DNA from: a virus
Lineage: Duplodnaviria > Caudoviricetes
DNA length: 56,278 nt
Virus record (IMG/VR): IMGVR_UViG_3300006916_000005
Span: 1 to 56,278 of that record
Direction: 5' to 3' (one strand)
Shown here: positions 1 through 56,278 of the stretch, piece after piece
Numbering within the stretch: the stretch's first letter is position 1
Layout: the number at the start of each line of letters is the position of its first letter
Made by a program: the position numbers and the translations under genes
Notes under the pieces: model-generated
Told to the model about the DNA's origin: nothing
What the model saw: the letters and a program-made list of their open reading frames with translations, nothing else
Database searches by the model: none

Positions 1-123
1 CCAGAGCTTCGTGGATGCTCGCGGCGTTGTGGATGGTCGTCTTGCGACCTGTGGCTTCGTCGTGGACGGTTGCCATCGGACCTTCGCCCGGGAAGACGGT
101 CAGGACGCCGATGTCCTTGTCAC
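1..123. repeat. Terminal direct repeat (left copy), most likely circular-assembly overlap
   Basis: 1-123 is identical to 56156-56278 and lies inside an ORF that reads through the junction. Confidence 0.95.
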
Positions 124-184
124 CGTCTAACAGGTCCCAGATCGGGACGTCCTTGGCTGTGCGCTTTGCGATGAATTGTGTCAT
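1..184 (-). CDS. 5' part of a 123-aa hypothetical protein spanning the circular junction
   Basis: ATG at 184 behind a GGAG RBS and a promoter repeat; reads MTQFIAKRTAKDVPIWDLL...GEGP in frame into the 55968..56231 ORF. Confidence 0.85.
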   Translation of the reverse strand, partial: MTQFIAKRTAKDVPIWDLLDGDKDIGVLTVFPGEGPMATVHDEATGRKTTIHNAASIHEAL

Positions 185-194
185 GTGTCTGTCT

Positions 195-240
195 CCGTTT
201 CTGATATCAGAAAACTAGACGGCTTTTCGGCGGAAGTAAA
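195..240 (-). promoter_or_regulatory. Promoter/leader repeat copy 1 (divergent)
   Basis: TTTAC...ATCAGAAACGG at consensus spacing; upstream flank identical to copies 2 and 4. Confidence 0.75.
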
Positions 241-267
241 CCCCTTATTTCGAAACAGTCTGTTTCC

Positions 268-296
268 AAAAAGAAAGGGGCGACCGAAGCCGCCCC
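268..296 (-). terminator. Rho-independent terminator after the major tail gene
   Basis: GGGGCGGC-TTCG-GTCGCCCC stem followed by TTTCTTTTT. Confidence 0.85.
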
Positions 297-322
297 AGTT
301 GTTCACGAGGGACAGTGTGAAT

Positions 323-1945
323 TTAGGTGTCGGCGACGTCCGGAAGATAGTCGAACTCGCAGAGCATCAGCGTGTGACCGAAGTTCTCGTATTCAGCCGC
401 TTGGACATCGAGGGGAAGTGTGATTGCTTCGTCCTGTGCGACGTTCGCCCGACCATCGCCCAGAGCGATCAGTGGGACGTCCCAGACGAGGCCGGTCTTC
501 CGGGCTTCTGTGCCGGTCCCGAAGTCCTTGACCAGAGCGATGTCGAGGGTGACGTCGGCGTTATTCCGAACAGCGTCCACGCTCGCCACGTCGGCGAAGT
601 AGGCGGTGACGGAGCCGGAGACCTCGAAGTTCCCGAGGCTGACATCGAACGCTCCCAGAACGCCGACCGCTTTGTTCGGCGAGGCGTTGTTGTTCACGTT
701 CAGGGTCGTCTCCGTGACGTAGGCGAACAGAGGCGTCGGAGCGCCTTGGTTGCTTGGTCGAACTTGGGCCATCCTGATCCGGCTGAAGTCGGAGCTGGTG
801 TTGTAGGCGGTCGCGCTCTCGATCGTCGCGTCCGTCCCGCTCTCCGTGGGCTTCGTGTCGGTGTCGGCATAGTTGGTCTTGTCCGTGCCGATGAACGTGA
901 AGTCCGCCATCAGCTTGTCCGCTTGGGCGATGTTCAGGGAGAACTCGTTCAGGACAGAGCCTTCGAGGACTTCCGCCTGATAGTCGTTCGTCGAGCCGGG
1001 GTTCGGTATGCCCAGTTGGCGCTCGATCGCCCAAGTGTGGCGGTCGAAGAGAGGGTCGTTCGTCCCGACGTTGCGTGTCACGCCGCCGAAGAAGATTTGA
1101 ACCGTCTCGCCACCGGAGAGGCTTTCGGAAGACATCTCTGTCTCCCCATCAGCGCCGCCGCCGGTCTTGTCGAGCTGGATCACGCCGGTCGCGATGTTCG
1201 CGACAGAGCTGACACGACAGAAGCCAAGGTTCGAGGCCGTCGTGAACTTGGTCGCGGTGGTGTCGCCGCCGATGTAGATGAACTCGCCGATCTGGAGACC
1301 GAGGTTAGTCAGGTTCGTCGTCGCGTCGGAGGTGATCGTGGGAAGGTTGCCGCCACCGGCGACGACGTTGGCGTCGTCCGCTGGGAACTGGTAGCCCACA
1401 AGGACCATCTTGAAGTCGGCTCCCGGCGTCTCTGCGACGAACGTGGAACCGGCGAAGGTCAGGGTCGTGTCCGTGGTGAACCCCGAACCTGTGAGAATGT
1501 GGAGGCCGTTGTTCGAGCTGTTCGTCATGCCGGAGACGAAGAAGATCATCCCGTCGAGAAGCTCGCCTGTGATGTCCACGCCGGTCGCCGTCATGGTCGT
1601 CGCGGTCCCGCCGACGTCGTCGACAGAAGCGGTCGCGCCAAGATAGGACAGCTTCGCTTCCTTCGTGGACATGAATAGGCTGGGCCATAGGTGGGCGAGG
1701 TTCGTGAAGGTCACGTCCTGATTGAAGCCACCCGTTGCGTCCAGATCAGTGATCACGCCCTTCTTGCGTTGACGACCAGCATTGATCGGGTTTCGTGCCA
1801 CCAGAGCGAGCTGTGCGCCGAAGTCCGCGTAGGAGTTCGGCTCCATCTCATACCACGTCGGCGATCCCGGAAGGACGCCCAGCGTGGTCTCTTCGGCCAT
1901 TTTAAGACCGGTGGAATTACTGTCAATTTTGACTTCTTCAGCCAT
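323..1945 (-). CDS. Major tail tube protein
   Basis: 540 aa from MAEEVKIDSN with GGAGAGG RBS; acidic and Thr/Gly-rich; located between the tail terminator and the chaperones; YuA-type tail-tube motifs (VARNPIN..RQRKKG..TDLDA.GG). Confidence 0.85.
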   Translation of the reverse strand: MAEEVKIDSNSTGLKMAEETTLGVLPGSPTWYEMEPNSYADFGAQLALVARNPINAGRQRKKGVITDLDATGGFNQDVTFTNLAHLWPSLFMSTKEAKLSYLGATASVDDVGGTATTMTATGVDITGELLDGMIFFVSGMTNSSNNGLHILTGSGFTTDTTLTFAGSTFVAETPGADFKMVLVGYQFPADDANVVAGGGNLPTITSDATTNLTNLGLQIGEFIYIGGDTTATKFTTASNLGFCRVSSVANIATGVIQLDKTGGGADGETEMSSESLSGGETVQIFFGGVTRNVGTNDPLFDRHTWAIERQLGIPNPGSTNDYQAEVLEGSVLNEFSLNIAQADKLMADFTFIGTDKTNYADTDTKPTESGTDATIESATAYNTSSDFSRIRMAQVRPSNQGAPTPLFAYVTETTLNVNNNASPNKAVGVLGAFDVSLGNFEVSGSVTAYFADVASVDAVRNNADVTLDIALVKDFGTGTEARKTGLVWDVPLIALGDGRANVAQDEAITLPLDVQAAEYENFGHTLMLCEFDYLPDVADT

Positions 1946-1946
1946 A

Positions 1947-2363
1947 TCAGAGCCTCTCCGTATATTCGAAGGTTGCCAGAACATTCGACTGGAACCAGTC
2001 TCCGTCCTGTCCGACCTCGTTCAATGTTACGTCCCGGAACCAAACTCCACCGGGGGTTGCCTGTCCTTGAAACGTATCCAATGCCACCTTAGCAGCGACA
2101 TCGTTGTTCGTCAAACCAGAACCATATCGTGTAAATATCTGGATTGTCACCGTTCCGGAACGACCGAAAATCTTGTTCCCGATCGCGTCGTTGAACCCCG
2201 CCGTGTGAAGGACTGTCGCCCGACACCATATGGGGTCGGTCGGGAGATCGTCGTCAGATGTCCGATCAGCCCACAGGATCGGAGCCGTCGGATAGGCGGC
2301 GACCCATCCGGTCCGGAACAGGGTCAGAATTTCGTCTCTTGCTTCTGCGATTGTCAAGCTCAT
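1947..2363 (-). CDS. Tail terminator/completion protein
   Basis: 138 aa directly upstream of the tail tube gene; G.V.IQIFT..G.G motif. Confidence 0.7.
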   Translation of the reverse strand: MSLTIAEARDEILTLFRTGWVAAYPTAPILWADRTSDDDLPTDPIWCRATVLHTAGFNDAIGNKIFGRSGTVTIQIFTRYGSGLTNNDVAAKVALDTFQGQATPGGVWFRDVTLNEVGQDGDWFQSNVLATFEYTERL

Positions 2364-2364
2364 A

Positions 2365-2763
2365 TTAGCGCCTCACTCCCACATAGTAGAGGATCGTCGG
2401 TCCGTCGTCGTAGCGGAGCGCCTGAACTGGACCGATCTTCCATGTCGTCAAGTCGGTGTCGATGACCTCGTCGAACTCTTCGAGCTTGTCGCTCGACGAT
2501 CCGCCGGGAGCCGCGATCATGATCTGTTCGGCTCGCTTGACCAGCTCGTTCGGCTCCATGCCGAAGCCAAGCGCTGTCACGCCGGTCGGAGGGACCACGA
2601 CGACAGGGACGGAGGCTGAAGCCTCTGGTGTCGTCCGTGGGTCAGCCGCGCCGCGCCACGGCTTCGCCGCGTCATCGGTCGCTCTGGAGAGCTTGATGAA
2701 CGTCACGGTCCGCCCCTTGGCGGCGACCAGCGTGTTCGCTTTATTAGCTTGGGCGATCGTCAC
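2365..2763 (-). CDS. Head closure / head-tail joining protein
   Basis: 132 aa between adaptor and terminator; synteny. Confidence 0.6.
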   Translation of the reverse strand: MTIAQANKANTLVAAKGRTVTFIKLSRATDDAAKPWRGAADPRTTPEASASVPVVVVPPTGVTALGFGMEPNELVKRAEQIMIAAPGGSSSDKLEEFDEVIDTDLTTWKIGPVQALRYDDGPTILYYVGVRR

Positions 2764-3641
2764 CGATAGGACCCCGCTGGCTTCAGGTAAGACTTCAGGA
2801 GGTAGTCAGCCGCCGGATATGGTCGGATCAGGTTCTCGATCGTGGAGCCTTCCGTGAACCGGGTCTCGATCGGACCGATCTTCTCGAACGTGACAGTCCG
2901 ACCGGAGGCGTCGGTCGTCGGGTCTTGGAACAGCTGGGCGTTGTGCGCCCGGATCGCGTATTCGCAGACCGCCCACTTCAGGTTCCGGGGGAGGCCCACG
3001 ACGGTCAGCCCACGGCTGTCCTTGACGCCGGTCCGAGGCCACTGGAGGTTCTGGGAGCCGTAGTCGACGCCGTTGATCATGCCGGTGACGGTGACGTTCG
3101 TCGCCGCTGTCGACAGGGTGATGTCGTTCCCGCTCTCGCCCTCTTGGGCGGCTGTCAGATCGACCGTTGTGGCGTTGATCGCGGCGGTGATGTCTTGGTT
3201 CGCTTGGACGTTGGACGAGTGGAGTGTCGTGTCGGTCGCGCCGATCGCGGCGACAAGGTTCGTCGCCATGGCGGCGGCGTCGGCTCCGATCAGGACCTCG
3301 TTGACGGAGGTCAGGGTCGAGAGAGACGACTTGAATGTGTAAGTGGTCGCGCCGATGACGATCGTCTCGTCGGCGACAGGGAGACCAGCGAACTCGACGA
3401 TCCCTTCAGCGGACCGACCGTTGAAGGCGACAGCCTTCACTCCGAGAAAGCGACTTCCGAAGCGGTTGTCGAGATACTGGGTCGCGTTGATCGCGGCGGC
3501 TTCCTTCTGGGCGGAGGTGGCTGTGTCCCAGCTGTTCTCCGTCGAGCGGTTCCGGTTCGAGAGATAGTTGTCGATGTAGGCAGTCGTGACGTAGGCGTTC
3601 GCGTTCTGAACACCAGCGCCGGTTTCAAGAATGAGTGTCAT
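2760..3641 (-). CDS. Head-tail adaptor (DnaT-like family) with an internal insertion
   Basis: N-terminal LILETG.GV.NANAY, AT.YLD, L.WPR and KIGPIET motifs of this family. Confidence 0.75.
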   Translation of the reverse strand: MTLILETGAGVQNANAYVTTAYIDNYLSNRNRSTENSWDTATSAQKEAAAINATQYLDNRFGSRFLGVKAVAFNGRSAEGIVEFAGLPVADETIVIGATTYTFKSSLSTLTSVNEVLIGADAAAMATNLVAAIGATDTTLHSSNVQANQDITAAINATTVDLTAAQEGESGNDITLSTAATNVTVTGMINGVDYGSQNLQWPRTGVKDSRGLTVVGLPRNLKWAVCEYAIRAHNAQLFQDPTTDASGRTVTFEKIGPIETRFTEGSTIENLIRPYPAADYLLKSYLKPAGSYR

Positions 3642-3682
3642 GTCGAGCCTCCAATCCCTTCTTGTTTATCGGTAGAAGTGGA

Positions 3683-4105
3683 TCATGTGAAGACCCCAGT
3701 CGCGATCGCGGTCGGACGGAACCAGTCATCGAAGACGTGGATCGTCACCGTCCCGGCGATCGCACAGGTCGGAGTGAGTTCCAGAGCGCGTCGGATGTTG
3801 CCCAGCCGGTGGACTTGGTTCGCCGCCAGAGCGGGCGTCCCGATCGTCCGGCTGTCGTTCGTGGCGACTGTCAGCTGACCAGCTGAAACGCCCACAGAGA
3901 AAGAGACGCCCAGCTGGGCGTCCTTCGGGACATCGTAGGCCGTCGTCAGAGGGTTCGTCGCCGCGACCGTCCCCATATTGGCAGGGGACGCGATGTCGGT
4001 GTCGAAGCTCTGGTGGTCTTGGGCGGAGCTTCTCCGTTCGCGGGCGTGAAATAGCGCCGCCTGTTCGGCTTCGGTCAGTTCCTTAAACGATTGAAGCTCC
4101 GCCAT
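3683..4105 (-). CDS. Hypothetical protein (head module)
   Basis: 140 aa, in operon, phage-like codon usage. Confidence 0.7.
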   Translation of the reverse strand: MAELQSFKELTEAEQAALFHARERRSSAQDHQSFDTDIASPANMGTVAATNPLTTAYDVPKDAQLGVSFSVGVSAGQLTVATNDSRTIGTPALAANQVHRLGNIRRALELTPTCAIAGTVTIHVFDDWFRPTAIATGVFT

Positions 4106-4108
4106 CTG

Positions 4109-4840
4109 TTACTTCCTGACAGGGAGACCCATTGCGGGTCGGGTTGATCCAAGGGAGGCTTTACGCTGTCCCATTGCTTGGTCGATCGGTGCCTTGATCC
4201 CCAGCTCCTTCACCACGTCTTGCGCCGTGGTTCCGGCGGCGATGAAGGCCCGGGCGCGCTCCGCCTTTTCGGCACGAGCGGCGGCTTGCCGTTCAAGGAA
4301 CGTCTTGATCGAGGTTTTGTCCGTTTCGGGTCGAGACTTGCGAACCCGATCGCGGACCCGGACGATGATGTCCGAACGTCGCGCCCACAGGTTGATCTCG
4401 TTCGTCAGTTTGTTGTGGGCTTTCTGGAGGCCGTTCAGCTTCCGATCGGCGGCGGCGATCCAGCGCTCCAGAGCGTCGATGTCGTTCCCGAGATCGGAAG
4501 GTTCAGCAGCAAGGATTTCTTCGTCGTCGAATTCGTCCAAGTTCACTTCTTCGTCTTCTTTGACACTTTGAGCATCTGATGCTTTGGCGAGGATTTCCTG
4601 ATCTTCGAACTCTTCCTCGATTGTCTTGTCCGCCACGAAACTCGTCGGCTCCGGAGCGTCTGATCGTTTGATGTCGGAAGGAACGTCCTTCCGTGTGACC
4701 TTGTTCCCCGTCCATTCTGACAGAACAGCGAGAACTGGAAGTCCGTCGCCTGTCCAGTGGTCGTCGTTCGAGGGGTCGAGTTGCGCCAGAGCGGCGGCAA
4801 GTGGCATGTTCATTTTGTTCTCCATGCGGTTCTGTTTCAT
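4109..4840 (-). CDS. Hypothetical protein (head module), start uncertain
   Basis: 243 aa; N-terminal LD..ND.HWT.DG.P motif seen in phage head regions; acidic and coiled-coil segments. Confidence 0.7.
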   Translation of the reverse strand: MKQNRMENKMNMPLAAALAQLDPSNDDHWTGDGLPVLAVLSEWTGNKVTRKDVPSDIKRSDAPEPTSFVADKTIEEEFEDQEILAKASDAQSVKEDEEVNLDEFDDEEILAAEPSDLGNDIDALERWIAAADRKLNGLQKAHNKLTNEINLWARRSDIIVRVRDRVRKSRPETDKTSIKTFLERQAAARAEKAERARAFIAAGTTAQDVVKELGIKAPIDQAMGQRKASLGSTRPAMGLPVRK

Positions 4841-4895
4841 ATGCGAACGCCCGGAGCATAGCCCGGGCGCTCGTCTAGTTCAAGTCTGGTCGACG

Positions 4896-5420
4896 TTAGT
4901 CATCCAGAAGGGTGATGAACGTGAACTCGATCACGCCTTGCGCCTGAAGATCGACCGACGTGTCGTCGGTGATGTTGGCGGCGTCGATCAGGACGTTCAG
5001 GTTCAGTTCCAGATCGGCGGCTGTGTTGTCGAAGACAGCGTCCGTCCCGTTGATGACGTTTTTCAGCGGAGACACTTCAGCCGTAGCAGCGCCAAGAGCG
5101 GTCGATGCGATCACGTTGACGTCGGTCCCGGTGATGGTCGCGTCGCCAGCCGGGGTCGTTCCGACACCGAAGTCACCGTCGAAAGTGTCGGCGAGGTTGG
5201 CATCAGCACCAGAGCCGGAGAACGTGACGGCGATCGCCGCGCCCAGCATCTTGATTTGACCCTCCGGTAGACCGGAGAGAACGACGGAGCCGAAGCCGAT
5301 CGCCGCGCCTGTTGCCGTGACTGTGACGGTATGATCAATTCCGACCCGGAGCTTCGAGACGACTTGAGCTTGATACCCGCCGCGACCGCCTCCGAGGGAA
5401 CGTGGAAGTCCTTTTCCCAT
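4896..5420 (-). CDS. Putative virion/capsid decoration protein
   Basis: 174 aa, beta-rich, strong AAGGAGG RBS, directly after the capsid gene. Confidence 0.6.
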   Translation of the reverse strand: MGKGLPRSLGGGRGGYQAQVVSKLRVGIDHTVTVTATGAAIGFGSVVLSGLPEGQIKMLGAAIAVTFSGSGADANLADTFDGDFGVGTTPAGDATITGTDVNVIASTALGAATAEVSPLKNVINGTDAVFDNTAADLELNLNVLIDAANITDDTSVDLQAQGVIEFTFITLLDD

Positions 5421-5454
5421 TTTATCCTCCTTTAAGGATTTAGATGAAGGTTGA

Positions 5455-5476
5455 AGGGGCGACCGAAGCCGCCCCT
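5455..5476 (-). terminator. cUUCGg hairpin after the major capsid gene (weak U-tract)
   Basis: Same GGGGCGGCTTCGGTCGCCCC stem as 277-296. Confidence 0.6.
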
Positions 5477-5484
5477 CTGGTCGA

Positions 5485-6588
5485 TTATGCCTCGCGGGTG
5501 ATCAGCTTGGCAAATTTGACTTGCTTCCGCTCGCCGTAGACACGGTTCCAGCTGGTCGCAATGTTCAGGTTGTTGGTCGTCGCAGCGTTGGACGGACCAC
5601 CGTTCGCCGGGGAGGCGGCGGTGAAGGCATGGCCCACCGGATGGATCGACCATTCCTGACGCGAGTGAAGCGTCTCGGAGCCGCCACCGTTACCGGCGGA
5701 AGCCTGACGTTCCACTTCGGTCGGAACCTTGGCGGAACCGACGCCCAGCTGGGTCGCGCCCGAACCGAACAACCACGTCTCGTAGGTGTTCGCCACGGAG
5801 GCGGTGCCATCGCCACGAACGGCGGAGGTGCCACTGGGCATCCCGTCGTCGACGATGACTTCAGCGCCAAGGAAGGTCGGGATTTGGGTTTCGCCACGGG
5901 CGTCCGGGATGAAGTCGATCAGGTTGTTCTTCTGCATCCGGTTGTAGACGACAGAGTGAACCATGACCATCGAAAGGTCTTCCATGCTGTCGCCCATCGT
6001 CACTTTCGCGTCGAGGTAGGCTTCAGCCGAGAAGTTGGTCACGCCATCGACGAAGCTCGCGCCGACGATGTCGTTCGCATAGTCGCCGCTGTCGTTGACA
6101 CCGTTGTCCTTGCAAACGCCCTGCCAAGTCGCGATGAAAGCCGCCTGAAGACGCCGCGCCCAGTAGGTGGCGACACGTTGGGCGATAGAGTTCATCGGGT
6201 CGTCGCCAGCCAGCGCAGCGGCAAGGTCTGCCGAGTTCCAGCTGTTGTTGCGCGACAGACGGACCGCGATCTCTTGGATCGCTGACGTGTCGTTCGGCGC
6301 GCTGTCGAGACCGGTTCCGGGCCATGCGTTGGCAATGGTCGCGGCGATGCGATCGGCGATGTCGTCTGTCGAGACATTGTCCGCGTCGTTGTCAAGGTCT
6401 AGCCATGAGGGAACGTTGAACGTCAGACCGCCACCAGCAAGCATCTGATCCATCAGAGCGTTGCGAGCTAGAGCGCCGGACTGGATCAGTCGGGACTTCT
6501 CTTCGGTCAGCTGTTGAACGTAACCGGTGAAGATTTCAGGGACGATGACGTCGTCGACCTGAGTGATATTGTCATTTGCGCCAGCCAT
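5485..6588 (-). CDS. Major capsid protein
   Basis: 367 aa from MAGANDN with GGAGG RBS; DVIVPEIF..YV, VHS.VY, G..VIVDD.MP and W.RVY.ERKQ motifs; follows the scaffold gene. Confidence 0.9.
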   Translation of the reverse strand: MAGANDNITQVDDVIVPEIFTGYVQQLTEEKSRLIQSGALARNALMDQMLAGGGLTFNVPSWLDLDNDADNVSTDDIADRIAATIANAWPGTGLDSAPNDTSAIQEIAVRLSRNNSWNSADLAAALAGDDPMNSIAQRVATYWARRLQAAFIATWQGVCKDNGVNDSGDYANDIVGASFVDGVTNFSAEAYLDAKVTMGDSMEDLSMVMVHSVVYNRMQKNNLIDFIPDARGETQIPTFLGAEVIVDDGMPSGTSAVRGDGTASVANTYETWLFGSGATQLGVGSAKVPTEVERQASAGNGGGSETLHSRQEWSIHPVGHAFTAASPANGGPSNAATTNNLNIATSWNRVYGERKQVKFAKLITREA

Positions 6589-6639
6589 GGGATAAATCCT
6601 CCGTTTTGAGTTAGGCTGTGAAAGGTTCAGAGCCTTCGG

Positions 6640-6729
6640 GAACCCCATGGTCCTTATTGGCTATCATGGTGTGTCCGAGACCCCATGGCCCCAGACGAAA
6701 AGAGCGACCGGACCCATGTCCGATCGCTC
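6640..6729 (-). promoter_or_regulatory. Structured capsid-gene leader with three AUGG-loop hairpins
   Basis: Stems at 6702-6729 (12 bp), 6673-6696 (10 bp) and 6640-6653 (5 bp), all with loop AUGG; G-U pairs form only on the mRNA strand. Confidence 0.75.
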
Positions 6730-6732
6730 CCT

Positions 6733-6760
6733 AAGATAGCGTCTGTTTCGCGTTTGTAAA
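6733..6760 (-). promoter_or_regulatory. Putative sigma70-type promoter for the capsid gene
   Basis: TTTACA-N16-TATCTT. Confidence 0.55.
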
Positions 6761-6766
6761 CAGCCT

Positions 6767-7606
6767 TTATTTCTTGCGAGGTTTCCCGCCGGTCAGAGTG
6801 GTCCCAGCGGCGGTCGCCATCTGAGCGCCGTATTCCCGGCCCTTCGACTTGACGACCTCCATCTGTTTCGTGACGTTCCAGCCGTCGGCGGACCACGGGT
6901 TCGACGATCCGGACATCGTTCCAGCTCCACGACCAGCACCAGCCGCGCCGCCACCTTGCGACGGAGGCCACCAGTGCGGGCGCTTATCTTGCATGTCCTG
7001 AAGCCAGACGCCAGCCTCGACGCCGGGGGTCACGCCCACGCCGTCACGGGTGACGATGGTTCCATCTTCAGTGACCTCGAAGACCCGTTCGGCGAGGAAT
7101 AGGGCGTCCTCGTGGGCTTCCGGGATCACCTTCTGTTCGACCAGAGCTTCGCGGACCGTGTCGTGGATCGCGCGGCGTGTGTTCTGGACTTTGAAGGTCT
7201 GGTTCTCTTCGCGGAGAGCGTTCAGCTCCTTCTCCGCTTGCGACAGCTGTCGCTGAAGGGGAGCTTCGCGGGACTTGATCGTCCCCTCGACCCGGCGGTT
7301 CACGATCTCGTCGATCGCAGCTTCGTCGAGCTTGCCAGCGGCGGCGGCTTCGAGTTCGGGGAGCTTGTCGAGCTTGGACTGGAGTTCCTCCAGATCGCCC
7401 AGCGCGCTCCATGGTTCGAGAGCTTGTTTCGCTTGCTGGTGGTCGTTGCGCTCCTTCAGGAGAGCCGACTGAACCCGCTCGAAGTCAGCTTGGGTCTTGA
7501 CCCCGGCGATGCCGGTCAGCTCGAACTTGCCACCTTTTTCGGTGTAGAGGTCGCGGTAGACCTCCGGGATGTCGTCGATTGTGTCATGAATTGCTTGGAG
7601 TGACAT
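6767..7606 (-). CDS. Capsid scaffolding protein
   Basis: 279 aa from MSLQAIHD; coiled-coil, C-terminal PHWW..S.GGGA and NPW motifs; upstream of the capsid gene. Confidence 0.8.
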   Translation of the reverse strand: MSLQAIHDTIDDIPEVYRDLYTEKGGKFELTGIAGVKTQADFERVQSALLKERNDHQQAKQALEPWSALGDLEELQSKLDKLPELEAAAAGKLDEAAIDEIVNRRVEGTIKSREAPLQRQLSQAEKELNALREENQTFKVQNTRRAIHDTVREALVEQKVIPEAHEDALFLAERVFEVTEDGTIVTRDGVGVTPGVEAGVWLQDMQDKRPHWWPPSQGGGAAGAGRGAGTMSGSSNPWSADGWNVTKQMEVVKSKGREYGAQMATAAGTTLTGGKPRKK

Positions 7607-7617
7607 GTCTGTCCTTT

Positions 7618-7700
7618 CTGTCTGCCCATGCAGTTGCATCAGTGGACCCCATGGCCCACTCGATGCGGGGACCTTACATGGGCAGACAGTAGAACGTCAA
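7618..7700 (-). promoter_or_regulatory. Scaffold promoter/leader with AUGG hairpins and a 13-bp inverted repeat
   Basis: TTGACG-N18-TAAGGT at 7671-7700; hairpins at 7636-7666 and 7622-7633; perfect inverted repeat 7618-7630 / 7677-7689. Confidence 0.65.
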
Positions 7701-8107
7701 GCGTCCTCGCCCCGGAGGATCATCACGATGTCCAGACAGGCGGACAGCTGTTCCGGAATGGCGGTGAAGATCACCATCACCGGGAACGGTCGTTCACTGG
7801 TGACTGAGAAATAGAACCCTGTGACTGTAGCTCCATGAACTGGGTGGACGAAATTAATGCGGTTCAAGAAGGTCAGGGCGAAGTCGTCTTCGACTTTCGA
7901 GATCGAGCCGTAGCAAACGCCACGAGGGGACTTGATCAGATACCCGTCGACCATTCCATCGGGCGATCGGAAGGTGGTGAACTTCTCGACGTCGTGGTTC
8001 TGGAAGATGCCTTCGATCTCCGGCAAGGTCTCCGCGTTCGAGAATATGGGGACGAAGATCAGAAGCCCAGTGATCAGGGCGGCGAGGTAGTTGTTGCGGT
8101 TGAACAT
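7697..8107 (-). CDS. Hypothetical secreted/periplasmic protein
   Basis: 136 aa, signal-peptide-like N-terminus, AAGGAG RBS. Confidence 0.75.
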   Translation of the reverse strand: MFNRNNYLAALITGLLIFVPIFSNAETLPEIEGIFQNHDVEKFTTFRSPDGMVDGYLIKSPRGVCYGSISKVEDDFALTFLNRINFVHPVHGATVTGFYFSVTSERPFPVMVIFTAIPEQLSACLDIVMILRGEDA

Positions 8108-8162
8108 AGTTCTCTCCTTGGGTTGTGGGTTGGGCGAGTGTGGAGGCTCGCCCCGGCAGCTG

Positions 8163-8414
8163 TCAAGCTCGACGATGTTCGGTCCACTCTTCCGAGGTCT
8201 GCCAGCCCATGGACGCCTCGTCGGTTGCCGCGTGGGTGTGGAGGATGACGCCGACGATGAAGTAGCTGTGGTCGGGGTCCATCTCTTCCCAGCATCGACA
8301 CATCAGGCTAGCTTGCGAGACAGCGTCCTCGATCGACAAGGTGTTCAGGAACTCCGTCCGGGAGCGGTTCCCGTGGATCGCGGAGTAGCGGTTGAATGTG
8401 ACGCGAAAGTCCAT
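8163..8414 (-). CDS. Hypothetical protein
   Basis: 83 aa, AAGGAG RBS, coupled to the upstream stop. Confidence 0.7.
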   Translation of the reverse strand: MDFRVTFNRYSAIHGNRSRTEFLNTLSIEDAVSQASLMCRCWEEMDPDHSYFIVGVILHTHAATDEASMGWQTSEEWTEHRRA

Positions 8415-8584
8415 CAGTTGATCTCCTTCAGGCTGGAGGTTGCGACGACGCGGGTGGTGAAGCGTGTCCGCTCCCAGTAGGCGTTGTCCTTGACCCGGAC
8501 GACGGTCAGGACGCCGTCCGAGTTGATGATCTCACAGCGAACGTCTGTCGCTGTGAGGTGGGTCGGGTTGAAGGTGGCGTTCAT
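8414..8584 (-). CDS. Hypothetical protein
   Basis: 56 aa from MNATFNP; ATGA overlap with the upstream gene. Confidence 0.65.
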   Translation of the reverse strand: MNATFNPTHLTATDVRCEIINSDGVLTVVRVKDNAYWERTRFTTRVVATSSLKEIN

Positions 8585-8874
8585 GCCACCATCTCCCGGG
8601 TGATTCGCTTCTTCTCGAAGCCCAGTTCCGTCGACAGCCACTTCGTGACGGCGAAGACGTTGGGCGACAGGAAGGCGAGGCGAAGGGACTGGAGGTCCCC
8701 GTCGCTGTTCAGGTCGTAGACCCAGCCGTCGAAGGTCAGGTCCGGGTGATCCGCCGCCAGCTGTTCGCGGGTCTTCTGGATGTTCGTGGCTCCGTGCCAG
8801 TTCTCCCAGAGCTTACAGTGGACCGGGACTTCGATCCCGTCGGATGTCTTGCAAATTGCTGTTTTGATAGTCAT
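8581..8874 (-). CDS. Hypothetical protein
   Basis: 97 aa, AAAGGA RBS. Confidence 0.75.
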   Translation of the reverse strand: MTIKTAICKTSDGIEVPVHCKLWENWHGATNIQKTREQLAADHPDLTFDGWVYDLNSDGDLQSLRLAFLSPNVFAVTKWLSTELGFEKKRITREMVA

Positions 8875-8886
8875 GGTCTTATCCTT

Positions 8887-9201
8887 TCAAGGAAGATCAT
8901 AGGCACGACGCCCACGGGTTTCCCATTTCTCGATCACAGGCTGGCCCAGCTCGTCCTCGTCGACCACGATGTAGGCGACCGTCTTCAGGACCCGGGCGTA
9001 GCGCTTGCCTTCGGTGGTGAAGATGACGTGGGGGAACTCGTCGATCGAGGCCCACGGGTTGGAACAGAAGTCGCAAGAGGGAGCCGACCAGCGATCGCCG
9101 AACTCGAAGGTGTGACCCTCGTCCGCCTCGCGGAAGTGACCAAGAATGATCGGGTCGAAGCCAATGTGGCGGCGGTCGTTGGTGTGAGATGCGAAGGCCA
9201 T
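8887..9201 (-). CDS. Hypothetical protein (first gene of a cassette)
   Basis: 104 aa, AAGGAG RBS directly after the promoter repeat. Confidence 0.8.
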   Translation of the reverse strand: MAFASHTNDRRHIGFDPIILGHFREADEGHTFEFGDRWSAPSCDFCSNPWASIDEFPHVIFTTEGKRYARVLKTVAYIVVDEDELGQPVIEKWETRGRRAYDLP

Positions 9202-9214
9202 GGGAGGCTCCTTT

Positions 9215-9259
9215 CCGTTTCTGATGATCTCAATCTACACTATGAGCGGCAGATGTAAA
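9215..9259 (-). promoter_or_regulatory. Promoter/leader repeat copy 2
   Basis: TTTACA-N16-TAGATT..GATCATCAGAAACGG. Confidence 0.85.
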
Positions 9260-9298
9260 CCCCTTATTTCGAAACAGTCTGTTTTTCGCAAATTGTGC

Positions 9299-9343
9299 TT
9301 TACATCTGCCGGGAGATGGTCTATCTATAGATCATCAGAAACG
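9299..9343 (+). promoter_or_regulatory. Promoter/leader repeat copy 3 (only complete plus-strand copy)
   Basis: TTTACATCTGCCGGGAGATGGTCTATCTATAGATCATCAGAAACG followed by an AAAGGAA RBS. Confidence 0.85.
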
Positions 9344-9356
9344 AAAGGAACACGAC

Positions 9357-9608
9357 ATGATGACCATCGAACAGAAGAAAGCCAGACGCGCCGCGATCAT
9401 GGACCTGACCGCTGATCTCCGCGCCCAGTATGGTGAGACGCAGGACCAGCTTCGGGCGGTCGAGCTGGAGATGAACGAGATCGACTACCCTTGCGCTCGC
9501 CTCACCCGTCTGTCCGACAAGCGCTGGGACCTGTCCGCTCGCATGACTTCGATCGACGCGAACATAGAGCGCCGGGTCGAGGCTTATCTGAAGGAGATCG
9601 CAGCATGA
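9357..9608 (+). CDS. Hypothetical coiled-coil protein
   Basis: 83 aa behind the plus-strand repeat and RBS. Confidence 0.8.
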   Translation: MMTIEQKKARRAAIMDLTADLRAQYGETQDQLRAVELEMNEIDYPCARLTRLSDKRWDLSARMTSIDANIERRVEAYLKEIAA

Positions 9609-9850
9609 CCGGGGACAACACTCTCCGCCTCGACGTCTGGTTCTCTCCGGAGTTCCAGTCGTGGGGCGTGACCGAATATCTTGGCGACGACCTGAACGAG
9701 ACCGGAACGGAGAGCGAATGGTTCTACTTGAAGATCGGCGCGATCGAGCGCGCGAACGAGCGGCTCCACAGCCTCGACGACGAGGTCCAGCGGGTGGACA
9801 TCTACTCGAAGGCGTGGAACCTGATGTCGTCGAAGACGATGCTATCGTGA
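9605..9850 (+). CDS. Hypothetical protein
   Basis: 81 aa from MTGDNTLRL; AAGGAG RBS; ATGA overlap. Confidence 0.75.
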   Translation: MTGDNTLRLDVWFSPEFQSWGVTEYLGDDLNETGTESEWFYLKIGAIERANERLHSLDDEVQRVDIYSKAWNLMSSKTMLS

Positions 9851-10024
9851 CCGGAGCCAGATGATCTCGCACAGTCCGGCGGACGTTCCGTCGGACTGGC
9901 ACCGCTTCATGAAGTGGACGTAGGTTTCGCCCTTCCGTGGGCGCTTGTCGTTCGGATCGAGCTTCCGGAGGACGTCGATCGGCGCTGATCCGACAGAGCC
10001 TCGATCGTTCAAGAGGCCCAGCAT
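9842..10024 (-). CDS. Hypothetical protein
   Basis: 60 aa; P.KGE....FM.RC motif; start uncertain. Confidence 0.5.
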   Translation of the reverse strand: MLGLLNDRGSVGSAPIDVLRKLDPNDKRPRKGETYVHFMKRCQSDGTSAGLCEIIWLRSR

Positions 10025-10088
10025 GTCACGGAGAGCTTGGCGGGTCCCGAACAGGGTCCGCTCGCGGCTCTCCCAGATCGACTTCGCT

Positions 10089-10205
10089 TTAGACCGTGTC
10101 GAGAAACGTGTTCAGATCGGTCAGCTCTGTTTCGACTTGCGCCTTCAGGGAGATGATGTCGGACATCGCTGTCGCGATCGCTTGGAGCTTCTGTAAAAGT
10201 GTCAT
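10089..10205 (-). CDS. Small hypothetical protein (38 aa, not in the ORF track)
   Basis: MTLLQKLQAIATAMSDIISLKAQVETELTDLNTFLDTV; AAGGA RBS. Confidence 0.6.
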   Translation of the reverse strand: MTLLQKLQAIATAMSDIISLKAQVETELTDLNTFLDTV

Positions 10206-10244
10206 GTTGTGCGTCCTTGTGGGTTTGCGTGGGATAGCCCTATA

Positions 10245-11429
10245 TCACAAGAAGTTGTCCGGGTCGAGACCGGCGGCGATGAAGGCGTCCCGGTCGCGTC
10301 GAGCGAGCTGTGACAGGGTCAGCTCGTCGCCCCTACGGTTCACGAAGCGATCGAGCTTCAGGTTCCCGTCCCGGAAGAGCTTGGCCCGGGTTGGTCCGAG
10401 GATGTCGATCTGGAAGGACGTCGGCTGTCGGGTCAACCAATCCTGATAGCTGATCTTCGCGTCGATGACGCCGGTCCGCTTCCTGATCTCGCCCCGGGAG
10501 AACTGATCGAAGCTCCCCTTGTGACCACGGGGAAGGGAGGCCCGGTTGCCCACAGGCTTGATCCCCGCCTTCTTTGCATAGTCCCGGAGAAGGCCCTTCT
10601 CTGTCACCGCCTTCGCTGGACGCTTTCCAATGACCTCGCCGTCCAGTTCCGCGACACGAAGGGACCGACAGTTCCAATGTAGCGGCGGGATAGGTCCCTT
10701 TCCGACAGGGAACCGCTTTCCATCGTTTGCACGACAGACCGGAGTGGTTCGGCTGTCCAGTGTGGCGACGTAGACCTCCCGGTCGAAGACGTCGGCGTTC
10801 GCTTTGTAGAACTCTCGCTTCGCGGCGTTGCTGTAGGAATTGACGGCGGTCCGGGCGATCGCTTGGGCTTGTCTCCGCGTGATCTGTGTGACCCCATCCT
10901 TGCCTCTCTGGTTTACCGATCCGACCACCCTCCGGGCGATCTCTCGCGTGGGTTCACCTTGGACGACACCGATCCGGATCGCTTGCTCGATCCTCTGGAG
11001 GTCAGCCCGGGCGATCTGGTTCGACCAGTCCTTCAGGGTCCGGCCCTCGAAGGGGTGGTGTGTGACCAGCGCCTTCAGAGTGTCGACATTCGGGAGGACT
11101 GTGTCAAGGAGGACAGGGGCGACGGTCTGGAGAGCGGTCGCCAGAAGCGCCGGTTCAGCCTGAACCAGAGCGAGCATCTCGTCACGCCAGACTTGGGAAC
11201 TTTTTTTCCAGCTCTCCGAGCGTATAGCGGCGATCGCCTTGATCAGCCTCTCCTGACTTGCCACCGATCGGCTCTTGTCGAGCCTCTTGATGATCAGGTC
11301 CTTGATGTCCTTCTCCGTGGCGTCGAGAAGATCGAAGACATCGTTCCGAACCTTCCCGGAAAGCCGGAGAAGTCCGATCTGATGCCGGATCATCGCGTCC
11401 AGCCACTCGTCGTTGATGTCGTTCGCCAT
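10245..11429 (-). CDS. Head morphogenesis protein (SPP1 gp7 / Mu gpF family)
   Basis: IART, ATLDSRTT.VC...DG and PPLHWNCRS motifs. Confidence 0.9.
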   Translation of the reverse strand: MANDINDEWLDAMIRHQIGLLRLSGKVRNDVFDLLDATEKDIKDLIIKRLDKSRSVASQERLIKAIAAIRSESWKKSSQVWRDEMLALVQAEPALLATALQTVAPVLLDTVLPNVDTLKALVTHHPFEGRTLKDWSNQIARADLQRIEQAIRIGVVQGEPTREIARRVVGSVNQRGKDGVTQITRRQAQAIARTAVNSYSNAAKREFYKANADVFDREVYVATLDSRTTPVCRANDGKRFPVGKGPIPPLHWNCRSLRVAELDGEVIGKRPAKAVTEKGLLRDYAKKAGIKPVGNRASLPRGHKGSFDQFSRGEIRKRTGVIDAKISYQDWLTRQPTSFQIDILGPTRAKLFRDGNLKLDRFVNRRGDELTLSQLARRDRDAFIAAGLDPDNFL

Positions 11430-11458
11430 CTGGTTCTCTCATTCGCCGCCCGAAGGCG

Positions 11459-12259
11459 TTATACGTTCGTGTTCGTGTTCGACAAGATGATCGACAAGGA
11501 GATGCTAACCTCTCCGCCAGCCTGATCGACAGCCATCTCGACCCAGATGTCCGTCAAGGGAGGGAGTTCAAGATATGGTTCACGAACGATCGTGTTCGTT
11601 ACACTGTTCAGACCCTCGAAGTCCTTCTGTTTCACTTCAGGGGAAAAGGGAGGCGTGACCTGAAGTGCGTTCTCCCGTGTTAAGATATGCATGTCGGCGA
11701 CCTTGCCGCTGGACAGCGAGTAGTTGACCCTCGTCAAAAGTCCAGTCTGGTTGATGCCTGTTGTGTAGGCGGCTTTCAGGGTCGTCGAGGCCCCTATTCC
11801 TTGGAAGTCAACCTCCGCCAAGAGCTGGGCGCTCTCGTTCTCGATTTCAATGATCGCGGCGTTTGTGCCTCCATAGACCCCGACCTCGACGACACGGGTC
11901 CGGTCGATCCTCCAGAATGTCTTGGTCGTGTAAGCCGAAGCATTGGCTCCGGCGGTGACTATGACCTCGCTGTCACGATAGCCAGCCGCATTGATCCCGT
12001 AGACCTCGACCGAACGAGCGCCTGTTCCGTCTGCCGTGTCGGCGGCGTTGCCTCCCGCCCTGATCCGGACCCGTTCGTCTGCCGTTGGCCAGATCGCCGC
12101 GCCGCCTTGGGTTTGAACAGCTTGGAACGACGTGGTCAGGTTCCGAAGTGTGCCGTATTTATGCACCGGCTCGATCAGTTCACGGTTCGGACCGCGCGCC
12201 CGACCGAAGCCAAGCTCGACCAAGAAGTCACGCTCTGGTTGCTGAATAAAACTAGCCAT
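11459..12259 (-). CDS. Putative virion structural protein
   Basis: 266 aa, beta-rich, ADT..GTGARSV motif recalled from marine phage proteins. Confidence 0.55.
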   Translation of the reverse strand: MASFIQQPERDFLVELGFGRARGPNRELIEPVHKYGTLRNLTTSFQAVQTQGGAAIWPTADERVRIRAGGNAADTADGTGARSVEVYGINAAGYRDSEVIVTAGANASAYTTKTFWRIDRTRVVEVGVYGGTNAAIIEIENESAQLLAEVDFQGIGASTTLKAAYTTGINQTGLLTRVNYSLSSGKVADMHILTRENALQVTPPFSPEVKQKDFEGLNSVTNTIVREPYLELPPLTDIWVEMAVDQAGGEVSISLSIILSNTNTNV

Positions 12260-12527
12260 CGTCCTCTTCCTCGTAGGGGATGCGATCAGCTCCGACCAAG
12301 AGGTTCAGCTTCGCGCGCTCCATGTCGTAGATCATTTCGTCGTCCCCTTGGCCCATCGCGTAGGTCGTCAGGGAGCCGTCTGGTGATCGACCGATGAAGA
12401 ACCCCTCTTCGACGATCCCGGCTTCAGCGTCACTCCTGACCGCCTCGATCATTGTCATCATCGTCTTCTTCGTCTGGGTCTCCGGGTTCTCGGTTTCCGC
12501 CACCAGCTTGATCATCGTCATCGACAA
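12252..12527 (-). CDS. Hypothetical protein overlapping the portal 3' end (start uncertain)
   Basis: 91-aa ORF fills the gap between the portal and the next gene. Confidence 0.55.
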   Translation of the reverse strand: MSMTMIKLVAETENPETQTKKTMMTMIEAVRSDAEAGIVEEGFFIGRSPDGSLTTYAMGQGDDEMIYDMERAKLNLLVGADRIPYEEEDDG

Positions 12528-14007
12528 GGTCCTTCGAATTCATGGACCCCAGAACGAGGTCCTCTTCTTCCTCGATCTTAGCGATCTCTTCATCGAAGTC
12601 CAGTTCGGTGACGTCCTTGTTCTGGAGCCAGAGATGGATCGTCTCGTAGGACAACGGCGCTCCGCTGTTCTTGGCGGTGACCATCTTGACGAGATCGTCC
12701 GGCGTGAAGCTGTCGTCCACGAAGTCAAGGTTCGGGGTCACGACGACCTCTTCCGGGTTCGCGCCGATCCACTTGGCGATCTGGCGGAGCGATTGCTGGA
12801 GACCGTAGGCCCCGGTCAGGGCGATCTGGTTCAGCGTGGCAGTCCGGGCGGCGACCCTGATCTTCAGGGCGTCACCGCTCTCCCGTTCCCGGGAGACGCT
12901 GTCCATCAGCTGTCCGCCTTTCTGCATCGCGCGATTGTAGTCGTTCTCCAGAGAGGTCCGCTGTTCGGGGATGCCGTCGGAGCTTGGTCCAATGAACTCC
13001 GCCGTCCCGTTCTCCGGGAGGTGGATCGTCGCACCAGCGCCCAAACGGATCGCCTCGTCTGCCATGTTCCCGCCGGAGATGACCAGCGTGTCCTGTCCTT
13101 GCATGAAGAGCGCTTGACGATAGTCAGCCTCGCCACGATAGATCGCCATGATCGCGGACGCCAGTCCAAGGAGAGGCGGCTTGTCGGGATCAGGGACCAC
13201 GTCACAAGCGTTGATGATCACGAAGGGAATTTCGTCGAGCTTTGTCCCACGGTAGGACGGGTCGATCAGGTTCTCTTCGCTGAAGTCGAGGCTTTTGTCG
13301 TCACGAAAGACGCCGACCCGGTAGGTCCCGGTCCCTTTCGGTTCGTTCTCGTCGACAGCTCCGAGGATCAAGACGCGATACTTCTGGCGCTCGACCCAGT
13401 TGAAGCTGTCCCCCTTCTCGCGCTCGAAGCCTGTCTCGTCGAGGACGACAAGGTTCAAGTTCTGGACCTCGATCCCATCCCGGGAGCCTTGGTCCCAGTT
13501 GATGATCGCCTCCGTCTCATAGAGAGCGATGTAGGGGAGATCGTCGACGCGGACTGTCTTCCCAGCAGCGACCACGGTCGATCGGCTGGCTCTTGGGTCC
13601 ATCGTCATATCCGACAGGAGGCCGACGCGCCCGGTCAGGAGTTGCTGTTCGTTGATCCGGCGGAGCAACATCTGGAGGCTCTCGTTCCGGAGGGTGGCTT
13701 GCTCCCGGAGCGGCTCCATCGCCGCCGGAAGCTCGATCACGGCGGGCTTGTGATGCATCACGCCAAGCATCGCGGACACCGCGTCGTCGAGGATGTCAGG
13801 GAGGATCGCGCGGCTCTTGTAAGCCTCATAGGCTTGGAAGCCCGGGGAGAGAGCCGTGGTCATGCCGTCCTCGATCATCCCGGCGGTCGGCTTCAGGTAT
13901 ATCTGACCCTTCTCCTTGACCTGTCTCTCTCCGAGATAGATGTCGCGGAGCATGACCCAGTCCGGGAGGTGGGTTGAAAAGAGTGGATGCTTCTGTTCGA
14001 CGCCCAT
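12430..14007 (-). CDS. Portal protein (DUF4055 type)
   Basis: 525 aa directly after TerL; HP, Y..Y..RA, I.NW, IPF and PPLL.LA motifs. Confidence 0.9.
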   Translation of the reverse strand: MGVEQKHPLFSTHLPDWVMLRDIYLGERQVKEKGQIYLKPTAGMIEDGMTTALSPGFQAYEAYKSRAILPDILDDAVSAMLGVMHHKPAVIELPAAMEPLREQATLRNESLQMLLRRINEQQLLTGRVGLLSDMTMDPRASRSTVVAAGKTVRVDDLPYIALYETEAIINWDQGSRDGIEVQNLNLVVLDETGFEREKGDSFNWVERQKYRVLILGAVDENEPKGTGTYRVGVFRDDKSLDFSEENLIDPSYRGTKLDEIPFVIINACDVVPDPDKPPLLGLASAIMAIYRGEADYRQALFMQGQDTLVISGGNMADEAIRLGAGATIHLPENGTAEFIGPSSDGIPEQRTSLENDYNRAMQKGGQLMDSVSRERESGDALKIRVAARTATLNQIALTGAYGLQQSLRQIAKWIGANPEEVVVTPNLDFVDDSFTPDDLVKMVTAKNSGAPLSYETIHLWLQNKDVTELDFDEEIAKIEEEEDLVLGSMNSKDLVDDDDQAGGGNREPGDPDEEDDDDNDRGGQE

Positions 14008-15555
14008 TTAGAACATTCCTGTCGTTTTGCCGGTTCCGCCCCGGTTCCCAGTAGAGCGAACCCGGTAGCGTGTCTCGTCGCCGATATGGTCTTCGGCGTC
14101 GGTGTCCACGTCATCCGGGTCCTTGTCCGATCGCGGAAGGACCGGAACGGTTCTTATGAATTGATCACAATTCTCGAAAATAAACAAGCCCGGGTCTTCG
14201 CGCATTTGGACTTGACCCGTTTCTTCGTCGATCAGGTTCTTCGCGTTGCGGATGTACTTGCGGAGGGTCTCCCAGCCAGCCTTCCTTGATCCGGGTCGCT
14301 TGTCAGCCTTCGTCCAGATGATCCCGGAGGGATACTTCTTCCCGTCCCGGGTGGTGAAAGGGAGGCCCATGTCCCGACCGATCGAGACCCCGTTCTCCGT
14401 GTTGTGGATCGCGTTGTCCGCCGGTCCCGGGTTGATCTTCATGTTCGGGAACATGGATCGCTCGCGCTCCGCGATGCCCTTGGCGACATCCACGGCGAGC
14501 ATCTTCTTGCCCTCGTTCGGCTTCCCGTTCCAGCCATACCATTCCGCGATCCGGAAGAGATCGCCGGGGACGGTACTATGCCAGCGACCATCGGCTCCCT
14601 TGTAGTCGGACCCATCACTCTCCGCCCACCAGCCCACGGAGAAGGGAGCGCTCGATCCCCAGTCGAAGGACCGATCGACCCTCCAGCTCGAAGGGACTGG
14701 GAAGCGCTGGACGATGTTGACCTTCTGGTCCCAGACGTCGTCGAACATGCCTCCGGCGACGATGTCCCAGCTCCCCTCCAGCCATGCGGCGAGCTTCGCC
14801 GGGTTGTCGGCTTGTTTCTTCAGCTGGGCGATGTAGTTGGGCTGGGCGGTCAGGAGGATCGTGTTCTCGTAGATCGTCCCCTTGATCGTCAGCCGTTCGA
14901 GGACGTGTGTCTCGACCTCCCCGGTCACGGGGTTCTCGATCTTGTAGGTCGCGCGCCTCCGGACCCCGTCCTTCTGTGGGAGTTCGAAGTAGAACTTCAC
15001 TTGGTTGTGTCCGACCCCGTAGGGGTTCGTCGTGGCCCGGACCCGGAGCGGGATTTCTCTCTCTGTCGATCGGAGACAGGACATCATCGACTTGTAGCCT
15101 TCGAGGCTCGCCCAGTTGGTCAGCTCGTCCCAGCCGATGAACTGGAACTCCTGTCCGTGGTACTTCCAATAATCGTCCGGCTTGTTGAACTGTCGGAAGA
15201 GAAGCTCTTCCCCATCAGGGAAGACCCACTTGTAGGCGGAGCCGTTCCATCGAGCGCCGGGGAACATTTTGGGGAACCAGCGCTTCGACTTCGTGATCAG
15301 GTCCTCCAGCTGTGGGAAGGTCTGGCGGAAGATGACGCCCTTGTATTGGAGGCCCCAGCCGCGTCCGATGAACTGGGCGAAGTCCATCAGGAGCGTGTCC
15401 GACTTCCCGGGTCCCCTCGTCCCGTGATAAAGTATCTCGAAGACATAGCTCCGCTTCATCAGCTCCGTTTGTGAGCCTTTGAGCGGTTCCCATGCCTTCT
15501 TCGTGCCTTCGGGAACGACGAAGGCCGGGGTGATGGTGTCAGCTGTCGTCGTCAT
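14008..15555 (-). CDS. terL: Terminase large subunit
   Basis: Walker A G.RGPGKS, Walker B IGWDE, TTNP.G.GH, nuclease DWG...P and EDHIGD..RY. Confidence 0.95.
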   Translation of the reverse strand: MTTTADTITPAFVVPEGTKKAWEPLKGSQTELMKRSYVFEILYHGTRGPGKSDTLLMDFAQFIGRGWGLQYKGVIFRQTFPQLEDLITKSKRWFPKMFPGARWNGSAYKWVFPDGEELLFRQFNKPDDYWKYHGQEFQFIGWDELTNWASLEGYKSMMSCLRSTEREIPLRVRATTNPYGVGHNQVKFYFELPQKDGVRRRATYKIENPVTGEVETHVLERLTIKGTIYENTILLTAQPNYIAQLKKQADNPAKLAAWLEGSWDIVAGGMFDDVWDQKVNIVQRFPVPSSWRVDRSFDWGSSAPFSVGWWAESDGSDYKGADGRWHSTVPGDLFRIAEWYGWNGKPNEGKKMLAVDVAKGIAERERSMFPNMKINPGPADNAIHNTENGVSIGRDMGLPFTTRDGKKYPSGIIWTKADKRPGSRKAGWETLRKYIRNAKNLIDEETGQVQMREDPGLFIFENCDQFIRTVPVLPRSDKDPDDVDTDAEDHIGDETRYRVRSTGNRGGTGKTTGMF

Positions 15556-16165
15556 CTGGTGGGATGTCCTCGACCGGGAGAGGATCGTTCTCCGATGTCA
15601 GCTGTTCAGGAGCGACGAGGACGCCGGTCTGGACGTTGACTGTCATTCCGTCCTTCTGGCCCCAGCCAGCCGGGTCGGCTTTCTTCAGGAGGCCCTCCAA
15701 GAGCTTGTCCGAGAAGACCCGCTTGTAGGTCACGATCTCCGGGTCCTTGCCAGCGACGATCGGCTCCAGAACGCCTTCGGCTCCCCGGCGGAGAGCTTCA
15801 GCTTCGAGCATGTTCAAATAAATCGCGTGAGCCTCTTGGACCAGCTCACGAAACAGTTGGTTCTCGTTCTCCCACTTGATGACCGTTCCGAGGGTGCATC
15901 CCGCATAGAGCGAGGCGTCCGCCTTCCGGCCCGATCGCGAATAAAATTCCAAGAACTTCGCGGCGGCTTCGTCGTCGAAGATACGGTCCCGCCGATCGAC
16001 GATCTGTCCGAACCATCGCCGGACGCCGCGATCATCTTCAGGCCCAAGGACCTCTCCCTCGTGGACGACGTTGTCCTGAAAGGTGGTGATCGCTCTGGTG
16101 TGGGACGGCTCGACGACGAGGTCCTCGTATTCTGCCTTTGTTTCCGGAGTGTTATCGGTCGCCAT
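15539..16165 (-). CDS. terS: Terminase small subunit
   Basis: Upstream of terL; HTH, LE.EA.RR..EG and SD.LL motifs. Confidence 0.75.
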   Translation of the reverse strand: MATDNTPETKAEYEDLVVEPSHTRAITTFQDNVVHEGEVLGPEDDRGVRRWFGQIVDRRDRIFDDEAAAKFLEFYSRSGRKADASLYAGCTLGTVIKWENENQLFRELVQEAHAIYLNMLEAEALRRGAEGVLEPIVAGKDPEIVTYKRVFSDKLLEGLLKKADPAGWGQKDGMTVNVQTGVLVAPEQLTSENDPLPVEDIPPDDDDS

Positions 16166-16235
16166 ATGCGCGCGAACCTCTTTTCTAAATGGTGCGTTGC
16201 AAGCAATCTAAGCCCAAAATACCACGAAAGCAACC

Positions 16236-16490
16236 GACCTTGGACAACCTCCGACCTCAAAAGCTCCAAGTTCTAAGAATATTATATATTTCTACTGATT
16301 TCAAAAAGGTTGGGGAGGTTGGGGAGGTTGTCTTTCATTAAGAAAATCAGGAACTTACTTCGGACGACCTTTGGACAACGGGTCGACCTTGGACGACCTT
16401 TGGACGACCTCGACCGCCCGAAGTCCCTTCTTTCGTGGGCTTTCGGGCGGTTTTGAAAGGTTGTCCAGAGGTTGGGTCGACCCGTTGTCC
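16236..16490. other. Origin-like element A: AT-rich core with opposed RACCT/AGGTY repeats and a 16-bp inverted repeat
   Basis: Non-coding; homologous to 40473-40637; inverted repeat 16373-16388 / 16475-16490. Confidence 0.55.
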
Positions 16491-16966
16491 TACAGCTCGA
16501 TGTCGGAGAGGTCCGCCTTCTGATAGTTCGGCCCCTTGATGATCTTCCCGCCCGGTTCTCGGACCGGGTTCCCGTCATCGTCGAGCTTGGACATGTTCGC
16601 CTCGTGGATACGCTGGAAGGCTTCAGGGACCGCCCGATCGAGGCCCAAGGTCACAGCCAGCCCGGAGACGACATAGATCAGATCGCAGACCTCCCAGAGA
16701 ACTTGACGCGGATCGCCGTCCAGAAGCGCCTCCGACACTTCCGCCAGCTCTTCGACGATCAGGCGGAACCGGAGGAAGGTCACGTCGTTGTCGTGGATCG
16801 CTCCGAGGCTCTTCAGGCTTTCAGAGAGACCGGCGAGAGCTTCTGATAGGATCGCCTGTCCGACCCTTGCCTGCGCGCTCTGTTGCGGCTGTGTGTATCG
16901 CTCCGGAGCATCGAGGCCCATCGCAAGATGGAACTCCCTCAGAGCGTCGAGTGAAGATTGTGACAT
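16490..16966 (-). CDS. MazG-like nucleotide pyrophosphohydrolase (PRA-PH type)
   Basis: EELAE, E.CDL.YV..G, H.ANMSK and GK..KGPNY motifs. Confidence 0.85.
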   Translation of the reverse strand: MSQSSLDALREFHLAMGLDAPERYTQPQQSAQARVGQAILSEALAGLSESLKSLGAIHDNDVTFLRFRLIVEELAEVSEALLDGDPRQVLWEVCDLIYVVSGLAVTLGLDRAVPEAFQRIHEANMSKLDDDGNPVREPGGKIIKGPNYQKADLSDIEL

Positions 16967-16976
16967 GGTATCTCTC

Positions 16977-17369
16977 TTATGTTAGTTTTTCGTTGTTGCC
17001 TTCCCAGTCGAGATAGGCGTGTCGACCGTTCGGCTTGCGGAACGCGAAGGCCATGTGAGGGGTCAGGCGGGTCTTTTCGCCGTAGACCTCGACCTCGACC
17101 TCGACCTCCGCGATCGTTCCGACCTCCGGGATGTCATAGTGAACGACCCGGATGATCTCCCATCCGTCGCGGTATTCCATCACCGGCTCGCCGTCGCGCC
17201 CGATCATCTGGACGTTCGTCATCCACTGGTCGCGGTTGTGCTGCATCTTGTAGAGGGTCTCCGGGTCGACCATCAGGCGCTTCTCCGTGATCCCTTCCCG
17301 GCCCAGCGTGGCTTCCCAGAGCTTGTCCGCGAGGGACCACGGGTCTCCGATCTCAATTCTGTTCATCAT
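16977..17369 (-). CDS. Hypothetical protein
   Basis: 130 aa, coupled to the upstream stop. Confidence 0.75.
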   Translation of the reverse strand: MMNRIEIGDPWSLADKLWEATLGREGITEKRLMVDPETLYKMQHNRDQWMTNVQMIGRDGEPVMEYRDGWEIIRVVHYDIPEVGTIAEVEVEVEVYGEKTRLTPHMAFAFRKPNGRHAYLDWEGNNEKLT

Positions 17370-17518
17370 TTCCCGACCTTGATAGTGGACAAATCGTGGA
17401 CGATCCCGGCGGTGACGTTCTCGACGCCAGAGCTGACGAAGTCAACAGCGAAGGTCGCGCCGATCGCGACCAGACCGAAGATGACGAGGACCTCGAAGGC
17501 TGTTGTTGATTTGATCAT
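17366..17518 (-). CDS. 50-aa membrane protein resembling Flp/Tad pilin (not in the ORF track)
   Basis: MIKSTTAFEVLVIFGLVAIGATFAVDFVSSGVENVTAGIVHDLSTIKVGK; AAGGAG RBS; ATGA overlap downstream. Confidence 0.65.
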   Translation of the reverse strand: MIKSTTAFEVLVIFGLVAIGATFAVDFVSSGVENVTAGIVHDLSTIKVGK

Positions 17519-17542
17519 GTTCTTTCTCCTTGGATTGTGGGC

Positions 17543-17569
17543 GGGGGTGGTCCCCTCCCGGGTTGATTA
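17543..17569 (-). repeat. Post-stop hairpin repeat, copy A
   Basis: TAATCAACCCGGGAGGGGACCACCCCC, variant of copies B and C. Confidence 0.7.
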
Positions 17570-17800
17570 AGCTGCGACCGCGTCGGCTTCGATGAAGAGG
17601 ATCAGGTTCCGGAGAGCCTTCGAACGCTTCAGCATCTCGTCGCGGGTGTGGACATTCAGCGTAGGGAAGCGGAGGCTCTTGCGGTGGCTGATCACGGTGA
17701 AGCGATCGTCGCTGTCGGCGATCACGGTGTATTCCGTGGCGTTCGCGGTGAAGCTGTAGGCGGTGCGGTCGTTCGTGGTGATGTCGGTCTTGATGATCAT
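17567..17800 (-). CDS. Hypothetical protein (first gene of a cassette)
   Basis: 77 aa behind repeat and RBS. Confidence 0.8.
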   Translation of the reverse strand: MIIKTDITTNDRTAYSFTANATEYTVIADSDDRFTVISHRKSLRFPTLNVHTRDEMLKRSKALRNLILFIEADAVAA

Positions 17801-17813
17801 GTCTTGGTTCCTT

Positions 17814-17859
17814 CCGTTTCTGATACATTATAGATAGCAACAGGACCGGCAGATGTAAA
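17814..17859 (-). promoter_or_regulatory. Promoter/leader repeat copy 4
   Basis: TTTACATCTGCCGG...TATCTATA...ATCAGAAACGG. Confidence 0.85.
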
Positions 17860-17863
17860 CCCC

Positions 17864-18022
17864 TTATTTCGAAACAGTCGCGAATATCATCGAGAACGGC
17901 TTCGAGTTGATGCCCAGCGCCACGCGATCGGCTTCCTCCTTCGTGGCGTGGGAGCTGTGGACCTTGGGACCCCGGTCGAGACCGAGGTCGCCATGGTAGG
18001 TCGTGACGACGTCCCAGCTCAC
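17864..18022 (-). CDS. Hypothetical protein
   Basis: 52 aa from a GTG (GTGA overlap); stop codon lies inside the flank of repeat copy 4. Confidence 0.55.
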   Translation of the reverse strand: MSWDVVTTYHGDLGLDRGPKVHSSHATKEEADRVALGINSKPFSMIFATVSK

Positions 18023-18219
18023 GCCACGCGCTCCACGAGCTTCGGGTCGACGGACATGTAGAGACCGCCGAAGTCGCCGTCCTTGCGGATCGCGATCACG
18101 TCGACGGAGCCGTCGTCGTTGAACCGCGCCCAGTGGGGGCGAATGGTGTTCCAATGGTGGTGACGGACGTCGACGCGGGTGTCGAAGCCGTTGCCGGGTG
18201 TGTCGGTGATGGTGGTCAT
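18019..18219 (-). CDS. Hypothetical protein
   Basis: 66 aa, AAGGAG RBS. Confidence 0.75.
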   Translation of the reverse strand: MTTITDTPGNGFDTRVDVRHHHWNTIRPHWARFNDDGSVDVIAIRKDGDFGGLYMSVDPKLVERVA

Positions 18220-18241
18220 GTCAGTCGCTCCTTGCGGCTGT

Positions 18242-18273
18242 GGGGAGGGTCGCCCCTCCCCGGGTTGATTAGA
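18242..18273 (-). repeat. Post-stop hairpin repeat, copy B
   Basis: 32 bp identical to 25043-25074; GGGGAGGG-GCGA-CCCTCCCC stem-loop. Confidence 0.85.
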
Positions 18274-18520
18274 GGTGTCCGTAGAACTGGCGACCGTCGA
18301 TCCGTCCGATTTCGCTGAAGCCAGCCGGGACGATCGAGGTCCCCATCAGTTCATGAAGCTCCAGCTCGTCGGCGTCGATCTCGACCTCGACCCAGTTGTC
18401 GCTCTCCGCGCCGGTTCCCCAGTCGATCGGGTTCTTGCCAGCTGGGATCATCTGGTAGACGACGTTCGTGACGTCGTAGCGGCGTTCGGTCCAGTTCTTG
18501 TTCTTGAAGAGGCGGTCCAT
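18269..18520 (-). CDS. Hypothetical protein (first gene of a cassette)
   Basis: 83 aa behind repeat and RBS. Confidence 0.8.
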   Translation of the reverse strand: MDRLFKNKNWTERRYDVTNVVYQMIPAGKNPIDWGTGAESDNWVEVEIDADELELHELMGTSIVPAGFSEIGRIDGRQFYGHL

Positions 18521-18533
18521 GTTGTGTTCCTTT

Positions 18534-18579
18534 CCGTTTCTGATGACCTATAGATAGATCATCTCCCGGCAGATGTAAA
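18534..18579 (-). promoter_or_regulatory. Promoter/leader repeat copy 5
   Basis: Near-consensus copy. Confidence 0.85.
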
Positions 18580-18604
18580 CCCCTATATTCGAAATAATAG
18601 GTTC

Positions 18605-18817
18605 TCAACCCGAGAACAATCGGTTCCAGACCATCTCCCACCTGTCCTCGTCCGGGAGAGCCATGAACGCCTCCTTCCGCTCATGTCGATCGAGGACCTC
18701 CTGTTCCGCTCTCCAGTCTTGGCGCTTCTGGTAGCAGGGTTCGCATAAGGCGGCTTGTGGGAAGAGGTCGCGGATGTCCGCGCCACACTCCCGACAGGTC
18801 TTGTCGTGGACGCCCAT
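18605..18817 (-). CDS. Small Zn-binding protein
   Basis: 70 aa from MGVHDK; CxxC...CxxC. Confidence 0.65.
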   Translation of the reverse strand: MGVHDKTCRECGADIRDLFPQAALCEPCYQKRQDWRAEQEVLDRHERKEAFMALPDEDRWEMVWNRLFSG

Positions 18818-18821
18818 GGGA

Positions 18822-19082
18822 TCAGCGAGCGGGTCCGAAGACCCACTCCACGATGACGCCGCCACGAGGACCGATCGAGACCAGCTGGACCTCGTCATCG
18901 GCACGGAGGACGATCGACCAGACCCGGATGATCCCCTTGACATTGGCGAACGTCTCACGAGCCGCCACACGAGCGTCAGAGATCGTCATCCACGGCTTCT
19001 CGCCTGTCGTCATGGCGACGAGGTCACGGACGTCGAAGGTCTCGCGGAGAGCGGAACCAGAGAGGGGAAGAGAGTGGGCCAT
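18822..19082 (-). CDS. Hypothetical protein
   Basis: 86 aa, AAGGAG RBS. Confidence 0.75.
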   Translation of the reverse strand: MAHSLPLSGSALRETFDVRDLVAMTTGEKPWMTISDARVAARETFANVKGIIRVWSIVLRADDEVQLVSIGPRGGVIVEWVFGPAR

Positions 19083-19103
19083 GGGAGGCTCCTTTCGGGA
19101 GGT

Positions 19104-19124
19104 GGGAGGGGACCATCCCCTCCC
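19104..19124 (-). repeat. Post-stop hairpin repeat, copy D
   Basis: Perfect GGGAGGGGA-TGG-TCCCCTCCC hairpin. Confidence 0.7.
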
Positions 19125-19133
19125 TTGTTTCTG

Positions 19134-19271
19134 TTAGTCGATCAGGACGATGTTGATCGGGCGATCGTTCGGAGCCATGATCCACTCCGCGCGGGCTTTG
19201 GCTTGGGAGTAGTCATCGCCCCGGACCCGGAGCTTCGCGCCTTTGAGTGTTTCGATCTGCCAGAGTTTCAT
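19134..19271 (-). CDS. Small hypothetical protein (45 aa, not in the ORF track; first gene of a cassette)
   Basis: MKLWQIETLKGAKLRVRGDD...; behind repeat and RBS. Confidence 0.75.
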   Translation of the reverse strand: MKLWQIETLKGAKLRVRGDDYSQAKARAEWIMAPNDRPINIVLID

Positions 19272-19284
19272 GTCGTGTTCCTTT

Positions 19285-19330
19285 CCGTTTCTGATGATCT
19301 ATAGATAGACCATCTCCCGGCAGATGTAAA
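19285..19330 (-). promoter_or_regulatory. Promoter/leader repeat copy 6
   Basis: Consensus copy. Confidence 0.85.
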
Positions 19331-19352
19331 CCCTCCACCGGGAAACAATTTG

Positions 19353-19736
19353 TCATCCCTTCGGATACAATCCCCAGACGCCCAAGAGCTTCCGGCGGTC
19401 CGCCTTGCGGGGAGCGGTGTCGACGATGGTCTTCCCGTCGGCGGACATCAGGAGGACGTGGCCCGGGACCCAGACGATGAAGGCCACAGCGCCGATCGAC
19501 GGCATCGCCTTGCGAGCGCCTCCGGCGGTGTTGCTTTTGACGTAGCTCTTCACGGAGCGGACCGAGAACCGACGACCAGCGGCGCGCTTGACGTCCTCGA
19601 TCGTGTGGAAGTAACGCTGGGTATGATCCACGCCCAGAGCTTGAGCGACCTTCAGGGCGCAGATGTTCTTGTTCGGGTCTTCGGCGTTGTTGCTGGTCTC
19701 GCGTTGTTGCTGGCGCATGGTCTTTATGTGTCTCAT
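19353..19736 (-). CDS. Hypothetical basic protein (single-gene cassette)
   Basis: 127 aa between two repeat copies; N.CAL and GHV motifs hint at a Cys-His peptidase-like fold. Confidence 0.75.
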   Translation of the reverse strand: MRHIKTMRQQQRETSNNAEDPNKNICALKVAQALGVDHTQRYFHTIEDVKRAAGRRFSVRSVKSYVKSNTAGGARKAMPSIGAVAFIVWVPGHVLLMSADGKTIVDTAPRKADRRKLLGVWGLYPKG

Positions 19737-19746
19737 GATCTCGTCT

Positions 19747-19792
19747 CCGTTTCTGATGATCTATAGATAGACCATCTCCCGGCAGATGTAAA
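19747..19792 (-). promoter_or_regulatory. Promoter/leader repeat copy 7
   Basis: Consensus copy, identical core to copy 6. Confidence 0.85.
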
Positions 19793-19818
19793 CCCCCAGC
19801 CGGGAAACAATTTGTTCC

Positions 19819-20319
19819 TTATTCGTTGACCTCGCTCCACGTCGCCCAGCCGTTGGTCTCGTAGTAGTCCGCCTCGTGGTTCATCCACTCTTCGATGACC
19901 TTCATGTCGGCGCGTCCCAGCTCCACGTCGTCGCGGTAGCCGCGATCGTGGTGGAGGACCTCTTCGTGGTAGGCACAGGACAGGCTGGAGCTGTAGCCCA
20001 AGCGGGAGACGAACAGGTCGCCGTGGGAGTAGGAGAGGCATAGGCCACGCTGGCGGCGGCTTGGGAGCTTCTTCGGGGCGGGGCGGGCTTCCTTGCGGGT
20101 CACGATCTCTTCGACCTTGTCCGAGGTCAGGTCGGCTCCGGTGTAGAAGAAGTTCGACATCCCGTTCTTGCCGTGAAGCTCGATCGCCACCAGCTCGCCG
20201 CGATCTTCTTCGGTCATGTCTTGGGCGATGATCTCCGCCGCTTTCATGACAGCCATGTCCGTGTCGGTGGCTTCGACGTGTTCGTGGGCGAATTTGAAGT
20301 GGATTGTATAGGCGTTCAT
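19819..20319 (-). CDS. Hypothetical protein (single-gene cassette)
   Basis: 166 aa between two repeat copies. Confidence 0.8.
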   Translation of the reverse strand: MNAYTIHFKFAHEHVEATDTDMAVMKAAEIIAQDMTEEDRGELVAIELHGKNGMSNFFYTGADLTSDKVEEIVTRKEARPAPKKLPSRRQRGLCLSYSHGDLFVSRLGYSSSLSCAYHEEVLHHDRGYRDDVELGRADMKVIEEWMNHEADYYETNGWATWSEVNE

Positions 20320-20329
20320 TTGTCTATCT

Positions 20330-20375
20330 CCGTTTCTGATGATCTACATATAGACCATCTCCCGGCAGATGTAAA
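20330..20375 (-). promoter_or_regulatory. Promoter/leader repeat copy 8
   Basis: Near-consensus copy. Confidence 0.85.
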
Positions 20376-20432
20376 GTGTCCACGGGGGAAACAATACGTT
20401 TCGACCCCGTGGACAACCGCGCTTCGAGATTA

Positions 20433-20534
20433 TCAGAAACGGCGCGCGGTGTTCTCTCCTTCAGCCCAGTCGATCAGGGCGTCCAGCTCCCGGATGATCC
20501 AGCTCTCGCGCCAGACCCGGGTTTGGTTATGGCT
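20433..20534 (-). pseudogene. Probable 3' remnant of a gene lacking its start
   Basis: Open frame ...NQTRVWRESWIIRELDALIDWAEGENTARRF* in typical phage codons, preceded by an in-frame stop and no start. Confidence 0.45.
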
Positions 20535-20692
20535 TCAAGCGCCGAAGGACTGCGACGCTTATTCTCATTAGTGAGAATGTCGCTTTGCACAGTAAAATAA
20601 TGAACCTCGGGAGCAAGAACAGCACCAGCAACAGAAGCAATAAAGTCAGCATTAGCGGCAAGCCTCACATTGATATCGGTGGGAGGGGTGGC

Positions 20693-21043
20693 TCACGCCA
20701 CCTCCTCGAATTTGATGTTCTTGTTCGCGGCTTCGCGGATGATGTAGTCCACGCCCTCGATCCGGATAGTGTCGCCGATCGAGGCTCCGAAGTGGTACTC
20801 CTTGGCGCGGCGTTCGGCGGTCAGCATCGAGCCGCGACCATATGCCCAGACGCCGCTCTTGTCGTCCGCGCCGATCGCGAAGCCGGAGAGGTATTCGTGA
20901 CCGGACTTCTCGTTCTTGAAGCCAGCGATCCGAAGGACGATCGGAGAGGTCCGGCAGTAGCCCTTGTCTTCGGTCAGGGGAATGTCGTGACCTTCGGGGA
21001 GGCTTGTGACCATGAAGGCTGGGTAGTCTGCGAGGATGTTCAT
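20693..21043 (-). CDS. Hypothetical protein (first gene of a cassette)
   Basis: 116 aa behind repeat and RBS. Confidence 0.8.
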   Translation of the reverse strand: MNILADYPAFMVTSLPEGHDIPLTEDKGYCRTSPIVLRIAGFKNEKSGHEYLSGFAIGADDKSGVWAYGRGSMLTAERRAKEYHFGASIGDTIRIEGVDYIIREAANKNIKFEEVA

Positions 21044-21056
21044 GTCTTGGTTCCTT

Positions 21057-21102
21057 TCGTTTCTGATAATTAGAACTTATCAACCATCCCCGCAGATGTA
21101 AA
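21057..21102 (-). promoter_or_regulatory. Promoter/leader repeat copy 9
   Basis: TTTACATCTGC.GGGATGG...ATCAGAAACG. Confidence 0.8.
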
Positions 21103-21143
21103 CCCCTATTCGACGAAATTCTCCGTTTCCGTTTTCGAGACAA

Positions 21144-21383
21144 TCATTCCAAGCTCGCGCAATCGCGACAGGTCCACTCGTCGAGGTCGTATTCCTCCGA
21201 CGCTTCTTCGTCCTGTTCGCACCACCAGCCGCACGATGCGCAACAGAAGATCGCCTCGTCGACCGCTCCTGTGACCGCCTCGTCCAAGTCATCCAGATCG
21301 AGGTCCTCCGCTTTGGTTGTCATGCTGTCACACGTTCCCCGGAGGCTCTCGATCAGCTTCTCGATCCGTTCTTCCTTAGTCAT
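21144..21383 (-). CDS. Small Zn-finger protein
   Basis: 79 aa; CxxCGWW...CxxC. Confidence 0.7.
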   Translation of the reverse strand: MTKEERIEKLIESLRGTCDSMTTKAEDLDLDDLDEAVTGAVDEAIFCCASCGWWCEQDEEASEEYDLDEWTCRDCASLE

Positions 21384-21589
21384 CAGAACCGGCTCCCGCT
21401 GTAGAGGCGGAGCTGTTGCCCAAGCCCGGAGGCGGGGTCATGTCCGTGATCCCACTGGGCGCTCGTCACAAGCTGCCAGCCGACCACGGGGACCGCTTTC
21501 CCCTGTCCGTTGATCCAAACGACCTCCGCGTCACCGTTGCCCTTGTCGGCGGCTTTCTGGAGCGCCTCCATCATGTCCTTGACCTTCAT
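21383..21589 (-). CDS. Hypothetical protein
   Basis: 68 aa from MKVKDMMEAL; GGAGG RBS; ATGA overlap. Confidence 0.7.
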   Translation of the reverse strand: MKVKDMMEALQKAADKGNGDAEVVWINGQGKAVPVVGWQLVTSAQWDHGHDPASGLGQQLRLYSGSRF

Positions 21590-22122
21590 CTCATCCTCCA
21601 AATCTCGAACAGCTCTTCGGTCTGGGCGACCGCGTCGTGAACCGCGTCGTGTTCGATCAGGTCCGGTCGGCGTTCGAAGCCGGTGCCGGGACCCATGGCC
21701 CGGATCGTCCGGAAGCATCGGTCGAGCTTGTAGCTCCACGGGATCGACTTCCCGGCGCGGCGGTAGGTCTGGGCAAGGAGAGCGTTGTCGAACGCCGCTC
21801 CGTTGCCCCAGACGCCATCCAGAGGTCCGGCGTTCTCCAAGAACCCGGCGAACTGGTCGAGGCTCTCGTGGAGCGTCCATAAGCCTTCCGGAAGCGAGGC
21901 TCTCGCCTCGTCCTCCTGTTGAAGCCAGAACTCGACCGTGTCCGGGTCGATCACAGCTCCGTCGACGACCGCCTCCTTCAGCGGGATCGTCGCCCGGAAG
22001 GTGTCCTCGATCGCCCCGTCTTTCGTCCGGTGGTTCCAGTAGAACGAACAGGCTCCGATCGCCACGATCGGCGCGTCCATCCCGAGACCGAACGTCTCCA
22101 GATCAATCATCACATGGTTCAT
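21586..22122 (-). CDS. DEDDh 3'-5' exonuclease (Rv2179c / ExoVIII-like)
   Basis: HVMIDLET, WGNGA.FD, RC.RT and H.A..DA motifs. Confidence 0.9.
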   Translation of the reverse strand: MNHVMIDLETFGLGMDAPIVAIGACSFYWNHRTKDGAIEDTFRATIPLKEAVVDGAVIDPDTVEFWLQQEDEARASLPEGLWTLHESLDQFAGFLENAGPLDGVWGNGAAFDNALLAQTYRRAGKSIPWSYKLDRCFRTIRAMGPGTGFERRPDLIEHDAVHDAVAQTEELFEIWRMR

Positions 22123-22952
22123 TTAAACTTCTCCTCGAATTCGCGAAGCTCGCGCTCCGTCATCTTGCCAGTCATGTCCGCCGGGAGGATGTCGTAGGTC
22201 GAACGGCTGTACTCCTCCGCCATCCCGTGGACGAAAGCCACGATCCGCTCCCACTCCATCGCCGACAGCTGGACCGCGTTCAGGCGGTAGTCCTCGAACG
22301 CCTCCCACGCCCACGGACACAGCTCTTGCACCACGTCGGCGATCGGCTGGGTGAAGTCTCTGATCTCCTTCTGGGCGTGGCTGTCCATCCGGAGCCGGAG
22401 GAAGTGAAGAAGGTTGTGGAGGTCGATCTTCCAATAGAACTCCGTATAGGTGGCGAGCGGGAGGACGATCCGGGACTGTTCCTTCGAGACGCCCGATCGG
22501 ATCATCGCGTTGTAGAGGTCCGAGGTCCCGCTGTAGTGCTGATCGAGATCAGCCATCCAAGCTCGCGCGACATCCGGGTCGAGGTCCTCGCCGGAGCCTT
22601 GCTTGTTCAGCTGGCTCTGGTGGCGAAGCTCTGGGAAGTGGAACTCGTCCTTCATGATCGAGTAGCGCCCGGAATACTCGTTGATCGAGGCCGTCCGATG
22701 CCTGATCCATTGGCGAGCCACGAAGATCGGCATCTTCAGGTGGAACTTGAATTCGACCATCTCGAAGGGTGTCGTATGATAGTGGCGCATCAGGTAGCGG
22801 ATCAGACCGCGATCCTCGTTCACGCTCTTCGTCCCCTCGCCATAGGAGACCCTCGCCGCCTGACAGATCGCGGCGTCGTCCCCCATGCTGTCGACCAGAC
22901 GGACGAACCCGTGAGAGCCGACAGGCTGTTCGGTGTAGGTTGCTTTTGTCAT
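22119..22952 (-). CDS. thyX: Flavin-dependent thymidylate synthase
   Basis: AARVSY, H.TPFE, RHRTASINEYSGRY (RHRx7S) and HAQKEIR motifs. Confidence 0.97.
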   Translation of the reverse strand: MTKATYTEQPVGSHGFVRLVDSMGDDAAICQAARVSYGEGTKSVNEDRGLIRYLMRHYHTTPFEMVEFKFHLKMPIFVARQWIRHRTASINEYSGRYSIMKDEFHFPELRHQSQLNKQGSGEDLDPDVARAWMADLDQHYSGTSDLYNAMIRSGVSKEQSRIVLPLATYTEFYWKIDLHNLLHFLRLRMDSHAQKEIRDFTQPIADVVQELCPWAWEAFEDYRLNAVQLSAMEWERIVAFVHGMAEEYSRSTYDILPADMTGKMTERELREFEEKFK

Positions 22953-23134
22953 CAGTTCATCCTGTTCGCTTTTCCGTCGGTGTTTCGAACCCACTCCGAG
23001 ATGAAGTCTTCGGATTCGGAGGTCGGATAGATCGCGATCATCTCGAACCCGTCGCGGCGTTGCTGTTCAATGTGTCCATGCAAGTCATCGAGCGAGACCC
23101 GGAACTTGCAGTGTTCTCCCATCTTCTCGATCAC
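22952..23134 (-). CDS. Hypothetical protein
   Basis: 60 aa, coupled on both sides. Confidence 0.6.
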   Translation of the reverse strand: MIEKMGEHCKFRVSLDDLHGHIEQQRRDGFEMIAIYPTSESEDFISEWVRNTDGKANRMN

Positions 23135-23469
23135 GGCTTCGCCTCCGCCTCTGCCACGGCTTGATTGTAGGCCGGGAGAAGCTCGTGGAGCGCTCGCTTC
23201 GCCTTCTCATGGAGGACAGCAAGTCCCCGGAACTGGGCGTCGAATTGCGCCTTCTGTGCGAGAAGGACCTTCCCGGATTTGTCAGCGGTTTGCATCTGGG
23301 CGAGCGTCATCCCGACGGCGTTCATGATCCATTCAGCCTCCGGAGCGTTAAGCTGGACGATGCCCATCGAATTCGCGTTGATGATCTTCATCGCGTTCGC
23401 CTTCACGTCTTCCGGGAGAGTGGCCCCAGACGCCAGTCTTCCGGGTGTGTCTTCGGTATTGTCGGGCAT
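23131..23469 (-). CDS. Hypothetical protein
   Basis: 112 aa from MPDNTED; AAGGA RBS. Confidence 0.7.
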   Translation of the reverse strand: MPDNTEDTPGRLASGATLPEDVKANAMKIINANSMGIVQLNAPEAEWIMNAVGMTLAQMQTADKSGKVLLAQKAQFDAQFRGLAVLHEKAKRALHELLPAYNQAVAEAEAKP

Positions 23470-23696
23470 CTTGTCTTTCCTTCTTTCAAGGTGAAAAATT
23501 TGTTGTTTGTGACGTCGAGGTAGACGTCGACGTTCTTCGGGTCGCTCTGTAGCCGATCGACCCACTCGCGGAGCGGGACGCCACAAATGGTCGGAGGGTC
23601 GCCCAGCTCGTAGACGTAGCTTGCGAAGTGGTGGCGCTGTTCGAGGACGTCCATGTAGGAGACGAACCGACCGCCGATCAGGAAGCCGTCAGACAT
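23403..23696 (-). CDS. Hypothetical protein
   Basis: 97 aa from MSDGFLIGG; GGAG RBS. Confidence 0.6.
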   Translation of the reverse strand: MSDGFLIGGRFVSYMDVLEQRHHFASYVYELGDPPTICGVPLREWVDRLQSDPKNVDVYLDVTNNKFFTLKEGKTRCPTIPKTHPEDWRLGPLSRKT

Positions 23697-23970
23697 CCCC
23701 CAGCTCCCTCTCCCGGAAGACCTCTTCGATGTTGCCAAGAGGGACGACGCGACCGCGCCACATGGCCCAGCCCCACTCGGCGGCGTCTTCCTCGAACGAG
23801 GGGATCAGCTCGATCTGGCCCAGATCGTTGACCTCCGAGACGATGCCTTGACAGACGCGGGTCTCCACCGTCGCGATGTGGGCAATCTTCAGCTGGATCA
23901 GAGCGCCCAGGGGGGGAAGGTCCCCCTCTTCTGTGTGCCACTCCCTCTCCCACTCTATCGGGTCCATCAT
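23689..23970 (-). CDS. Hypothetical protein
   Basis: 93 aa from MMDPIEW; 3' part of the 23689..24363 ORF. Confidence 0.65.
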   Translation of the reverse strand: MMDPIEWEREWHTEEGDLPPLGALIQLKIAHIATVETRVCQGIVSEVNDLGQIELIPSFEEDAAEWGWAMWRGRVVPLGNIEEVFRERELGDV

Positions 23971-24131
23971 ATGCTCCAGAGATAGAGAAGGATCGAGATC
24001 AAGACGGCGCTCTCGATCGCTTGGGCGACCGCGATCCGACCTTCGCTTCCGCCCTCTTTGAAGTAGGCGAAGTTCACGACGATCTTGATCGCGTTCCAGA
24101 CGATCAGCGCCCAGAGAAGGAACGTCAGCAT
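23967..24131 (-). CDS. 54-aa two-TM membrane protein (not in the ORF track)
   Basis: MLTFLLWALIVWNAIKIVVNFAYF...AVLISILLYLWSI; coupled on both sides. Confidence 0.65.
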   Translation of the reverse strand: MLTFLLWALIVWNAIKIVVNFAYFKEGGSEGRIAVAQAIESAVLISILLYLWSI

Positions 24132-24640
24132 CAGAGGCCCTTCCCTTTGCCAGCGGGACCATCAGCGTCGGTTCCGTCGGGGTTGCCGTTCGGACCGCCA
24201 CCACCGCGCCCGGGGTTCGAGCTGTCGTGACCGTCGGGATCGTTCCCGTGTCCGTTGTTCCCGTTCCCGTTCCCGTTGCCGGGTCCATCATCACCGGGTC
24301 CATCATCGCCGGGTCCATCATCGCCGGGTCCATCATCGCCGGGTCCATCATCACCAGGTCCACCGGGATCGCCGGGATCGCCCGGATCGCCGGGATCGCC
24401 GGGATCGCCGGGATCGCCGGGATCGCCCGGATCGCCCGGACCGCCCGGACCGCCGTCCGGTTCCCATGCCACAGGACGCGCCACGGGGCGCGGAGAGCAA
24501 GCTGGAGCCAGTTCGACCTTGCCGCCCTTCCCGATGGTCACGGGAGCGCTTCGATCGCACAGTGGAGGCGGAGAGCCAGCGCAAGCCGCCAGCAATGCCA
24601 GACCGCCGATCGCGGTCGTCAGTTTCAGGAAGTTCTTCAT
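24131..24640 (-). CDS. Lipoprotein with Gly-Asp-Pro and GPGDD repeats
   Basis: Signal peptide with LAAC lipobox; (GDP)n, (GPGDD)5 and GNNGHGND.DG.DSSNPG. Confidence 0.8.
   Translation of the reverse strand: MKNFLKLTTAIGGLALLAACAGSPPPLCDRSAPVTIGKGGKVELAPACSPRPVARPVAWEPDGGPGGPGDPGDPGDPGDPGDPGDPGDPGDPGGPGDDGPGDDGPGDDGPGDDGPGDDGPGNGNGNGNNGHGNDPDGHDSSNPGRGGGGPNGNPDGTDADGPAGKGKGL
24276..24452. repeat. Coding tandem repeats (15-bp and 9-bp units)
   Basis: (ccgggtccatcatcr)x5 and (gggatcgcc)n. Confidence 0.9.
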
Positions 24641-24771
24641 TTGATCCGTTTCCCTTTTTGATCAATGCGCCCAGTCCGGCGCAAGTAGGAGACCCAGTCC
24701 TCGACGGGTGGGTCGGTGAACTCCGACGCGGGATAGTTGCGCCGGAGCATGAATTGGACGAACGCCGCCAT
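24637..24771 (-). CDS. 44-aa hypothetical protein (not in the ORF track)
   Basis: MAAFVQFMLRRNYP...; AAGGAG RBS; coupled on both sides. Confidence 0.6.
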   Translation of the reverse strand: MAAFVQFMLRRNYPASEFTDPPVEDWVSYLRRTGRIDQKGKRIK

Positions 24772-25022
24772 CAGTCAATCTCCTTCCAGCCGTTGTCGAC
24801 GCCGTCGAAGTGTCGACGCTGGACGTCTCGAAGGGTCACGATCAGTCGATCGAGCTGGTCGGAGCTGTGGACCATGACGGAGTTGTCATGGTTGTCGGCG
24901 AAGATCATCGCGACCCGGGAGCCGTCGATCTCGTTGTCGAATGTGATCTTCATGATCTCCAGAACCGACTGTTCGCCGTTGCTGTGGGTGTGTTCCACCG
25001 TGCGGAGTAGGTCGAGGGACAT
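24771..25022 (-). CDS. Hypothetical protein
   Basis: 83 aa from MSLDLLRT; AAGGA RBS. Confidence 0.7.
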   Translation of the reverse strand: MSLDLLRTVEHTHSNGEQSVLEIMKITFDNEIDGSRVAMIFADNHDNSVMVHSSDQLDRLIVTLRDVQRRHFDGVDNGWKEID

Positions 25023-25042
25023 GGTCAGGCTTCCTTGTGTGC

Positions 25043-25074
25043 GGGGAGGGTCGCCCCTCCCCGGGTTGATTAGA
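25043..25074 (-). repeat. Post-stop hairpin repeat, copy C
   Basis: Identical to 18242-18273. Confidence 0.85.
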
Positions 25075-25312
25075 TCGCCAGCGCTTTCGCGAGGTGGCGG
25101 ATGAAGTGGAGGACGTCGCCGTTCGCGAAGTCGATCTTCACGAGGATCGTCTTGATCTGGGCGCGTTCCTGTTGCGGAGCGGCTTTGATCGCGTTGAGAA
25201 CGATCGCGACCGGGATCATGTTGACGCCGAAGTCGCCGTCGACCTCGATGATCTGGTCGGTGTTGATGTTCTTCTCTTCGATCAGGGTGTCGAGCCACTT
25301 GTTGAAGTTCAT
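25070..25312 (-). CDS. Hypothetical protein (first gene of a cassette)
   Basis: 80 aa from MNFNKWLDTLIEEK behind repeat and RBS. Confidence 0.8.
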   Translation of the reverse strand: MNFNKWLDTLIEEKNINTDQIIEVDGDFGVNMIPVAIVLNAIKAAPQQERAQIKTILVKIDFANGDVLHFIRHLAKALAI

Positions 25313-25326
25313 GTCTTGGTTCCTTT

Positions 25327-25371
25327 CCGTTTCTGATGACCTCAATCTACAGCATCGGCGGCATATGTAAA
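25327..25371 (-). promoter_or_regulatory. Promoter/leader repeat copy 10
   Basis: TTTACA-N16-TAGATT..GGTCATCAGAAACGG. Confidence 0.85.
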
Positions 25372-25396
25372 CCCCAAAAATGGAAATAATCCGTTT

Positions 25397-27682
25397 CTAA
25401 ATCGGAATTTCTTGTTGAGGGTCGTTCTCCGCGTCGTCCCAGTCGAACGGTCCGCCATAGAGATCATCGAAGGTCGATCGACAAGTCTCGACTTTTGGCA
25501 TCTGCCAGCCTCGCCGACCATCCCGCTTGATCCCGATCGCTCCCATCTTCTTCATCTCTTCGGCGATGCCCATCTCCGTCTGACGGCGGCTGACCTTCGC
25601 TTGATCGGCGAAGTGGACGTAGGAGTTCGTCAGCTGTTGCGTCGTGATGTATCCGGGCCAGTCATCGCCCTCGACGAAGCCAGCTCGATCGAGGCTGATG
25701 AAGAGCCACTCCCGGAGGCTGTCGAACGTCCGCTTCTTCTGATCCTGAAGCGCCTCTGTCTTGGGCGCGTTCCGGACGTGCCATCCCTTCAGGTCGACCG
25801 ACAGGAGGAAGTGGAGAAGGTTCGCTTTCCCCTCGCCCTTGTAGAACCTGTCCTTGATCCGGGCGAAGTAGCTCTCGTCCTGTTTCCGTTCGTCGGAGAC
25901 GTCGAGGACGAAGTAGCGGCGAGCGTCCGCCCCAGCCGGGACGACCCAGTCCGAGTTCGAGGACATCACGAGGTGGACATAGTTCGAGCCTTGGACGATG
26001 TCGACGCCCTTCGCTTCGAACGCCCGGTTCGCGTCGGTGATCAGCGCCTTCAGGTCCGCTTCGTGTTTCTTGTCCCCGGCGAAGAACGCCTCGTTCGCGT
26101 GGACGAAGACCTTGTCCCGGAGGTGTCCGTTGAACTTCCCGACGACCTGTTCGGAGGCGGCTGTCTCAAAATAGTGGTGCTTCATCAGAGAGCCGATCGC
26201 CTCGACGAAGGTGTTCTTCCCGGTCCCCTCTCGCCCACGGAGGACGAGCGCGACTTCCGACTGGGTCGCCGGGTGCTGGACCAGACGAGCGCACCATTTG
26301 ACGACATAGTCGAAATGTTCCTCGTTGCCTGAACAGATGACATCCCGGATGTGATCGAGGATCAGCTGGTGATCTGTCCCAGCCTTCGGAGCGACGGAGA
26401 AGCCGCGCCAGAGGTTGTAATGATCGTTCGGGACCTCGCCTCCCGGAGCGAAGACGACCTTCTTGTAGGACCGCCTCTGTGGGTGGCTGAACCACCACTT
26501 ACCCCTCGACTTATAGATAGGCATCCCGTTTTGATCGTCGCCGACGTGGACTTGGATGTTCGAGAAGTAGTTCACGAACGCCCCTTGATCCATGAAGGAC
26601 AGCTCCCCGTTGGGTTCCTCTTCGACGACCCGGAGCTTCCCGCCGACCAGCGTCACGAAGTATTGATCGTTCATATCTGGGAGGTCCTCGTGGACCGCTG
26701 TCTCCTTGGCTCTCTGGATTTGCCGGACGACGTAGCCTTCCGGGTTCCCTTGGTCGAGGGTGTGGCCCGATATGCCCAAGGTGCTGTCGAGCAACACGGC
26801 GGCGATGTAGTCGTCCGGGACGCCAGCTCTGACCAGCTCACAAACGACATAGAAGGTCGCTCTCGATCGGTCTCCGTTCCAGCGGTTGCCGTCCTCGACG
26901 TCGGAGCCGTTGACGATCAGCATGGGGACGGAGGGGTGGAACTCTCCTTCCGTGGCGACAGCCTCCAGCTCCGGCCCCACGTCGTCGAGCCGAGGGAGGT
27001 TGCCTGACAGAGACACGGTGACGCGACCTCCGTCAGCCTTTGTTCCGCCGTCGATCTTGGGAGCCTTCTGGAAGTTCGAGAGGTCATAGCGGAGCTTGTG
27101 ATCAAAGTGGACGACATCCGTCGGAGCTTCGGCCCGACCCTTCGATCGCTTCTTGGCGTTCGGGATGTTGATCGTCCCGGGGAGCCTCATGATCCGGTCG
27201 ATGTTGTGGCAATGGTCGCCCTTGTATTCCAGCTCCAGCCAGCGGTTGAAGCTCTCGTGATCCGTCCAGTCTCCGCTGTCTGGGGTCGACGGCTTGTCGA
27301 GATGCCAGAACGCTTGATAGCCTCCGCCGCTGTCGATGATCAGGGTCGGCGTTGGGTTCGCCTCCTTCAGCGTCTTCAGGATGTTCGCGCGCTCCGCCGG
27401 GACGAGGTTCGGGTCCGTGGTCTGTGGGTCGACGTCGACGTGAAGCCACTCCGCCTCGACGATGTCCTCCTTCTTCGCCTTCTTGGTCAGGTTCTTGTCG
27501 CCGGAGCTGTTGACCTGAAAATAGATGTTCTCGTGACCTGATCGCTGGGAGATCGCGGTCTCCATCTGGTCGATCCGATCCTCGAAGAAGGTCGTCGTCG
27601 TGACACGACCGTCCGGGACGATGAACGTCAAGGTCCATGGCCCACCGGGGCGGAATTTTTGCAAGAATTCAATGCTGTTCAT
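25397..27682 (-). CDS. Primase-helicase (RepB-type AEP primase plus SF3/DUF5906 ATPase)
   Basis: DVD, SGGG.Q, RIMRLPGT.N motifs; Walker A G.EGTGKN; ARRYFV. Confidence 0.9.
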   Translation of the reverse strand: MNSIEFLQKFRPGGPWTLTFIVPDGRVTTTTFFEDRIDQMETAISQRSGHENIYFQVNSSGDKNLTKKAKKEDIVEAEWLHVDVDPQTTDPNLVPAERANILKTLKEANPTPTLIIDSGGGYQAFWHLDKPSTPDSGDWTDHESFNRWLELEYKGDHCHNIDRIMRLPGTINIPNAKKRSKGRAEAPTDVVHFDHKLRYDLSNFQKAPKIDGGTKADGGRVTVSLSGNLPRLDDVGPELEAVATEGEFHPSVPMLIVNGSDVEDGNRWNGDRSRATFYVVCELVRAGVPDDYIAAVLLDSTLGISGHTLDQGNPEGYVVRQIQRAKETAVHEDLPDMNDQYFVTLVGGKLRVVEEEPNGELSFMDQGAFVNYFSNIQVHVGDDQNGMPIYKSRGKWWFSHPQRRSYKKVVFAPGGEVPNDHYNLWRGFSVAPKAGTDHQLILDHIRDVICSGNEEHFDYVVKWCARLVQHPATQSEVALVLRGREGTGKNTFVEAIGSLMKHHYFETAASEQVVGKFNGHLRDKVFVHANEAFFAGDKKHEADLKALITDANRAFEAKGVDIVQGSNYVHLVMSSNSDWVVPAGADARRYFVLDVSDERKQDESYFARIKDRFYKGEGKANLLHFLLSVDLKGWHVRNAPKTEALQDQKKRTFDSLREWLFISLDRAGFVEGDDWPGYITTQQLTNSYVHFADQAKVSRRQTEMGIAEEMKKMGAIGIKRDGRRGWQMPKVETCRSTFDDLYGGPFDWDDAENDPQQEIPI

Positions 27683-27720
27683 AAGGCGGCTTTCTTGGTC
27701 AGGCGGATGTAAAGGGGAGC

Positions 27721-28038
27721 TTACTTCTGGAGCTTCCAGAAGTCAATGAGGTGTTGACAATCCTCGTGTCCTTTTTCCATCCGGTTGACCCAGAGGCGGG
27801 ACAAACCCAGCTCCTTCGCGAGCGCTCCCTGTGACATCTTCGATCGGTTGCGCATGATCACGCAAGCCTCGAAGTCCGACAGACGCCGCTTCAGCTTGCC
27901 GTTCTGGTTGCCTTCTTTCGCTTGATACTGGTGGCGGGTCAGACCCAGCCGATCAGCCATCTCGACCTGATCGAGACCGTCCCTGTGACGCTTGACCGCC
28001 AGCCATTCACCTTGATTAATTTCGAGCAAGTATCGCAT
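27721..28038 (-). CDS. Tandem XRE-type HTH regulator
   Basis: Two HTH repeats (Q.EMA..LGL and SQ..LA..LGLS...V..ME.G). Confidence 0.8.
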   Translation of the reverse strand: MRYLLEINQGEWLAVKRHRDGLDQVEMADRLGLTRHQYQAKEGNQNGKLKRRLSDFEACVIMRNRSKMSQGALAKELGLSRLWVNRMEKGHEDCQHLIDFWKLQK

Positions 28039-28429
28039 CGCGAAGCTCTCCTTTCATATCCTTGAAGCTCTCCCAGTGGCCGTCCGCCAGCATGATCAGC
28101 TCCATTCTTGTCACTCGCCCCAGATGATCGGCGGCGGTGTCTCCCCAGATCAGGAGATGTTCCTTCCCGACACCTATCAGGACGAAACACAATCCGCCAG
28201 CCTTACATCTGCGCTTGTGCCACACCCTTTGCTGTGGGCTGTAGTGATCGAGCCGGAGCGGGGTGTCCGGACGCTTGGGCCACTCCCGCACATATTTCAG
28301 TTCGACGTCGCAGACCGTGCAATTCACGTCAGGGACACCATCGGCGTCCGGGGTCTCGATCCGTTGCGGGTCCCAGCCCGAGAAGGCTGGTTTCACCGTC
28401 CGCCAGTATTGGCCCTCTCTAGTTCCCAT
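28016..28429 (-). CDS. PD-(D/E)xK nuclease, putative Holliday junction resolvase
   Basis: RIET....GVPD...ELK and Q..W motifs; adjacent to the polymerase. Confidence 0.75.
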   Translation of the reverse strand: MGTREGQYWRTVKPAFSGWDPQRIETPDADGVPDVNCTVCDVELKYVREWPKRPDTPLRLDHYSPQQRVWHKRRCKAGGLCFVLIGVGKEHLLIWGDTAADHLGRVTRMELIMLADGHWESFKDMKGELRDAILARN

Positions 28430-28432
28430 CGT

Positions 28433-30391
28433 TCATCCCATACTATCTCCCCAGTTCTTCCCGATCTCCACGTCGACCTTCGAGGGGACACGGAGCTGGA
28501 CACAGTTCGACATGATGTCCGCGAGGATGTGGGCGTCGGATGGAGAAGCGACCGACAGGTCGATCTCGTCATGGACCTGAAGCTGGAGCTGGATGTTCTC
28601 CCGATCGGCGGCGACGACCGCCATCTTCGTCTGATCGGCGGCGGAGCCTTGGATCAGCCTGTTCAGCGCCTTCTGGGTCCAGTCGTAGTTCGGCGACCCC
28701 AGCTGACGAGGGAAGCGACACTTCCGCCCAGAGAGCGTCCGGATGAAGCCGTTCTGGTTCGCGCGCTCTTTCAGGAGGTTCTCCATGTCCCGGAGGAACG
28801 GGAGCTTCCGGTAGAACCGGGAGAGGATTTGTTCCGCCTCATATCCAGCGACGACGCGCTTCGCTCCCTTGTTTGGGCCACGCCTGATCGTGATGATCTT
28901 CGTGTCCAGTCCGAGATCGTTGCAGAGCTTCTCCTGTCCCATCCCGTAGGTCAGCCCGAGGAAGAGCGTCTTCGCCTCCTTCCGGCTGACACCGGCGAGT
29001 TCAGCCATCATCTGATGGTTGTCCGCGTCCGGGTCGGTGCGATACTTCTCCGCCATGGTGTCCGCGCCGTTCATTGGATATTCGCCCAGACCGGCGACCC
29101 CGTTCTTGTGCAGCTGTTGCATCACCTCCGCCCAGTGGACGAGAAGCCGTGGCTCCTGTTGCGAGTAGTCACAAGCCGCCCACAGAGCGCCTTCTTCCGG
29201 CTCGTAGATCGACCGCCAGAGGGGACCGATCTCTTCGTCCCGTGCCGGTTGCTGTTGCATGTTCACATGCTCGCAAGAGAGGCGACCGTAGCGAGCGCCC
29301 TTGGTCTTCCCGTTGCCGCCTTCCTTCTCCATAGCGAGCTGGTTGAAATTGCAATGAATTCGACCGTTGACCAGATGCTCCTTGACAGGGTCGATCGAGA
29401 GCTTCCGGAGGGTGTCCCACTTCCGGAGATCAGACAGCGCCGCGACAGCCGGGTTCTCGATGTTGTTCGCGATGAAGACCTTGTCCATGCTGTCCTCGAC
29501 GTCGATGTCGATCCCGGTCGCCCGGAAACACTTGGCGAGGACCTCCTTCTGGAGAGCGTCTTCCGGTCCTACCCGAACTCCGGAGGCTTCGGTCATGATC
29601 TTCGCCGCCTCGACCCGACGCTGGAAACAGAGGTTCTCGATGTCCCGGAGCTTCTCTTCGTTGACCCGGACGCCGCGTCTCTTCATCCGGACCAGCGCCG
29701 GGAGAAGATCGCTTTCGAGGTCCCAGACATTGCGGATGTCCTGTCGATCGATCTCCGCCTCTTGCTTTCGGAGGACTTTCAGCGGGAGGGTCGCGTCGAC
29801 CTCCCCATAGACGCCCACGAAGCGAGCCGGAAGGATGTGTATCCACTCGCCAAGCGATCGCTTTTTGCCGTTCCAGCCGTAGGATCGAGCGGCTTCCTCC
29901 ATCATTGTCTTGTCCTTGCGGTGGCCGACCCAAGCCGCTCCGACGCTGTCGAGGCCGTAGGCGAACTTATTCTCGTCGATCAGAGGCTCCGCGACCAGAA
30001 CGTCCCGGAACCGCGCGACGTTTGGCATCAGGACGTCCTCTTCCCAGAGCCAGTCGAGGTCGTAGGACAGGTTCGCGCCGACGATCTCCCCGTCGAAGAA
30101 GTTGCACTGGTCCTTGATGTAGCGCATGACATTCTCCTTCGGGAGATTGTCGCCTTCCTGATGCTGGAACGGGAGATAGAACCCCTTCTCCTTGCCCTCG
30201 CCATAATCGAGGCCCACAGCGATCCCCGCCAGATGTCCGCCGGTCCGGACGGAGGGTCCGGTCTCGAACAGGAAGGGATCGAAGGTCTCGACGTCGAGAC
30301 AGACGCGCTTCAGGCCCTTCCACGATGGAAGGTCAGACAGCGAGGGGAGCGTCCAGTCACACGGCGGAGCAAAGAGAGGGAGCTGTCTCAT
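28433..30391 (-). CDS. polA: Family A DNA polymerase with 3'-5' exonuclease
   Basis: Exo DVET; motif A DYSQQEPR, motif B K...LGLTYG, IQGSAAD and motif C VHDE. Confidence 0.95.
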   Translation of the reverse strand: MRQLPLFAPPCDWTLPSLSDLPSWKGLKRVCLDVETFDPFLFETGPSVRTGGHLAGIAVGLDYGEGKEKGFYLPFQHQEGDNLPKENVMRYIKDQCNFFDGEIVGANLSYDLDWLWEEDVLMPNVARFRDVLVAEPLIDENKFAYGLDSVGAAWVGHRKDKTMMEEAARSYGWNGKKRSLGEWIHILPARFVGVYGEVDATLPLKVLRKQEAEIDRQDIRNVWDLESDLLPALVRMKRRGVRVNEEKLRDIENLCFQRRVEAAKIMTEASGVRVGPEDALQKEVLAKCFRATGIDIDVEDSMDKVFIANNIENPAVAALSDLRKWDTLRKLSIDPVKEHLVNGRIHCNFNQLAMEKEGGNGKTKGARYGRLSCEHVNMQQQPARDEEIGPLWRSIYEPEEGALWAACDYSQQEPRLLVHWAEVMQQLHKNGVAGLGEYPMNGADTMAEKYRTDPDADNHQMMAELAGVSRKEAKTLFLGLTYGMGQEKLCNDLGLDTKIITIRRGPNKGAKRVVAGYEAEQILSRFYRKLPFLRDMENLLKERANQNGFIRTLSGRKCRFPRQLGSPNYDWTQKALNRLIQGSAADQTKMAVVAADRENIQLQLQVHDEIDLSVASPSDAHILADIMSNCVQLRVPSKVDVEIGKNWGDSMG

Positions 30392-30948
30392 ATTGCGAAA
30401 AGTTCCTTCTTCCATGGGTGGCTGTCGCTGATAGTCGTCGACAAGACGTCCAGAACGTCAGCTCGTATCCCCGTTTCTTGCATCTGTGGGAAGGTCATCA
30501 GAACGCGAACACAGTTCTCCGCCTTCACCTCCATGAACCTGTTCCCCATCTTGACTTCGTCCAGAGCGTAGAACGTCGGCTCCAAGAGATCAAGGAACGC
30601 CAGATCGGAGGCTTCCTGATCGGTCAGCTCGACCACGATCCGGAGCTTCTCGCGGACCATCTCCGCCAGCTCGTGTTCCAGATCGCGCGCCCGGTTGTTC
30701 GAGAGCGGCTTCTTCGCGCCCCAAGGCCAGTCGCCCACGAGACCCTCGTGTCCGGCGTCGTGGAACGTCACAGCCTTAGCCAGAGCGGGCGTCATGCGGT
30801 CTTCGAGGATCGTGTAGCCGAGGACGAGCATCTGGTGGGAGTGTTGCCCCACGAGGTCCTCTTGGATTATCCGGTCGGCATGCCAGCGCTTGACAAACCC
30901 TCCTTCTCGGAGGGTCACGATCCGTTCAGCTTTTGTCGGTTCGGTCAT
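30388..30948 (-). CDS. HD-domain deoxynucleotidase (YfbR-like)
   Basis: 186 aa from MTEPTK; KRWH, V.QHS, HD...E...GD and D.LE motifs. Confidence 0.8.
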   Translation of the reverse strand: MTEPTKAERIVTLREGGFVKRWHADRIIQEDLVGQHSHQMLVLGYTILEDRMTPALAKAVTFHDAGHEGLVGDWPWGAKKPLSNNRARDLEHELAEMVREKLRIVVELTDQEASDLAFLDLLEPTFYALDEVKMGNRFMEVKAENCVRVLMTFPQMQETGIRADVLDVLSTTISDSHPWKKELFAI

Positions 30949-31675
30949 TTTTCTCTCTTTCCATGTTGACGAAGTGTTCAGCGGCGGCTCTCCAGTCATC
31001 GCCCTTGGGCATCTGGTGGAGTATCTCCAGAGCGGTGTCAAAGTTCCGATCCTCGACGGACATCCCAGCCGCCGCCATCGGGGTCGCGATCTTCCGGAAC
31101 CAGCTCTCGCGGAAGCCCACGGTCATCGGGTTCTCCCGGTAGATCGAGGCGTCCTGATCCCATATCTTCGGCGTGGTCGAGAACTGGTGTCTCGTATGGA
31201 GTTGCGTGTAGATCGTCGCGAGGTCGGGGTTGTCAGGCTCCGGGATGGGATCGAGGAAGAAGAACGGCTGGGTCAGGATAAGGCGGAGGGGTCCGGGACG
31301 TTTTCCGAGATGGTGACAGAGCCGAAGCCACATAAAGCAAGCCTCGACGATCATCCCATCGAGGAAGAATTCCTCGACCGACTTGTTCTCGTTCAGCGTG
31401 GTCAGTCCGTGCGAGACGTCGTCGCCCTCCCATTGCTCGAACTCCCAGTGGTTCTCCCGGAAGAGCGCCTTGAACTTCTTGAACGGGTTCCCGAAGACCC
31501 GGGGGTGGAACTCGACCAGCTGGGTCGGGTTGCGGATCGTCAGACAGACGGGAGACGTGAACGCCCACCGGGCGGGAGCCTCTCCCACCGTGGGGATCAT
31601 TCTGGTGTGATCGAGCGCCGCATTGCAGAGCCATGGATATGCTTGATTGATGTTCTCACAGTTGATGTTGATCAC
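30926..31675 (-). CDS. Degenerate thymidylate-synthase-fold protein (dUMP hydroxymethylase-like)
   Basis: N-terminal N.N.A and PV.....P...V.F.....NPF, C-terminal IA.PM and DWR.A resemble the YuA/M6-type enzyme; no recognisable PC or RS.D catalytic motifs. Confidence 0.55.
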   Translation of the reverse strand: MININCENINQAYPWLCNAALDHTRMIPTVGEAPARWAFTSPVCLTIRNPTQLVEFHPRVFGNPFKKFKALFRENHWEFEQWEGDDVSHGLTTLNENKSVEEFFLDGMIVEACFMWLRLCHHLGKRPGPLRLILTQPFFFLDPIPEPDNPDLATIYTQLHTRHQFSTTPKIWDQDASIYRENPMTVGFRESWFRKIATPMAAAGMSVEDRNFDTALEILHQMPKGDDWRAAAEHFVNMEREKNDRTDKS

Positions 31676-32148
31676 GGTGTATCCTTGAATTTGAGGTCGT
31701 AGGCGTGTTCGATGATGTCGTCGCGTTTATACATCATCCGATAAATCATCCCGCGAGACATCCCGCGCTCCTTCAGCTTCGCGAGCGTGTCCCCGGTCTT
31801 AGGCTCCACGATCTCCCAGACGTCGAACCAGCGGCTCCCCGGGAGGAACGGGTTCCCCTTGCATATGACCCGGATCGGAGTGTCCGGCGGGTGGTAGGCT
31901 TTATGTCTGATCCGTCCAGTGTCCGGTCGACCCATGCCGCGATAGCCGTCCTCCCGGACGGACGACAGGATCGCCTCGATCAGCTCGTCCCGATCTTCCG
32001 GGACGGGGTCCTCCGCTTCGTCCGCCAGCTGTTGCTTGTAAACGGGGACGATGTCCTCGTAGCTGATCGGCTCCCCGTTGTGAGGATAGACGAAGTCTGA
32101 AGGCCACCAGACGTTCTTGAAGTGTGTTCCGAATTTCCAGACAGGCAA
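31672..32148 (-). CDS. Hypothetical protein, possibly DNA-binding
   Basis: 158 aa, TTG start after AAGGAG; C-terminal I.V....NP..PGS motif. Confidence 0.65.
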   Translation of the reverse strand: MPVWKFGTHFKNVWWPSDFVYPHNGEPISYEDIVPVYKQQLADEAEDPVPEDRDELIEAILSSVREDGYRGMGRPDTGRIRHKAYHPPDTPIRVICKGNPFLPGSRWFDVWEIVEPKTGDTLAKLKERGMSRGMIYRMMYKRDDIIEHAYDLKFKDTP

Positions 32149-32203
32149 CGGTCAGGCTCCTTTCTCCTCGATCCTTATCACAGGACTGGGGCGAGTGTAA
32201 ATA

Positions 32204-32605
32204 TCATTTATCGGCGGGTGTAAATCCGAGACAGCGTTGGAGACGACTGATCGCCAGCTTATTGTCTCCCCTGCGGATCGCGTCGATCGCCCATCTGATC
32301 TCGCTCTCGAGGGTCGCGCCGCCTTCAGCCACCTTCGCCAGCATCCGGCGATCGACCTCCGCGAAGCCGGTGTCGCGCATCGGCGGCTCTTGGATCACTC
32401 CGGTCCACTTGGGCGCGTTGAACGGCTCCATCGCCTCCTTGACGCCATCCCGGAAGTCCCGGAGCTTCGCCGGGTCCGGGTCCATGTGGCTCTTCAGGCA
32501 ATGCGAAGCCACGCGGATCGCATCGAGGACCTTTTCGCCCCGGGGTGGGAAGAGCCGATCGAAGTCGGCTCTCTTTTTGTTCCTTTCCATCAGCGGTTCT
32601 CCCAT
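32204..32605 (-). CDS. Hypothetical protein
   Basis: 133 aa from MGEPLME; TAATG coupling. Confidence 0.65.
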   Translation of the reverse strand: MGEPLMERNKKRADFDRLFPPRGEKVLDAIRVASHCLKSHMDPDPAKLRDFRDGVKEAMEPFNAPKWTGVIQEPPMRDTGFAEVDRRMLAKVAEGGATLESEIRWAIDAIRRGDNKLAISRLQRCLGFTPADK

Positions 32606-32913
32606 TAGAAAAGGTTCGCGATGACCATCCCGGCGAGGACCCGGGCGTCGGCGTGTTGACGGGAGATGCCACAGCCCAGAAGCTCCCAGACCTTGTCGCC
32701 GCCGAACTTCGACATCGAACCGATCTTGGTTCCGTCGCTGTTGCGGAGGACGATCAGGTAGAAGTCCCACTTTGTGTTGCCTTCTTCGTCATACTGGACC
32801 GGCTGGACGTCGAGGGTCAGGGTCTCGCCATTCACGGTCACGGTGTCGTCGGTGGCGACCAGCTCCAGCTCGTCGTTGATCCAGTTTTCGGGGTTGAATG
32901 TCATAGTGGTCAT
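32605..32913 (-). CDS. Hypothetical protein (first gene of a cassette)
   Basis: 102 aa behind repeat and GGAG RBS. Confidence 0.8.
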   Translation of the reverse strand: MTTMTFNPENWINDELELVATDDTVTVNGETLTLDVQPVQYDEEGNTKWDFYLIVLRNSDGTKIGSMSKFGGDKVWELLGCGISRQHADARVLAGMVIANLF

Positions 32914-32923
32914 TGGTCTATCT

Positions 32924-32969
32924 CCGTTTCTGATGATCCAGAGATAGTCTATCTCCCGGCAGATGTAAA
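32924..32969 (-). promoter_or_regulatory. Promoter/leader repeat copy 11
   Basis: TTTACATCTGCCGGGAGATAGACTATCTCTGGATCATCAGAAACGG. Confidence 0.85.
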
Positions 32970-32992
32970 CCCCCCGCCGGGAAATAATTTGT

Positions 32993-33490
32993 TCAGAGAA
33001 TGGAAACGAGTTTCCGGACGTTGTCCCGGAGCGTGTCCAGCGATCCGTTGTTGAAGACGATCCAGTCCGGGTTCGCGCTCTCTTCGGTGATGTCCATCGA
33101 CCCGGTCTCCGGCGGATGACGTAAGGAGGCGTCGACCCAGATGACCCGATCGAACAGCTCCCGGGCCACGTCCAGCTCGTCCTGTCGCCTCATTCCGACA
33201 TACATGTCGAACCCACGCTCCAGCATCGTCCGGGCTGTCTTCGCCTTGTCTGGCGTGTTGTAGGCGCTGATCATCTGCATCCAGAGGACGCGGTGGTTCA
33301 CTCGGTCCGCGAACATGTCCTCGAAGCTGTCGTAGACCGCGCATCCCCAGTTGTCCCACATGACCTCCCGGGCCACAAACTCCGAAGAGCTGGTGAACCG
33401 GAAGCCGAACTCGTCGCGAAGTATCTCGCCGACCGTGTCCTTCCCGTGTCGGGCGTAGCCCAAGATCAGGAGCTTCGGGCGGTCAGACAT
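32993..33490 (-). CDS. Deoxynucleoside monophosphate kinase-like P-loop protein
   Basis: ILGYARHGKDT P-loop, G.R...E and NNG.L motifs. Confidence 0.8.
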   Translation of the reverse strand: MSDRPKLLILGYARHGKDTVGEILRDEFGFRFTSSSEFVAREVMWDNWGCAVYDSFEDMFADRVNHRVLWMQMISAYNTPDKAKTARTMLERGFDMYVGMRRQDELDVARELFDRVIWVDASLRHPPETGSMDITEESANPDWIVFNNGSLDTLRDNVRKLVSIL

Positions 33491-33671
33491 CCTTCGCTCC
33501 GACGTTCCAATAGACGTAGGCCATCAGAGCGACGTCGATCGCGGCTCCGATCAGGTTCAGGGTGGCGAGGTCCAAGACAAGGAACAAAACAGCCGCTCCG
33601 AAGATGATCTTGTCGATCTGTGCGGCGATTGCCATCCGAAGTCGGATGTCGGTGATGATTTTCTTCCACAT
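33483..33671 (-). CDS. Small membrane protein
   Basis: 62 aa from MWKKIIT; two hydrophobic segments. Confidence 0.6.
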   Translation of the reverse strand: MWKKIITDIRLRMAIAAQIDKIIFGAAVLFLVLDLATLNLIGAAIDVALMAYVYWNVGAKDV

Positions 33672-35422
33672 TATGAACAGTCCTTTTTGCCGGTTGCGGG
33701 GTCCCAGACGCACTTCGTCGGGTCCCATGCTTCAGCCTCTTCGTCGAGGCTCTCGATCACACTTCCCCTTCCCTCGCCTTCCGGCTTCGGAGTGTAGGTT
33801 GTGCATCCCTTCGCGCCGCCTTCCCATGCTTGGATGTATAGGCTCTTGAAGTCCTCCCATTCGATGTCCGGGGAGACGTTGCAAGTCTTCGAGACGGAGC
33901 TGTCGATGTAGCGGGCGGCGGTGGTCAGGACGTCGACGTGTTCCCGGGCTGTCAGGTCGTTCGCGCGGCGTCCCTTGACGCCGAAGTATTCCACGCCATA
34001 GTCCCGGAGGATCACCTTCTCGTCACCCTCGATGGTCTTCACCTTGCGCTCTTGGCTGTAGGAGAAGACAGGCTCGATCCCGGAGCTGACGTTGTCCGCC
34101 CCGAAGCTGATCGACCCCGTGGGCGCGATCGAGGTCAGGAGACCGTTCCTGATGCCGTGCTTCGCGATCATCTCCTTGACGCCTGTCCCAGCGAGCGCTG
34201 GACCGTTCAAGAAGGCGCTGTTGAGGAACCGTTCGTCGTAGAGTGGGAAGGCTCCCTTCATCATCGCCGCCTCGACGCTCGCCTCGTAGGCTTTCACGTT
34301 CAGCGTCTTCAGAATTCGAGCCTCGAATTCGAGGAACTCTTGGGTCCCGTAGGGGAAGCCACAGGCTTCGGCGGCGTTCGCGAGACCGGTGATCCCGATC
34401 CCCATCCGGCGCTTCGACTTGGCTTCCTTCTCCTGTTCATAGAGAGGGAAGATCGCGACGTCCGGGACCATGTCCATCGCCCACACGATCGGCGCTATGT
34501 CTTCCTCGAACTCGCTCCAGTTGAAGCTCCACTCGATCTCGCCGACGGTGGAGACCACGCGGCGGGAGACATACTTCGGGAGGTTGACCGACCCAAGGAG
34601 ACAAGCGCCATATGGTGGGAGCGGCTGTTCCCCGCATGGGTTCGTCGCGGCGATCGTCTCGATATAGGAGAGGTTATTCATCCGGTTGATCTGGTCGATG
34701 AACAGGACGCCGGGTTCGGCCCAGTCCCACGTCGATCGCATGATCAGCTCCCAGAGCGCCGCCGGGTCGACTTCCCGGTAGGTTCGGCCCTCGAACTGAA
34801 GAGGGAACGGTCGCCCAAGGGAGAGACATTCCATGAAGTGGTCCGTGATCGCGATCGACAGATTGAACCCTGTCAGCTGGTCGTGGTTGTGCTTCGCCCG
34901 GACGAATTCCTCGATGTCCGGATGATCGACGCGGAGGACGCCCATCTGAGCGCCCCGGCGGTTCCCGGAGCTGGCTGTGTTCGCACAGACGGCGTCGAAA
35001 ATCTTCAGGAAGCCCACAGGACCGCCGGTCTGGCTCTGGAGCTTGCGTATCATGTCGCCGCGTGGGCGGAGGGTGCTGAAGTCGTATCCGATCCCGCCTC
35101 CCATCCGCATCGTCTGGGCGGCTTCCGTTGCGCGAGCCATGATCGAGCCATGTCCATCGACGAAGCTGTCCTCGATCGTGCCTGACACGAAACAGTTGTA
35201 TGGGGTGACGGACTTGGTCGAGCCGATCGCAGCTTGGATGCGCCCAGCCGGGAGGAACTTCATCTGGAGAAGGATGTCCCGGAAGGTGTGGAACTGGTTC
35301 GAGTTGTCTGTCAGGCCAGCCGCGATCCGGGTCATCGCTTCCTTGTAGCTCTCCCCGATCTGGCGGTGTTTCGTTCGGTGAATTTCGTCACAGGCTGGGT
35401 TTATTGGTCCGATATGGTCCAT
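33671..35422 (-). CDS. nrdJ: Class II (B12-dependent) ribonucleotide reductase
   Basis: NCFV, GGG.G.DFS.LRP, RRGAQM, TNPCGEQ, APTG motifs; no small-subunit gene seen. Confidence 0.9.
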   Translation of the reverse strand: MDHIGPINPACDEIHRTKHRQIGESYKEAMTRIAAGLTDNSNQFHTFRDILLQMKFLPAGRIQAAIGSTKSVTPYNCFVSGTIEDSFVDGHGSIMARATEAAQTMRMGGGIGYDFSTLRPRGDMIRKLQSQTGGPVGFLKIFDAVCANTASSGNRRGAQMGVLRVDHPDIEEFVRAKHNHDQLTGFNLSIAITDHFMECLSLGRPFPLQFEGRTYREVDPAALWELIMRSTWDWAEPGVLFIDQINRMNNLSYIETIAATNPCGEQPLPPYGACLLGSVNLPKYVSRRVVSTVGEIEWSFNWSEFEEDIAPIVWAMDMVPDVAIFPLYEQEKEAKSKRRMGIGITGLANAAEACGFPYGTQEFLEFEARILKTLNVKAYEASVEAAMMKGAFPLYDERFLNSAFLNGPALAGTGVKEMIAKHGIRNGLLTSIAPTGSISFGADNVSSGIEPVFSYSQERKVKTIEGDEKVILRDYGVEYFGVKGRRANDLTAREHVDVLTTAARYIDSSVSKTCNVSPDIEWEDFKSLYIQAWEGGAKGCTTYTPKPEGEGRGSVIESLDEEAEAWDPTKCVWDPATGKKDCS

Positions 35423-35508
35423 CGTTTTCCTCTTGGTTTTGATTGTCGCAGACCTTCGATCATACATGTCAGGCGTCTCCGTTCAATTCATCTTTGCTAT
35501 TGACAACA

Positions 35509-35829
35509 CTATTCGTCAGGCTCGCGCTCGTGATCTCCAGACCCTTGTGTGTCTTTTCCATATTTCATCCCCTTCAGAGCGAGCGCCACGAGGTCCCAGA
35601 TCGGACGAGAGAGGCGACTGTAGTCCTTGATCTCTGTCTTCCTGATCACGTCGGGAGAGCCGTGGGAGACGGACACCGCCAGCGGGCGTCTCCGACCTTT
35701 CTTGACAGCGACCGCCCGGTAGTTGCCCTTCCGGTTGGTCCCTGTCCCGTCGTTCGCGATCACCAGCTCGCCAAGGGTGGTGACGCTGCCAGTGATCGCG
35801 GAGTGAAGTTCGACCTTGACGACGATCAT
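35509..35829 (-). CDS. Hypothetical protein
   Basis: 106 aa; I.NDG.G....GNY motif. Confidence 0.7.
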   Translation of the reverse strand: MIVVKVELHSAITGSVTTLGELVIANDGTGTNRKGNYRAVAVKKGRRRPLAVSVSHGSPDVIRKTEIKDYSRLSRPIWDLVALALKGMKYGKDTQGSGDHEREPDE

Positions 35830-36041
35830 TCGACCAGACCGTCGAGGCCCTTCGCCTCCAGTATCCAGTCGGCGGCGTCGGCGTTCAGAAGGTTCCCGTT
35901 GCGCTCGACGTTGCGGAGCTGGGACTTCGGGAGCCAGTCGGCGTCGTCCTTGGACCCACCGGGACCGGTGACGAGATACGCCTTCGCGGTCTCGTGATGG
36001 ACCTCCAGAGTGATCGGGGTGAAGCTGTCGTTCTTGGTCAT
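35826..36041 (-). CDS. Hypothetical protein
   Basis: 71 aa; ET.KA....W.PKSQ motif common in phages. Confidence 0.75.
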   Translation of the reverse strand: MTKNDSFTPITLEVHHETAKAYLVTGPGGSKDDADWLPKSQLRNVERNGNLLNADAADWILEAKGLDGLVE

Positions 36042-36445
36042 GTTGCGATCTCCTTCATCTTGTAGAACATCGCGGCTTCCTTGGGCGTGGCGATCTCCAG
36101 CTCGTCGAGCCGTTGCAGCTCGTCCATGTCGAGGACGCCCAGACGCCGACGCTTGCGGAAGCTCGCGCTCTCCATCCCGGCGGCTTGCTGGGCGGCGACG
36201 TTCTTCTGGTGGAGCTTGCTGGAGTTGTTCTTCCGACGCCCACGGGCGGACCGCGTCTTCTTCCGATCCTCCGGGTCGAGGAACCGGTCGCCCCAGTTCG
36301 TGCTGAAGCCCTTCGGGTTCACCGTCGAGGCGTCCATCATGAACACCATCTGTTCGTCCTTCGTGCGCTTCTTGCCGAAGACGAGGTTCGGGACTTTTGT
36401 CAGGTCATCGACGAACAGTCCCGTAAGAAAATTTCCGAATTTCAT
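36038..36445 (-). CDS. Hypothetical basic protein
   Basis: 135 aa, coupled downstream. Confidence 0.7.
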   Translation of the reverse strand: MKFGNFLTGLFVDDLTKVPNLVFGKKRTKDEQMVFMMDASTVNPKGFSTNWGDRFLDPEDRKKTRSARGRRKNNSSKLHQKNVAAQQAAGMESASFRKRRRLGVLDMDELQRLDELEIATPKEAAMFYKMKEIAT

Positions 36446-36483
36446 GTGTCAGGTCTTTCTGTTGTTGTGTCAGGCTGTTGTCC

Positions 36484-36509
36484 CCCGAGGCGACCGAAGC
36501 CGCCCCGGG
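36484..36509 (-). terminator. cUUCGg hairpin after the SSB gene (no U-tract)
   Basis: Shares GGGGCGGCTTCGGTCGCC with the hairpins at 277 and 5456. Confidence 0.5.
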
Positions 36510-36538
36510 TTCTCTCCGCGATCTAAGCGCCTGACTTC

Positions 36539-37378
36539 TCAGATCGGGATGTCGTCGTCGAGGTCCGGCGTGGGGTTGCCGCCTCCGTTCTCTTCGCCGC
36601 CAGCCTGATCGGTCCGGTCGGCGGTCCCAAGGTCAGCCTTTGCAGCGCCTTCCGAGACCATGTCATGGAAAGCGAGACCAGCTTGGAACAGATCGTCGTT
36701 GGGTGCCAAGCGACAGTCCTTCGCGCTGCCTCCGTCAAAGGACAGCGAGATGTTCTGGAACTTCTTCCCGTTCGACTTGGCGATCTCCTGTTCGGTGGTC
36801 ACGCGCCAGACATGCGCCCACAAGGGGAGCTTGATCCGGCGATCGCCGACGACGAGCGTCTGAGCTGTCGCCTTCGTGATGAATTGGCGATACTTCTTCA
36901 GCTTCATCGACGAGAAGCCAAGGACGACCCGTTCATAGTCCCCATCGTCGTCGAGGACGAGGCCGTAGAGATAGATCGTCTCGACAAGGTCATGAACCTC
37001 GCCGGTCTCCGCGTCGTGACACTGGAGCTTGATCGGGGAGTTCCCGTTCTTGCGGATCGCGTCCTGAACGAACTGGCTGTCCGGATCATGAACGCCGACG
37101 AAGCCGCCGCCGCTGTCCACCGGAACCCATTCCACGAAAACGCGCTGACGATAACAGGGGATGAAGCGGAAGTCGTCCATCACCGTTTCCATGACGTTGT
37201 TGTAGAATTGGCCCTGTTTCGCCTTTCCATCTTCCACCAGCTCCGAGTTGGACTGGAGGACGTTGACGAACGGGATCGCAAGTTCAGAGCGATCGACGTT
37301 CTCGAAGCCTGTGGCCCCAGCATAGTCGCCCCATTCGGCGACATCTGTGGCTTGCTTCTTGGTGACTGCGTTTGCCAT
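36539..37378 (-). CDS. Single-stranded DNA-binding/annealing protein
   Basis: 279 aa; GFE, IP...LQ..S and FVEW.....GGG motifs; acidic tail ending DDDIPI. Confidence 0.7.
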   Translation of the reverse strand: MANAVTKKQATDVAEWGDYAGATGFENVDRSELAIPFVNVLQSNSELVEDGKAKQGQFYNNVMETVMDDFRFIPCYRQRVFVEWVPVDSGGGFVGVHDPDSQFVQDAIRKNGNSPIKLQCHDAETGEVHDLVETIYLYGLVLDDDGDYERVVLGFSSMKLKKYRQFITKATAQTLVVGDRRIKLPLWAHVWRVTTEQEIAKSNGKKFQNISLSFDGGSAKDCRLAPNDDLFQAGLAFHDMVSEGAAKADLGTADRTDQAGGEENGGGNPTPDLDDDIPI

Positions 37379-37435
37379 GTGTTGTTCCTTTCACAAGTTG
37401 GCTTTTCGGTTCGGGAGGCTCCATTGCCTCCCTGT

Positions 37436-38008
37436 TTATCCCGTGACCTTCGCGACGCGCTTAGTGTAAGCGCCGAACAGGTCCATCGGAATTTCGGTTC
37501 CCGCCTTCAGCTGTTCGTTGACGAACGCCTTCAGGGTGGTGGGTTCAACCTTGCGACTGAACGTCCCGGGATATGTCTTGATGCTGTCGATCCAGCTCTT
37601 GAACTTCTTCTCGTTGTCCCGACCGGTCTGGAAGATGCCGGTCCGCTTGATCAGTCCGCCGTGACCATGCTCTTCAAGCCAGTCATAAACCTTTTCGCGA
37701 TCGGCGGCTTTCGGGGAGGCGAAGGTGGACGTGATGATCGTCACAGCCTTCCCGTCGACCTTGATGACGCTGTCGTCATCGAGGCCCATGTCCTCGAAGG
37801 TTGCCGGGATCGTCAGCTCCACGAGCTTCGTCCGGCGCTCCTTGGCGGTCTTCAGTTCAGCTTCGAGGCGGTCGATCTCTTCGTCCTCCAGCTTCAGCTG
37901 TCGAATTTGATCTTCGAGGACCGCCTTCGTGTTGTTCCCCATCTTGGGAGGGGTTGCTTCCTGTTCGTCCGCGTAGGCTTCCCAGTCTTGGGTTGATTGA
38001 TCTGTCAT
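37436..38008 (-). CDS. Conserved replication-module protein
   Basis: 190 aa from MTDQSTQ; coiled coil, WL...GHG.LIK and V.P.TLKAFV.E motifs. Confidence 0.7.
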   Translation of the reverse strand: MTDQSTQDWEAYADEQEATPPKMGNNTKAVLEDQIRQLKLEDEEIDRLEAELKTAKERRTKLVELTIPATFEDMGLDDDSVIKVDGKAVTIITSTFASPKAADREKVYDWLEEHGHGGLIKRTGIFQTGRDNEKKFKSWIDSIKTYPGTFSRKVEPTTLKAFVNEQLKAGTEIPMDLFGAYTKRVAKVTG

Positions 38009-38019
38009 GTCAGGCTCCT

Positions 38020-38298
38020 TTATCCGAACTCGCCGGTCTCTTCGGCGGCTGTCCTTGCGTTGTTGACGACGCCGTCCCATGCCTCTTCACTGAAGATCGC
38101 GACGAAGGACTTCTTGTCCAGCGCGATCCCGTTGACGAGGACACTGTCGACATCGAACTCTGGACCCCATCCCGGCTCGCCGGGGAAGTTCATCGAAGGC
38201 ATCGCCGCCGGTTCACCTCTCTCCGTGCAAACGAGGACGACGTCCACATTGAACGCGAATTCCATGTCTTCCAGTTCGGTGTTGAATGTGTAGTTCAT
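38020..38298 (-). CDS. Hypothetical acidic protein
   Basis: 92 aa. Confidence 0.65.
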   Translation of the reverse strand: MNYTFNTELEDMEFAFNVDVVLVCTERGEPAAMPSMNFPGEPGWGPEFDVDSVLVNGIALDKKSFVAIFSEEAWDGVVNNARTAAEETGEFG

Positions 38299-38336
38299 GG
38301 TCAGGCTTTCGTTCGTGTAGGCAAATGTCTAGCGGG

Positions 38337-38681
38337 TCAGTCCGCGTCTGTAAAGCCCAAATCTGCGGAAACTGGAACATATGTTCCCCGGCGTCCGTTC
38401 CACTGAAGGAGCTGGACCCGTCCGTCGTTGATGTCCAGAGCGATCGAGACAGCCAGCGACAGGAGGATCGGGTTCCCGATGCAAATCATGTAGTCGTCGT
38501 CCCCGAAGTCTTCGAGGCGACTGTAGAGAGCATCGATCACGGGTTCGAGGTTGAAGGGTCTCGTGTCGGCGTCCAGAAGCTCGACCAGCTCCCCAAACTC
38601 TTCAGCCGGGGAGAGATCGTATTTGTCCTTCAGGACACCTCCCTCGCGGTAGGTTGCTCGCTGGACGACGAAGACTGTCAT
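38337..38681 (-). CDS. Hypothetical protein
   Basis: 114 aa; VFVVQ, A..FG.L, G.P and LL.W motifs. Confidence 0.75.
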   Translation of the reverse strand: MTVFVVQRATYREGGVLKDKYDLSPAEEFGELVELLDADTRPFNLEPVIDALYSRLEDFGDDDYMICIGNPILLSLAVSIALDINDGRVQLLQWNGRRGTYVPVSADLGFTDAD

Positions 38682-38875
38682 TCGACCTTCACGATCATCG
38701 GTTCGGAGGTCTCGATCTCGATCTCGTGGGCGTAGACGTCCAAGCGGACGACGGTTGGCATCCCCGGCGCGGTCTGCATCGCCACGGACTTGATCGAAAG
38801 GGTCTCCGAGATGTCCCTTCCTTCGTTGTCAAAAATCTGGAGGGTTTCGGCGGTCTCTCCGATGACGATCTTCAT
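38678..38875 (-). CDS. Hypothetical protein
   Basis: 65 aa, ATGA overlaps on both sides. Confidence 0.7.
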   Translation of the reverse strand: MKIVIGETAETLQIFDNEGRDISETLSIKSVAMQTAPGMPTVVRLDVYAHEIEIETSEPMIVKVE

Positions 38876-40410
38876 CTGTTGTCTCCCATGATAGTTTCAG
38901 CGACTTGGAGCTTCTCCCGGAGCTTGCGGACGCGCTTCTCGTCGACCGTGTCGGTCGCCATCATGTCGCCGTAGAGAACCGAAAAGTCCATTTTGCCTCT
39001 GTGCGTTCTGTCTTCAGATTGCCTCCGGAGGCGGAGGCGGCTGTCGTTCGTGTAGTAAAGGACATAAGGGGCGATGTTCAAAGTGTGTCCACGATACATC
39101 GCTTGCGTCTGAGCCGCAAGGAATTGTGGACCGGTCTGGGCGAGCCAGCGCCGCTTGTTTTCTTCCCGGACATCCTGATCGGTCTTCCCGTCGTAGCGGA
39201 CCAGTCGATCGCCCAGAGCGTCCTGAAGGAGTTCGAGGTCCCGGGTGAAGCGACACCAGATCAGGACCGGGTGGGTCTGTTTGTTCAGCTGGGCGAGCGC
39301 TGTTTCGAGGCGTGGGTTCTCCTTGAACGTCACCACCTTCTGGACAGCCTCCCCGTTCTCGTCCTCCATGAACGGGAGATATCCGGCTGTGATCTGGTAG
39401 AGCTTCAGGATGTTGACGATCGGAAGCTCCGCTGTGATCAGGCTCTCGATGTCAGCTCCGTCCGCTTGGGTTTCGATCATAAGATCGTCCCTGATCTTCT
39501 CATAGGCGTCCCATTGCTCCTTCGACATGTCGAAGCGGTGCTGGGTGTATTGCTTCTCCGGGAGATCGAGACAGTCCCGCTTCAGTAGCCGGGAGCTGTG
39601 CGGCTTCAGGATGTCGTGAAGCTCTTCGAGGTTCTGGTAGCGGAGCAACATCGGGAAGTGGCGACCGTCGTTCCGCTCGACATCCTTCCAGATGCCGAAG
39701 TAGGTCTTGAAGCTCTGGAACGACGCGAAGCCGCGATCGCGCCAGAAGTCCGGGTCGAGGAATTGCATCTGTGGATAGACATTGAAGGGACCCTCGTCGA
39801 CCGGCGTTCCCTCCATGATCCGGCGATAGAGAGCGAACCGACTGATCCCGCCACGCCCACCATGGCCCACAAGGGTCTTCGTGATCTTCGTCCCGGGCGT
39901 CTGGATTTCAGCCGCCTCGTCGATCAGGAAGGCGGTCCGCCGATCGCGGACCATCTTGGCACAGAACAGCTTCCCGCCGATCCAGCCGGAGGTCTTCGAC
40001 TTCTCCGTCTTCACCGCGTCATAGGACATCGACAGGACGACGAACTTCTTCGAGTAGAACGCCTCCTTCATCTTTTGCTGGTGCCACTTGGTCCCCGCCT
40101 TCTTCGTGTCGTAGGCCACGAAGTCGATCTGGTCATGCCACATCGGAGGGACGAGCGGCTGGTCGTAGGGATTCGTCTTGGACGGCTCCTTGATCGCCTC
40201 CTTGATCCATTCGAGATGGACGCCGTTCGGGGAGACGACGACGAGCGTGTCAATCTTCCCGGCTTGCCAGAGGGTCAAGGCCCAGTCGTAGCCAGCCTTC
40301 ATTTTTCCCAAGCCTTGCTCCCAGAAGATCGCGCGGTTCGGTGTGTTCCAGTGGTCTTTCTGTTCGACGTCTTGATGGTCGAACGGTGGCATCGTGTGAG
40401 GGTAGTTCAT
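38872..40410 (-). CDS. SNF2-family DNA helicase
   Basis: EQGLGK, IDEA, GTP, G.TL and RQSEDR.HR motifs. Confidence 0.9.
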   Translation of the reverse strand: MNYPHTMPPFDHQDVEQKDHWNTPNRAIFWEQGLGKMKAGYDWALTLWQAGKIDTLVVVSPNGVHLEWIKEAIKEPSKTNPYDQPLVPPMWHDQIDFVAYDTKKAGTKWHQQKMKEAFYSKKFVVLSMSYDAVKTEKSKTSGWIGGKLFCAKMVRDRRTAFLIDEAAEIQTPGTKITKTLVGHGGRGGISRFALYRRIMEGTPVDEGPFNVYPQMQFLDPDFWRDRGFASFQSFKTYFGIWKDVERNDGRHFPMLLRYQNLEELHDILKPHSSRLLKRDCLDLPEKQYTQHRFDMSKEQWDAYEKIRDDLMIETQADGADIESLITAELPIVNILKLYQITAGYLPFMEDENGEAVQKVVTFKENPRLETALAQLNKQTHPVLIWCRFTRDLELLQDALGDRLVRYDGKTDQDVREENKRRWLAQTGPQFLAAQTQAMYRGHTLNIAPYVLYYTNDSRLRLRRQSEDRTHRGKMDFSVLYGDMMATDTVDEKRVRKLREKLQVAETIMGDNR

Positions 40411-40472
40411 TGTCAGGCTCTCCGTGTTCTCCGGATACCTTACAAGCGCCCAAACGAGAAAGCAACCGGGAC

Positions 40473-40637
40473 GACCTTGGACAACCTCCCGACCTTCCCA
40501 TCCCTAAAATTGCTGGGAATTCTTATATATTTCTATTACTTCTTGAAAGGTTGGGGAGGTTGGGGAGGTTGTCTTCAGTATTAAAAATCAAAGGCTTACA
40601 GCTGCCGACCTCTGTTTGAAGGTTGTCCGAGGTTGGG
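40473..40637. other. Origin-like element B
   Basis: Non-coding homolog of 16236-16490 with an identical 30-bp block. Confidence 0.55.
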
Positions 40638-40648
40638 CTGTTTTGGGA

Positions 40649-40849
40649 TCAATCGTCCCGGAGCCGCGACCAGAAGGCGTTCGAGGTGTCGGTGTGGTTG
40701 GGGAGGATGGAATTGATCAGACGACCGATCAGATGGTCGGTCCTATGAAAACGGGCGCAGAGACTTTCCCTGCGCCCTCCGAGGATCACGTTTATCAGGA
40801 CCGACAGAGCCGATCCCACGCGGTGAAAATATCGCCCTACGCTCTCCAT
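40649..40849 (-). CDS. Hypothetical protein
   Basis: 66 aa from MESVGR; S.L.N..LGG..ESL.AR motif. Confidence 0.6.
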   Translation of the reverse strand: MESVGRYFHRVGSALSVLINVILGGRRESLCARFHRTDHLIGRLINSILPNHTDTSNAFWSRLRDD

Positions 40850-42461
40850 TTCCCTTCCCAAACTGTGATCATGGTTCTGGTCCCTCCGGGGAATGTTACA
40901 ACGTGCGAGACGCTATGGGAAGACGGTCCCGTCATGTAGCAGAAACGGAGCTGACAGGCTCCAGCTGACCAGACGTCCCCCATGATCGTCGCCGTGTGAT
41001 CGTGGCCCTTGTTGACCTTCCGACCCAGCTTGGTCAGGTTCGCGGTTGATCCCCGCGCCCCGTTTGGACCCTCGTCGCCGTGCATCGCCATTTCAATCCC
41101 GGCGATCACATAGCTGTCATCTTGCTTCAGGAGAGGACTTCCGATCCGACCCCGGCCCGGAGAAGCGACCACTCGTTCCCATCCCAGTCGTCTCCAGCCT
41201 TCATCGCCTTGACCCGGGCGAGCTGGGCTTCCAGATAGAACTCCGCGTTCAATAGGTCCTTCTTGAAGTCCGCCTCGTCTAGCCAGCGATCGAGGTGGCG
41301 ATCGTGGTTCGAGCTGACGATGATCATCTCCGTCTCGTCCCGTCGGGCTTCCATGATCAGACCCGCCGTCTCCCGGACCTCGTCTTCGACGCTGTCGATC
41401 CCATCGAGGAACTTCTGATACATCCTCCCGAACTTCTTCATCTCGTGGTGTGATCTCGATCGGAAGCTCTGGACATCGTGCATCAGCTGATGACGAGGCC
41501 GGAGAGCGTCGATGATGCCATCAGCGCCCCAGTTGACCCGTCGGATGTCATCGTCGATCTCGGAGCTGTGGATGTCGCCCCAGTTGATCGCCTCGACCAC
41601 CCCTTCGGTGATCTGCCCGCCGGAGACCTTGTGGATGTTGATGTTCGCCAGATCGAAGGCGTCCGGGACGTCGTAGAACGTGCCGTCCTCTTCCGCCTCC
41701 AGTTGCCGGACCCACCAGCTCCCGGAGCTGTCGACCTCGACGATCAAAGCGCCGTATCCGTGGCGCGAGCTGGCTCGCTGTCCTTCCTTCTTGGCGATGT
41801 AGTTCCGGACGGTGACTGTCCCGGTCGTGTAGTTGAACTTCGTCGGCTCCTTTGGAGCGCTTGCGATAGACTGGAGAGCGAACTGGACGTGGGGGAAGAT
41901 CGCGCTCTCCCGTCCTGTGTAGTTCTCCAGACCGGTCAGAGGCTTCACGGCTGTCGGGATGATGTTCATCTCCGCGCAGAGCTGGAGACCCGGAGCGATC
42001 TGATAGCGGCTCCTGTCTGGGTCCGTGTCCGCCGCGTAAGGCATGACCTCCGGGACCCACCACGCCTCGTCCTTGTCGGCGGCTGTGGCTTCCCGTCCGG
42101 GCTTCACGGCGCGCTTGCCATAGCTCGCTTTGTCGTAGGTGAACCGGGAGACCATGATCTCCGCGTCGAGGAAGTCCGCGTAGGCTGTGAGGTTGTCCCA
42201 GAGCCGTGTGTGGAGCTTCGTGTTGTTCTGGGCGCTCGTGATGATGTAGCGCTTGATGTCCCCCTCTTCGGGGAGCTGGAGGGTGACAGGAGCGATGTCC
42301 GTCTTCCGTCCTTGGACGAGGCTTCCCTTGAAGCCGAGCTGGTGAAGGTATTTCTTGACGGTGGTTCGGGAGACGCCCATCTCGTGGGCCACTTGAGCCT
42401 TCGATCCGTATTTATCGAAGAGACGAACCATATCGTCCCGTTGTGCTTCGGTCAATGCCAT
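40837..42461 (-). pseudogene. T5 A1-like metallophosphoesterase/nuclease split by a 1-nt frameshift near 41132
   Basis: N-terminal HTH, GDIH, HD and SNHD in 41127..42461; MHG..GPNG.RG, GH.H and GPSS in 40837..41172; adding one T gives about 541 aa. Confidence 0.7.
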
Positions 42462-42524
42462 GACTTTTTCTCCGGCTGTATCAGGTGGCCGAAGTATAGA
42501 GGCTTATTGTGTAATGTGAAGGAT

Positions 42525-42806
42525 TTACTGTTGCTTCGCAAGAAAGCGGTCGAACCTGTCCGCGAGATTGTTAATCGCCGCGAGGGTTCTTTCTTCGGAC
42601 CGGATCAAATCCTCTTTCATTCCGTTCAGGTGGGTGTTTGACACGAAGTCCCGGGCGACGTGTAGCTTGAATTCATCCAGCTCTGTCTTGTTCTGGCGGA
42701 TTTGCTTATAGAGCGCGACAAATAGACCAGACACGAGACCGATCCCGGAGATCATGACGCCGATCATGGCTATAACATTGCCCCAGCTAAGAACTATTTG
42801 ATCCAT
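42525..42806 (-). CDS. Single-TM coiled-coil protein (holin/antiholin-like)
   Basis: 93 aa at the end of the lysis cassette. Confidence 0.55.
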   Translation of the reverse strand: MDQIVLSWGNVIAMIGVMISGIGLVSGLFVALYKQIRQNKTELDEFKLHVARDFVSNTHLNGMKEDLIRSEERTLAAINNLADRFDRFLAKQQ

Positions 42807-43163
42807 TCAGAGTTGCTCCCGGTAGTATTCGATCTGTGCGTTCGCCTCTCGGATGTAGCGAACGACGTCAGCTTGGTTCAGCTGAAACCTCTCGAAGTCC
42901 TCCGGGCTGAGAGCAAGATAGCGTCCATTCTCCGTCATGACAACCGCCCACTGGACATCCGCCGGGACAATCTGGTCCGGTTTCGGCAGTTTTGAAGCTG
43001 TGGGTCGTTCAATCCTCTCCGGGACAGTTGCGATCTCCACCGCTTGCGGCTTCGAGCAAGCAACGGGCGCGAGCATCGATACCATTGACAACACGACCCA
43101 AAGTCTCGTCGTCGATCGTTTCGTAGTCGATCCCTGACAGCTCCCGTCGCGTTTCTGCGACAT
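42807..43163 (-). CDS. o-spanin lipoprotein (start uncertain)
   Basis: Hydrophobic stretch ending LAPVAC, Pro-rich, overlaps the i-spanin in another frame. Confidence 0.7.
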   Translation of the reverse strand: MSQKRDGSCQGSTTKRSTTRLWVVLSMVSMLAPVACSKPQAVEIATVPERIERPTASKLPKPDQIVPADVQWAVVMTENGRYLALSPEDFERFQLNQADVVRYIREANAQIEYYREQL

Positions 43164-43419
43164 TTTGTCTCGCTTCGCGTGATACATCCGACAATTCCTC
43201 CAGTCGCGCCTCTTGGGCTTCTCGCCATTCTCGCCACTCGTCCAGAGCTTGGCGCTGTGCTGTGATCGTGGCGTTCTGAACCTCCACGGCGGTCTCCATG
43301 ACCCCAAGCCTCTCCTTGGTCGAGGCGTAGTCCCGAACAGCCGCGACGATCGTGACCCCGAGGCTGACAATGGCCAGAGCGACGATCGCCCACATGATCT
43401 TCTTCCAGTGCCAGATCAT
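43009..43419 (-). CDS. i-spanin
   Basis: N-terminal TM plus coiled coil; C-terminal Cys pair. Confidence 0.75.
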   Translation of the reverse strand: MIWHWKKIMWAIVALAIVSLGVTIVAAVRDYASTKERLGVMETAVEVQNATITAQRQALDEWREWREAQEARLEELSDVSREARQNVAETRRELSGIDYETIDDETLGRVVNGIDARARCLLEAASGGDRNCPGED

Positions 43420-43655
43420 CGCTTCACCACTTCGTTCGCGTAGCTGTCGATCCCACGGAGCGCGGCGGCGTAGCCCAGACAGACGAGGAAGATCGTCGAT
43501 CCGAATCCAGTCAAGGCGGACATCGTCGCGCTGTCCATGTCTCCACGGATCATCCGGTCGATGATGATCGCCGCGATCAGGGTCGCGAATATTTCAAAGC
43601 GAAGCGCCGATCGACGCTTGCCTCTCTCGACCTTCTCTTCGGTGGTCTGTTCCAT
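43416..43655 (-). CDS. Putative holin
   Basis: 79 aa, two TM segments, between endolysin and spanins. Confidence 0.6.
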   Translation of the reverse strand: MEQTTEEKVERGKRRSALRFEIFATLIAAIIIDRMIRGDMDSATMSALTGFGSTIFLVCLGYAAALRGIDSYANEVVKR

Positions 43656-43656
43656 G

Positions 43657-44391
43657 TCATGCCTCGTTCGTTGAGATCACTTCTCCGTGACTGTTCATCA
43701 GCGGGATTGGCGGGAGGGGTTTCGTGTAGGTCTTGGGCTTCCTGATTGCAAGGACGCGCCCACCAGATGAGACCGACCGACCGTCGATCCATGTGTCGTT
43801 GATCGAGTTCGACTGGTTCCCACCCCGTAGCCTGATCCTCTTCGCCTTCTTGTCGAAGCCGACGGCGGTTCCTATGTGTCCACCCTTGCCGCGAACCAGC
43901 GTGATCATCGCGCCGTAGGCGAGCGGACTTTCTTCTCCGAAGAGCGCCCAGTTCCTCGCCCAGTATGGGTTCCTTCCCAGATCGCCGGGGAACGGCTCGT
44001 CCGGGAGCGTGAGGCGGATTGCGGTCTGCATTGCGTCACCACACCACGGATAGACCGCCGGGTCTCCCAGCGTTGCTCCGTCGCTCTTGAGCCACTCCCT
44101 GAGCTTGGCGTTGTCCCGTTCCTCGTGCCAATGCATATGACGCGCCAGCTCGTTGACCCACGGGACGCCGTCTGTCAGGCTGATCTTCGGATCATCTGGA
44201 TCGGCTTCTCCCGGGAACAGGAGCGAGAGGGTGATCGGACCGATCAGCGGACGCCGCTGGAGACCACGCTTCCCCTTGAAGACGGAGATCGCCGCCTCTG
44301 TCTCTGGCCCCATGATCCCGTCCTCCGCGATCGCGAAGCTGGGTTCGTGCCGGTTCAAGGCTCTCTGGATGTCGATAGTTTTATATTGCAT
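43657..44391 (-). CDS. Endolysin: PG-binding domain plus CHAP/NlpC-like (TIGR02594-type) domain
   Basis: DGIMGPET.AAI..F; PWCG, GH.G and GGNQSN motifs. Confidence 0.85.
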   Translation of the reverse strand: MQYKTIDIQRALNRHEPSFAIAEDGIMGPETEAAISVFKGKRGLQRRPLIGPITLSLLFPGEADPDDPKISLTDGVPWVNELARHMHWHEERDNAKLREWLKSDGATLGDPAVYPWCGDAMQTAIRLTLPDEPFPGDLGRNPYWARNWALFGEESPLAYGAMITLVRGKGGHIGTAVGFDKKAKRIRLRGGNQSNSINDTWIDGRSVSSGGRVLAIRKPKTYTKPLPPIPLMNSHGEVISTNEA

Positions 44392-45233
44392 TAGTAAAAC
44401 TCCACGCTGTGGGCAAAGTTGCCAGTTCGGACGCCACCGGCGTCGATCATCTTCACGACGACCTCGTCTCCGCCCGAGACTGCGATCATCCCGAACGTCC
44501 CCGGCCCGAACCCACGGAGCGATCCGTCATGTCTGAAGCGAGCCTTTTCGACGCCTTCGATTTCGAGGACATATTGAACATCGCTCGTTGACGTCCCGGA
44601 CGTAACATATCCGCTACAATTCACGATCGCCAATGTGGCGCTCGCCGGTGCTGTGTAGACCCCTGTCGCTGGGTTGTAGATGTCGCCGAAGTCGACATCT
44701 TCAGTCAAGGCCATCGCGGTCAGGCTTGTCGGGGTCGAATATCCGACAGTTCGACCGCTCGCCATGGCGCGCGGGACCGGGTTCCCGGCGAGGACACCGA
44801 AGCGACACTTCGAGGATTTGAAGCTCATGGTGTCGGCTTGGAATTCTCTGGCTTGGGTGTACCAGTCAGCTCCGGAAGCGTCCGCCGGGACAATTCCAGA
44901 CCTTGTTCCAAACGCCGGTCTCCCGATGTCTTGCATGATGCCCCAGTCGTCGAAGGTCGTCGACGCAAGACCACTAGACAAAAGACCAAAATATCCACCG
45001 CTGCCAGCGCCCCAGTCGTTCACGTCGTCTTCGACCCACAGGAAGACCTCGTAGAGTATCCCATCCATCGAGGTCGGGATGTTCAGGTTCCGGGTCGAGG
45101 TTCCAGCATCGAAGAAGTCGAAGTCGGCGTCGAGATATTTCGTCTCTGTCTGCCAAGTCACGTCGACGGTGGTGGTTGAACCAGAGCTGACCGTCTGGTC
45201 GCTTGTTTTTGTCAGGATGGAAGCTGTAGGCAT
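44391..45233 (-). CDS. Putative receptor-binding/tail accessory protein
   Basis: 280 aa, beta-rich, C1q-like signature (Y.PATGVYTAP). Confidence 0.55.
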   Translation of the reverse strand: MPTASILTKTSDQTVSSGSTTTVDVTWQTETKYLDADFDFFDAGTSTRNLNIPTSMDGILYEVFLWVEDDVNDWGAGSGGYFGLLSSGLASTTFDDWGIMQDIGRPAFGTRSGIVPADASGADWYTQAREFQADTMSFKSSKCRFGVLAGNPVPRAMASGRTVGYSTPTSLTAMALTEDVDFGDIYNPATGVYTAPASATLAIVNCSGYVTSGTSTSDVQYVLEIEGVEKARFRHDGSLRGFGPGTFGMIAVSGGDEVVVKMIDAGGVRTGNFAHSVEFY

Positions 45234-45697
45234 TACTTATAAAACCTCGCTGAGAACCACGATCCGGACGAAAGAGCGGTGTCCGCGTTCGCATTGAACC
45301 ATGCCGCGACCGTGTCGGTGTCGGTGATCGGGAACAGGTGGGTGGTGTGGAACTTGTTATAGTCCCCATTATCGTTTGTGTTTCGAACCTTGATAGTTGA
45401 GCCGTTCAGCCAAAACCCACCTTCATAGAAGTCTGCCCCTATAGTGTCTCTCCGAGCTGACACCGTCGCGAGACAGTAGAGCGCCCCGGACGGAGCGGTG
45501 ACTGTCGTGACGGGTGTCGACAGGCTGAAGCCGCTGTCCCAGACGATCTCGTTCCATGAGATCGTCGTGTTCCCGGAAGCCGTCGTGTAAGACCAGTCCG
45601 AGTTCCTCATGACTGTGAAGCCTCCAAGAAACTCGATCACGGGCGTCGCCTTGTGGACCGAAGGCATCATGACGGCGGGGGCGATTGCTCTGTGCAT
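45233..45697 (-). CDS. Putative tail fibre accessory protein
   Basis: 154 aa, beta-rich, coupled to the fibre gene. Confidence 0.55.
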   Translation of the reverse strand: MHRAIAPAVMMPSVHKATPVIEFLGGFTVMRNSDWSYTTASGNTTISWNEIVWDSGFSLSTPVTTVTAPSGALYCLATVSARRDTIGADFYEGGFWLNGSTIKVRNTNDNGDYNKFHTTHLFPITDTDTVAAWFNANADTALSSGSWFSARFYK

Positions 45698-47205
45698 TAG
45701 GCCAGTGTCCCGATCAGCTTGTAAGTGTCAGTCGTGTTCGACGGGATCAGGGTCATCGCGGTGTTCTGCCCACCAGACGAGACCAGCGATCCGTTGCTCT
45801 CGATCGTGGCTGTCCCGGAGATCGTGATGACCCCAGCGCCGCCTTGAATGATCGTCAACGGACCGGGAGCATCGAGACCGGTGTTCAGTGTCACGGTGAT
45901 CGCGGAGGCGTTGTTCAGCTCCACCGTCCGGTTGCCCTTGAAGTCTGCCCCGGTCAGGGTCCGGCTCGTGCCTGTGTCCTCGACATAGTCGAAGGCGTCT
46001 TCGGAGGTTTCGATGACGTATCCGGAGAACCACGTTATCCGGCTGTCTTGAAGTGTGTGGGCGGTCGTGCAATCGTACTGAGCGCGAATGACCATGCCAG
46101 CGGTCAACAGGATTGGTCCGGTCGTGCAATGCCATGTGAAGCTGTCATCGTACCAAGTTTCCGCCGCGAGCGATCCATCGACCGCGATCATCGCCTTACC
46201 ATCTTCGACTGTCCCACTGAACGCGAGCTGAAGATCGAAAACCGCATATTTCCCGTCCCATGATGACGGAACCACGATCTGACCTGATCCATTGATAACG
46301 CTGTCGGGATCGAAGGCGTTAAAGCTCGATACATCATTAAAGGTCAAGATGCTGTTCGACACGCCACTGCCAGAGACGACGTTTCCTGTCAATCCGGCGC
46401 GAACGCCCTTGAACGCGACAGGGAGCGCCCCGCCGCCGGTCTTGGCTTCGGCTTGTGGACCGTCGTCATATCCGACGACGCGAAGGAACTGTGGGTTCGT
46501 GTCCGTGCCGTTGTCTGTGTTCATGAAGACACCGACCTCCAAAACGGAGGACATGCTGTTCGCTGTGTCTGTGCTGGTGAAGATCGTGTCCCAGTCGAAG
46601 CCGTTGTGGGAGACGTAGAACGTGATCGCCGACGTGACCCTCGTCACACGGAACCAGATCAGGGTGTCGAAAGGCAACGGACCGGAGCCGTCCATCGTCA
46701 CGTTCGCGTTGTTCGAGCCGAATGTGAACCGATCGGTCCCGCGATAGTTTTCCTCCCAAGTGGGAGCGATCACGTCTGTCAGTTCCCACGTGATGCTGTC
46801 GACACCATCCGAGACCATCACGCCGATCGTGTTCTTCGCCGATGCCGTGTCATCTTGGAACGTCTTCGCAGAGACGGCGAAGACCTTGTCGAAGTCGCCA
46901 GCCGCGACTGTCGCCAGAGCGGCGGACATCTCGTCGTCCGGGAGGTGTTCGATCAGCCAGTGTCCCGTCGCCGCGTCGAAGGCGTTCGAGACTGGCGTCC
47001 CGCTGTTGTAGGCTGTGAAGACGTTCCCCGGCTGGGTGAACTTGGCATGGCCCAGACCTTGGGCCAGTGGACCCTTCCCGATGAAGTCTCTGATCTCCGA
47101 CAGGTTGATCTCGCGGCTGTTCGCGCCCTGTTTAAAGTGGGCTTGCTCTGTCCCATCGAGCGGCAAGGTCGCCGTCGTGAGGTCGCTGATTTGTTTGTTT
47201 GCCAT
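45697..47205 (-). CDS. Tail fibre protein
   Basis: 502 aa; N-terminal K.ISDL..A..L.G.E anchor, lectin-like middle, C-terminal Q.GAG..TI...G.LA domain. Confidence 0.7.
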   Translation of the reverse strand: MANKQISDLTTATLPLDGTEQAHFKQGANSREINLSEIRDFIGKGPLAQGLGHAKFTQPGNVFTAYNSGTPVSNAFDAATGHWLIEHLPDDEMSAALATVAAGDFDKVFAVSAKTFQDDTASAKNTIGVMVSDGVDSITWELTDVIAPTWEENYRGTDRFTFGSNNANVTMDGSGPLPFDTLIWFRVTRVTSAITFYVSHNGFDWDTIFTSTDTANSMSSVLEVGVFMNTDNGTDTNPQFLRVVGYDDGPQAEAKTGGGALPVAFKGVRAGLTGNVVSGSGVSNSILTFNDVSSFNAFDPDSVINGSGQIVVPSSWDGKYAVFDLQLAFSGTVEDGKAMIAVDGSLAAETWYDDSFTWHCTTGPILLTAGMVIRAQYDCTTAHTLQDSRITWFSGYVIETSEDAFDYVEDTGTSRTLTGADFKGNRTVELNNASAITVTLNTGLDAPGPLTIIQGGAGVITISGTATIESNGSLVSSGGQNTAMTLIPSNTTDTYKLIGTLA

Positions 47206-47206
47206 G

Positions 47207-50200
47207 TTAAGCCTCGTCTCCGCTCATTTTGATGCCGTCGGTCCCGGACTGTTCGTCGCCGGAGGTTAGAAGGTAGTCGCCAGCCGTGTCGACCATGTCG
47301 CCGGACACGAGTTCGAGAGTGTCAAGTTTTCCTCGCGCAAACGCATAATAGGCCGAAGTCGCCAAGTTGCCAACAGTTCTCCGGCTGTAGACCCTGATCT
47401 CGACGGTCGAGCCAGTCACGCCGGTCACATCGACGACCTGTGGAGACGAAGCGCCTGTGACACCATATGTCACACTCTCGTCCACTCCGTCGATCCAGAC
47501 CTCGATGTCGTAGGTCTCCGTCTGGTCAGGCGTCTCCGTCGCGTCGTCCTCGTCTGGGATGGATGTCGCCGCCCGATTTGAGCTGACCCAGCTGACCGAC
47601 ACCGACGGATCGGAGGCGAAGTCGTGGTCCAATGTCCGGACGCTGTCCAGCTGGAGATCGCGAGGTCGAAGCGGGCGATCCGCCAGCTCGTTCAAGGTCG
47701 TCTCCGCCGCTGTCTCCGCCTCCGGGGATCGACGGACAGCGCCGGTCCGGTCGAGCATGACCGACCAGATCGAGCCGCTGTCCAAGATAGCGTCAGCCGA
47801 AGCTCCAGCGCCCAAGAGGTCAGGGTTCAGGAACCAGAGCGAACTGTCGACCGTGTGGGCGACAGGCTGGGTCCCGAGAAGGCCCCTGTGGATGTTCCCG
47901 ATGGTGTAGGTCCCGTCGAGGTTGTCGGTGACTGTCTCGTAGCCCATCCACTCGCCGTTCGCGTAGATCAGACCGGCTCCGCCGGTAGCGATCTCCGCCG
48001 CTGTTGCTGCGACAGGGATGTCGTCTGCCTGACCGATCACGTTCTGGATGACGATCCCGGTCGTGGTGTCCGTCCCGGTCGAGTAGCCTTCCTCATCGCT
48101 GTAGGCTGTGACGATGTCGCCTTGGAGTGGATAGACGATGTCGACAGGGTCCACGAAGCCAAGCTCCGAGGCGTCGACGACAGGGACCGTCGCGTCGTGG
48201 ACGAACGTGTAGGACCCGGAGGCCGTCTGCGGCTTCTCCGCGAACGGGATCGCGACGGCGTAGCCGTCGGAGACCGGTTCCTCCAGCGTCGAGCTGAAGA
48301 AGTAGGGCATCTCGACGACCTCTTGGTTCGGGATCGTGACCGGTGTCGGACGACTGTCGACCCAGCCGGTGTCGACCGGTGTCGAGAAGACCGCCGTGTT
48401 CACCGCATAGATGTCCTGAACGAGTTCCAGCGTGATGATGTTGTTGTCCAGCAATCCGAGGCTTGTCTTCTGGACCCGCATGATCAGCTCCGTGATCCCC
48501 ATCTCTGGGAAGGTGATCTTGATCACGTCTCCGACGAGAATTCCGTAGGCGTTGCGGTTCATCTTGACCGACATCCGGATCAGAGGGACCGACAGGCGGG
48601 ACAATTCACGCGCCGCCAGCTCTTGGGCTGTTTCGGAGCGATAGCAGAATGGGAACGACAGCTCCACCGTCTTCCGGCCCACCATGGAAAGGGTCGCCGG
48701 GTTCTGTTCGACCGCAACCTTCGAGCTTTCCTGATCGCGCTGGCTGTAGGAGACCTTGACCTCTGAGATCACATCCGCCCAAGAGGTCCGCTGATAGCTC
48801 ACGATCTCTTCGATGTCGTCCTCGTCGTAGACCGGAAGGGAGGCGGCGACATAGTCGTCACGGATCAAGCGAAGCTCGATCTCTCCGCTTGCGTTCTCTG
48901 CGAGGACCCCGTCGATCTGGCGGAGGATTTCCCGAAGCGTCTTCTTGCCTTCCTGTGGGGAAGAGACGACCCCGGAGACGCCATGGTTCTCACTTTGGAG
49001 CGTTATGTCCGCGTCGGTGAAGGTCGTCAAGTTCAGCTTCGTCGGGTCGATGTCCATCCCTGTCCAGTCGTCGACGATCGCCCGATAGAGCGTCTCCGCT
49101 GCGGAGGCGTCTTCCTCGTTCAACGCGGAACACTGTCCGGCGTTCCCGTTGGTCAAATAATCGGTATAGGACCCCATCAGGAATTCAGTCTTTCGGAGAC
49201 TTGGCGTCTCTCCGATGTAGTTGTTGGGGAACACGACGTGGGAGACCCCGTTGTAGGCTGGGACCAGACCGGCTCCGATGCTCGCTTCGACGTCCGGATC
49301 GACAGGCTGGGTCTCGATGCCAGCATAGAACGACACGTCCCCGATCCAGCCGCCGCCGCTCTCGTTCCCGCCGAACAGCTCCGGCTCGTTTATGTCAAAA
49401 TACTGTTCATCGTATTGAATAGCTTTTCCGGTGACACGGAAAACGTGGTTCTTGATCAGTTGCTCGTCGGTCACAGGGTATTGCATGTTTGTGAAGCTGA
49501 TGATGCCGATGGACCGCGTCCCGGCTGGGATTTGCGTCTTCGTCAGCTCTTGAAGCGCTCCGTCCACGAACGATCCGGAGGAAGTGACGAGGATTTCATA
49601 CGAATTCAGCTGAAGACGTTCAGAGACGAATTCTCCCCCTGTTCCGTTGTCTCCAGCATAGAAACGCATCTGGAACCAGAACGTCCCGGTCGTAGGGAGA
49701 AACAGGCCGCTTCCTGTCCCGTGGGCTGGCTGTTGCGCGGCGTATGCCCCATAAAGTCCATTGTCGATCGCTTCAGCTGCGAAACCGAGGTCCGTGACGA
49801 GGTTGTAATATTCCGGACTACTATCTGACACGGCGTCGAAGCTCGTGATCCAAGGATAGGTCCCCGGCCCTGTCTCCGGTGGCGTCTGCGTCGAGTTTAT
49901 GCCTCCCGTGACGGGGTCACCATAGAGTTCAATGTCTTCGTCGACGACCGACGTGATCCCGGGAGCGACCGGCTCGCTGTCGATGTAGATTTGCTTGATG
50001 AACGCCGGTCCGAGACACAAGCCCATATCGAGGGTTAGATAGTATTTATGCCCGATGATGACGTTCGTCGACGAGAACAGACCCGTCTTCTGTTTCTTCG
50101 TGATCGGGTCGGCGACATAATCCCCATACCACAGGGTGTTCGGTCCCTTGATCCGTGCGCAACCGAATAGTAACGGGACAGGCGCGTCTTCCGTCGCCCG

Positions 50201-50317
50201 GGGAAAGTTCTCCGGGTCCAGCTCGTCCGGACGTGCGTTCTCGAACTCCGGCTTCGGAGCCAGAAGAGCGGTCAGGATGAAGGAGACTGCGAATAGAGCT
50301 AGTTGCGTCCAGATCAT
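47207..50317 (-). CDS. Tail tip / central fibre protein (GTA-like Phage-tail_3)
   Basis: 1036 aa; P...E...VP.LFG...I.GPN.LWYGD, L.LIRDDY and RGLLGT.P..H motifs. Confidence 0.85.
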   Translation of the reverse strand: MIWTQLALFAVSFILTALLAPKPEFENARPDELDPENFPRATEDAPVPLLFGCARIKGPNTLWYGDYVADPITKKQKTGLFSSTNVIIGHKYYLTLDMGLCLGPAFIKQIYIDSEPVAPGITSVVDEDIELYGDPVTGGINSTQTPPETGPGTYPWITSFDAVSDSSPEYYNLVTDLGFAAEAIDNGLYGAYAAQQPAHGTGSGLFLPTTGTFWFQMRFYAGDNGTGGEFVSERLQLNSYEILVTSSGSFVDGALQELTKTQIPAGTRSIGIISFTNMQYPVTDEQLIKNHVFRVTGKAIQYDEQYFDINEPELFGGNESGGGWIGDVSFYAGIETQPVDPDVEASIGAGLVPAYNGVSHVVFPNNYIGETPSLRKTEFLMGSYTDYLTNGNAGQCSALNEEDASAAETLYRAIVDDWTGMDIDPTKLNLTTFTDADITLQSENHGVSGVVSSPQEGKKTLREILRQIDGVLAENASGEIELRLIRDDYVAASLPVYDEDDIEEIVSYQRTSWADVISEVKVSYSQRDQESSKVAVEQNPATLSMVGRKTVELSFPFCYRSETAQELAARELSRLSVPLIRMSVKMNRNAYGILVGDVIKITFPEMGITELIMRVQKTSLGLLDNNIITLELVQDIYAVNTAVFSTPVDTGWVDSRPTPVTIPNQEVVEMPYFFSSTLEEPVSDGYAVAIPFAEKPQTASGSYTFVHDATVPVVDASELGFVDPVDIVYPLQGDIVTAYSDEEGYSTGTDTTTGIVIQNVIGQADDIPVAATAAEIATGGAGLIYANGEWMGYETVTDNLDGTYTIGNIHRGLLGTQPVAHTVDSSLWFLNPDLLGAGASADAILDSGSIWSVMLDRTGAVRRSPEAETAAETTLNELADRPLRPRDLQLDSVRTLDHDFASDPSVSVSWVSSNRAATSIPDEDDATETPDQTETYDIEVWIDGVDESVTYGVTGASSPQVVDVTGVTGSTVEIRVYSRRTVGNLATSAYYAFARGKLDTLELVSGDMVDTAGDYLLTSGDEQSGTDGIKMSGDEA

Positions 50318-51136
50318 TTAGAGCCTCGTTTGGAATGGGTTTCTGGTCGGGACGTATGGGAAGCCGCCGTAGTTGCTCCCGTTTGAATAGCGGTCGATGC
50401 AATGCCCGCCGTTTGTCAGCTGGTGGTTGCATCCACGACGGACGGAGACGGCGTCCAGCGCCGCGACGTTGGGTGAGAACGGGGACGCAAGGGTGAAGGA
50501 GGTCCCGGTGTTCGAAACGATCATCCGCTGTTCGCTTGCGGCGATCATGCTTCCGCCCACACACTCGTCATCGGCGAAGACAGAGGTGTCGGCGATCGTG
50601 ACCACGTTGTCGACGATCGTGGAGATCGTCGTGTCCTGATTGTTGTCGACCGTCGTCATGTCAACCTTGCAAAACCTATCCCCGAGGACATGATTGCAAG
50701 GTCCCTGATACTTGATCCGAGGGAGCGGCTTATTGAAGATGTAGGAGAAGAGCGACGGGACGCGACACTTCGCGGTCCGGCCCTTGATCGTCCACGACAC
50801 GACCTCCCCGTCCCACAGGGTCAGGGCGTCGTTCATGTCGTTGCGGTGAACCCGGAGTATCTGGAGAGCCAGACCCGGCGGAGGGACGTTGATGCAATAG
50901 TCCGTGACCATCTGGTCCGACGCTGGCATCTCGATGTCGATCGTCAGATCGTCGTCCTCTTGGGTTCCCTCTTCGAACTCGGACCGCTTGATCGCATTGG
51001 CGACCCATGTCGCCTCCGTGTTCGTGATGCTTTCGGGAGCGCTCGTCCGGTAGTATGTCGTATAAGTCCCCACGAACCGGAACAGCTCGATCGGAGCGCC
51101 GTCCTGTGTTGATTGTTCTGTCGTCAGAACCGCCAT
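50318..51136 (-). CDS. Baseplate hub protein (DUF2163/BR0599, GTA-like)
   Basis: P.ELFRF, C.H.L.D..C.V, GC.H, C..RY.N..NYGGFP..P..NPF. Confidence 0.9.
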   Translation of the reverse strand: MAVLTTEQSTQDGAPIELFRFVGTYTTYYRTSAPESITNTEATWVANAIKRSEFEEGTQEDDDLTIDIEMPASDQMVTDYCINVPPPGLALQILRVHRNDMNDALTLWDGEVVSWTIKGRTAKCRVPSLFSYIFNKPLPRIKYQGPCNHVLGDRFCKVDMTTVDNNQDTTISTIVDNVVTIADTSVFADDECVGGSMIAASEQRMIVSNTGTSFTLASPFSPNVAALDAVSVRRGCNHQLTNGGHCIDRYSNGSNYGGFPYVPTRNPFQTRL

Positions 51137-51151
51137 CGGTTCGCCTCCTTT

Positions 51152-52285
51152 CTATCCGTCGTTCGTCGTCATCACCGTGAACGACAGGATCGACTTGGTC
51201 CCGTTGTGCTTCCACTCGCATCGGTCAGCCATTCTTCGCTTCAAGAGGTAGCTTATCCGGTCCACATTCGCAACCTTGGGATCGGAGGGGATCGCCGGGG
51301 AGACAGTCAACGTCCCTCCCGCGATGTTCGTGATCTGGTGGTTCGACGACGTCCCGTCGCTGTAGACGATCTCGATGTAGTGGTAGGTCGCGAAGTCCAG
51401 AGGAGCCTCGTTGACTATGAAGGTCGACGAGCCTTGGGTCAGGCTCCCGGAGACGGTCAGGTCCTCCAGCTGGGTCGACAGGAGAAACGCCTTCCAGTTC
51501 CCCTTGACGGTGTCAAGGAAGAGCCTCCAGTAGTCGATGTCGTCGCTGTCAGCCCGATCGACAAGGAAGGCGGCTCGCGATCCTCGTCTGATGTTGCTGT
51601 ATCTGGTCGCGATGACCCTCGCGCCGCCGTAGTCGATGACGTCCCGAGGGAACTCCGGTTCCTCCCCAGCTCCAGCCAGAACGGTCCGTTCGAGGATCGG
51701 GAGGCTGTTCAGGGTGTTCAGGGCGGCGGCTGTGCCGGTCCGCTGGACGATCGGATCGACCCAGCTGTCGAGCTGGAATTCATAGTCGCCGGTGACGGTC
51801 GACCATCCCAGCGTCCGCTTGTTCTCCCAGAGACCCACCATCGCCTTGATCGCGAACCAGCCGGTCGTGACGTTCTGGGTCAGGACGGTGTCGAGATCGA
51901 AGCCGGTGTCTGTCACGTTCGAGACGGTGTTCGTCTCTGTTGCCCTTGTTGCTGGGTTCACGAGGACGACGTAGTCGCCGTTCGCCAGCGACATCAGCGT
52001 CGTGTCGGCGGAGATCGCCGTGTTCCCTGCGGTCTGATCGGCTGTCAGCTTGGAACTCCAAGCCCACAGGGGGACGGTGTTCGGGTTCACCAGATCAGTC
52101 GCCAGAAGCGCCAAGATGTCCCGGCGCTCGTCTTGCTCCAGAGCGGCGAACTTACCCCTCTGTTGAACGCGCGGCTTGGGTCGGAGAGACATCCGGCTCT
52201 CCGTTCCGTTCCAAGTGGATATGACATCAGTCTGAAAGAGCCAGACTTCGACCAGTCCGAGGTCCGGGATTATGCCGATGCTCAT
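51152..52285 (-). CDS. Distal tail protein-like
   Basis: 377 aa after the tape measure; W.F.TDV....G.E.R..LR..PR motif. Confidence 0.7.
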   Translation of the reverse strand: MSIGIIPDLGLVEVWLFQTDVISTWNGTESRMSLRPKPRVQQRGKFAALEQDERRDILALLATDLVNPNTVPLWAWSSKLTADQTAGNTAISADTTLMSLANGDYVVLVNPATRATETNTVSNVTDTGFDLDTVLTQNVTTGWFAIKAMVGLWENKRTLGWSTVTGDYEFQLDSWVDPIVQRTGTAAALNTLNSLPILERTVLAGAGEEPEFPRDVIDYGGARVIATRYSNIRRGSRAAFLVDRADSDDIDYWRLFLDTVKGNWKAFLLSTQLEDLTVSGSLTQGSSTFIVNEAPLDFATYHYIEIVYSDGTSSNHQITNIAGGTLTVSPAIPSDPKVANVDRISYLLKRRMADRCEWKHNGTKSILSFTVMTTNDG

Positions 52286-54666
52286 GATCCAAGAATTCCC
52301 TTGACCGCTTTCTTGTTGCGTTCAGCGGCGGAGGTGAAGAACACGTCGCCCTCCGCTCCAGACAGAGCGTCCGCGATCTCCTGTCCGCCGACGTTGACGA
52401 CGACGTTCGGGGGAGCTTGCTGGACGATAATAGGCTGGGAGCCGCCGCCGTTCGCTCGTTGTTGGGCTGGTGTCTCCACGTTGACCCGCTCGCCGGGGGT
52501 TGCCTTGAAGGCGACGAGCTGGCTGTCCGTGCCACCGTTACCGCCGACCATGGCGGTGCCGCCGGTCGCGAAGCCTAAAAGACCTCCGATACCACCGCCG
52601 CCGCCACCGAAGAGACCACCAGCGCCACCGCCGGGGAAGAGACCTCCAAGGAGTGACGCGAAGAGCTGATCCGTGGCGAGCTTCAGGAGTTGGGCGAAGA
52701 GGTCCGAGAAGAATTCCCGGACGTTGAACTTGCCGGTCTTGGCGAACTCGACAATAGCGTCGGAGGCTTTGTCGAACGCTCCGACGACGAAGTCTGACAT
52801 CGTGGACCCGAGGTCGTTCGCCCGGGCGATGATCTGGTCGATCCCGTTGGCGATCCCACCGGAGAAGGTGTTGTCGAGAGCTGACACTTCGACGTTGATG
52901 TTCCGCATGGCGGCGGCGAATTGTTCAGCGCTGATCGCGCCACTCTCGAAGAGGGTGTTCAGGTCCGCCTGTTTTTGGATAAGCCCATCGAGGTCGCCGG
53001 TGACTTCAGTGTAGAGCGCCTTCAGTCGGTTGACAGTTTCGCTCGCGCTGCCAGAACCACCACCAGCTCCGGTCGGAGCCTTCTCGCCGATCCGGTTCAG
53101 GAGTTCCTCCAGCTTCGCGGCTTGCTCCGCCGACGCGGCGGCTTGCTCGACACGTTTCGCGGCGATCTCCCCGCTCCGGGTCTCGATCCGATCAAGGAGG
53201 TCGTTCGCTTGGGTCGCAGCGCTGAAGCCAGCGTTGAAGCCTTCGCCGACCGTCGCGCCGAACTTGGTCCCTTGGGTTTCTGCGACCCGTTCGTCGAAAA
53301 GCTCGATGCTATCGCCTCCGAAGACGGACGCGACGGCGTTGTAGCCTTTGATGAATAGGTTCAGGAAGTCGCGCCACTTGTTCGCGAGGAACGAGATCAG
53401 CTTCTCCCAGACGTTGGCGACCCCGGTCGTGAAGTTGTCCCATGCGACAGCCGCCGCGAGGATACCGCCAGCGATGATCCCGACGAAGCCGTCCCAGATC
53501 GTGGCGATGATACGGAGAAGACCACCGAAGCCTTTGACCATGCCTTCGACAGCTTGGTCGGAACTTCCGAGAATAGAGCTGAAGGCTTCACCGGCGATCG
53601 CTGCCAGCTGGGCGAAGATCATCCCGACCTCGACGAAGGTCGCACGGATCACATCCGCGACGGTGACGACGCCGGAGCCGAAGATGTTGATCTTGTCCCC
53701 GAAGGAGACCAGAATTCCGATCGCGGCGGAGATCGCGGCGATGAACGCGCCGAAGGGGTTGGCGATCATCAGCGCCGTCAGTGTCTTGATCCCGATGATC
53801 ACGCGACCGATCACGGCTGGCCCAGAGAGAAGGGTCAGAGCGATGACCAGAGACGAGATTGTCCGGAGGATGGTGTCCATGTTCTCTCCGAGGAAGATCA
53901 GCGTCCGGGCGAAGGCTTCAGCCACGCCGGAGCCTGTCGCGAACTCGCCGATCGCCAGCGTCGTCGCGTTCCGGAGAACTTGGAAGCCTTGGGCGATCGT
54001 CGGGATAGTCTTCCCGAACCGCTCTTCCAGCTCTTCCCGGGCGTTCGCGAAGGCTTTGAGGATGATGTCAGAGGTGATCTTGCCTTGGAAGCCCATCTCG
54101 CGGAGTTCTCCGCGAGTGACGTTCAGTTCCTTCGCGATGACATCGGCGACGACCGGGAGCTGTTCGAGGACGGAGCGGAGTTCGTCGCCACGGAGCGCCC
54201 CAGAGGCGAGACCCTGAGACAGCTGGATCATGGCGTTCGTCGCTTCAGCCGCCGTCGAGCCGCCGATGACGACCGCTTGGTTCAGGCTCTTCGTGAAGTC
54301 GAGGACTTGCCTTTGGGAGACGCCCAGCTCCTTCGCCGCCAGCGCGGTCCGGGCGTAGACGTCAGCCGTCCCCTCAAAACTGGTTCGGGTCGACTGTGAT
54401 ATGTCGAACAGCTCTTTCGTCACGCCCACAAGCTCGATCTCTGTGTCGACGAGGACCCTGATCCTGTTCTGGATGGTGGTGAAGGCGTCCGCCATGGAGA
54501 CGATCCCACGAAGGACTTGCGCCCCTGCGAAGATGCCGATCGCGGCGTTCATAAGCCGGACACCTTTCGCGGCGGCTGTCGCGGAAGTTCCGACGCCGAC
54601 GATGTCCTTTCGGGCTTTTCCGGCTCCCACAGTCCGGATCGAGATCACGATGTCTTCACGAGCCAT
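52282..54666 (-). CDS. Tail tape measure protein
   Basis: 794 aa; QL.QGLASG.LRGDELRSVLEQ.P and FATGG motifs; Ala/Gly-rich. Confidence 0.95.
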   Translation of the reverse strand: MAREDIVISIRTVGAGKARKDIVGVGTSATAAAKGVRLMNAAIGIFAGAQVLRGIVSMADAFTTIQNRIRVLVDTEIELVGVTKELFDISQSTRTSFEGTADVYARTALAAKELGVSQRQVLDFTKSLNQAVVIGGSTAAEATNAMIQLSQGLASGALRGDELRSVLEQLPVVADVIAKELNVTRGELREMGFQGKITSDIILKAFANAREELEERFGKTIPTIAQGFQVLRNATTLAIGEFATGSGVAEAFARTLIFLGENMDTILRTISSLVIALTLLSGPAVIGRVIIGIKTLTALMIANPFGAFIAAISAAIGILVSFGDKINIFGSGVVTVADVIRATFVEVGMIFAQLAAIAGEAFSSILGSSDQAVEGMVKGFGGLLRIIATIWDGFVGIIAGGILAAAVAWDNFTTGVANVWEKLISFLANKWRDFLNLFIKGYNAVASVFGGDSIELFDERVAETQGTKFGATVGEGFNAGFSAATQANDLLDRIETRSGEIAAKRVEQAAASAEQAAKLEELLNRIGEKAPTGAGGGSGSASETVNRLKALYTEVTGDLDGLIQKQADLNTLFESGAISAEQFAAAMRNINVEVSALDNTFSGGIANGIDQIIARANDLGSTMSDFVVGAFDKASDAIVEFAKTGKFNVREFFSDLFAQLLKLATDQLFASLLGGLFPGGGAGGLFGGGGGGIGGLLGFATGGTAMVGGNGGTDSQLVAFKATPGERVNVETPAQQRANGGGSQPIIVQQAPPNVVVNVGGQEIADALSGAEGDVFFTSAAERNKKAVKGILGS

Positions 54667-55109
54667 TAGCGGAAGCTCCGTTCTAGTAGTTTCGCGACCC
54701 TCGTGACGTTCGTTGCTGCCCCTATTGCGCTTTCAACGTATCCAGCTGGAGCTTGTGCAGAGTATCCGTCGTTCAGCCTCCCTATATAGGGGAGGTTATT
54801 TGAAATGTAGATGACATCGCGCGAACTGTCCACCCGGGAGACAGCTTCCTTCGCTTGGGCGATCGCCGCCCCGGTATTCTGCCCAGTCGTTGAACCCTTT
54901 TCCCCGAGGACGTAGGCGTTCGTCGTGTCCCGGAGTGGAGCGTTCACGGAGACCCGCCAGTTCGATCGAGCGCGACCGGTGTCGACAGGTGTCGCCACGA
55001 CCACCGTCTGGTCCACAACCAGCGCCAGCTTGCGCATGAACTTAGGGACGTTCCGATCCAGTCGGCGTCCCAGTTCATTCATTCGCTTATTGAACGTGGA
55101 AAGGCTCAT
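54666..55109 (-). CDS. HK97 gp10-family neck/tail component
   Basis: TPVDTGRARSNW, NNLPYI..LN.GYS.QAP motifs. Confidence 0.85.
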   Translation of the reverse strand: MSLSTFNKRMNELGRRLDRNVPKFMRKLALVVDQTVVVATPVDTGRARSNWRVSVNAPLRDTTNAYVLGEKGSTTGQNTGAAIAQAKEAVSRVDSSRDVIYISNNLPYIGRLNDGYSAQAPAGYVESAIGAATNVTRVAKLLERSFR

Positions 55110-55456
55110 TTTTTAATCGGCTCCTTCGTCTTCTCCGCTGCCTGTTTCAGATAGTGGGCGTCCATCTTTCGGATGACGTCCTTGAACACTTCCAGATTGA
55201 CCCCAGAATAGCCATAATGTCTCCCGAAGTCGATGATCTTCGACCATGGAATCGGCCCCGGCCCAAAGGAGGCCGGACGCTCCGTCGACAGCTCATAGAA
55301 AGCGGAGATGAAGAACGCCATCCACGGCTTTGTCTTCTCTTCGATCTCGAAGAACTTAGGCGGCGGAGGTCGCCCAGCGTTCCGCGCCGCCTTCATTACC
55401 GCTTTAGCGCTGTCCCCGTTCTTCGTCCAGAAGTCGAGGACCTCGATCAGTTTCCC
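55106..55456 (-). CDS. Tail assembly chaperone, frameshifted C-terminal part (gpT-like)
   Basis: -1 frame is open from the slippery site: KLIEVLDFW...MKAARN...; GPIPW and MD..YL motifs. Confidence 0.8.
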   Translation of the reverse strand, partial: GKLIEVLDFWTKNGDSAKAVMKAARNAGRPPPPKFFEIEEKTKPWMAFFISAFYELSTERPASFGPGPIPWSKIIDFGRHYGYSGVNLEVFKDVIRKMDAHYLKQAAEKTKEPIKK

Positions 55457-55863
55457 ATGTCTTCCTCGCTCAGAGCGAACAGGCCGTCGTCGACCGCCGC
55501 CATCTGGAGCTTGCTGAAGAGATAGACGCCGTTCTTCCCGGTCGTGGTGAACAGAGCGACGAGGTTCTCCGGGGTCGCCTTGACCTCTTTCCCGTCGTCA
55601 TCGACGAGCGGCTTCTTGCCCCAGCCTTCGATGATGTTCTCGACGAACAGCTTGACGTCTTCCTCGTAGGAGCCGGTCATCGTGTTCTGGTCCGGGACGG
55701 CGGACTTCTTCTTCGCAGCGAGCGAGCGCTTCGTGACCGCCGCCTTGAATTCTTCGTTGTGAAGCGCCGCCTGTCTGATCCGGAGATCGAACAGTCCGCA
55801 ATCGAGGGTGATGGTGTCCGCCATGTCGAAGGTCGACATCGCCTTGGAGATGTTGAGGTTCAT
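55447..55863 (-). CDS. Tail assembly chaperone (gpG-like)
   Basis: 138 aa ending ATG GGA AAC TGA. Confidence 0.8.
   Translation of the reverse strand: MNLNISKAMSTFDMADTITLDCGLFDLRIRQAALHNEEFKAAVTKRSLAAKKKSAVPDQNTMTGSYEEDVKLFVENIIEGWGKKPLVDDDGKEVKATPENLVALFTTTGKNGVYLFSKLQMAAVDDGLFALSEEDMGN
55450..55456 (-). promoter_or_regulatory. -1 programmed frameshift heptamer G GGA AAC
   Basis: XXXYYYZ in the correct phase immediately before the stop codon. Confidence 0.85.
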
Positions 55864-55905
55864 GTTGTTTTCGCTTTCTGAACAGTTCGTTTTCTAGGTG
55901 TGAAC

Positions 55906-55942
55906 AAAAATAGGGCGGAAGACCGATCAGGTCAACCGCCCT
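55906..55942 (-). terminator. Putative terminator after the junction-spanning gene
   Basis: AGGGCGG..GACC/GGTC..CCGCCCT stem followed by ATTTTT. Confidence 0.6.
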
Positions 55943-55967
55943 TTAGTTGGGGAGGGGAGGGAATGGG

Positions 55968-56278
55968 TCAGTGTGGCTCGTCGCCGTAGTGGTAGTCGTA
56001 GAACGCCGCCGCCTTGTTCTCCAGATGACGCATCCGGGCGATCTCGCCGTCCTCGTCTTCGATCTGATCTTCGTCTTGATACTTCTCCATCTGTTCAGCT
56101 TCCCAAGCCAGAAAGATCGGATTGAAGAAATCCAAGTAGGCTTCCTTCGCGCGAACCAGAGCTTCGTGGATGCTCGCGGCGTTGTGGATGGTCGTCTTGC
56201 GACCTGTGGCTTCGTCGTGGACGGTTGCCATCGGACCTTCGCCCGGGAAGACGGTCAGGACGCCGATGTCCTTGTCAC
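55968..56278 (-). CDS. 3' part of the 123-aa junction-spanning hypothetical protein
   Basis: In frame with the ATG at 184 across the terminal overlap. Confidence 0.85.
   Translation of the reverse strand, partial: DKDIGVLTVFPGEGPMATVHDEATGRKTTIHNAASIHEALVRAKEAYLDFFNPIFLAWEAEQMEKYQDEDQIEDEDGEIARMRHLENKAAAFYDYHYGDEPH
56156..56278. repeat. Terminal direct repeat (right copy)
   Basis: Identical to 1-123. Confidence 0.95.

Follow-up and report, generated by a model that had tools for sequence, protein, structure and literature searches.

The coat-protein operators of the RNA phages MS2, Qbeta and PP7 are small hairpins in which the tip is fixed but the stem may vary, located at or near a start codon, at which a structural protein limits translation. 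In phage P22 the scaffolding gene is reportedly autoregulated at the post-transcriptional level, and we know of no defined RNA site for this control. The boxB hairpin of lambdoid nut sites carries a GNRA-like pentaloop, is read by N and works with boxA on the polymerase; 5'-terminal stabiliser hairpins such as those of the E. coli ompA leader and the T7 phi10 transcript require no particular tip, and CsrA/RsmA sites present ANGGA in a hairpin loop. For phage YuA, a 5'UTR-derived ncRNA candidate (39396-39519) upstream of the major head gene gp56 is given by Putzeys et al. (2024, PMC10914365), and the part of that article covering this RNA describes neither YuA hairpins nor a function for the leader RNA.

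Here we describe hairpins with a recurrent AUGG tip in the leaders of the head scaffolding and major capsid genes of a tailed phage (Caudoviricetes), contained in a stretch of 56,278 nucleotides (IMG/VR record IMGVR_UViG_3300006916_000005), hereafter the window. We interpret them, with a probability of roughly 0.4, as an undescribed multi-site RNA operator through which a putative reader would act on the translation of head genes or the stability of their mRNA. They resemble the MS2, Qbeta and PP7 operators in their fixed tip and free stem, and in the scaffold start codon that lies in the tip in some relatives. Unlike those operators, they belong to a dsDNA phage, occur in several copies per leader and on two target genes, have no bulged A and a different tetraloop, and bear no sequence relation to them. 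The proposed control of the scaffold gene would be post-transcriptional as in P22, presumably matching assembly needs. P22 had been named as a precedent in the sequence-only reading, which holds for function but not for structure: neither the gene 8 nor the gene 5 start region of P22 shows a comparable hairpin, the gene 8 region has no AUG-tipped hairpin and no significant fold, and the proteins are unrelated. The likeness to YuA comprises Mesyanzhinovviridae membership, the scaffold-capsid gap, a short leader RNA and fixed-tip hairpins; the YuA tips are GNGAU, not AUGG.

The major capsid gene (5485-6588, minus strand; phrog_247, E 7.2e-95) encodes a protein with 82% identity to the coat protein of PhiJL001, and the head scaffolding gene (6767-7606, minus strand) matches phrog_206 (E 1.8e-40). 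Promoter-like sites are predicted at both leaders, which agrees with the earlier claim that each hairpin set follows a promoter. In the capsid leader, a predicted sigma-70-type promoter (6733-6760, minus strand; TTTACA-16-TATCTT, 9/12 matches) ends one base before the first hairpin and is aligned with a conserved CTTGCG...ACTATG of the relatives. The weaker site in the scaffold leader (7671-7700, minus strand; TTGACG-18-TAAGGT, score 7.5) lies below the promoter-scan threshold; its first hexamer shares an unchanged TTG with all seven aligned relatives, and its spacer is the 5' arm of an outer stem described below. A promoter-like site occurs within 25 nt of the first hairpin in 15 of 28 cases among the relatives versus 17% of controls, and the hairpins start 0-18 nt after promoter-like -10 hexamers. 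From this position directly after promoter-like sites we infer that the first hairpin would stand at or near the 5' end of promoter-started messages. A sigma-54 promoter was considered and dropped, as inspection by eye found only a loose GG-N10-GC match in the scaffold leader and none in the capsid leader; in the record of YuA, a -24/-12 promoter is annotated ahead of the scaffold gene. The capsid translation start region (6586-6602, minus strand) consists of GGAGGA, an 8-nt spacer and CC-AUG-G, and CCATGG at 6585-6590 bears out the earlier description of this start codon, and nearly all of the 77 relatives in which a start was found have GC after theirs, with Ala as the second codon.

All five AUGG hairpins of the sequence-only reading were recovered at their positions on the minus (mRNA) strand, with the loop and the C-G closing pair as described. 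Three of them are strong (6699-6732, 6673-6696 and 7636-7666), and every non-Watson-Crick pair in these three is G-U on the mRNA strand. The other two (6640-6653 and 7622-7633) are weak when folded alone, and alignments place AUGG hairpins at the same sites in relatives for both.

In the capsid leader, hairpin 1 (6699-6732, minus strand) has a stem of 14-15 bp, an AUGG loop with C-G closing pair and is followed by UUUUCGUC; the 12 bp originally proposed (6702-6729) are present but extend further. Its sense strand folds at -24.5 kcal/mol versus -18.0 for the antisense strand (z -6.4), a covariance-model match covers 6705-6726 (16.4 bits), and counterparts are found in PhiJL001 and L004. It is the only window copy with the look of a terminator, owing to UUUUCGUC after the stem, and the terminator scan made no call there. 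Hairpin 2 (6673-6696, minus strand) has 10 bp including three G-U pairs, an AUGG loop and a C-G closing pair; it folds at -14.8 kcal/mol in sense versus -1.8 in antisense orientation (z -3.7), matches the covariance model with 17.5 bits and is aligned with the first CCAUGGGG hairpin of the L023 clade. Hairpin 3 (6640-6653, minus strand; 5 bp, AUGG loop) is weak: alone it folds at -5.1 kcal/mol with z 0.19, 99 of 200 shuffles fold equally well, and it scores 9.8 bits in the covariance model. In the minimum-energy fold it pairs instead with the capsid ribosome-binding region (6586-6602), and it is aligned with the second ACCAUGGGG hairpin of relatives. RNAalifold paired two CCAUGG copies of the capsid leaders with each other, which we read as a side effect of the palindrome, and a loop-loop contact between the two copies may exist.

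In the scaffold leader, hairpin A (7636-7666, minus strand) consists of 8 bp plus a 5-bp extension with an AUGG loop and a C-G closing pair, and its 5' edge lies close to the expected transcript start of the 7671-7700 site. It folds at -20.1 kcal/mol in sense versus -15.0 in antisense orientation (z -4.7) and is the top covariance-model match of the genome (7640-7661, 21.3 bits, E 0.011). The stems of its counterparts in seven relatives covary, e.g., pair 46-53 is GC in three, CG in three and UA in one. Hairpin B (7622-7633, minus strand; CUGC-AUGG-GCAG, 4 bp, -4.5 kcal/mol) lies a few bases 5' of the scaffold Shine-Dalgarno sequence and is aligned with CGGC-AUGG-GCCG of seven relatives, where pair 65-83 is G-C in all seven and U-A in the window. 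In the full-leader fold hairpin B loses to an outer stem of 13-14 bp (7676-7689 with 7618-7631), the arms of which contain CCCAUG and CAUGGG. The resulting composite structure around hairpin A (7618-7689, minus strand; -44.4 kcal/mol, z -6.2) excludes hairpin B and, according to the predicted fold, can form in read-through transcripts only; outer pairing of this kind is likewise present in some relatives.

The three strong hairpins all fold more stably in sense than in antisense orientation, and the 225 pairs in 30 distinct hairpins from relatives include 21 G-U versus 6 A-C combinations; the relatives' hairpin sets were chosen for pairing, so that the pair counts of one of these sets are circular. 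We interpret the strand bias in stability and the excess of G-U over A-C as an indication of selection on the mRNA-strand RNA, as had been proposed.

The motif had been described as restricted to the two leaders. This is nearly so: a further 6-bp C-AUGG-G hairpin lies within a tail-assembly gene (50999-51014), and a G-C-closed AUGG hairpin occurs at a start codon (51127-51142). The claim that the stem sequences differ stands in part, as GG(N)CC-AUGG-GGUC is common to three of the copies. Of all 150-nt windows in the genome, the two leaders have the highest CATG density, with five copies each versus a mean of 0.59. A covariance model built from relatives only, without any sequence of the window, places 7640-7661, 6674-6695 and 6705-6726 among its top four matches on both strands of the 56 kb.

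Conservation of the loop with a freely varying stem extends across 58 relatives, which supports the earlier interpretation. C-AUGG-G tetraloop hairpins with stems of differing sequence occur 26 times in 15,964 nt of their scaffold and capsid leaders versus five times in 353,782 nt elsewhere, and CATGGG is enriched 13.8-fold in the leaders. On the gene strand of 59 relatives ATGG is the most frequent tetraloop (78 of 3592 hairpins, versus 39 for the second most frequent). When the leaders are folded to minimum energy, C-ATGG-G is likewise the most frequent tip among the 305 apical loops, and the strict tip is found in only 37 of the 58 relatives. The tip persists while the stems change freely, across capsids that are just 51-85% identical. 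Some lineages have AGGG or ACGG tips instead, which implies no strict requirement for AUG. A second loop class, GNGAY, is present in many of the same leaders, and a single loop with a single reader may therefore be too simple. The motif is spread among phages of the Mesyanzhinovviridae and Queuovirinae, among them cultured phages of Pseudomonas and Vibrio.

The start codon of the scaffold gene is itself located in an AUGN tetraloop hairpin of at least five pairs in 12 of 52 distinct relatives, compared to 66 of 5071 control ATGs (1.3%). These 12 hairpins have seven different stems, including GAGAC/GUCUC and GAGAG/CUCUC. The capsid start codon lies in such a hairpin in none of the 52 relatives, and in the window neither the scaffold nor the capsid start codon does. 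In the 12 relatives, the presence of the scaffold start codon in the loop would suit a translational operator.

The search of Rfam that had been suggested returned no family match. Within positions 5000-9000 of the window, at E values up to 10, only chance-level hits to mir-214 appeared (16-17.7 bits versus a gathering score of 66.7), the whole window gave no match at the gathering score, and twenty related loci yielded only tmRNA, in L023 and L024. Searches of the literature found no description of AUGG-tetraloop hairpins in phages, and the novelty of the class rests on these limited searches and Rfam only. Intrinsic terminators were rejected as an identity for the class, as at least five U in the next 9 nt follow 2 of 28 hairpins of relatives versus 5.9% of random leader positions. 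L004, L071 and Vibrio phage vB_VpaS_CHI have a clear U run behind a hairpin with an AUGG tip.

The sites resemble those of CsrA/RsmA in that a hairpin tip close to a ribosome-binding site presents C-A-N-G-G. They differ in lacking the GGA core of ANGGA, the tip being A-N-G-G followed by the closing G, and no CsrA gene was found in the phage, nor a gene for ribosomal protein S21. CsrA is not known to us from most Alphaproteobacteria, yet PhiJL001 is named as an alphaproteobacterial phage, and L023 and L024 have alpha-type tmRNA genes.

The alternative that survives best, although we regard it as rather unlikely, is that the hairpins are passive. They would protect abundant head messages from 5'-end-dependent decay, as the ompA and phi10 stabilisers also are stem-loops at the 5' end (here a predicted one) of a very abundant message, or they would mark RNase III cuts in read-through RNA, with the tip kept by descent or folding and without a specific reader. 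The short distance to the -10 hexamers and the short abundant leader RNA of YuA (PMC10914365) are consistent with protection, and processing would suit the predicted fold of the composite 7618-7689, an interrupted helix of two stems and an internal loop. Phage RNase III sites (T7 R1.1 type, about 20 bp or more) have this shape. Protection requires a stem and not a fixed tip, however, whereas here it is the tip that persists, and the start-codon hairpins of relatives are situated away from 5' ends. The clearest terminator-type hairpins of this phage moreover have UUCG tips, which indicates that the AUGG tip is specific to its class. One such hairpin, of a separate class, follows the capsid gene (5454-5477, minus strand) and has near-identical copies at 277-296 and 36484-36509.

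This terminator-like hairpin downstream of the capsid gene would also suit attenuation or antitermination of the nut or put type, an explanation we consider improbable. The target of the hairpins would then be RNA polymerase, with or without the help of a small phage protein, and late transcripts would pass downstream terminators as a result; the attenuator would be hairpin 1, which has the U run. They share with boxB a promoter-proximal position, two transcription units, a free stem and a tip specific to the lineage (AUGG, AGGG, ACGG, GNGAY), and UUUUCGUC after hairpin 1 as well as the U runs of the three phages named above fit an attenuator. Against this, a U run follows only 2 of the 28 hairpins from relatives, the AUGG, AGGG, ACGG or AUGN tetraloops include no GNRA-like pentaloop of the nut/boxB kind, and the scaffold copies adjoin a ribosome-binding site or start codon, a position not required for antitermination.

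Direct action on the ribosome, which is common to all hosts, appears no less improbable. An exposed AUG, often followed by G-rich sequence, would offer the small subunit a standby or decoy site at initiation, or it would begin short leader ORFs that, when translated, open the real start. AUG stands first in the tip of most lineages, and the true scaffold start of the 12 relatives is shown in the same manner. In the L023 clade, AAGGAGG (by eye) lies six bases 5' of the AUG of the second capsid-leader hairpin, and this AUG opens an ORF of 6-11 codons in five of the six members read, and a longer one in L027. The AGGG and ACGG tips lack the AUG, however, a usable and rightly spaced Shine-Dalgarno sequence is missing at most copies, including all of those in the window, and the leader ORFs vary in length and are absent from the window.

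Very improbable are DNA-level sites, i.e., CATG/CCATGG palindromes near both promoters that are bound by a DNA-binding regulator or form parts of the promoters: CCATGG is overrepresented in the genome (23 observed versus 11.8 expected), the leaders are its densest CATG windows and CATGTT occupies the expected -10 hexamer position in the L023 clade, but the arms vary while pairing is retained, which is the opposite of a protein-bound inverted repeat, and both the G-U versus A-C asymmetry and the gap between sense and antisense energies (-14.8 versus -1.8 kcal/mol in hairpin 2) point to a single sense strand.

Under the operator reading, the hairpins in the 5' leaders of both head genes would act in cis at the RNA level. 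Each presents A-U-G-(G) at a tip of 3-4 bases on a stem whose sequence may vary freely, and the last scaffold-leader copy adjoins the ribosome-binding site. One trans-acting reader would recognise the AUGG tip and lower or tune the translation, perhaps also the decay, of both head-gene messages. The element may in addition set scaffold:capsid stoichiometry or late timing, as the sequence-only reading proposed. Points that speak against the operator are the start codons of the window, which lie outside such hairpins, the capsid start codons of the relatives, the AGGG and ACGG tips, the second loop class and the share of relatives without a strict tip. The small ORFs at 7697-9902 were rejected as readers, as homologues are lacking from all 80 related loci and from the further phage loci compared, so that these ORFs cannot encode a conserved reader. 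In a comparison of the window with five complete relatives, based on crude ORF calling that picked some wrong-strand ORFs, terminase, portal, scaffold, capsid and the gene at 4109-4840 are present in all five, MuF and some tail genes in three or four and replication genes in one or two. This common head module narrows a phage-encoded reader to that module, which makes one of its proteins, e.g., the scaffold, a candidate. A universal host factor would be equally possible.

A further and rather unlikely extension of the operator reading is an undescribed and widespread autoregulatory circuit of tailed phages, in which the scaffold or capsid protein, when unassembled, would bind the AUG-tipped hairpins and throttle both messages, and thereby fix the scaffold:capsid ratio. 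Its sites would be the scaffold's own start codon in many lineages and the extra copies on the capsid message, and the lineage-specific tips (AUGG, AGGG, ACGG, GNGAY) would have co-evolved with the reader. To our knowledge, the matching of scaffold and capsid output in tailed phages is known only as a phenomenon, from P22 scaffold autoregulation. The hairpins described here mark both messages with an RNA signal that is defined, compact and conserved and has the scaffold start codon built into it in part of the family, and they would add a new family to RNA catalogues.

All five hairpins that the sequence-only reading had placed in the leaders of the scaffold and major capsid genes are found at their positions on the mRNA strand, here the minus strand. 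In the capsid leader, hairpin 1 (6699-6732) has 14-15 bp, where 12 bp had been counted, and folds with -24.5 kcal/mol (z -6.4), and hairpin 2 (6673-6696) has 10 bp and -14.8 kcal/mol (z -3.7); in the scaffold leader, hairpin A (7636-7666) combines 8+5 bp with -20.1 kcal/mol (z -4.7). Hairpins 3 (6640-6653; -5.1 kcal/mol, no better than shuffles) and B (7622-7633; 4 bp, -4.5 kcal/mol) are weak alone, and in the full scaffold leader the sequence of hairpin B pairs instead with 7676-7689, forming an outer stem of 13-14 bp around 7636-7666. The composite structure with this stem enclosing hairpin A reaches -44.4 kcal/mol (z -6.2), and each whole leader also folds much more stably than its shuffles (z -6.5 and -6.2). 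The AUG at the tip of hairpin 3 (6646-6648) precedes the capsid gene by 20 codons in the same reading frame (ORF 5485-6648) and has no usable Shine-Dalgarno sequence.

The virus record is complete: the window spans 56,278 bp, has direct terminal repeats and carries nearly all of its genes on the minus strand. In transcription order, its head-gene region comprises the large terminase (14008-15555), the portal (12430-14007), a Mu-F-like head morphogenesis gene (10245-11429), 2.6 kb of small ORFs unique to this phage (7697-9902), the scaffold gene (6767-7606; phrog_206, E 1.8e-40) and the major capsid gene (5485-6588; phrog_247, E 7.2e-95). The small ORFs are without homologues in 80 related loci; one of 136 aa (7697-8107) has a signal-peptide-like segment at its beginning, and the stop codon of this ORF falls within the -35 hexamer of the promoter-like site in the scaffold leader. 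The nearest named phage is Alphaproteobacteria phage PhiJL001 (Keylargovirus, Mesyanzhinovviridae; capsid protein identity 82%), and more distant capsid homologues occur in the Pseudomonas phages Iggy and Quinobequin-P09, Vibrio phage vB_VpaS_CHI and the Seuratvirus Skure. No tRNA, tmRNA or Rfam family was found in the window, and no phage RNA polymerase among the window proteins scanned.

The IMG/VR capsid search confirmed 96 relatives, with 80 loci retained. Three loci without an in-frame capsid start were excluded, as were loci whose scaffold ORF was missing or shorter than 200 aa and loci duplicating the gap of another; the remaining 59 scaffold-capsid gaps are distinct and about 80-330 nt long, and for 58 of them the scaffold start was also located by tblastn. 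Among the relatives' hairpins of at least 5 pairs, ATGG is the most frequent gene-strand tetraloop (78/3592; runner-up loop 39). With leaders delimited, C-ATGG-G hairpins number 26 per 15,964 nt of leader versus 5 per 353,782 nt elsewhere, and other tips give 9 versus 3 (C-AGGG-G), 6 versus 1 (C-ATGT-G) and 3 versus 0 (C-ATGC-G). The hexamer CATGGG is enriched 13.8-fold in these leaders (61 versus 107), and C-ATGG-G is the most frequent (23) of 305 apical loops in minimum-energy leader folds. At least one ANGG or AUGN tetraloop occurs in 37 of the 58 relatives, and in both leaders of 13, which are lower bounds because the strict minimum-energy-fold criterion misses bulged stems.

In the named phages, C-AUGG-G hairpins are present in Quinobequin-P09 and vB_VpaS_CHI, C-AUGA-G in Quinobequin-P09 and Iggy, and C-ACGG-G in Skure, and in PhiJL001 a 12-bp stem with a cAUGGu loop follows a TTTACT-16-TATAGA site. 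YuA has GNGAU tips in place of AUGG. The GNGAY class (G-UGA-U/C) is common to many AUGG-class leaders, often adjoining an AUGG or AGGG hairpin; its loci include L015, L018-L021, L028, L032, L038 and YuA itself (L087), among others. In some relatives both kinds lie within the Mu-F-like coding region, at its 3' end. The relatives L023 (1448-1824) and L024 (1428-1856) carry an alphaproteobacterial-type permuted tmRNA gene immediately before the scaffold leader (Rfam RF01849, RF04321, above gathering score).

Non-Watson-Crick pairs in the window hairpins are indeed all G-U on the sense strand, as had been claimed. In 30 distinct hairpins of relatives, whose stems were extended with either kind of mismatch, G-U outnumbers A-C by 21 to 6 among 225 pairs, in agreement with the folding-energy asymmetry of the window, where the opposite-strand folds of hairpins 1, 2 and A reach -18.0, -1.8 and -15.0 kcal/mol. 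Both asymmetries point to an element that acts as RNA, not as DNA. All four Watson-Crick pair types occur at the stem positions of the relatives, in a set that was selected for pairing and whose paired fraction proves nothing.

A MAFFT alignment of the scaffold leaders of the window and seven relatives (capsids about 60% identical; the hairpin A row of the window is one register off) shares the TTG of a -35-like hexamer, a CCAUG element and hairpins A and B. The stem of hairpin A covaries around an invariant AUGG tip (pair 46-53: GC 3, CG 3, UA 1; pair 45-54: GC 4, CG 2). Hairpin B of the relatives, CGGC-AUGG-GCCG, matches CUGC-AUGG-GCAG of the window with a double change from G-C to U-A. In the capsid leader, hairpins 2 and 3 align with the two CCAUGGGG hairpins of that clade, and the promoter-like hexamers align too. 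All five reported hairpins therefore have counterparts, and the weak hairpins 3 and B should not be dismissed, though other pairings compete with them.

A covariance model was built from 28 hairpins of relatives (the 30 distinct matches minus two with CAGG[U/A]G tips), leaving the window out, and the entire window was scanned with filters off. Its best four matches are 7640-7661 (21.3 bits), 50996-51017 (18.7, intragenic), 6674-6695 (17.5) and 6705-6726 (16.4); hairpin 3 (6636-6657) scores 9.8 bits only, and the further matches examined lie within genes. The window has five CA[U/G]GGG-type hairpins of at least 5 pairs, all on the minus strand; first-order Markov simulations averaged 1.1 such hairpins over both strands and reached 5 at most. 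Restriction to the two leaders thus holds for four of these five, but not for the fifth, which lies within a tail-assembly gene (50999-51014). Genome-wide, CATG is not unusual (220 observed, ~210 expected), and the two densest 150-nt windows for it are the two leaders, with 5 copies each versus a mean of 0.59. Among palindromes, GGCC, GTAC and CTAG are strongly depleted across the window (observed/expected 0.36, 0.23 and 0.35; CATG 1.05), which suggests restriction-site avoidance.

Termination was considered as an alternative function. Terminator-like exceptions are hairpin 1 in the window and the corresponding hairpins of L004, L071 and vB_VpaS_CHI, but the AUGG hairpins as a class are not terminators: at least 5 U in the next 9 nt follow 2 of 28 hairpins in relatives, and the mean U count is 2.07 versus 2.18 at random leader positions. 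Three near-identical GGGGCGGC-UUCG-GUCGCCCC hairpins on the minus strand (277-296; 5454-5477, directly after the capsid gene; 36484-36509) are likely terminators, and because the post-capsid hairpin and its two near-identical copies have UUCG tips, the AUGG hairpins form a separate class. Other repeated structures are a perfect 9-bp hairpin (CGGGGAGGG, 4-nt loop, CCCTCCCCG; 18241-18262 and 25042-25063), which can form on either strand, and a 22-bp near-palindrome of the GATGGTCTA-TCTA-TAGATCATC type. The latter has five copies where zero are expected by chance (9315-9336, 18542-18563, 19293-19314, 19755-19776, 20338-20359), possibly operator sites or early-region hairpins.

The proposed position of the hairpin sets downstream of predicted promoters is borne out in both window leaders. 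The capsid-leader site TTTACA-16-TATCTT ends one base before hairpin 1; in the weaker scaffold-leader site TTGACG-18-TAAGGT, the 5' arm of the outer stem doubles as the spacer, and transcription would be expected to start at the base of hairpin A. In relatives, a promoter-like site (score at least 7) lies within 25 nt upstream of the first hairpin in 15/28 cases, versus 17% of 3000 control positions. A transcript started at one of these promoters would begin with an AUGG hairpin and would not include the outer stem; a read-through transcript could fold into the long composite stem (scaffold leader) or into the complete hairpin 1 plus U run (capsid leader). Long-read data reported for YuA, of the same family, show that the 5'UTR of its major head gene yields a short RNA species at 39396-39519 (PMC10914365). 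The capsid leaders of L015-L021, L028, L040 and L080 embed the predicted promoter TTGCAC-17-TATGGT in a long palindrome, and read-through RNA would fold across it.

In 12 of 52 distinct relatives an AUGN tetraloop opens with the scaffold start codon, its stem having 5-7 pairs and a 3' arm within coding sequence; of 5071 control ATGs, 66 (1.3%) are so placed. The stem sequences vary, with compensating changes: GAGAC/GUCUC (second codon Gly), GAGAG/CUCUC (Ala), GAAGAG/CUCUUC, GAUCG/CGAUC, CGGAU/AUCCG, CGGGC/GCCUG and UUAAUAG/CUAUUGA. The closest relative (L004, capsid identity 85%) has three AUG-tipped scaffold-leader hairpins, the last one on the start codon. No capsid start lies in such a hairpin in the 52 relatives, nor does either start codon in the window. 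Hairpin B of the window is just upstream of the scaffold Shine-Dalgarno sequence, which a scaffold-leader hairpin abuts in several relatives. This layout resembles a translational operator, and mainly for that reason we rank this reading first. In six capsid leaders (L023, L024, L025, L027, L030, L041), AAGGAGG precedes the loop AUG of the second AUGG hairpin by six bases, and its GGAG also pairs within the extended stem; the AUG opens an ORF of 6-11 codons (MGLGSDLTDRS type) in five of them and a longer one in L027.

Any trans-acting factor recognising the AUGG tip is putative. The small ORFs beside the scaffold leader were rejected as a conserved reader of this kind, being unique to this phage, and no CsrA or S21 gene was found in the window phage. 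In a comparison with five complete relatives, the genes that most of them share are limited to head genes and some tail genes; if a conserved reader is encoded by the phage, it would therefore belong to the head module or be a small, fast-evolving protein invisible to tblastn. P22 is a functional precedent, although its start regions are without a comparable hairpin. The AUGG hairpins are real, conserved and uncatalogued. Their interpretation as an operator is plausible and is strengthened by the start-codon hairpins; the putative reader, the direction of its effect and any role that it may have in stoichiometry are inference.

Follow-up and report, generated by a model that had tools for sequence, protein, structure and literature searches.

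A short relative of phage dUMP hydroxymethylase without catalytic motifs, probably kept as a pseudoenzyme in a freshwater phage with ThyX

Hydroxymethylases of the thymidylate synthase fold and the locus of the short protein

Thymidine hypermodification is a major counter-defence of phages. Among the enzymes that adopt the thymidylate synthase (TS) fold, the gp42 dCMP hydroxymethylase of phage T4 also has a structural role, coupling dNTP synthesis to replication. Two reports describe the roles of the dUMP hydroxymethylase (DUHMT), the kinase, the dTMPase/dTTPase and the dCMP deaminase in phages that use hmU (PMC5889632; PMC8989533). According to a further report, DUHMT, which catalyses the first step of thymidine hypermodification, was found in all analysed Mesyanzhinovviridae (PMC11946847), so that a dead version of the enzyme would be an exception. 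Outside phages, the CMP 5-hydroxymethylase MilA of Streptomyces rimofaciens (PDB 5jnh, 5b6d) is active as a homodimer, in which the catalytic Cys is present and the six-stranded sheet is complete. Its structural description states that MilA has an extra C-terminal helical domain (alpha9-13), whereas ThyA and the T4 dCMP hydroxymethylase lack it (PMC5175136).

The window analysed here is the whole stretch of 56,278 nt of viral DNA (IMGVR_UViG_3300006916_000005:1-56278), which comes from a freshwater phage (the host is probably a freshwater alphaproteobacterium) and constitutes a complete genome record of ~56 kb with terminal repeats. The features discussed in the text are the following:

30926..31675, minus strand: gene of the short TS/MilA-fold protein, 249 aa, GTG start, stop codon at 30926-30928
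31460..31675, minus strand: N-terminal module, residues 1-72 (strand 1, helix A, three strands and the start of helix B with GNPF), which aligns confidently to the N-terminus of full-length DUHMT
31181..31459, minus strand: putative remnant core and linker, residues 73-165, mapped tentatively from the element order of two structure models
30929..31180, minus strand: C-terminal helical domain, residues 166-249, common to full-length phage DUHMT and MilA (alpha9-13)
30388..30948, minus strand: HD-domain gene of the YfbR-like 5'-deoxynucleotidase family, with all invariant family residues kept
31672..32148, minus strand: 158-aa ORF of no known family, upstream of the TS-like gene
28433..30415, minus strand: family A DNA polymerase (polA), downstream in the same gene string
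22119..22994, minus strand: intact flavin-dependent thymidylate synthase, ThyX, with a likely true start ATG at 22952
32993..33490, minus strand: dNMP kinase, a gene absent from the initial annotation of this DNA
33671..35467, minus strand: ribonucleotide reductase
16490..16966, minus strand: MazG-like nucleotide pyrophosphohydrolase

The TS-like gene had been described as uninterrupted and coupled to its neighbours, and its boundaries agree with this description. Its GTG start shares bases with the TGA stop of the 158-aa ORF before it (GTGA) and is preceded by AAGGA 6 nt on the 5' side. At the 3' end, the HD gene, with its ATG at 30948, overlaps it by 23 nt, and the purine-rich leader of the HD gene also lies within the TS-like ORF. 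The codon composition was of the coding type, with a GC3 of 0.80 against a GC2 of 0.40, and GC3 was high throughout (0.65-0.92 per 50-codon window). A scan of positions 27600-35800 for promoters and terminators gave counts no higher than chance.

The order of genes in this region, running from the TS-like gene through HD, PolA, a phrog_2165 protein and a repressor-like protein to the primase, matches YuA gp17-gp26 and PhiJL001 gp24-gp33. Of the 40 IMG/VR loci with enough sequence, 34 have the HD gene immediately after the TS-like gene. PolA shares 58-64% identity with its counterparts in PhiJL001 and in two relatives from IMG/VR, and each of the nearest relatives by PolA (64%, 60% and 58% identity) carries an intact DUHMT of 350-360 aa. 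Judged from this gene order, the 249-aa ORF occupies the position orthologous to that of DUHMT, before HD and polA.

Homology, active-site motifs and fold

The initial annotation had proposed that the ORF resembles DUHMT at both termini, and profile comparison bore this out. Alignment of the short family (the 249-aa protein and the four relatives described below) with 22 full-length proteins by hhalign gave a probability of 99.6% and an E-value of 9.8e-25 over 246 columns, with high confidence at residues 2-70 and 166-245 and low confidence between them. Pairwise comparison recovered the C-terminus: residues 157-244 matched positions 250-343 of the 357 in the phrog_5131 'thymidylate synthase' profile (E 4.8e-8), BLASTP against PhiJL001 gp24 gave an E of 7e-13, and each of the 53 phage records matched by tblastn was matched over residues ~166-248 only. 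The N-terminus in pairwise comparison did not reach significance (E 0.13), and the middle part alone gave no usable sequence alignment with the full-length profile (E 0.19). The 249-aa protein had no Pfam match at E<=0.1, a search of the genome with PF00303 at E<=0.001 had none either, and the short-family profile matched nothing among the PDB sequences at E<=10, whereas the full-length DUHMT profile retrieved MilA at 1.7e-31. Local matches of the 249-aa protein to the DUHMTs reach 33-42%, against 47-59% identity of the DUHMTs among themselves, and the divergence of PolA is moderate. On balance, the protein is probably the in-place descendant of a dUMP hydroxymethylase of the YuA/M6/PhiJL001 type, a judgement made jointly with the whole account given in the last section.

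The second part of the earlier description, that the ORF is shorter and has no PC or RS.D motifs, also stood. About 100 residues are missing relative to a DUHMT of ~350 aa, and motif searches and alignments found PC[NH], RS[NQ]D and G[AS]NxVH in none of the five short-family proteins, while PCN was present in 42/42 full-length IMG/VR homologues. The residues that bind the substrate have gone as well: the phosphate-binding arginines (SRNG loop, Arg-Arg strand and RSxD) and the base-reading Asn of GANxVH, which are invariant in 22-23 full-length proteins, were absent from 5/5 short-family proteins. The position of the catalytic Cys, before the hairpin at residues 80-94, reads N-H-W-E-F in the 249-aa protein. 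The MAFFT alignment placed C113, the one invariant Cys of the short family, in the column of the catalytic Cys; this residue was rejected as a candidate because it lies inside a helix of the model, which makes its alignment an artefact. With all catalytic motifs lost, the protein is predicted to have no dUMP hydroxymethylase activity.

The AF2 model of the 249-aa protein was of high confidence (pLDDT 94.4, pTM 0.90), and its best Foldseek matches were MilA and thymidylate synthases. Superposition by VIA-align on MilA gave a Z of 16.9 and an rmsd of 3.0 with 219 of the 249 residues paired (positions 4-241 of the model with 4-329 of the chain), and on ThyA-type enzymes a Z of about 10 over 145-170 residues. 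A structure search had been proposed together with the initial annotation, and these matches provide the TS-fold similarity that it anticipated. In the ESM Atlas the best score, 0.81 to clusters of TS fragments, was under the meaningful level. No family or structure match besides TS/MilA-type enzymes was found. The predicted structure thus has the TS alpha/beta fold in reduced form.

Comparison with the known enzymes makes the reduction apparent. The 249-aa protein shares with phage DUHMT (YuA gp17, M6 and PhiJL001 gp24; phrog_5131; Mesyanzhinovviridae-type) the locus, the N-terminal module, the C-terminal helical domain and the overall fold, but it lacks the Cys of PCN, the Arg-Arg strand, RSND, GANxVH and NFHAY. 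MilA is its best structural match and has the same extra C-terminal helical domain, although the sequence identity is ~10% and the 249-aa protein has no counterpart of the MilA active site or of some of the MilA core. With ThyA and T4 gp42 (PF00303) it has the TS alpha/beta fold in common, whereas the PF00303 match and the catalytic residues are lacking and the C-terminal domain is additional.

The fold and the loss of motifs are direct results of these comparisons, and the exact map of the deletion is one that we infer at the residue level by matching secondary-structure elements in their sequence order instead of superposing the models. The two structure models indicate that about 80 residues are absent between helix B and the Cys strand. 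In the full-length model, this interval contains helices 79-83, 89-92, 103-110 and 116-126, strand 134-136 and helix 143-148 before the PCN strand; in the short model, helix 64-70 is followed directly by the hairpin 80-94. The remaining elements of the core, the beta hairpin 80-94, the helices 100-123 and the strand 126-134, would be the counterparts of strands iii and iv, helix J and strand v of the TS fold.

Conservation of the short form and alternative readings

The short form is not restricted to this genome. Four further proteins (P0002-P0005) of 203-256 aa were 40-57% identical to it (E 3e-66 to 3e-52), and the five sequences share 44 invariant alignment columns. Their contigs, of 1.7-58.8 kb (18.9 kb for P0003 and 58.8 kb for P0005), were located in Logan/ENA by cluster look-up. 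Scans of viral contigs (with single-protein and family-alignment queries), metagenome contigs and genome contigs returned no short-form relatives with DNA, and a word-indexed protein search returned only the 249-aa protein itself. The five proteins form one clade (SH-aLRT 99) on a very long branch, of 2.81 changes per column that derive partly from misaligned middle columns, and because of this branch the position of the clade inside the DUHMT tree is not fixed. Mean identity within the short family is 49% in the N-terminal part, 35% in the middle and 55% in the C-terminal helical domain, which is its best-conserved part; the corresponding values for the full-length enzymes are 58%, 58% for the core and 40%.

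The short form is a stable, compact and conserved form rather than an ORF that is breaking down, and the term 'eroded', applied to the gene in the initial annotation, is misleading. Five intact proteins, the invariant columns and the single clade speak for purifying selection. The same annotation held that the protein had been kept as a pseudoenzyme, and a conserved family fits this idea better than decay does. Because relatives of 40-57% identity keep the short architecture, with the C-terminal domain as the most conserved part, the 249-aa protein appears, from sequence comparison, to be maintained by selection as a pseudoenzyme. A full-text literature search turned up no description of a phage pseudoenzyme with the TS fold. 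Population reads from four freshwater metagenome runs were near-clonal, with two SNPs in the TS-like ORF, 31103 G>T (S191R, in one contig) and 31502 G>T (synonymous), too few for pN/pS; a further synonymous SNP, 31681 A>G, lies in the upstream 158-aa ORF.

An alternative is that the protein has been neofunctionalised and has acquired a new ligand or a new chemistry, with a pocket built from the remnant sheet and helix J that would accommodate a small molecule or support a reaction other than at C5 of a pyrimidine. The remnant core does contain polar residues that are invariant in 5/5 (or 4/4) short-family proteins (E55, K67, H89, N95, C113, R131 and T135), which could mark a new ligand site and not have a purely structural role, and the model is very confident there (pLDDT 91-97 over residues 71-140). 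This reading is nevertheless unlikely, given that none of the residues known to bind nucleotides in this fold is left, that conservation is lowest in the remnant core (35% vs 55% in the C-terminal domain) and that TS/MilA-type enzymes are its sole family and structure matches.

The ORF might also be a non-functional remnant still awaiting removal, open by chance or kept only because the HD gene has its ribosome-binding site and start codon within the 3' end of the ORF. Evolution faster than expected, as seen in the lower local match to DUHMTs at a moderate divergence of PolA, points in this direction. Such a remnant would hardly be expected, however, to keep its length, its open frame and its invariant columns in five proteins down to 40% identity, to yield a compact model with a pLDDT of 94 or to have a uniform coding-type GC3, and its N-terminus is 49% conserved though far from the HD start. 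We regard this explanation as quite improbable.

In other systems, thymidylate synthases bind the mRNA that encodes them, and by analogy the TS-fold relic may be a regulatory nucleic-acid binder that represses or couples the translation of the neighbouring replication genes. The N-terminal third of the protein is basic (pI 9.1) and the remainder acidic, and the gene overlaps both neighbours. Against this, no match to a nucleic-acid-binding family or fold was obtained, and the idea is an analogy for which neither a conserved RNA structure nor a repeat can be cited, which leaves it a very slim chance.

Thymine-modification genes, ThyX and the proposed history

The initial annotation had recognised no hmU kinase or transferase genes and an intact thyX, and the searches agree on both points. 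At E<=1 the genome contained no match to PF18748 (5-hmdU DNA kinase), PF18723 (HMUDK_hel), PF18757 (Nmad5) or PF00383, and tblastn of the genome at E<=0.01 found no homologue of the YuA PLP enzyme, the YuA radical-SAM enzyme or the PhiJL001 TAGT glycosyltransferase. A dCMP deaminase and ThyA were likewise absent from the complete 56-kb genome. ThyX matched the whole of the PF02511 model (E 1.2e-57) and has the RHRxxS motif. The larger ORFs scanned were structural, replication or unknown-function genes, and many small ORFs matched no known family. The upstream ORFs of 158, 102, 188 and 81 aa were considered as degenerate forms of Nmad5 and rejected (E 0.24-0.69, probability <=0.2% against the Nmad5 alignment).

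The kinase, HMUDK_hel and Nmad5 partners of DUHMT are thus missing here, where ThyX is found instead. Relatives show the opposite pattern: among 15 records with an intact DUHMT, PF18723 was present in 15, PF18748 in 12 and ThyX in none; on the side of the short form, the association with ThyX and a missing kinase is that of the one genome inspected (n=1 vs 15). The best reading of this gene content is that the pathway for hmU-based hypermodification was lost in the lineage and ThyX gained. Since the modification module would have been lost and ThyX acquired, the phage most likely packages ordinary thymine, and the reversion to ordinary thymine suggested earlier is supported to this extent by a gene content that mirrors that of the 15 relatives. 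The genome offers a clear example of a hypermodification pathway abandoned, and it helps to predict DNA chemistry from sequence. If the label 'thymidylate synthase' were transferred on the strength of the C-terminal domain alone (phrog_5131), modified DNA would be predicted in error.

It is highly improbable that thymine is still replaced or modified by another route with the short protein as a non-catalytic subunit, for although the dNMP kinase, the HD nucleotidase-type protein and the MazG-like pyrophosphohydrolase are retained and small ORFs without a known family are numerous, the intact ThyX makes dTMP, the TS-family enzymes found include none with a catalytic Cys, the kinase, HMUDK_hel, Nmad5, glycosyltransferase, PLP and radical-SAM homologues are all missing, and the larger scanned ORFs are of the other kinds given above.

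The account that we favour, and consider probable as a whole, is that the hmU pathway was lost and DUHMT was kept in place as a pseudoenzyme with a non-catalytic job. The ancestral DUHMT would have made 5-hmdUMP for thymine hypermodification, as in siphophages of the YuA/M6/PhiJL001 type. The post-replicative module (5-hmdU DNA kinase, HMUDK_hel, Nmad5 and tailoring enzymes) and the dCMP deaminase would then have disappeared from the lineage, and ThyX would have been acquired. The DUHMT gene would have stayed but been shortened by ~100 residues, most of them from the folate-side helices and the Arg-Arg strand, and every catalytic and dUMP-binding motif would have gone too. What was kept would be the compact body of the TS/MilA fold, which comprises a strand-helix module at the N-terminus, a remnant sheet with helix J and a helical domain at the C-terminus.

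The non-catalytic job may be a role that the N- and C-terminal modules already had in the active enzyme, and the presence of a conserved, folded, dead enzyme suggests a second, non-catalytic function of the helical C-terminal domain, for which the short family is a natural construct. As a speculative candidate, this role could be a protein-protein contact within the machinery of replication and nucleotide supply, whose genes flank the TS-like gene. The HD protein and PolA, suggested in the initial annotation, would be candidate partners. For a complex of the TS-like protein (31-row alignment) with the HD protein (17 rows), both prediction runs returned a score of 0.00, a value that counts neither for nor against binding.

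A more general possibility, which we put forward tentatively and hold to be rather doubtful, is that the N-terminal module and the C-terminal five-helix domain of MilA/DUHMT-type hydroxymethylases have an essential function independent of catalysis, such as attaching the synthesis of nucleotides to the phage replisome. In that case the short family, as a separation-of-function allele of natural origin, would lay this function bare, and conversion to a pseudoenzyme would have been repeated whenever phages gave up hmU-based DNA. Six other proteins (P0007, P0008, P0009, P0017, P0027 and P0028) are also without the motifs and have the same C-terminal domain, and their position on separate long branches would mean that such a conversion took place repeatedly.

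The short gene and its homology to dUMP hydroxymethylase

With 56,278 bases and direct repeats at its termini, the window constitutes a complete virus record, for which CheckV estimates 100% completeness; the sequencing runs in which its DNA occurs are freshwater metagenomes. All credible genes are carried by the minus strand, and their codon composition (GC3 about 0.7–0.87, GC2 about 0.35–0.5) is that of coding sequence at 60% G+C. The genes considered here are:

22119–22994, minus strand: ThyX (longest ORF, with a GTG start 14 codons before the likelier ATG at 22952)
28433–30415, minus strand: PolA
30388–30948, minus strand: HD gene, YfbR-like 5′-deoxynucleotidase family
30926–31675, minus strand: thymidylate synthase (TS)-like gene, 249 aa, GTG start
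31672–32148, minus strand: 158-aa ORF, translationally coupled to the TS-like gene, without Pfam or PHROG family

The GTG start of the TS-like ORF was confirmed by homologues that start at the same position; it overlaps the TGA of the 158-aa ORF (GTGA) and is preceded by AAGGA 6 nt upstream. At the other end, the TS-like ORF shares its last 23 nt with the HD gene, whose ATG is at 30948. Because the ORF overlaps both flanking genes and GC3 is of coding type throughout (0.80 overall and 0.65–0.92 per 50-codon window, divergent middle included), the ORF is, as initially annotated, a single open frame coupled to both neighbours.

A Pfam search with the 249-aa protein gave no match at E ≤ 0.1, and PHROGs matched phrog_5131 'thymidylate synthase' (E 4.8e-8) at residues 157–244 only, on profile positions 250–343 of 357. 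The 53 records matched by tblastn among 50,697 phage records (47 Pseudomonas YuA/M6-type, three Rhizobium, PhiJL001, Sphaerotilus SN1 and one Pseudanabaena phage) all aligned at residues ~166–248 only. When PhiJL001 gp24 was compared by BLASTP, the C-terminus was significant (E 7e-13) and the N-terminus was not (E 0.13). An exhaustive search covering 1.84 billion protein representatives identified four proteins that match the ORF along most or all of its length and make up with it a five-member short family.

Table. Short-form relatives of the 249-aa protein (length; identity; E)
P0002: 203 aa; 57%; 3e-66; begins at window residue 53
P0003: 250 aa; 46%; 8e-63
P0004: 252 aa; 42%; 6e-53
P0005: 256 aa; 41%; 3e-52

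Profile–profile comparison of these five proteins with 22 full-length IMG/VR homologues gave a probability of 99.6% (E 9.8e-25, 246 columns), with high confidence at residues 2–70 and 166–245 and low confidence in between; the middle part alone scored E 0.19 against the full-length profile. This distribution indicates, on sequence criteria, that both termini are homologous to dUMP hydroxymethylase (DUHMT), as the initial annotation had proposed, and that the middle has lost recognisable similarity.

The TS fold was recovered by structure search. The AlphaFold2 model of the short protein (31-row alignment) reached a mean pLDDT of 94.4 and a pTM of 0.90, with a dip only in the linker 141–160, to 71–85. 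In Foldseek searches its top PDB matches were MilA, a CMP hydroxymethylase (E 1.7e-5), along with many thymidylate synthases; among viral proteins the top matches were phage thymidylate synthases. VIA-align superposed 219 residues on MilA (model 4–241 on chain 4–329; Z 16.9, rmsd 3.0 Å), compared with about Z 10 for ThyA-type enzymes. By sequence, the full-length phage family is also nearest MilA (E 1.7e-31; ThyA, about 1e-20). According to PMC5175136, MilA carries at its C-terminus an additional five-helix domain that is absent from ThyA and T4 dCMP hydroxymethylase; this domain is remote from the active site and is assigned no function, and truncations there were insoluble.

Loss of the catalytic motifs and probably of part of the core

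The intact enzyme of the nearest relative, phage locus L048, was modelled for comparison (pLDDT 92.3).

Table. Strands (E) and helices (H) of the two models
L048: E2–6, H9–23, E25–29, E32–36, E41–45, H62–73, H79–83, H89–92, H103–110, H116–126, E134–136, H143–148, E157–164, E170–176, H185–204, E208–215, E218–221, H222–233, then four helices
Short protein: E2–6, H9–23, E24–27, E36–39, E43–47, H64–70, E80–84, E87–94, H100–105, H108–123, E126–134, H150–153, then four helices

Reading these lists side by side, without superposition, we infer that the short form has lost a segment running from the end of helix B to the helix preceding the PCN strand; this segment would contain the Arg-Arg strand as well as the folate-side helices. 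Strand v would also have lost the short strand and the helix that follow it, for a combined loss of about 98 residues. The hairpin 80–94 would then represent TS strands iii and iv, helix 108–123 helix J, and strand 126–134 strand v.

Absence of the catalytic PC and RS.D motifs, noted at the outset for the window protein, extends to the whole short family: the patterns PC[NH], RS[NQ]D and G[AS]NxVH occur in 0/5 members, and the P-C-N and N-R-S-N-D sites read N-H-W-E-F and N-E-N-K-S, respectively, or similar. Full-length IMG/VR homologues carry PCN in 42/42 cases and NRS[NQ]D in 36/42, the three aligned of the other six having CRSND. Furthermore, the short-family profile had no match among PDB sequences at E ≤ 10 and a PF00303 search of the window genome found none. 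We conclude that the short protein is predicted to have no activity as a TS-family enzyme. The sole invariant cysteine of the family, C113, was placed in the catalytic column by MAFFT, an artefact, as it lies inside a helix.

Orthology and the modification genes

The window gene order (TS-like, HD, PolA, phrog_2165 protein, repressor-like protein, primase) matches YuA gp17–gp26 and PhiJL001 gp24–gp33. An HD gene with the family motif directly follows the intact TS-like gene in 34 of the 40 IMG/VR loci that extend at least 560 bases beyond it; another three loci were too short to assess. The TS-like gene is thus the orthologue of DUHMT, altered in place. PolA of the window phage is 64% identical to that of L048, 60% to L005/L049, 58% to PhiJL001 and 44% to YuA; those of L048, L005/L049 and PhiJL001 are 66–72% identical among themselves. 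The relatives compared by PolA all have an intact 350–360-aa enzyme, 47–59% identical pairwise; the window protein gives only local matches to their DUHMT (33–42% across 69–92 residues). By parsimony, both the shortening and the rapid divergence therefore fall on the branch leading to the window phage. The five short forms group as a single clade (SH-aLRT 99) in a 34-protein tree, with a stem length of 2.81 changes per column; because the tool issued a long-branch warning and misaligned middle columns inflate this stem, the tree does not place the sister group of the clade.

At all 13 positions that are invariant in the HD family adjoining TS-like genes, the HD protein has the invariant residue. 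It is nevertheless the most divergent member (29–33% identity vs 36–53% among relatives), with altered RCH..PH.G.Y and HDVPERW.GD.PAPAK blocks, and its specificity may have shifted upon loss of the T-excluding pathway.

In the hmU pathway as outlined in PMC5889632 and PMC8989533, DUHMT yields 5-hmdUMP, dTMPase/dTTPase remove T, dCMP deaminase feeds dUMP, and a kinase and aGPT-Pplase-type enzymes act on DNA; PMC11946847 reports DUHMT for all the Mesyanzhinovviridae it analysed. Using accessions from scans of YuA, PhiJL001 and RHph_I65 proteins, no 5-hmdU DNA kinase (PF18748), HMUDK_hel (PF18723), Nmad5 (PF18757) or dCMP deaminase (PF00383) was detected in the window genome at E ≤ 1, and tblastn at E ≤ 0.01 found no YuA PLP enzyme, YuA radical-SAM enzyme or PhiJL001 TAGT glycosyltransferase. 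The 158-aa ORF has no similarity to Nmad5, which holds that position in relatives. These searches bear out the earlier reading, in which no hmU kinase or transferase gene was recognised and an intact thyX was present: ThyX matches the full PF02511 model (E 1.2e-57) with its RHRTASINEYSGRY motif. The genome thus has ThyX and no modification module. The comparison set of 15 of 44 full-length TS-like loci (13/42 on contigs of at least 48 kb, plus L047 and PhiJL001; 14/15 at least 90% complete) has PF18723 in 15/15, PF18748 in 12/15 and ThyX in 0/15, set against a single short-form genome.

The closest phage ThyX proteins (52–59% identity) are in Rhodobacter and Loktanella phages, not in Mesyanzhinovviridae-type phages, so that the gene appears to have come from the pool shared by alphaproteobacterial phages; these relationships fit horizontal acquisition and an alphaproteobacterial host. 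Other genes encode a dNMP kinase, ribonucleotide reductase (RNR), MazG-like pyrophosphohydrolase, Rv2179c-like exonuclease and helicase, and 20 larger ORFs scanned elsewhere were structural, packaging, replication or without known function. Next to PolA, YuA gp23, PhiJL001 gp30 and RHph_I65 protein 015 are annotated as dCMP deaminase; in the window the phrog_2165 gene directly follows PolA. Between the helicase and RNR genes lie two adjacent genes of families without known function:

36539–38080, minus strand: Pam3 gp34-like (PF23977, E 6e-53) and Pam3 gp33-like DUF7307 (PF23984, E 7e-28)

Probable maintenance and possible role of the short forms

Across the five short proteins, 44 alignment columns are invariant, distributed along the entire length.

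Table. Mean pairwise identity by region
Short family (n = 5): N-terminal (1–72) 49%; middle (73–165, linker included) 35%; C-terminal (166–245) 55%
Full-length (n = 22): N-terminal 58%; core 58%; linker 30%; C-terminal 40%

Compared with the full-length enzymes, constraint appears to have shifted away from the catalytic core and towards the C-terminal domain. This pattern, the confident compact model and the coding-type composition all speak against a remnant in decay. Within the ORF, population reads contain just two SNPs.

A protein of predicted TS/MilA fold, at the orthologous locus, devoid of catalytic motifs and belonging to a conserved short family, is encoded here. Judged from its sequence, it is a catalytically dead, shortened and conserved descendant of phage DUHMT, and the literature search found no report of a TS-fold pseudoenzyme in phages. 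From gene content, dTMP would be made by ThyX and ordinary T packaged, and the short protein was probably retained for a non-catalytic role. T4 dCMP hydroxymethylase has a structural role in replication. Speculatively, the retained role could be one already played by the N-terminal module and C-terminal helical domain in active enzymes, possibly a contact in the replication and nucleotide-supply machinery encoded around the gene (RNR, dNMP kinase, HD, PolA, primase, helicase). The window offers a clean case of predicted hypermodification loss, from the gene content of one short-form genome, and the short family is both a warning for annotation and a lead towards a possible second role for the C-terminal domain of MilA-type enzymes.

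Six other library representatives (P0007, P0008, P0009, P0017, P0027 and P0028; 226–335 aa) are without RSND and GANxVH and keep the C-terminal helical domain; P0009 has a 'PCN' string, but not at the catalytic position. P0007 and P0017 each occupy a long branch of their own in the tree, where P0008 groups with P0009 (P0027 and P0028 were left out), which, with the motif loss, suggests repeated inactivation. Their contigs were 1.8–3.3 kb where looked up. Another library protein, P0021, is a 635-aa full-length DUHMT-like protein with an insertion of ~290 aa between 'WGC' and 'CYGANAVHFS'; the insertion has Hint/HNH-like features and is probably an intein within the TS-fold core.
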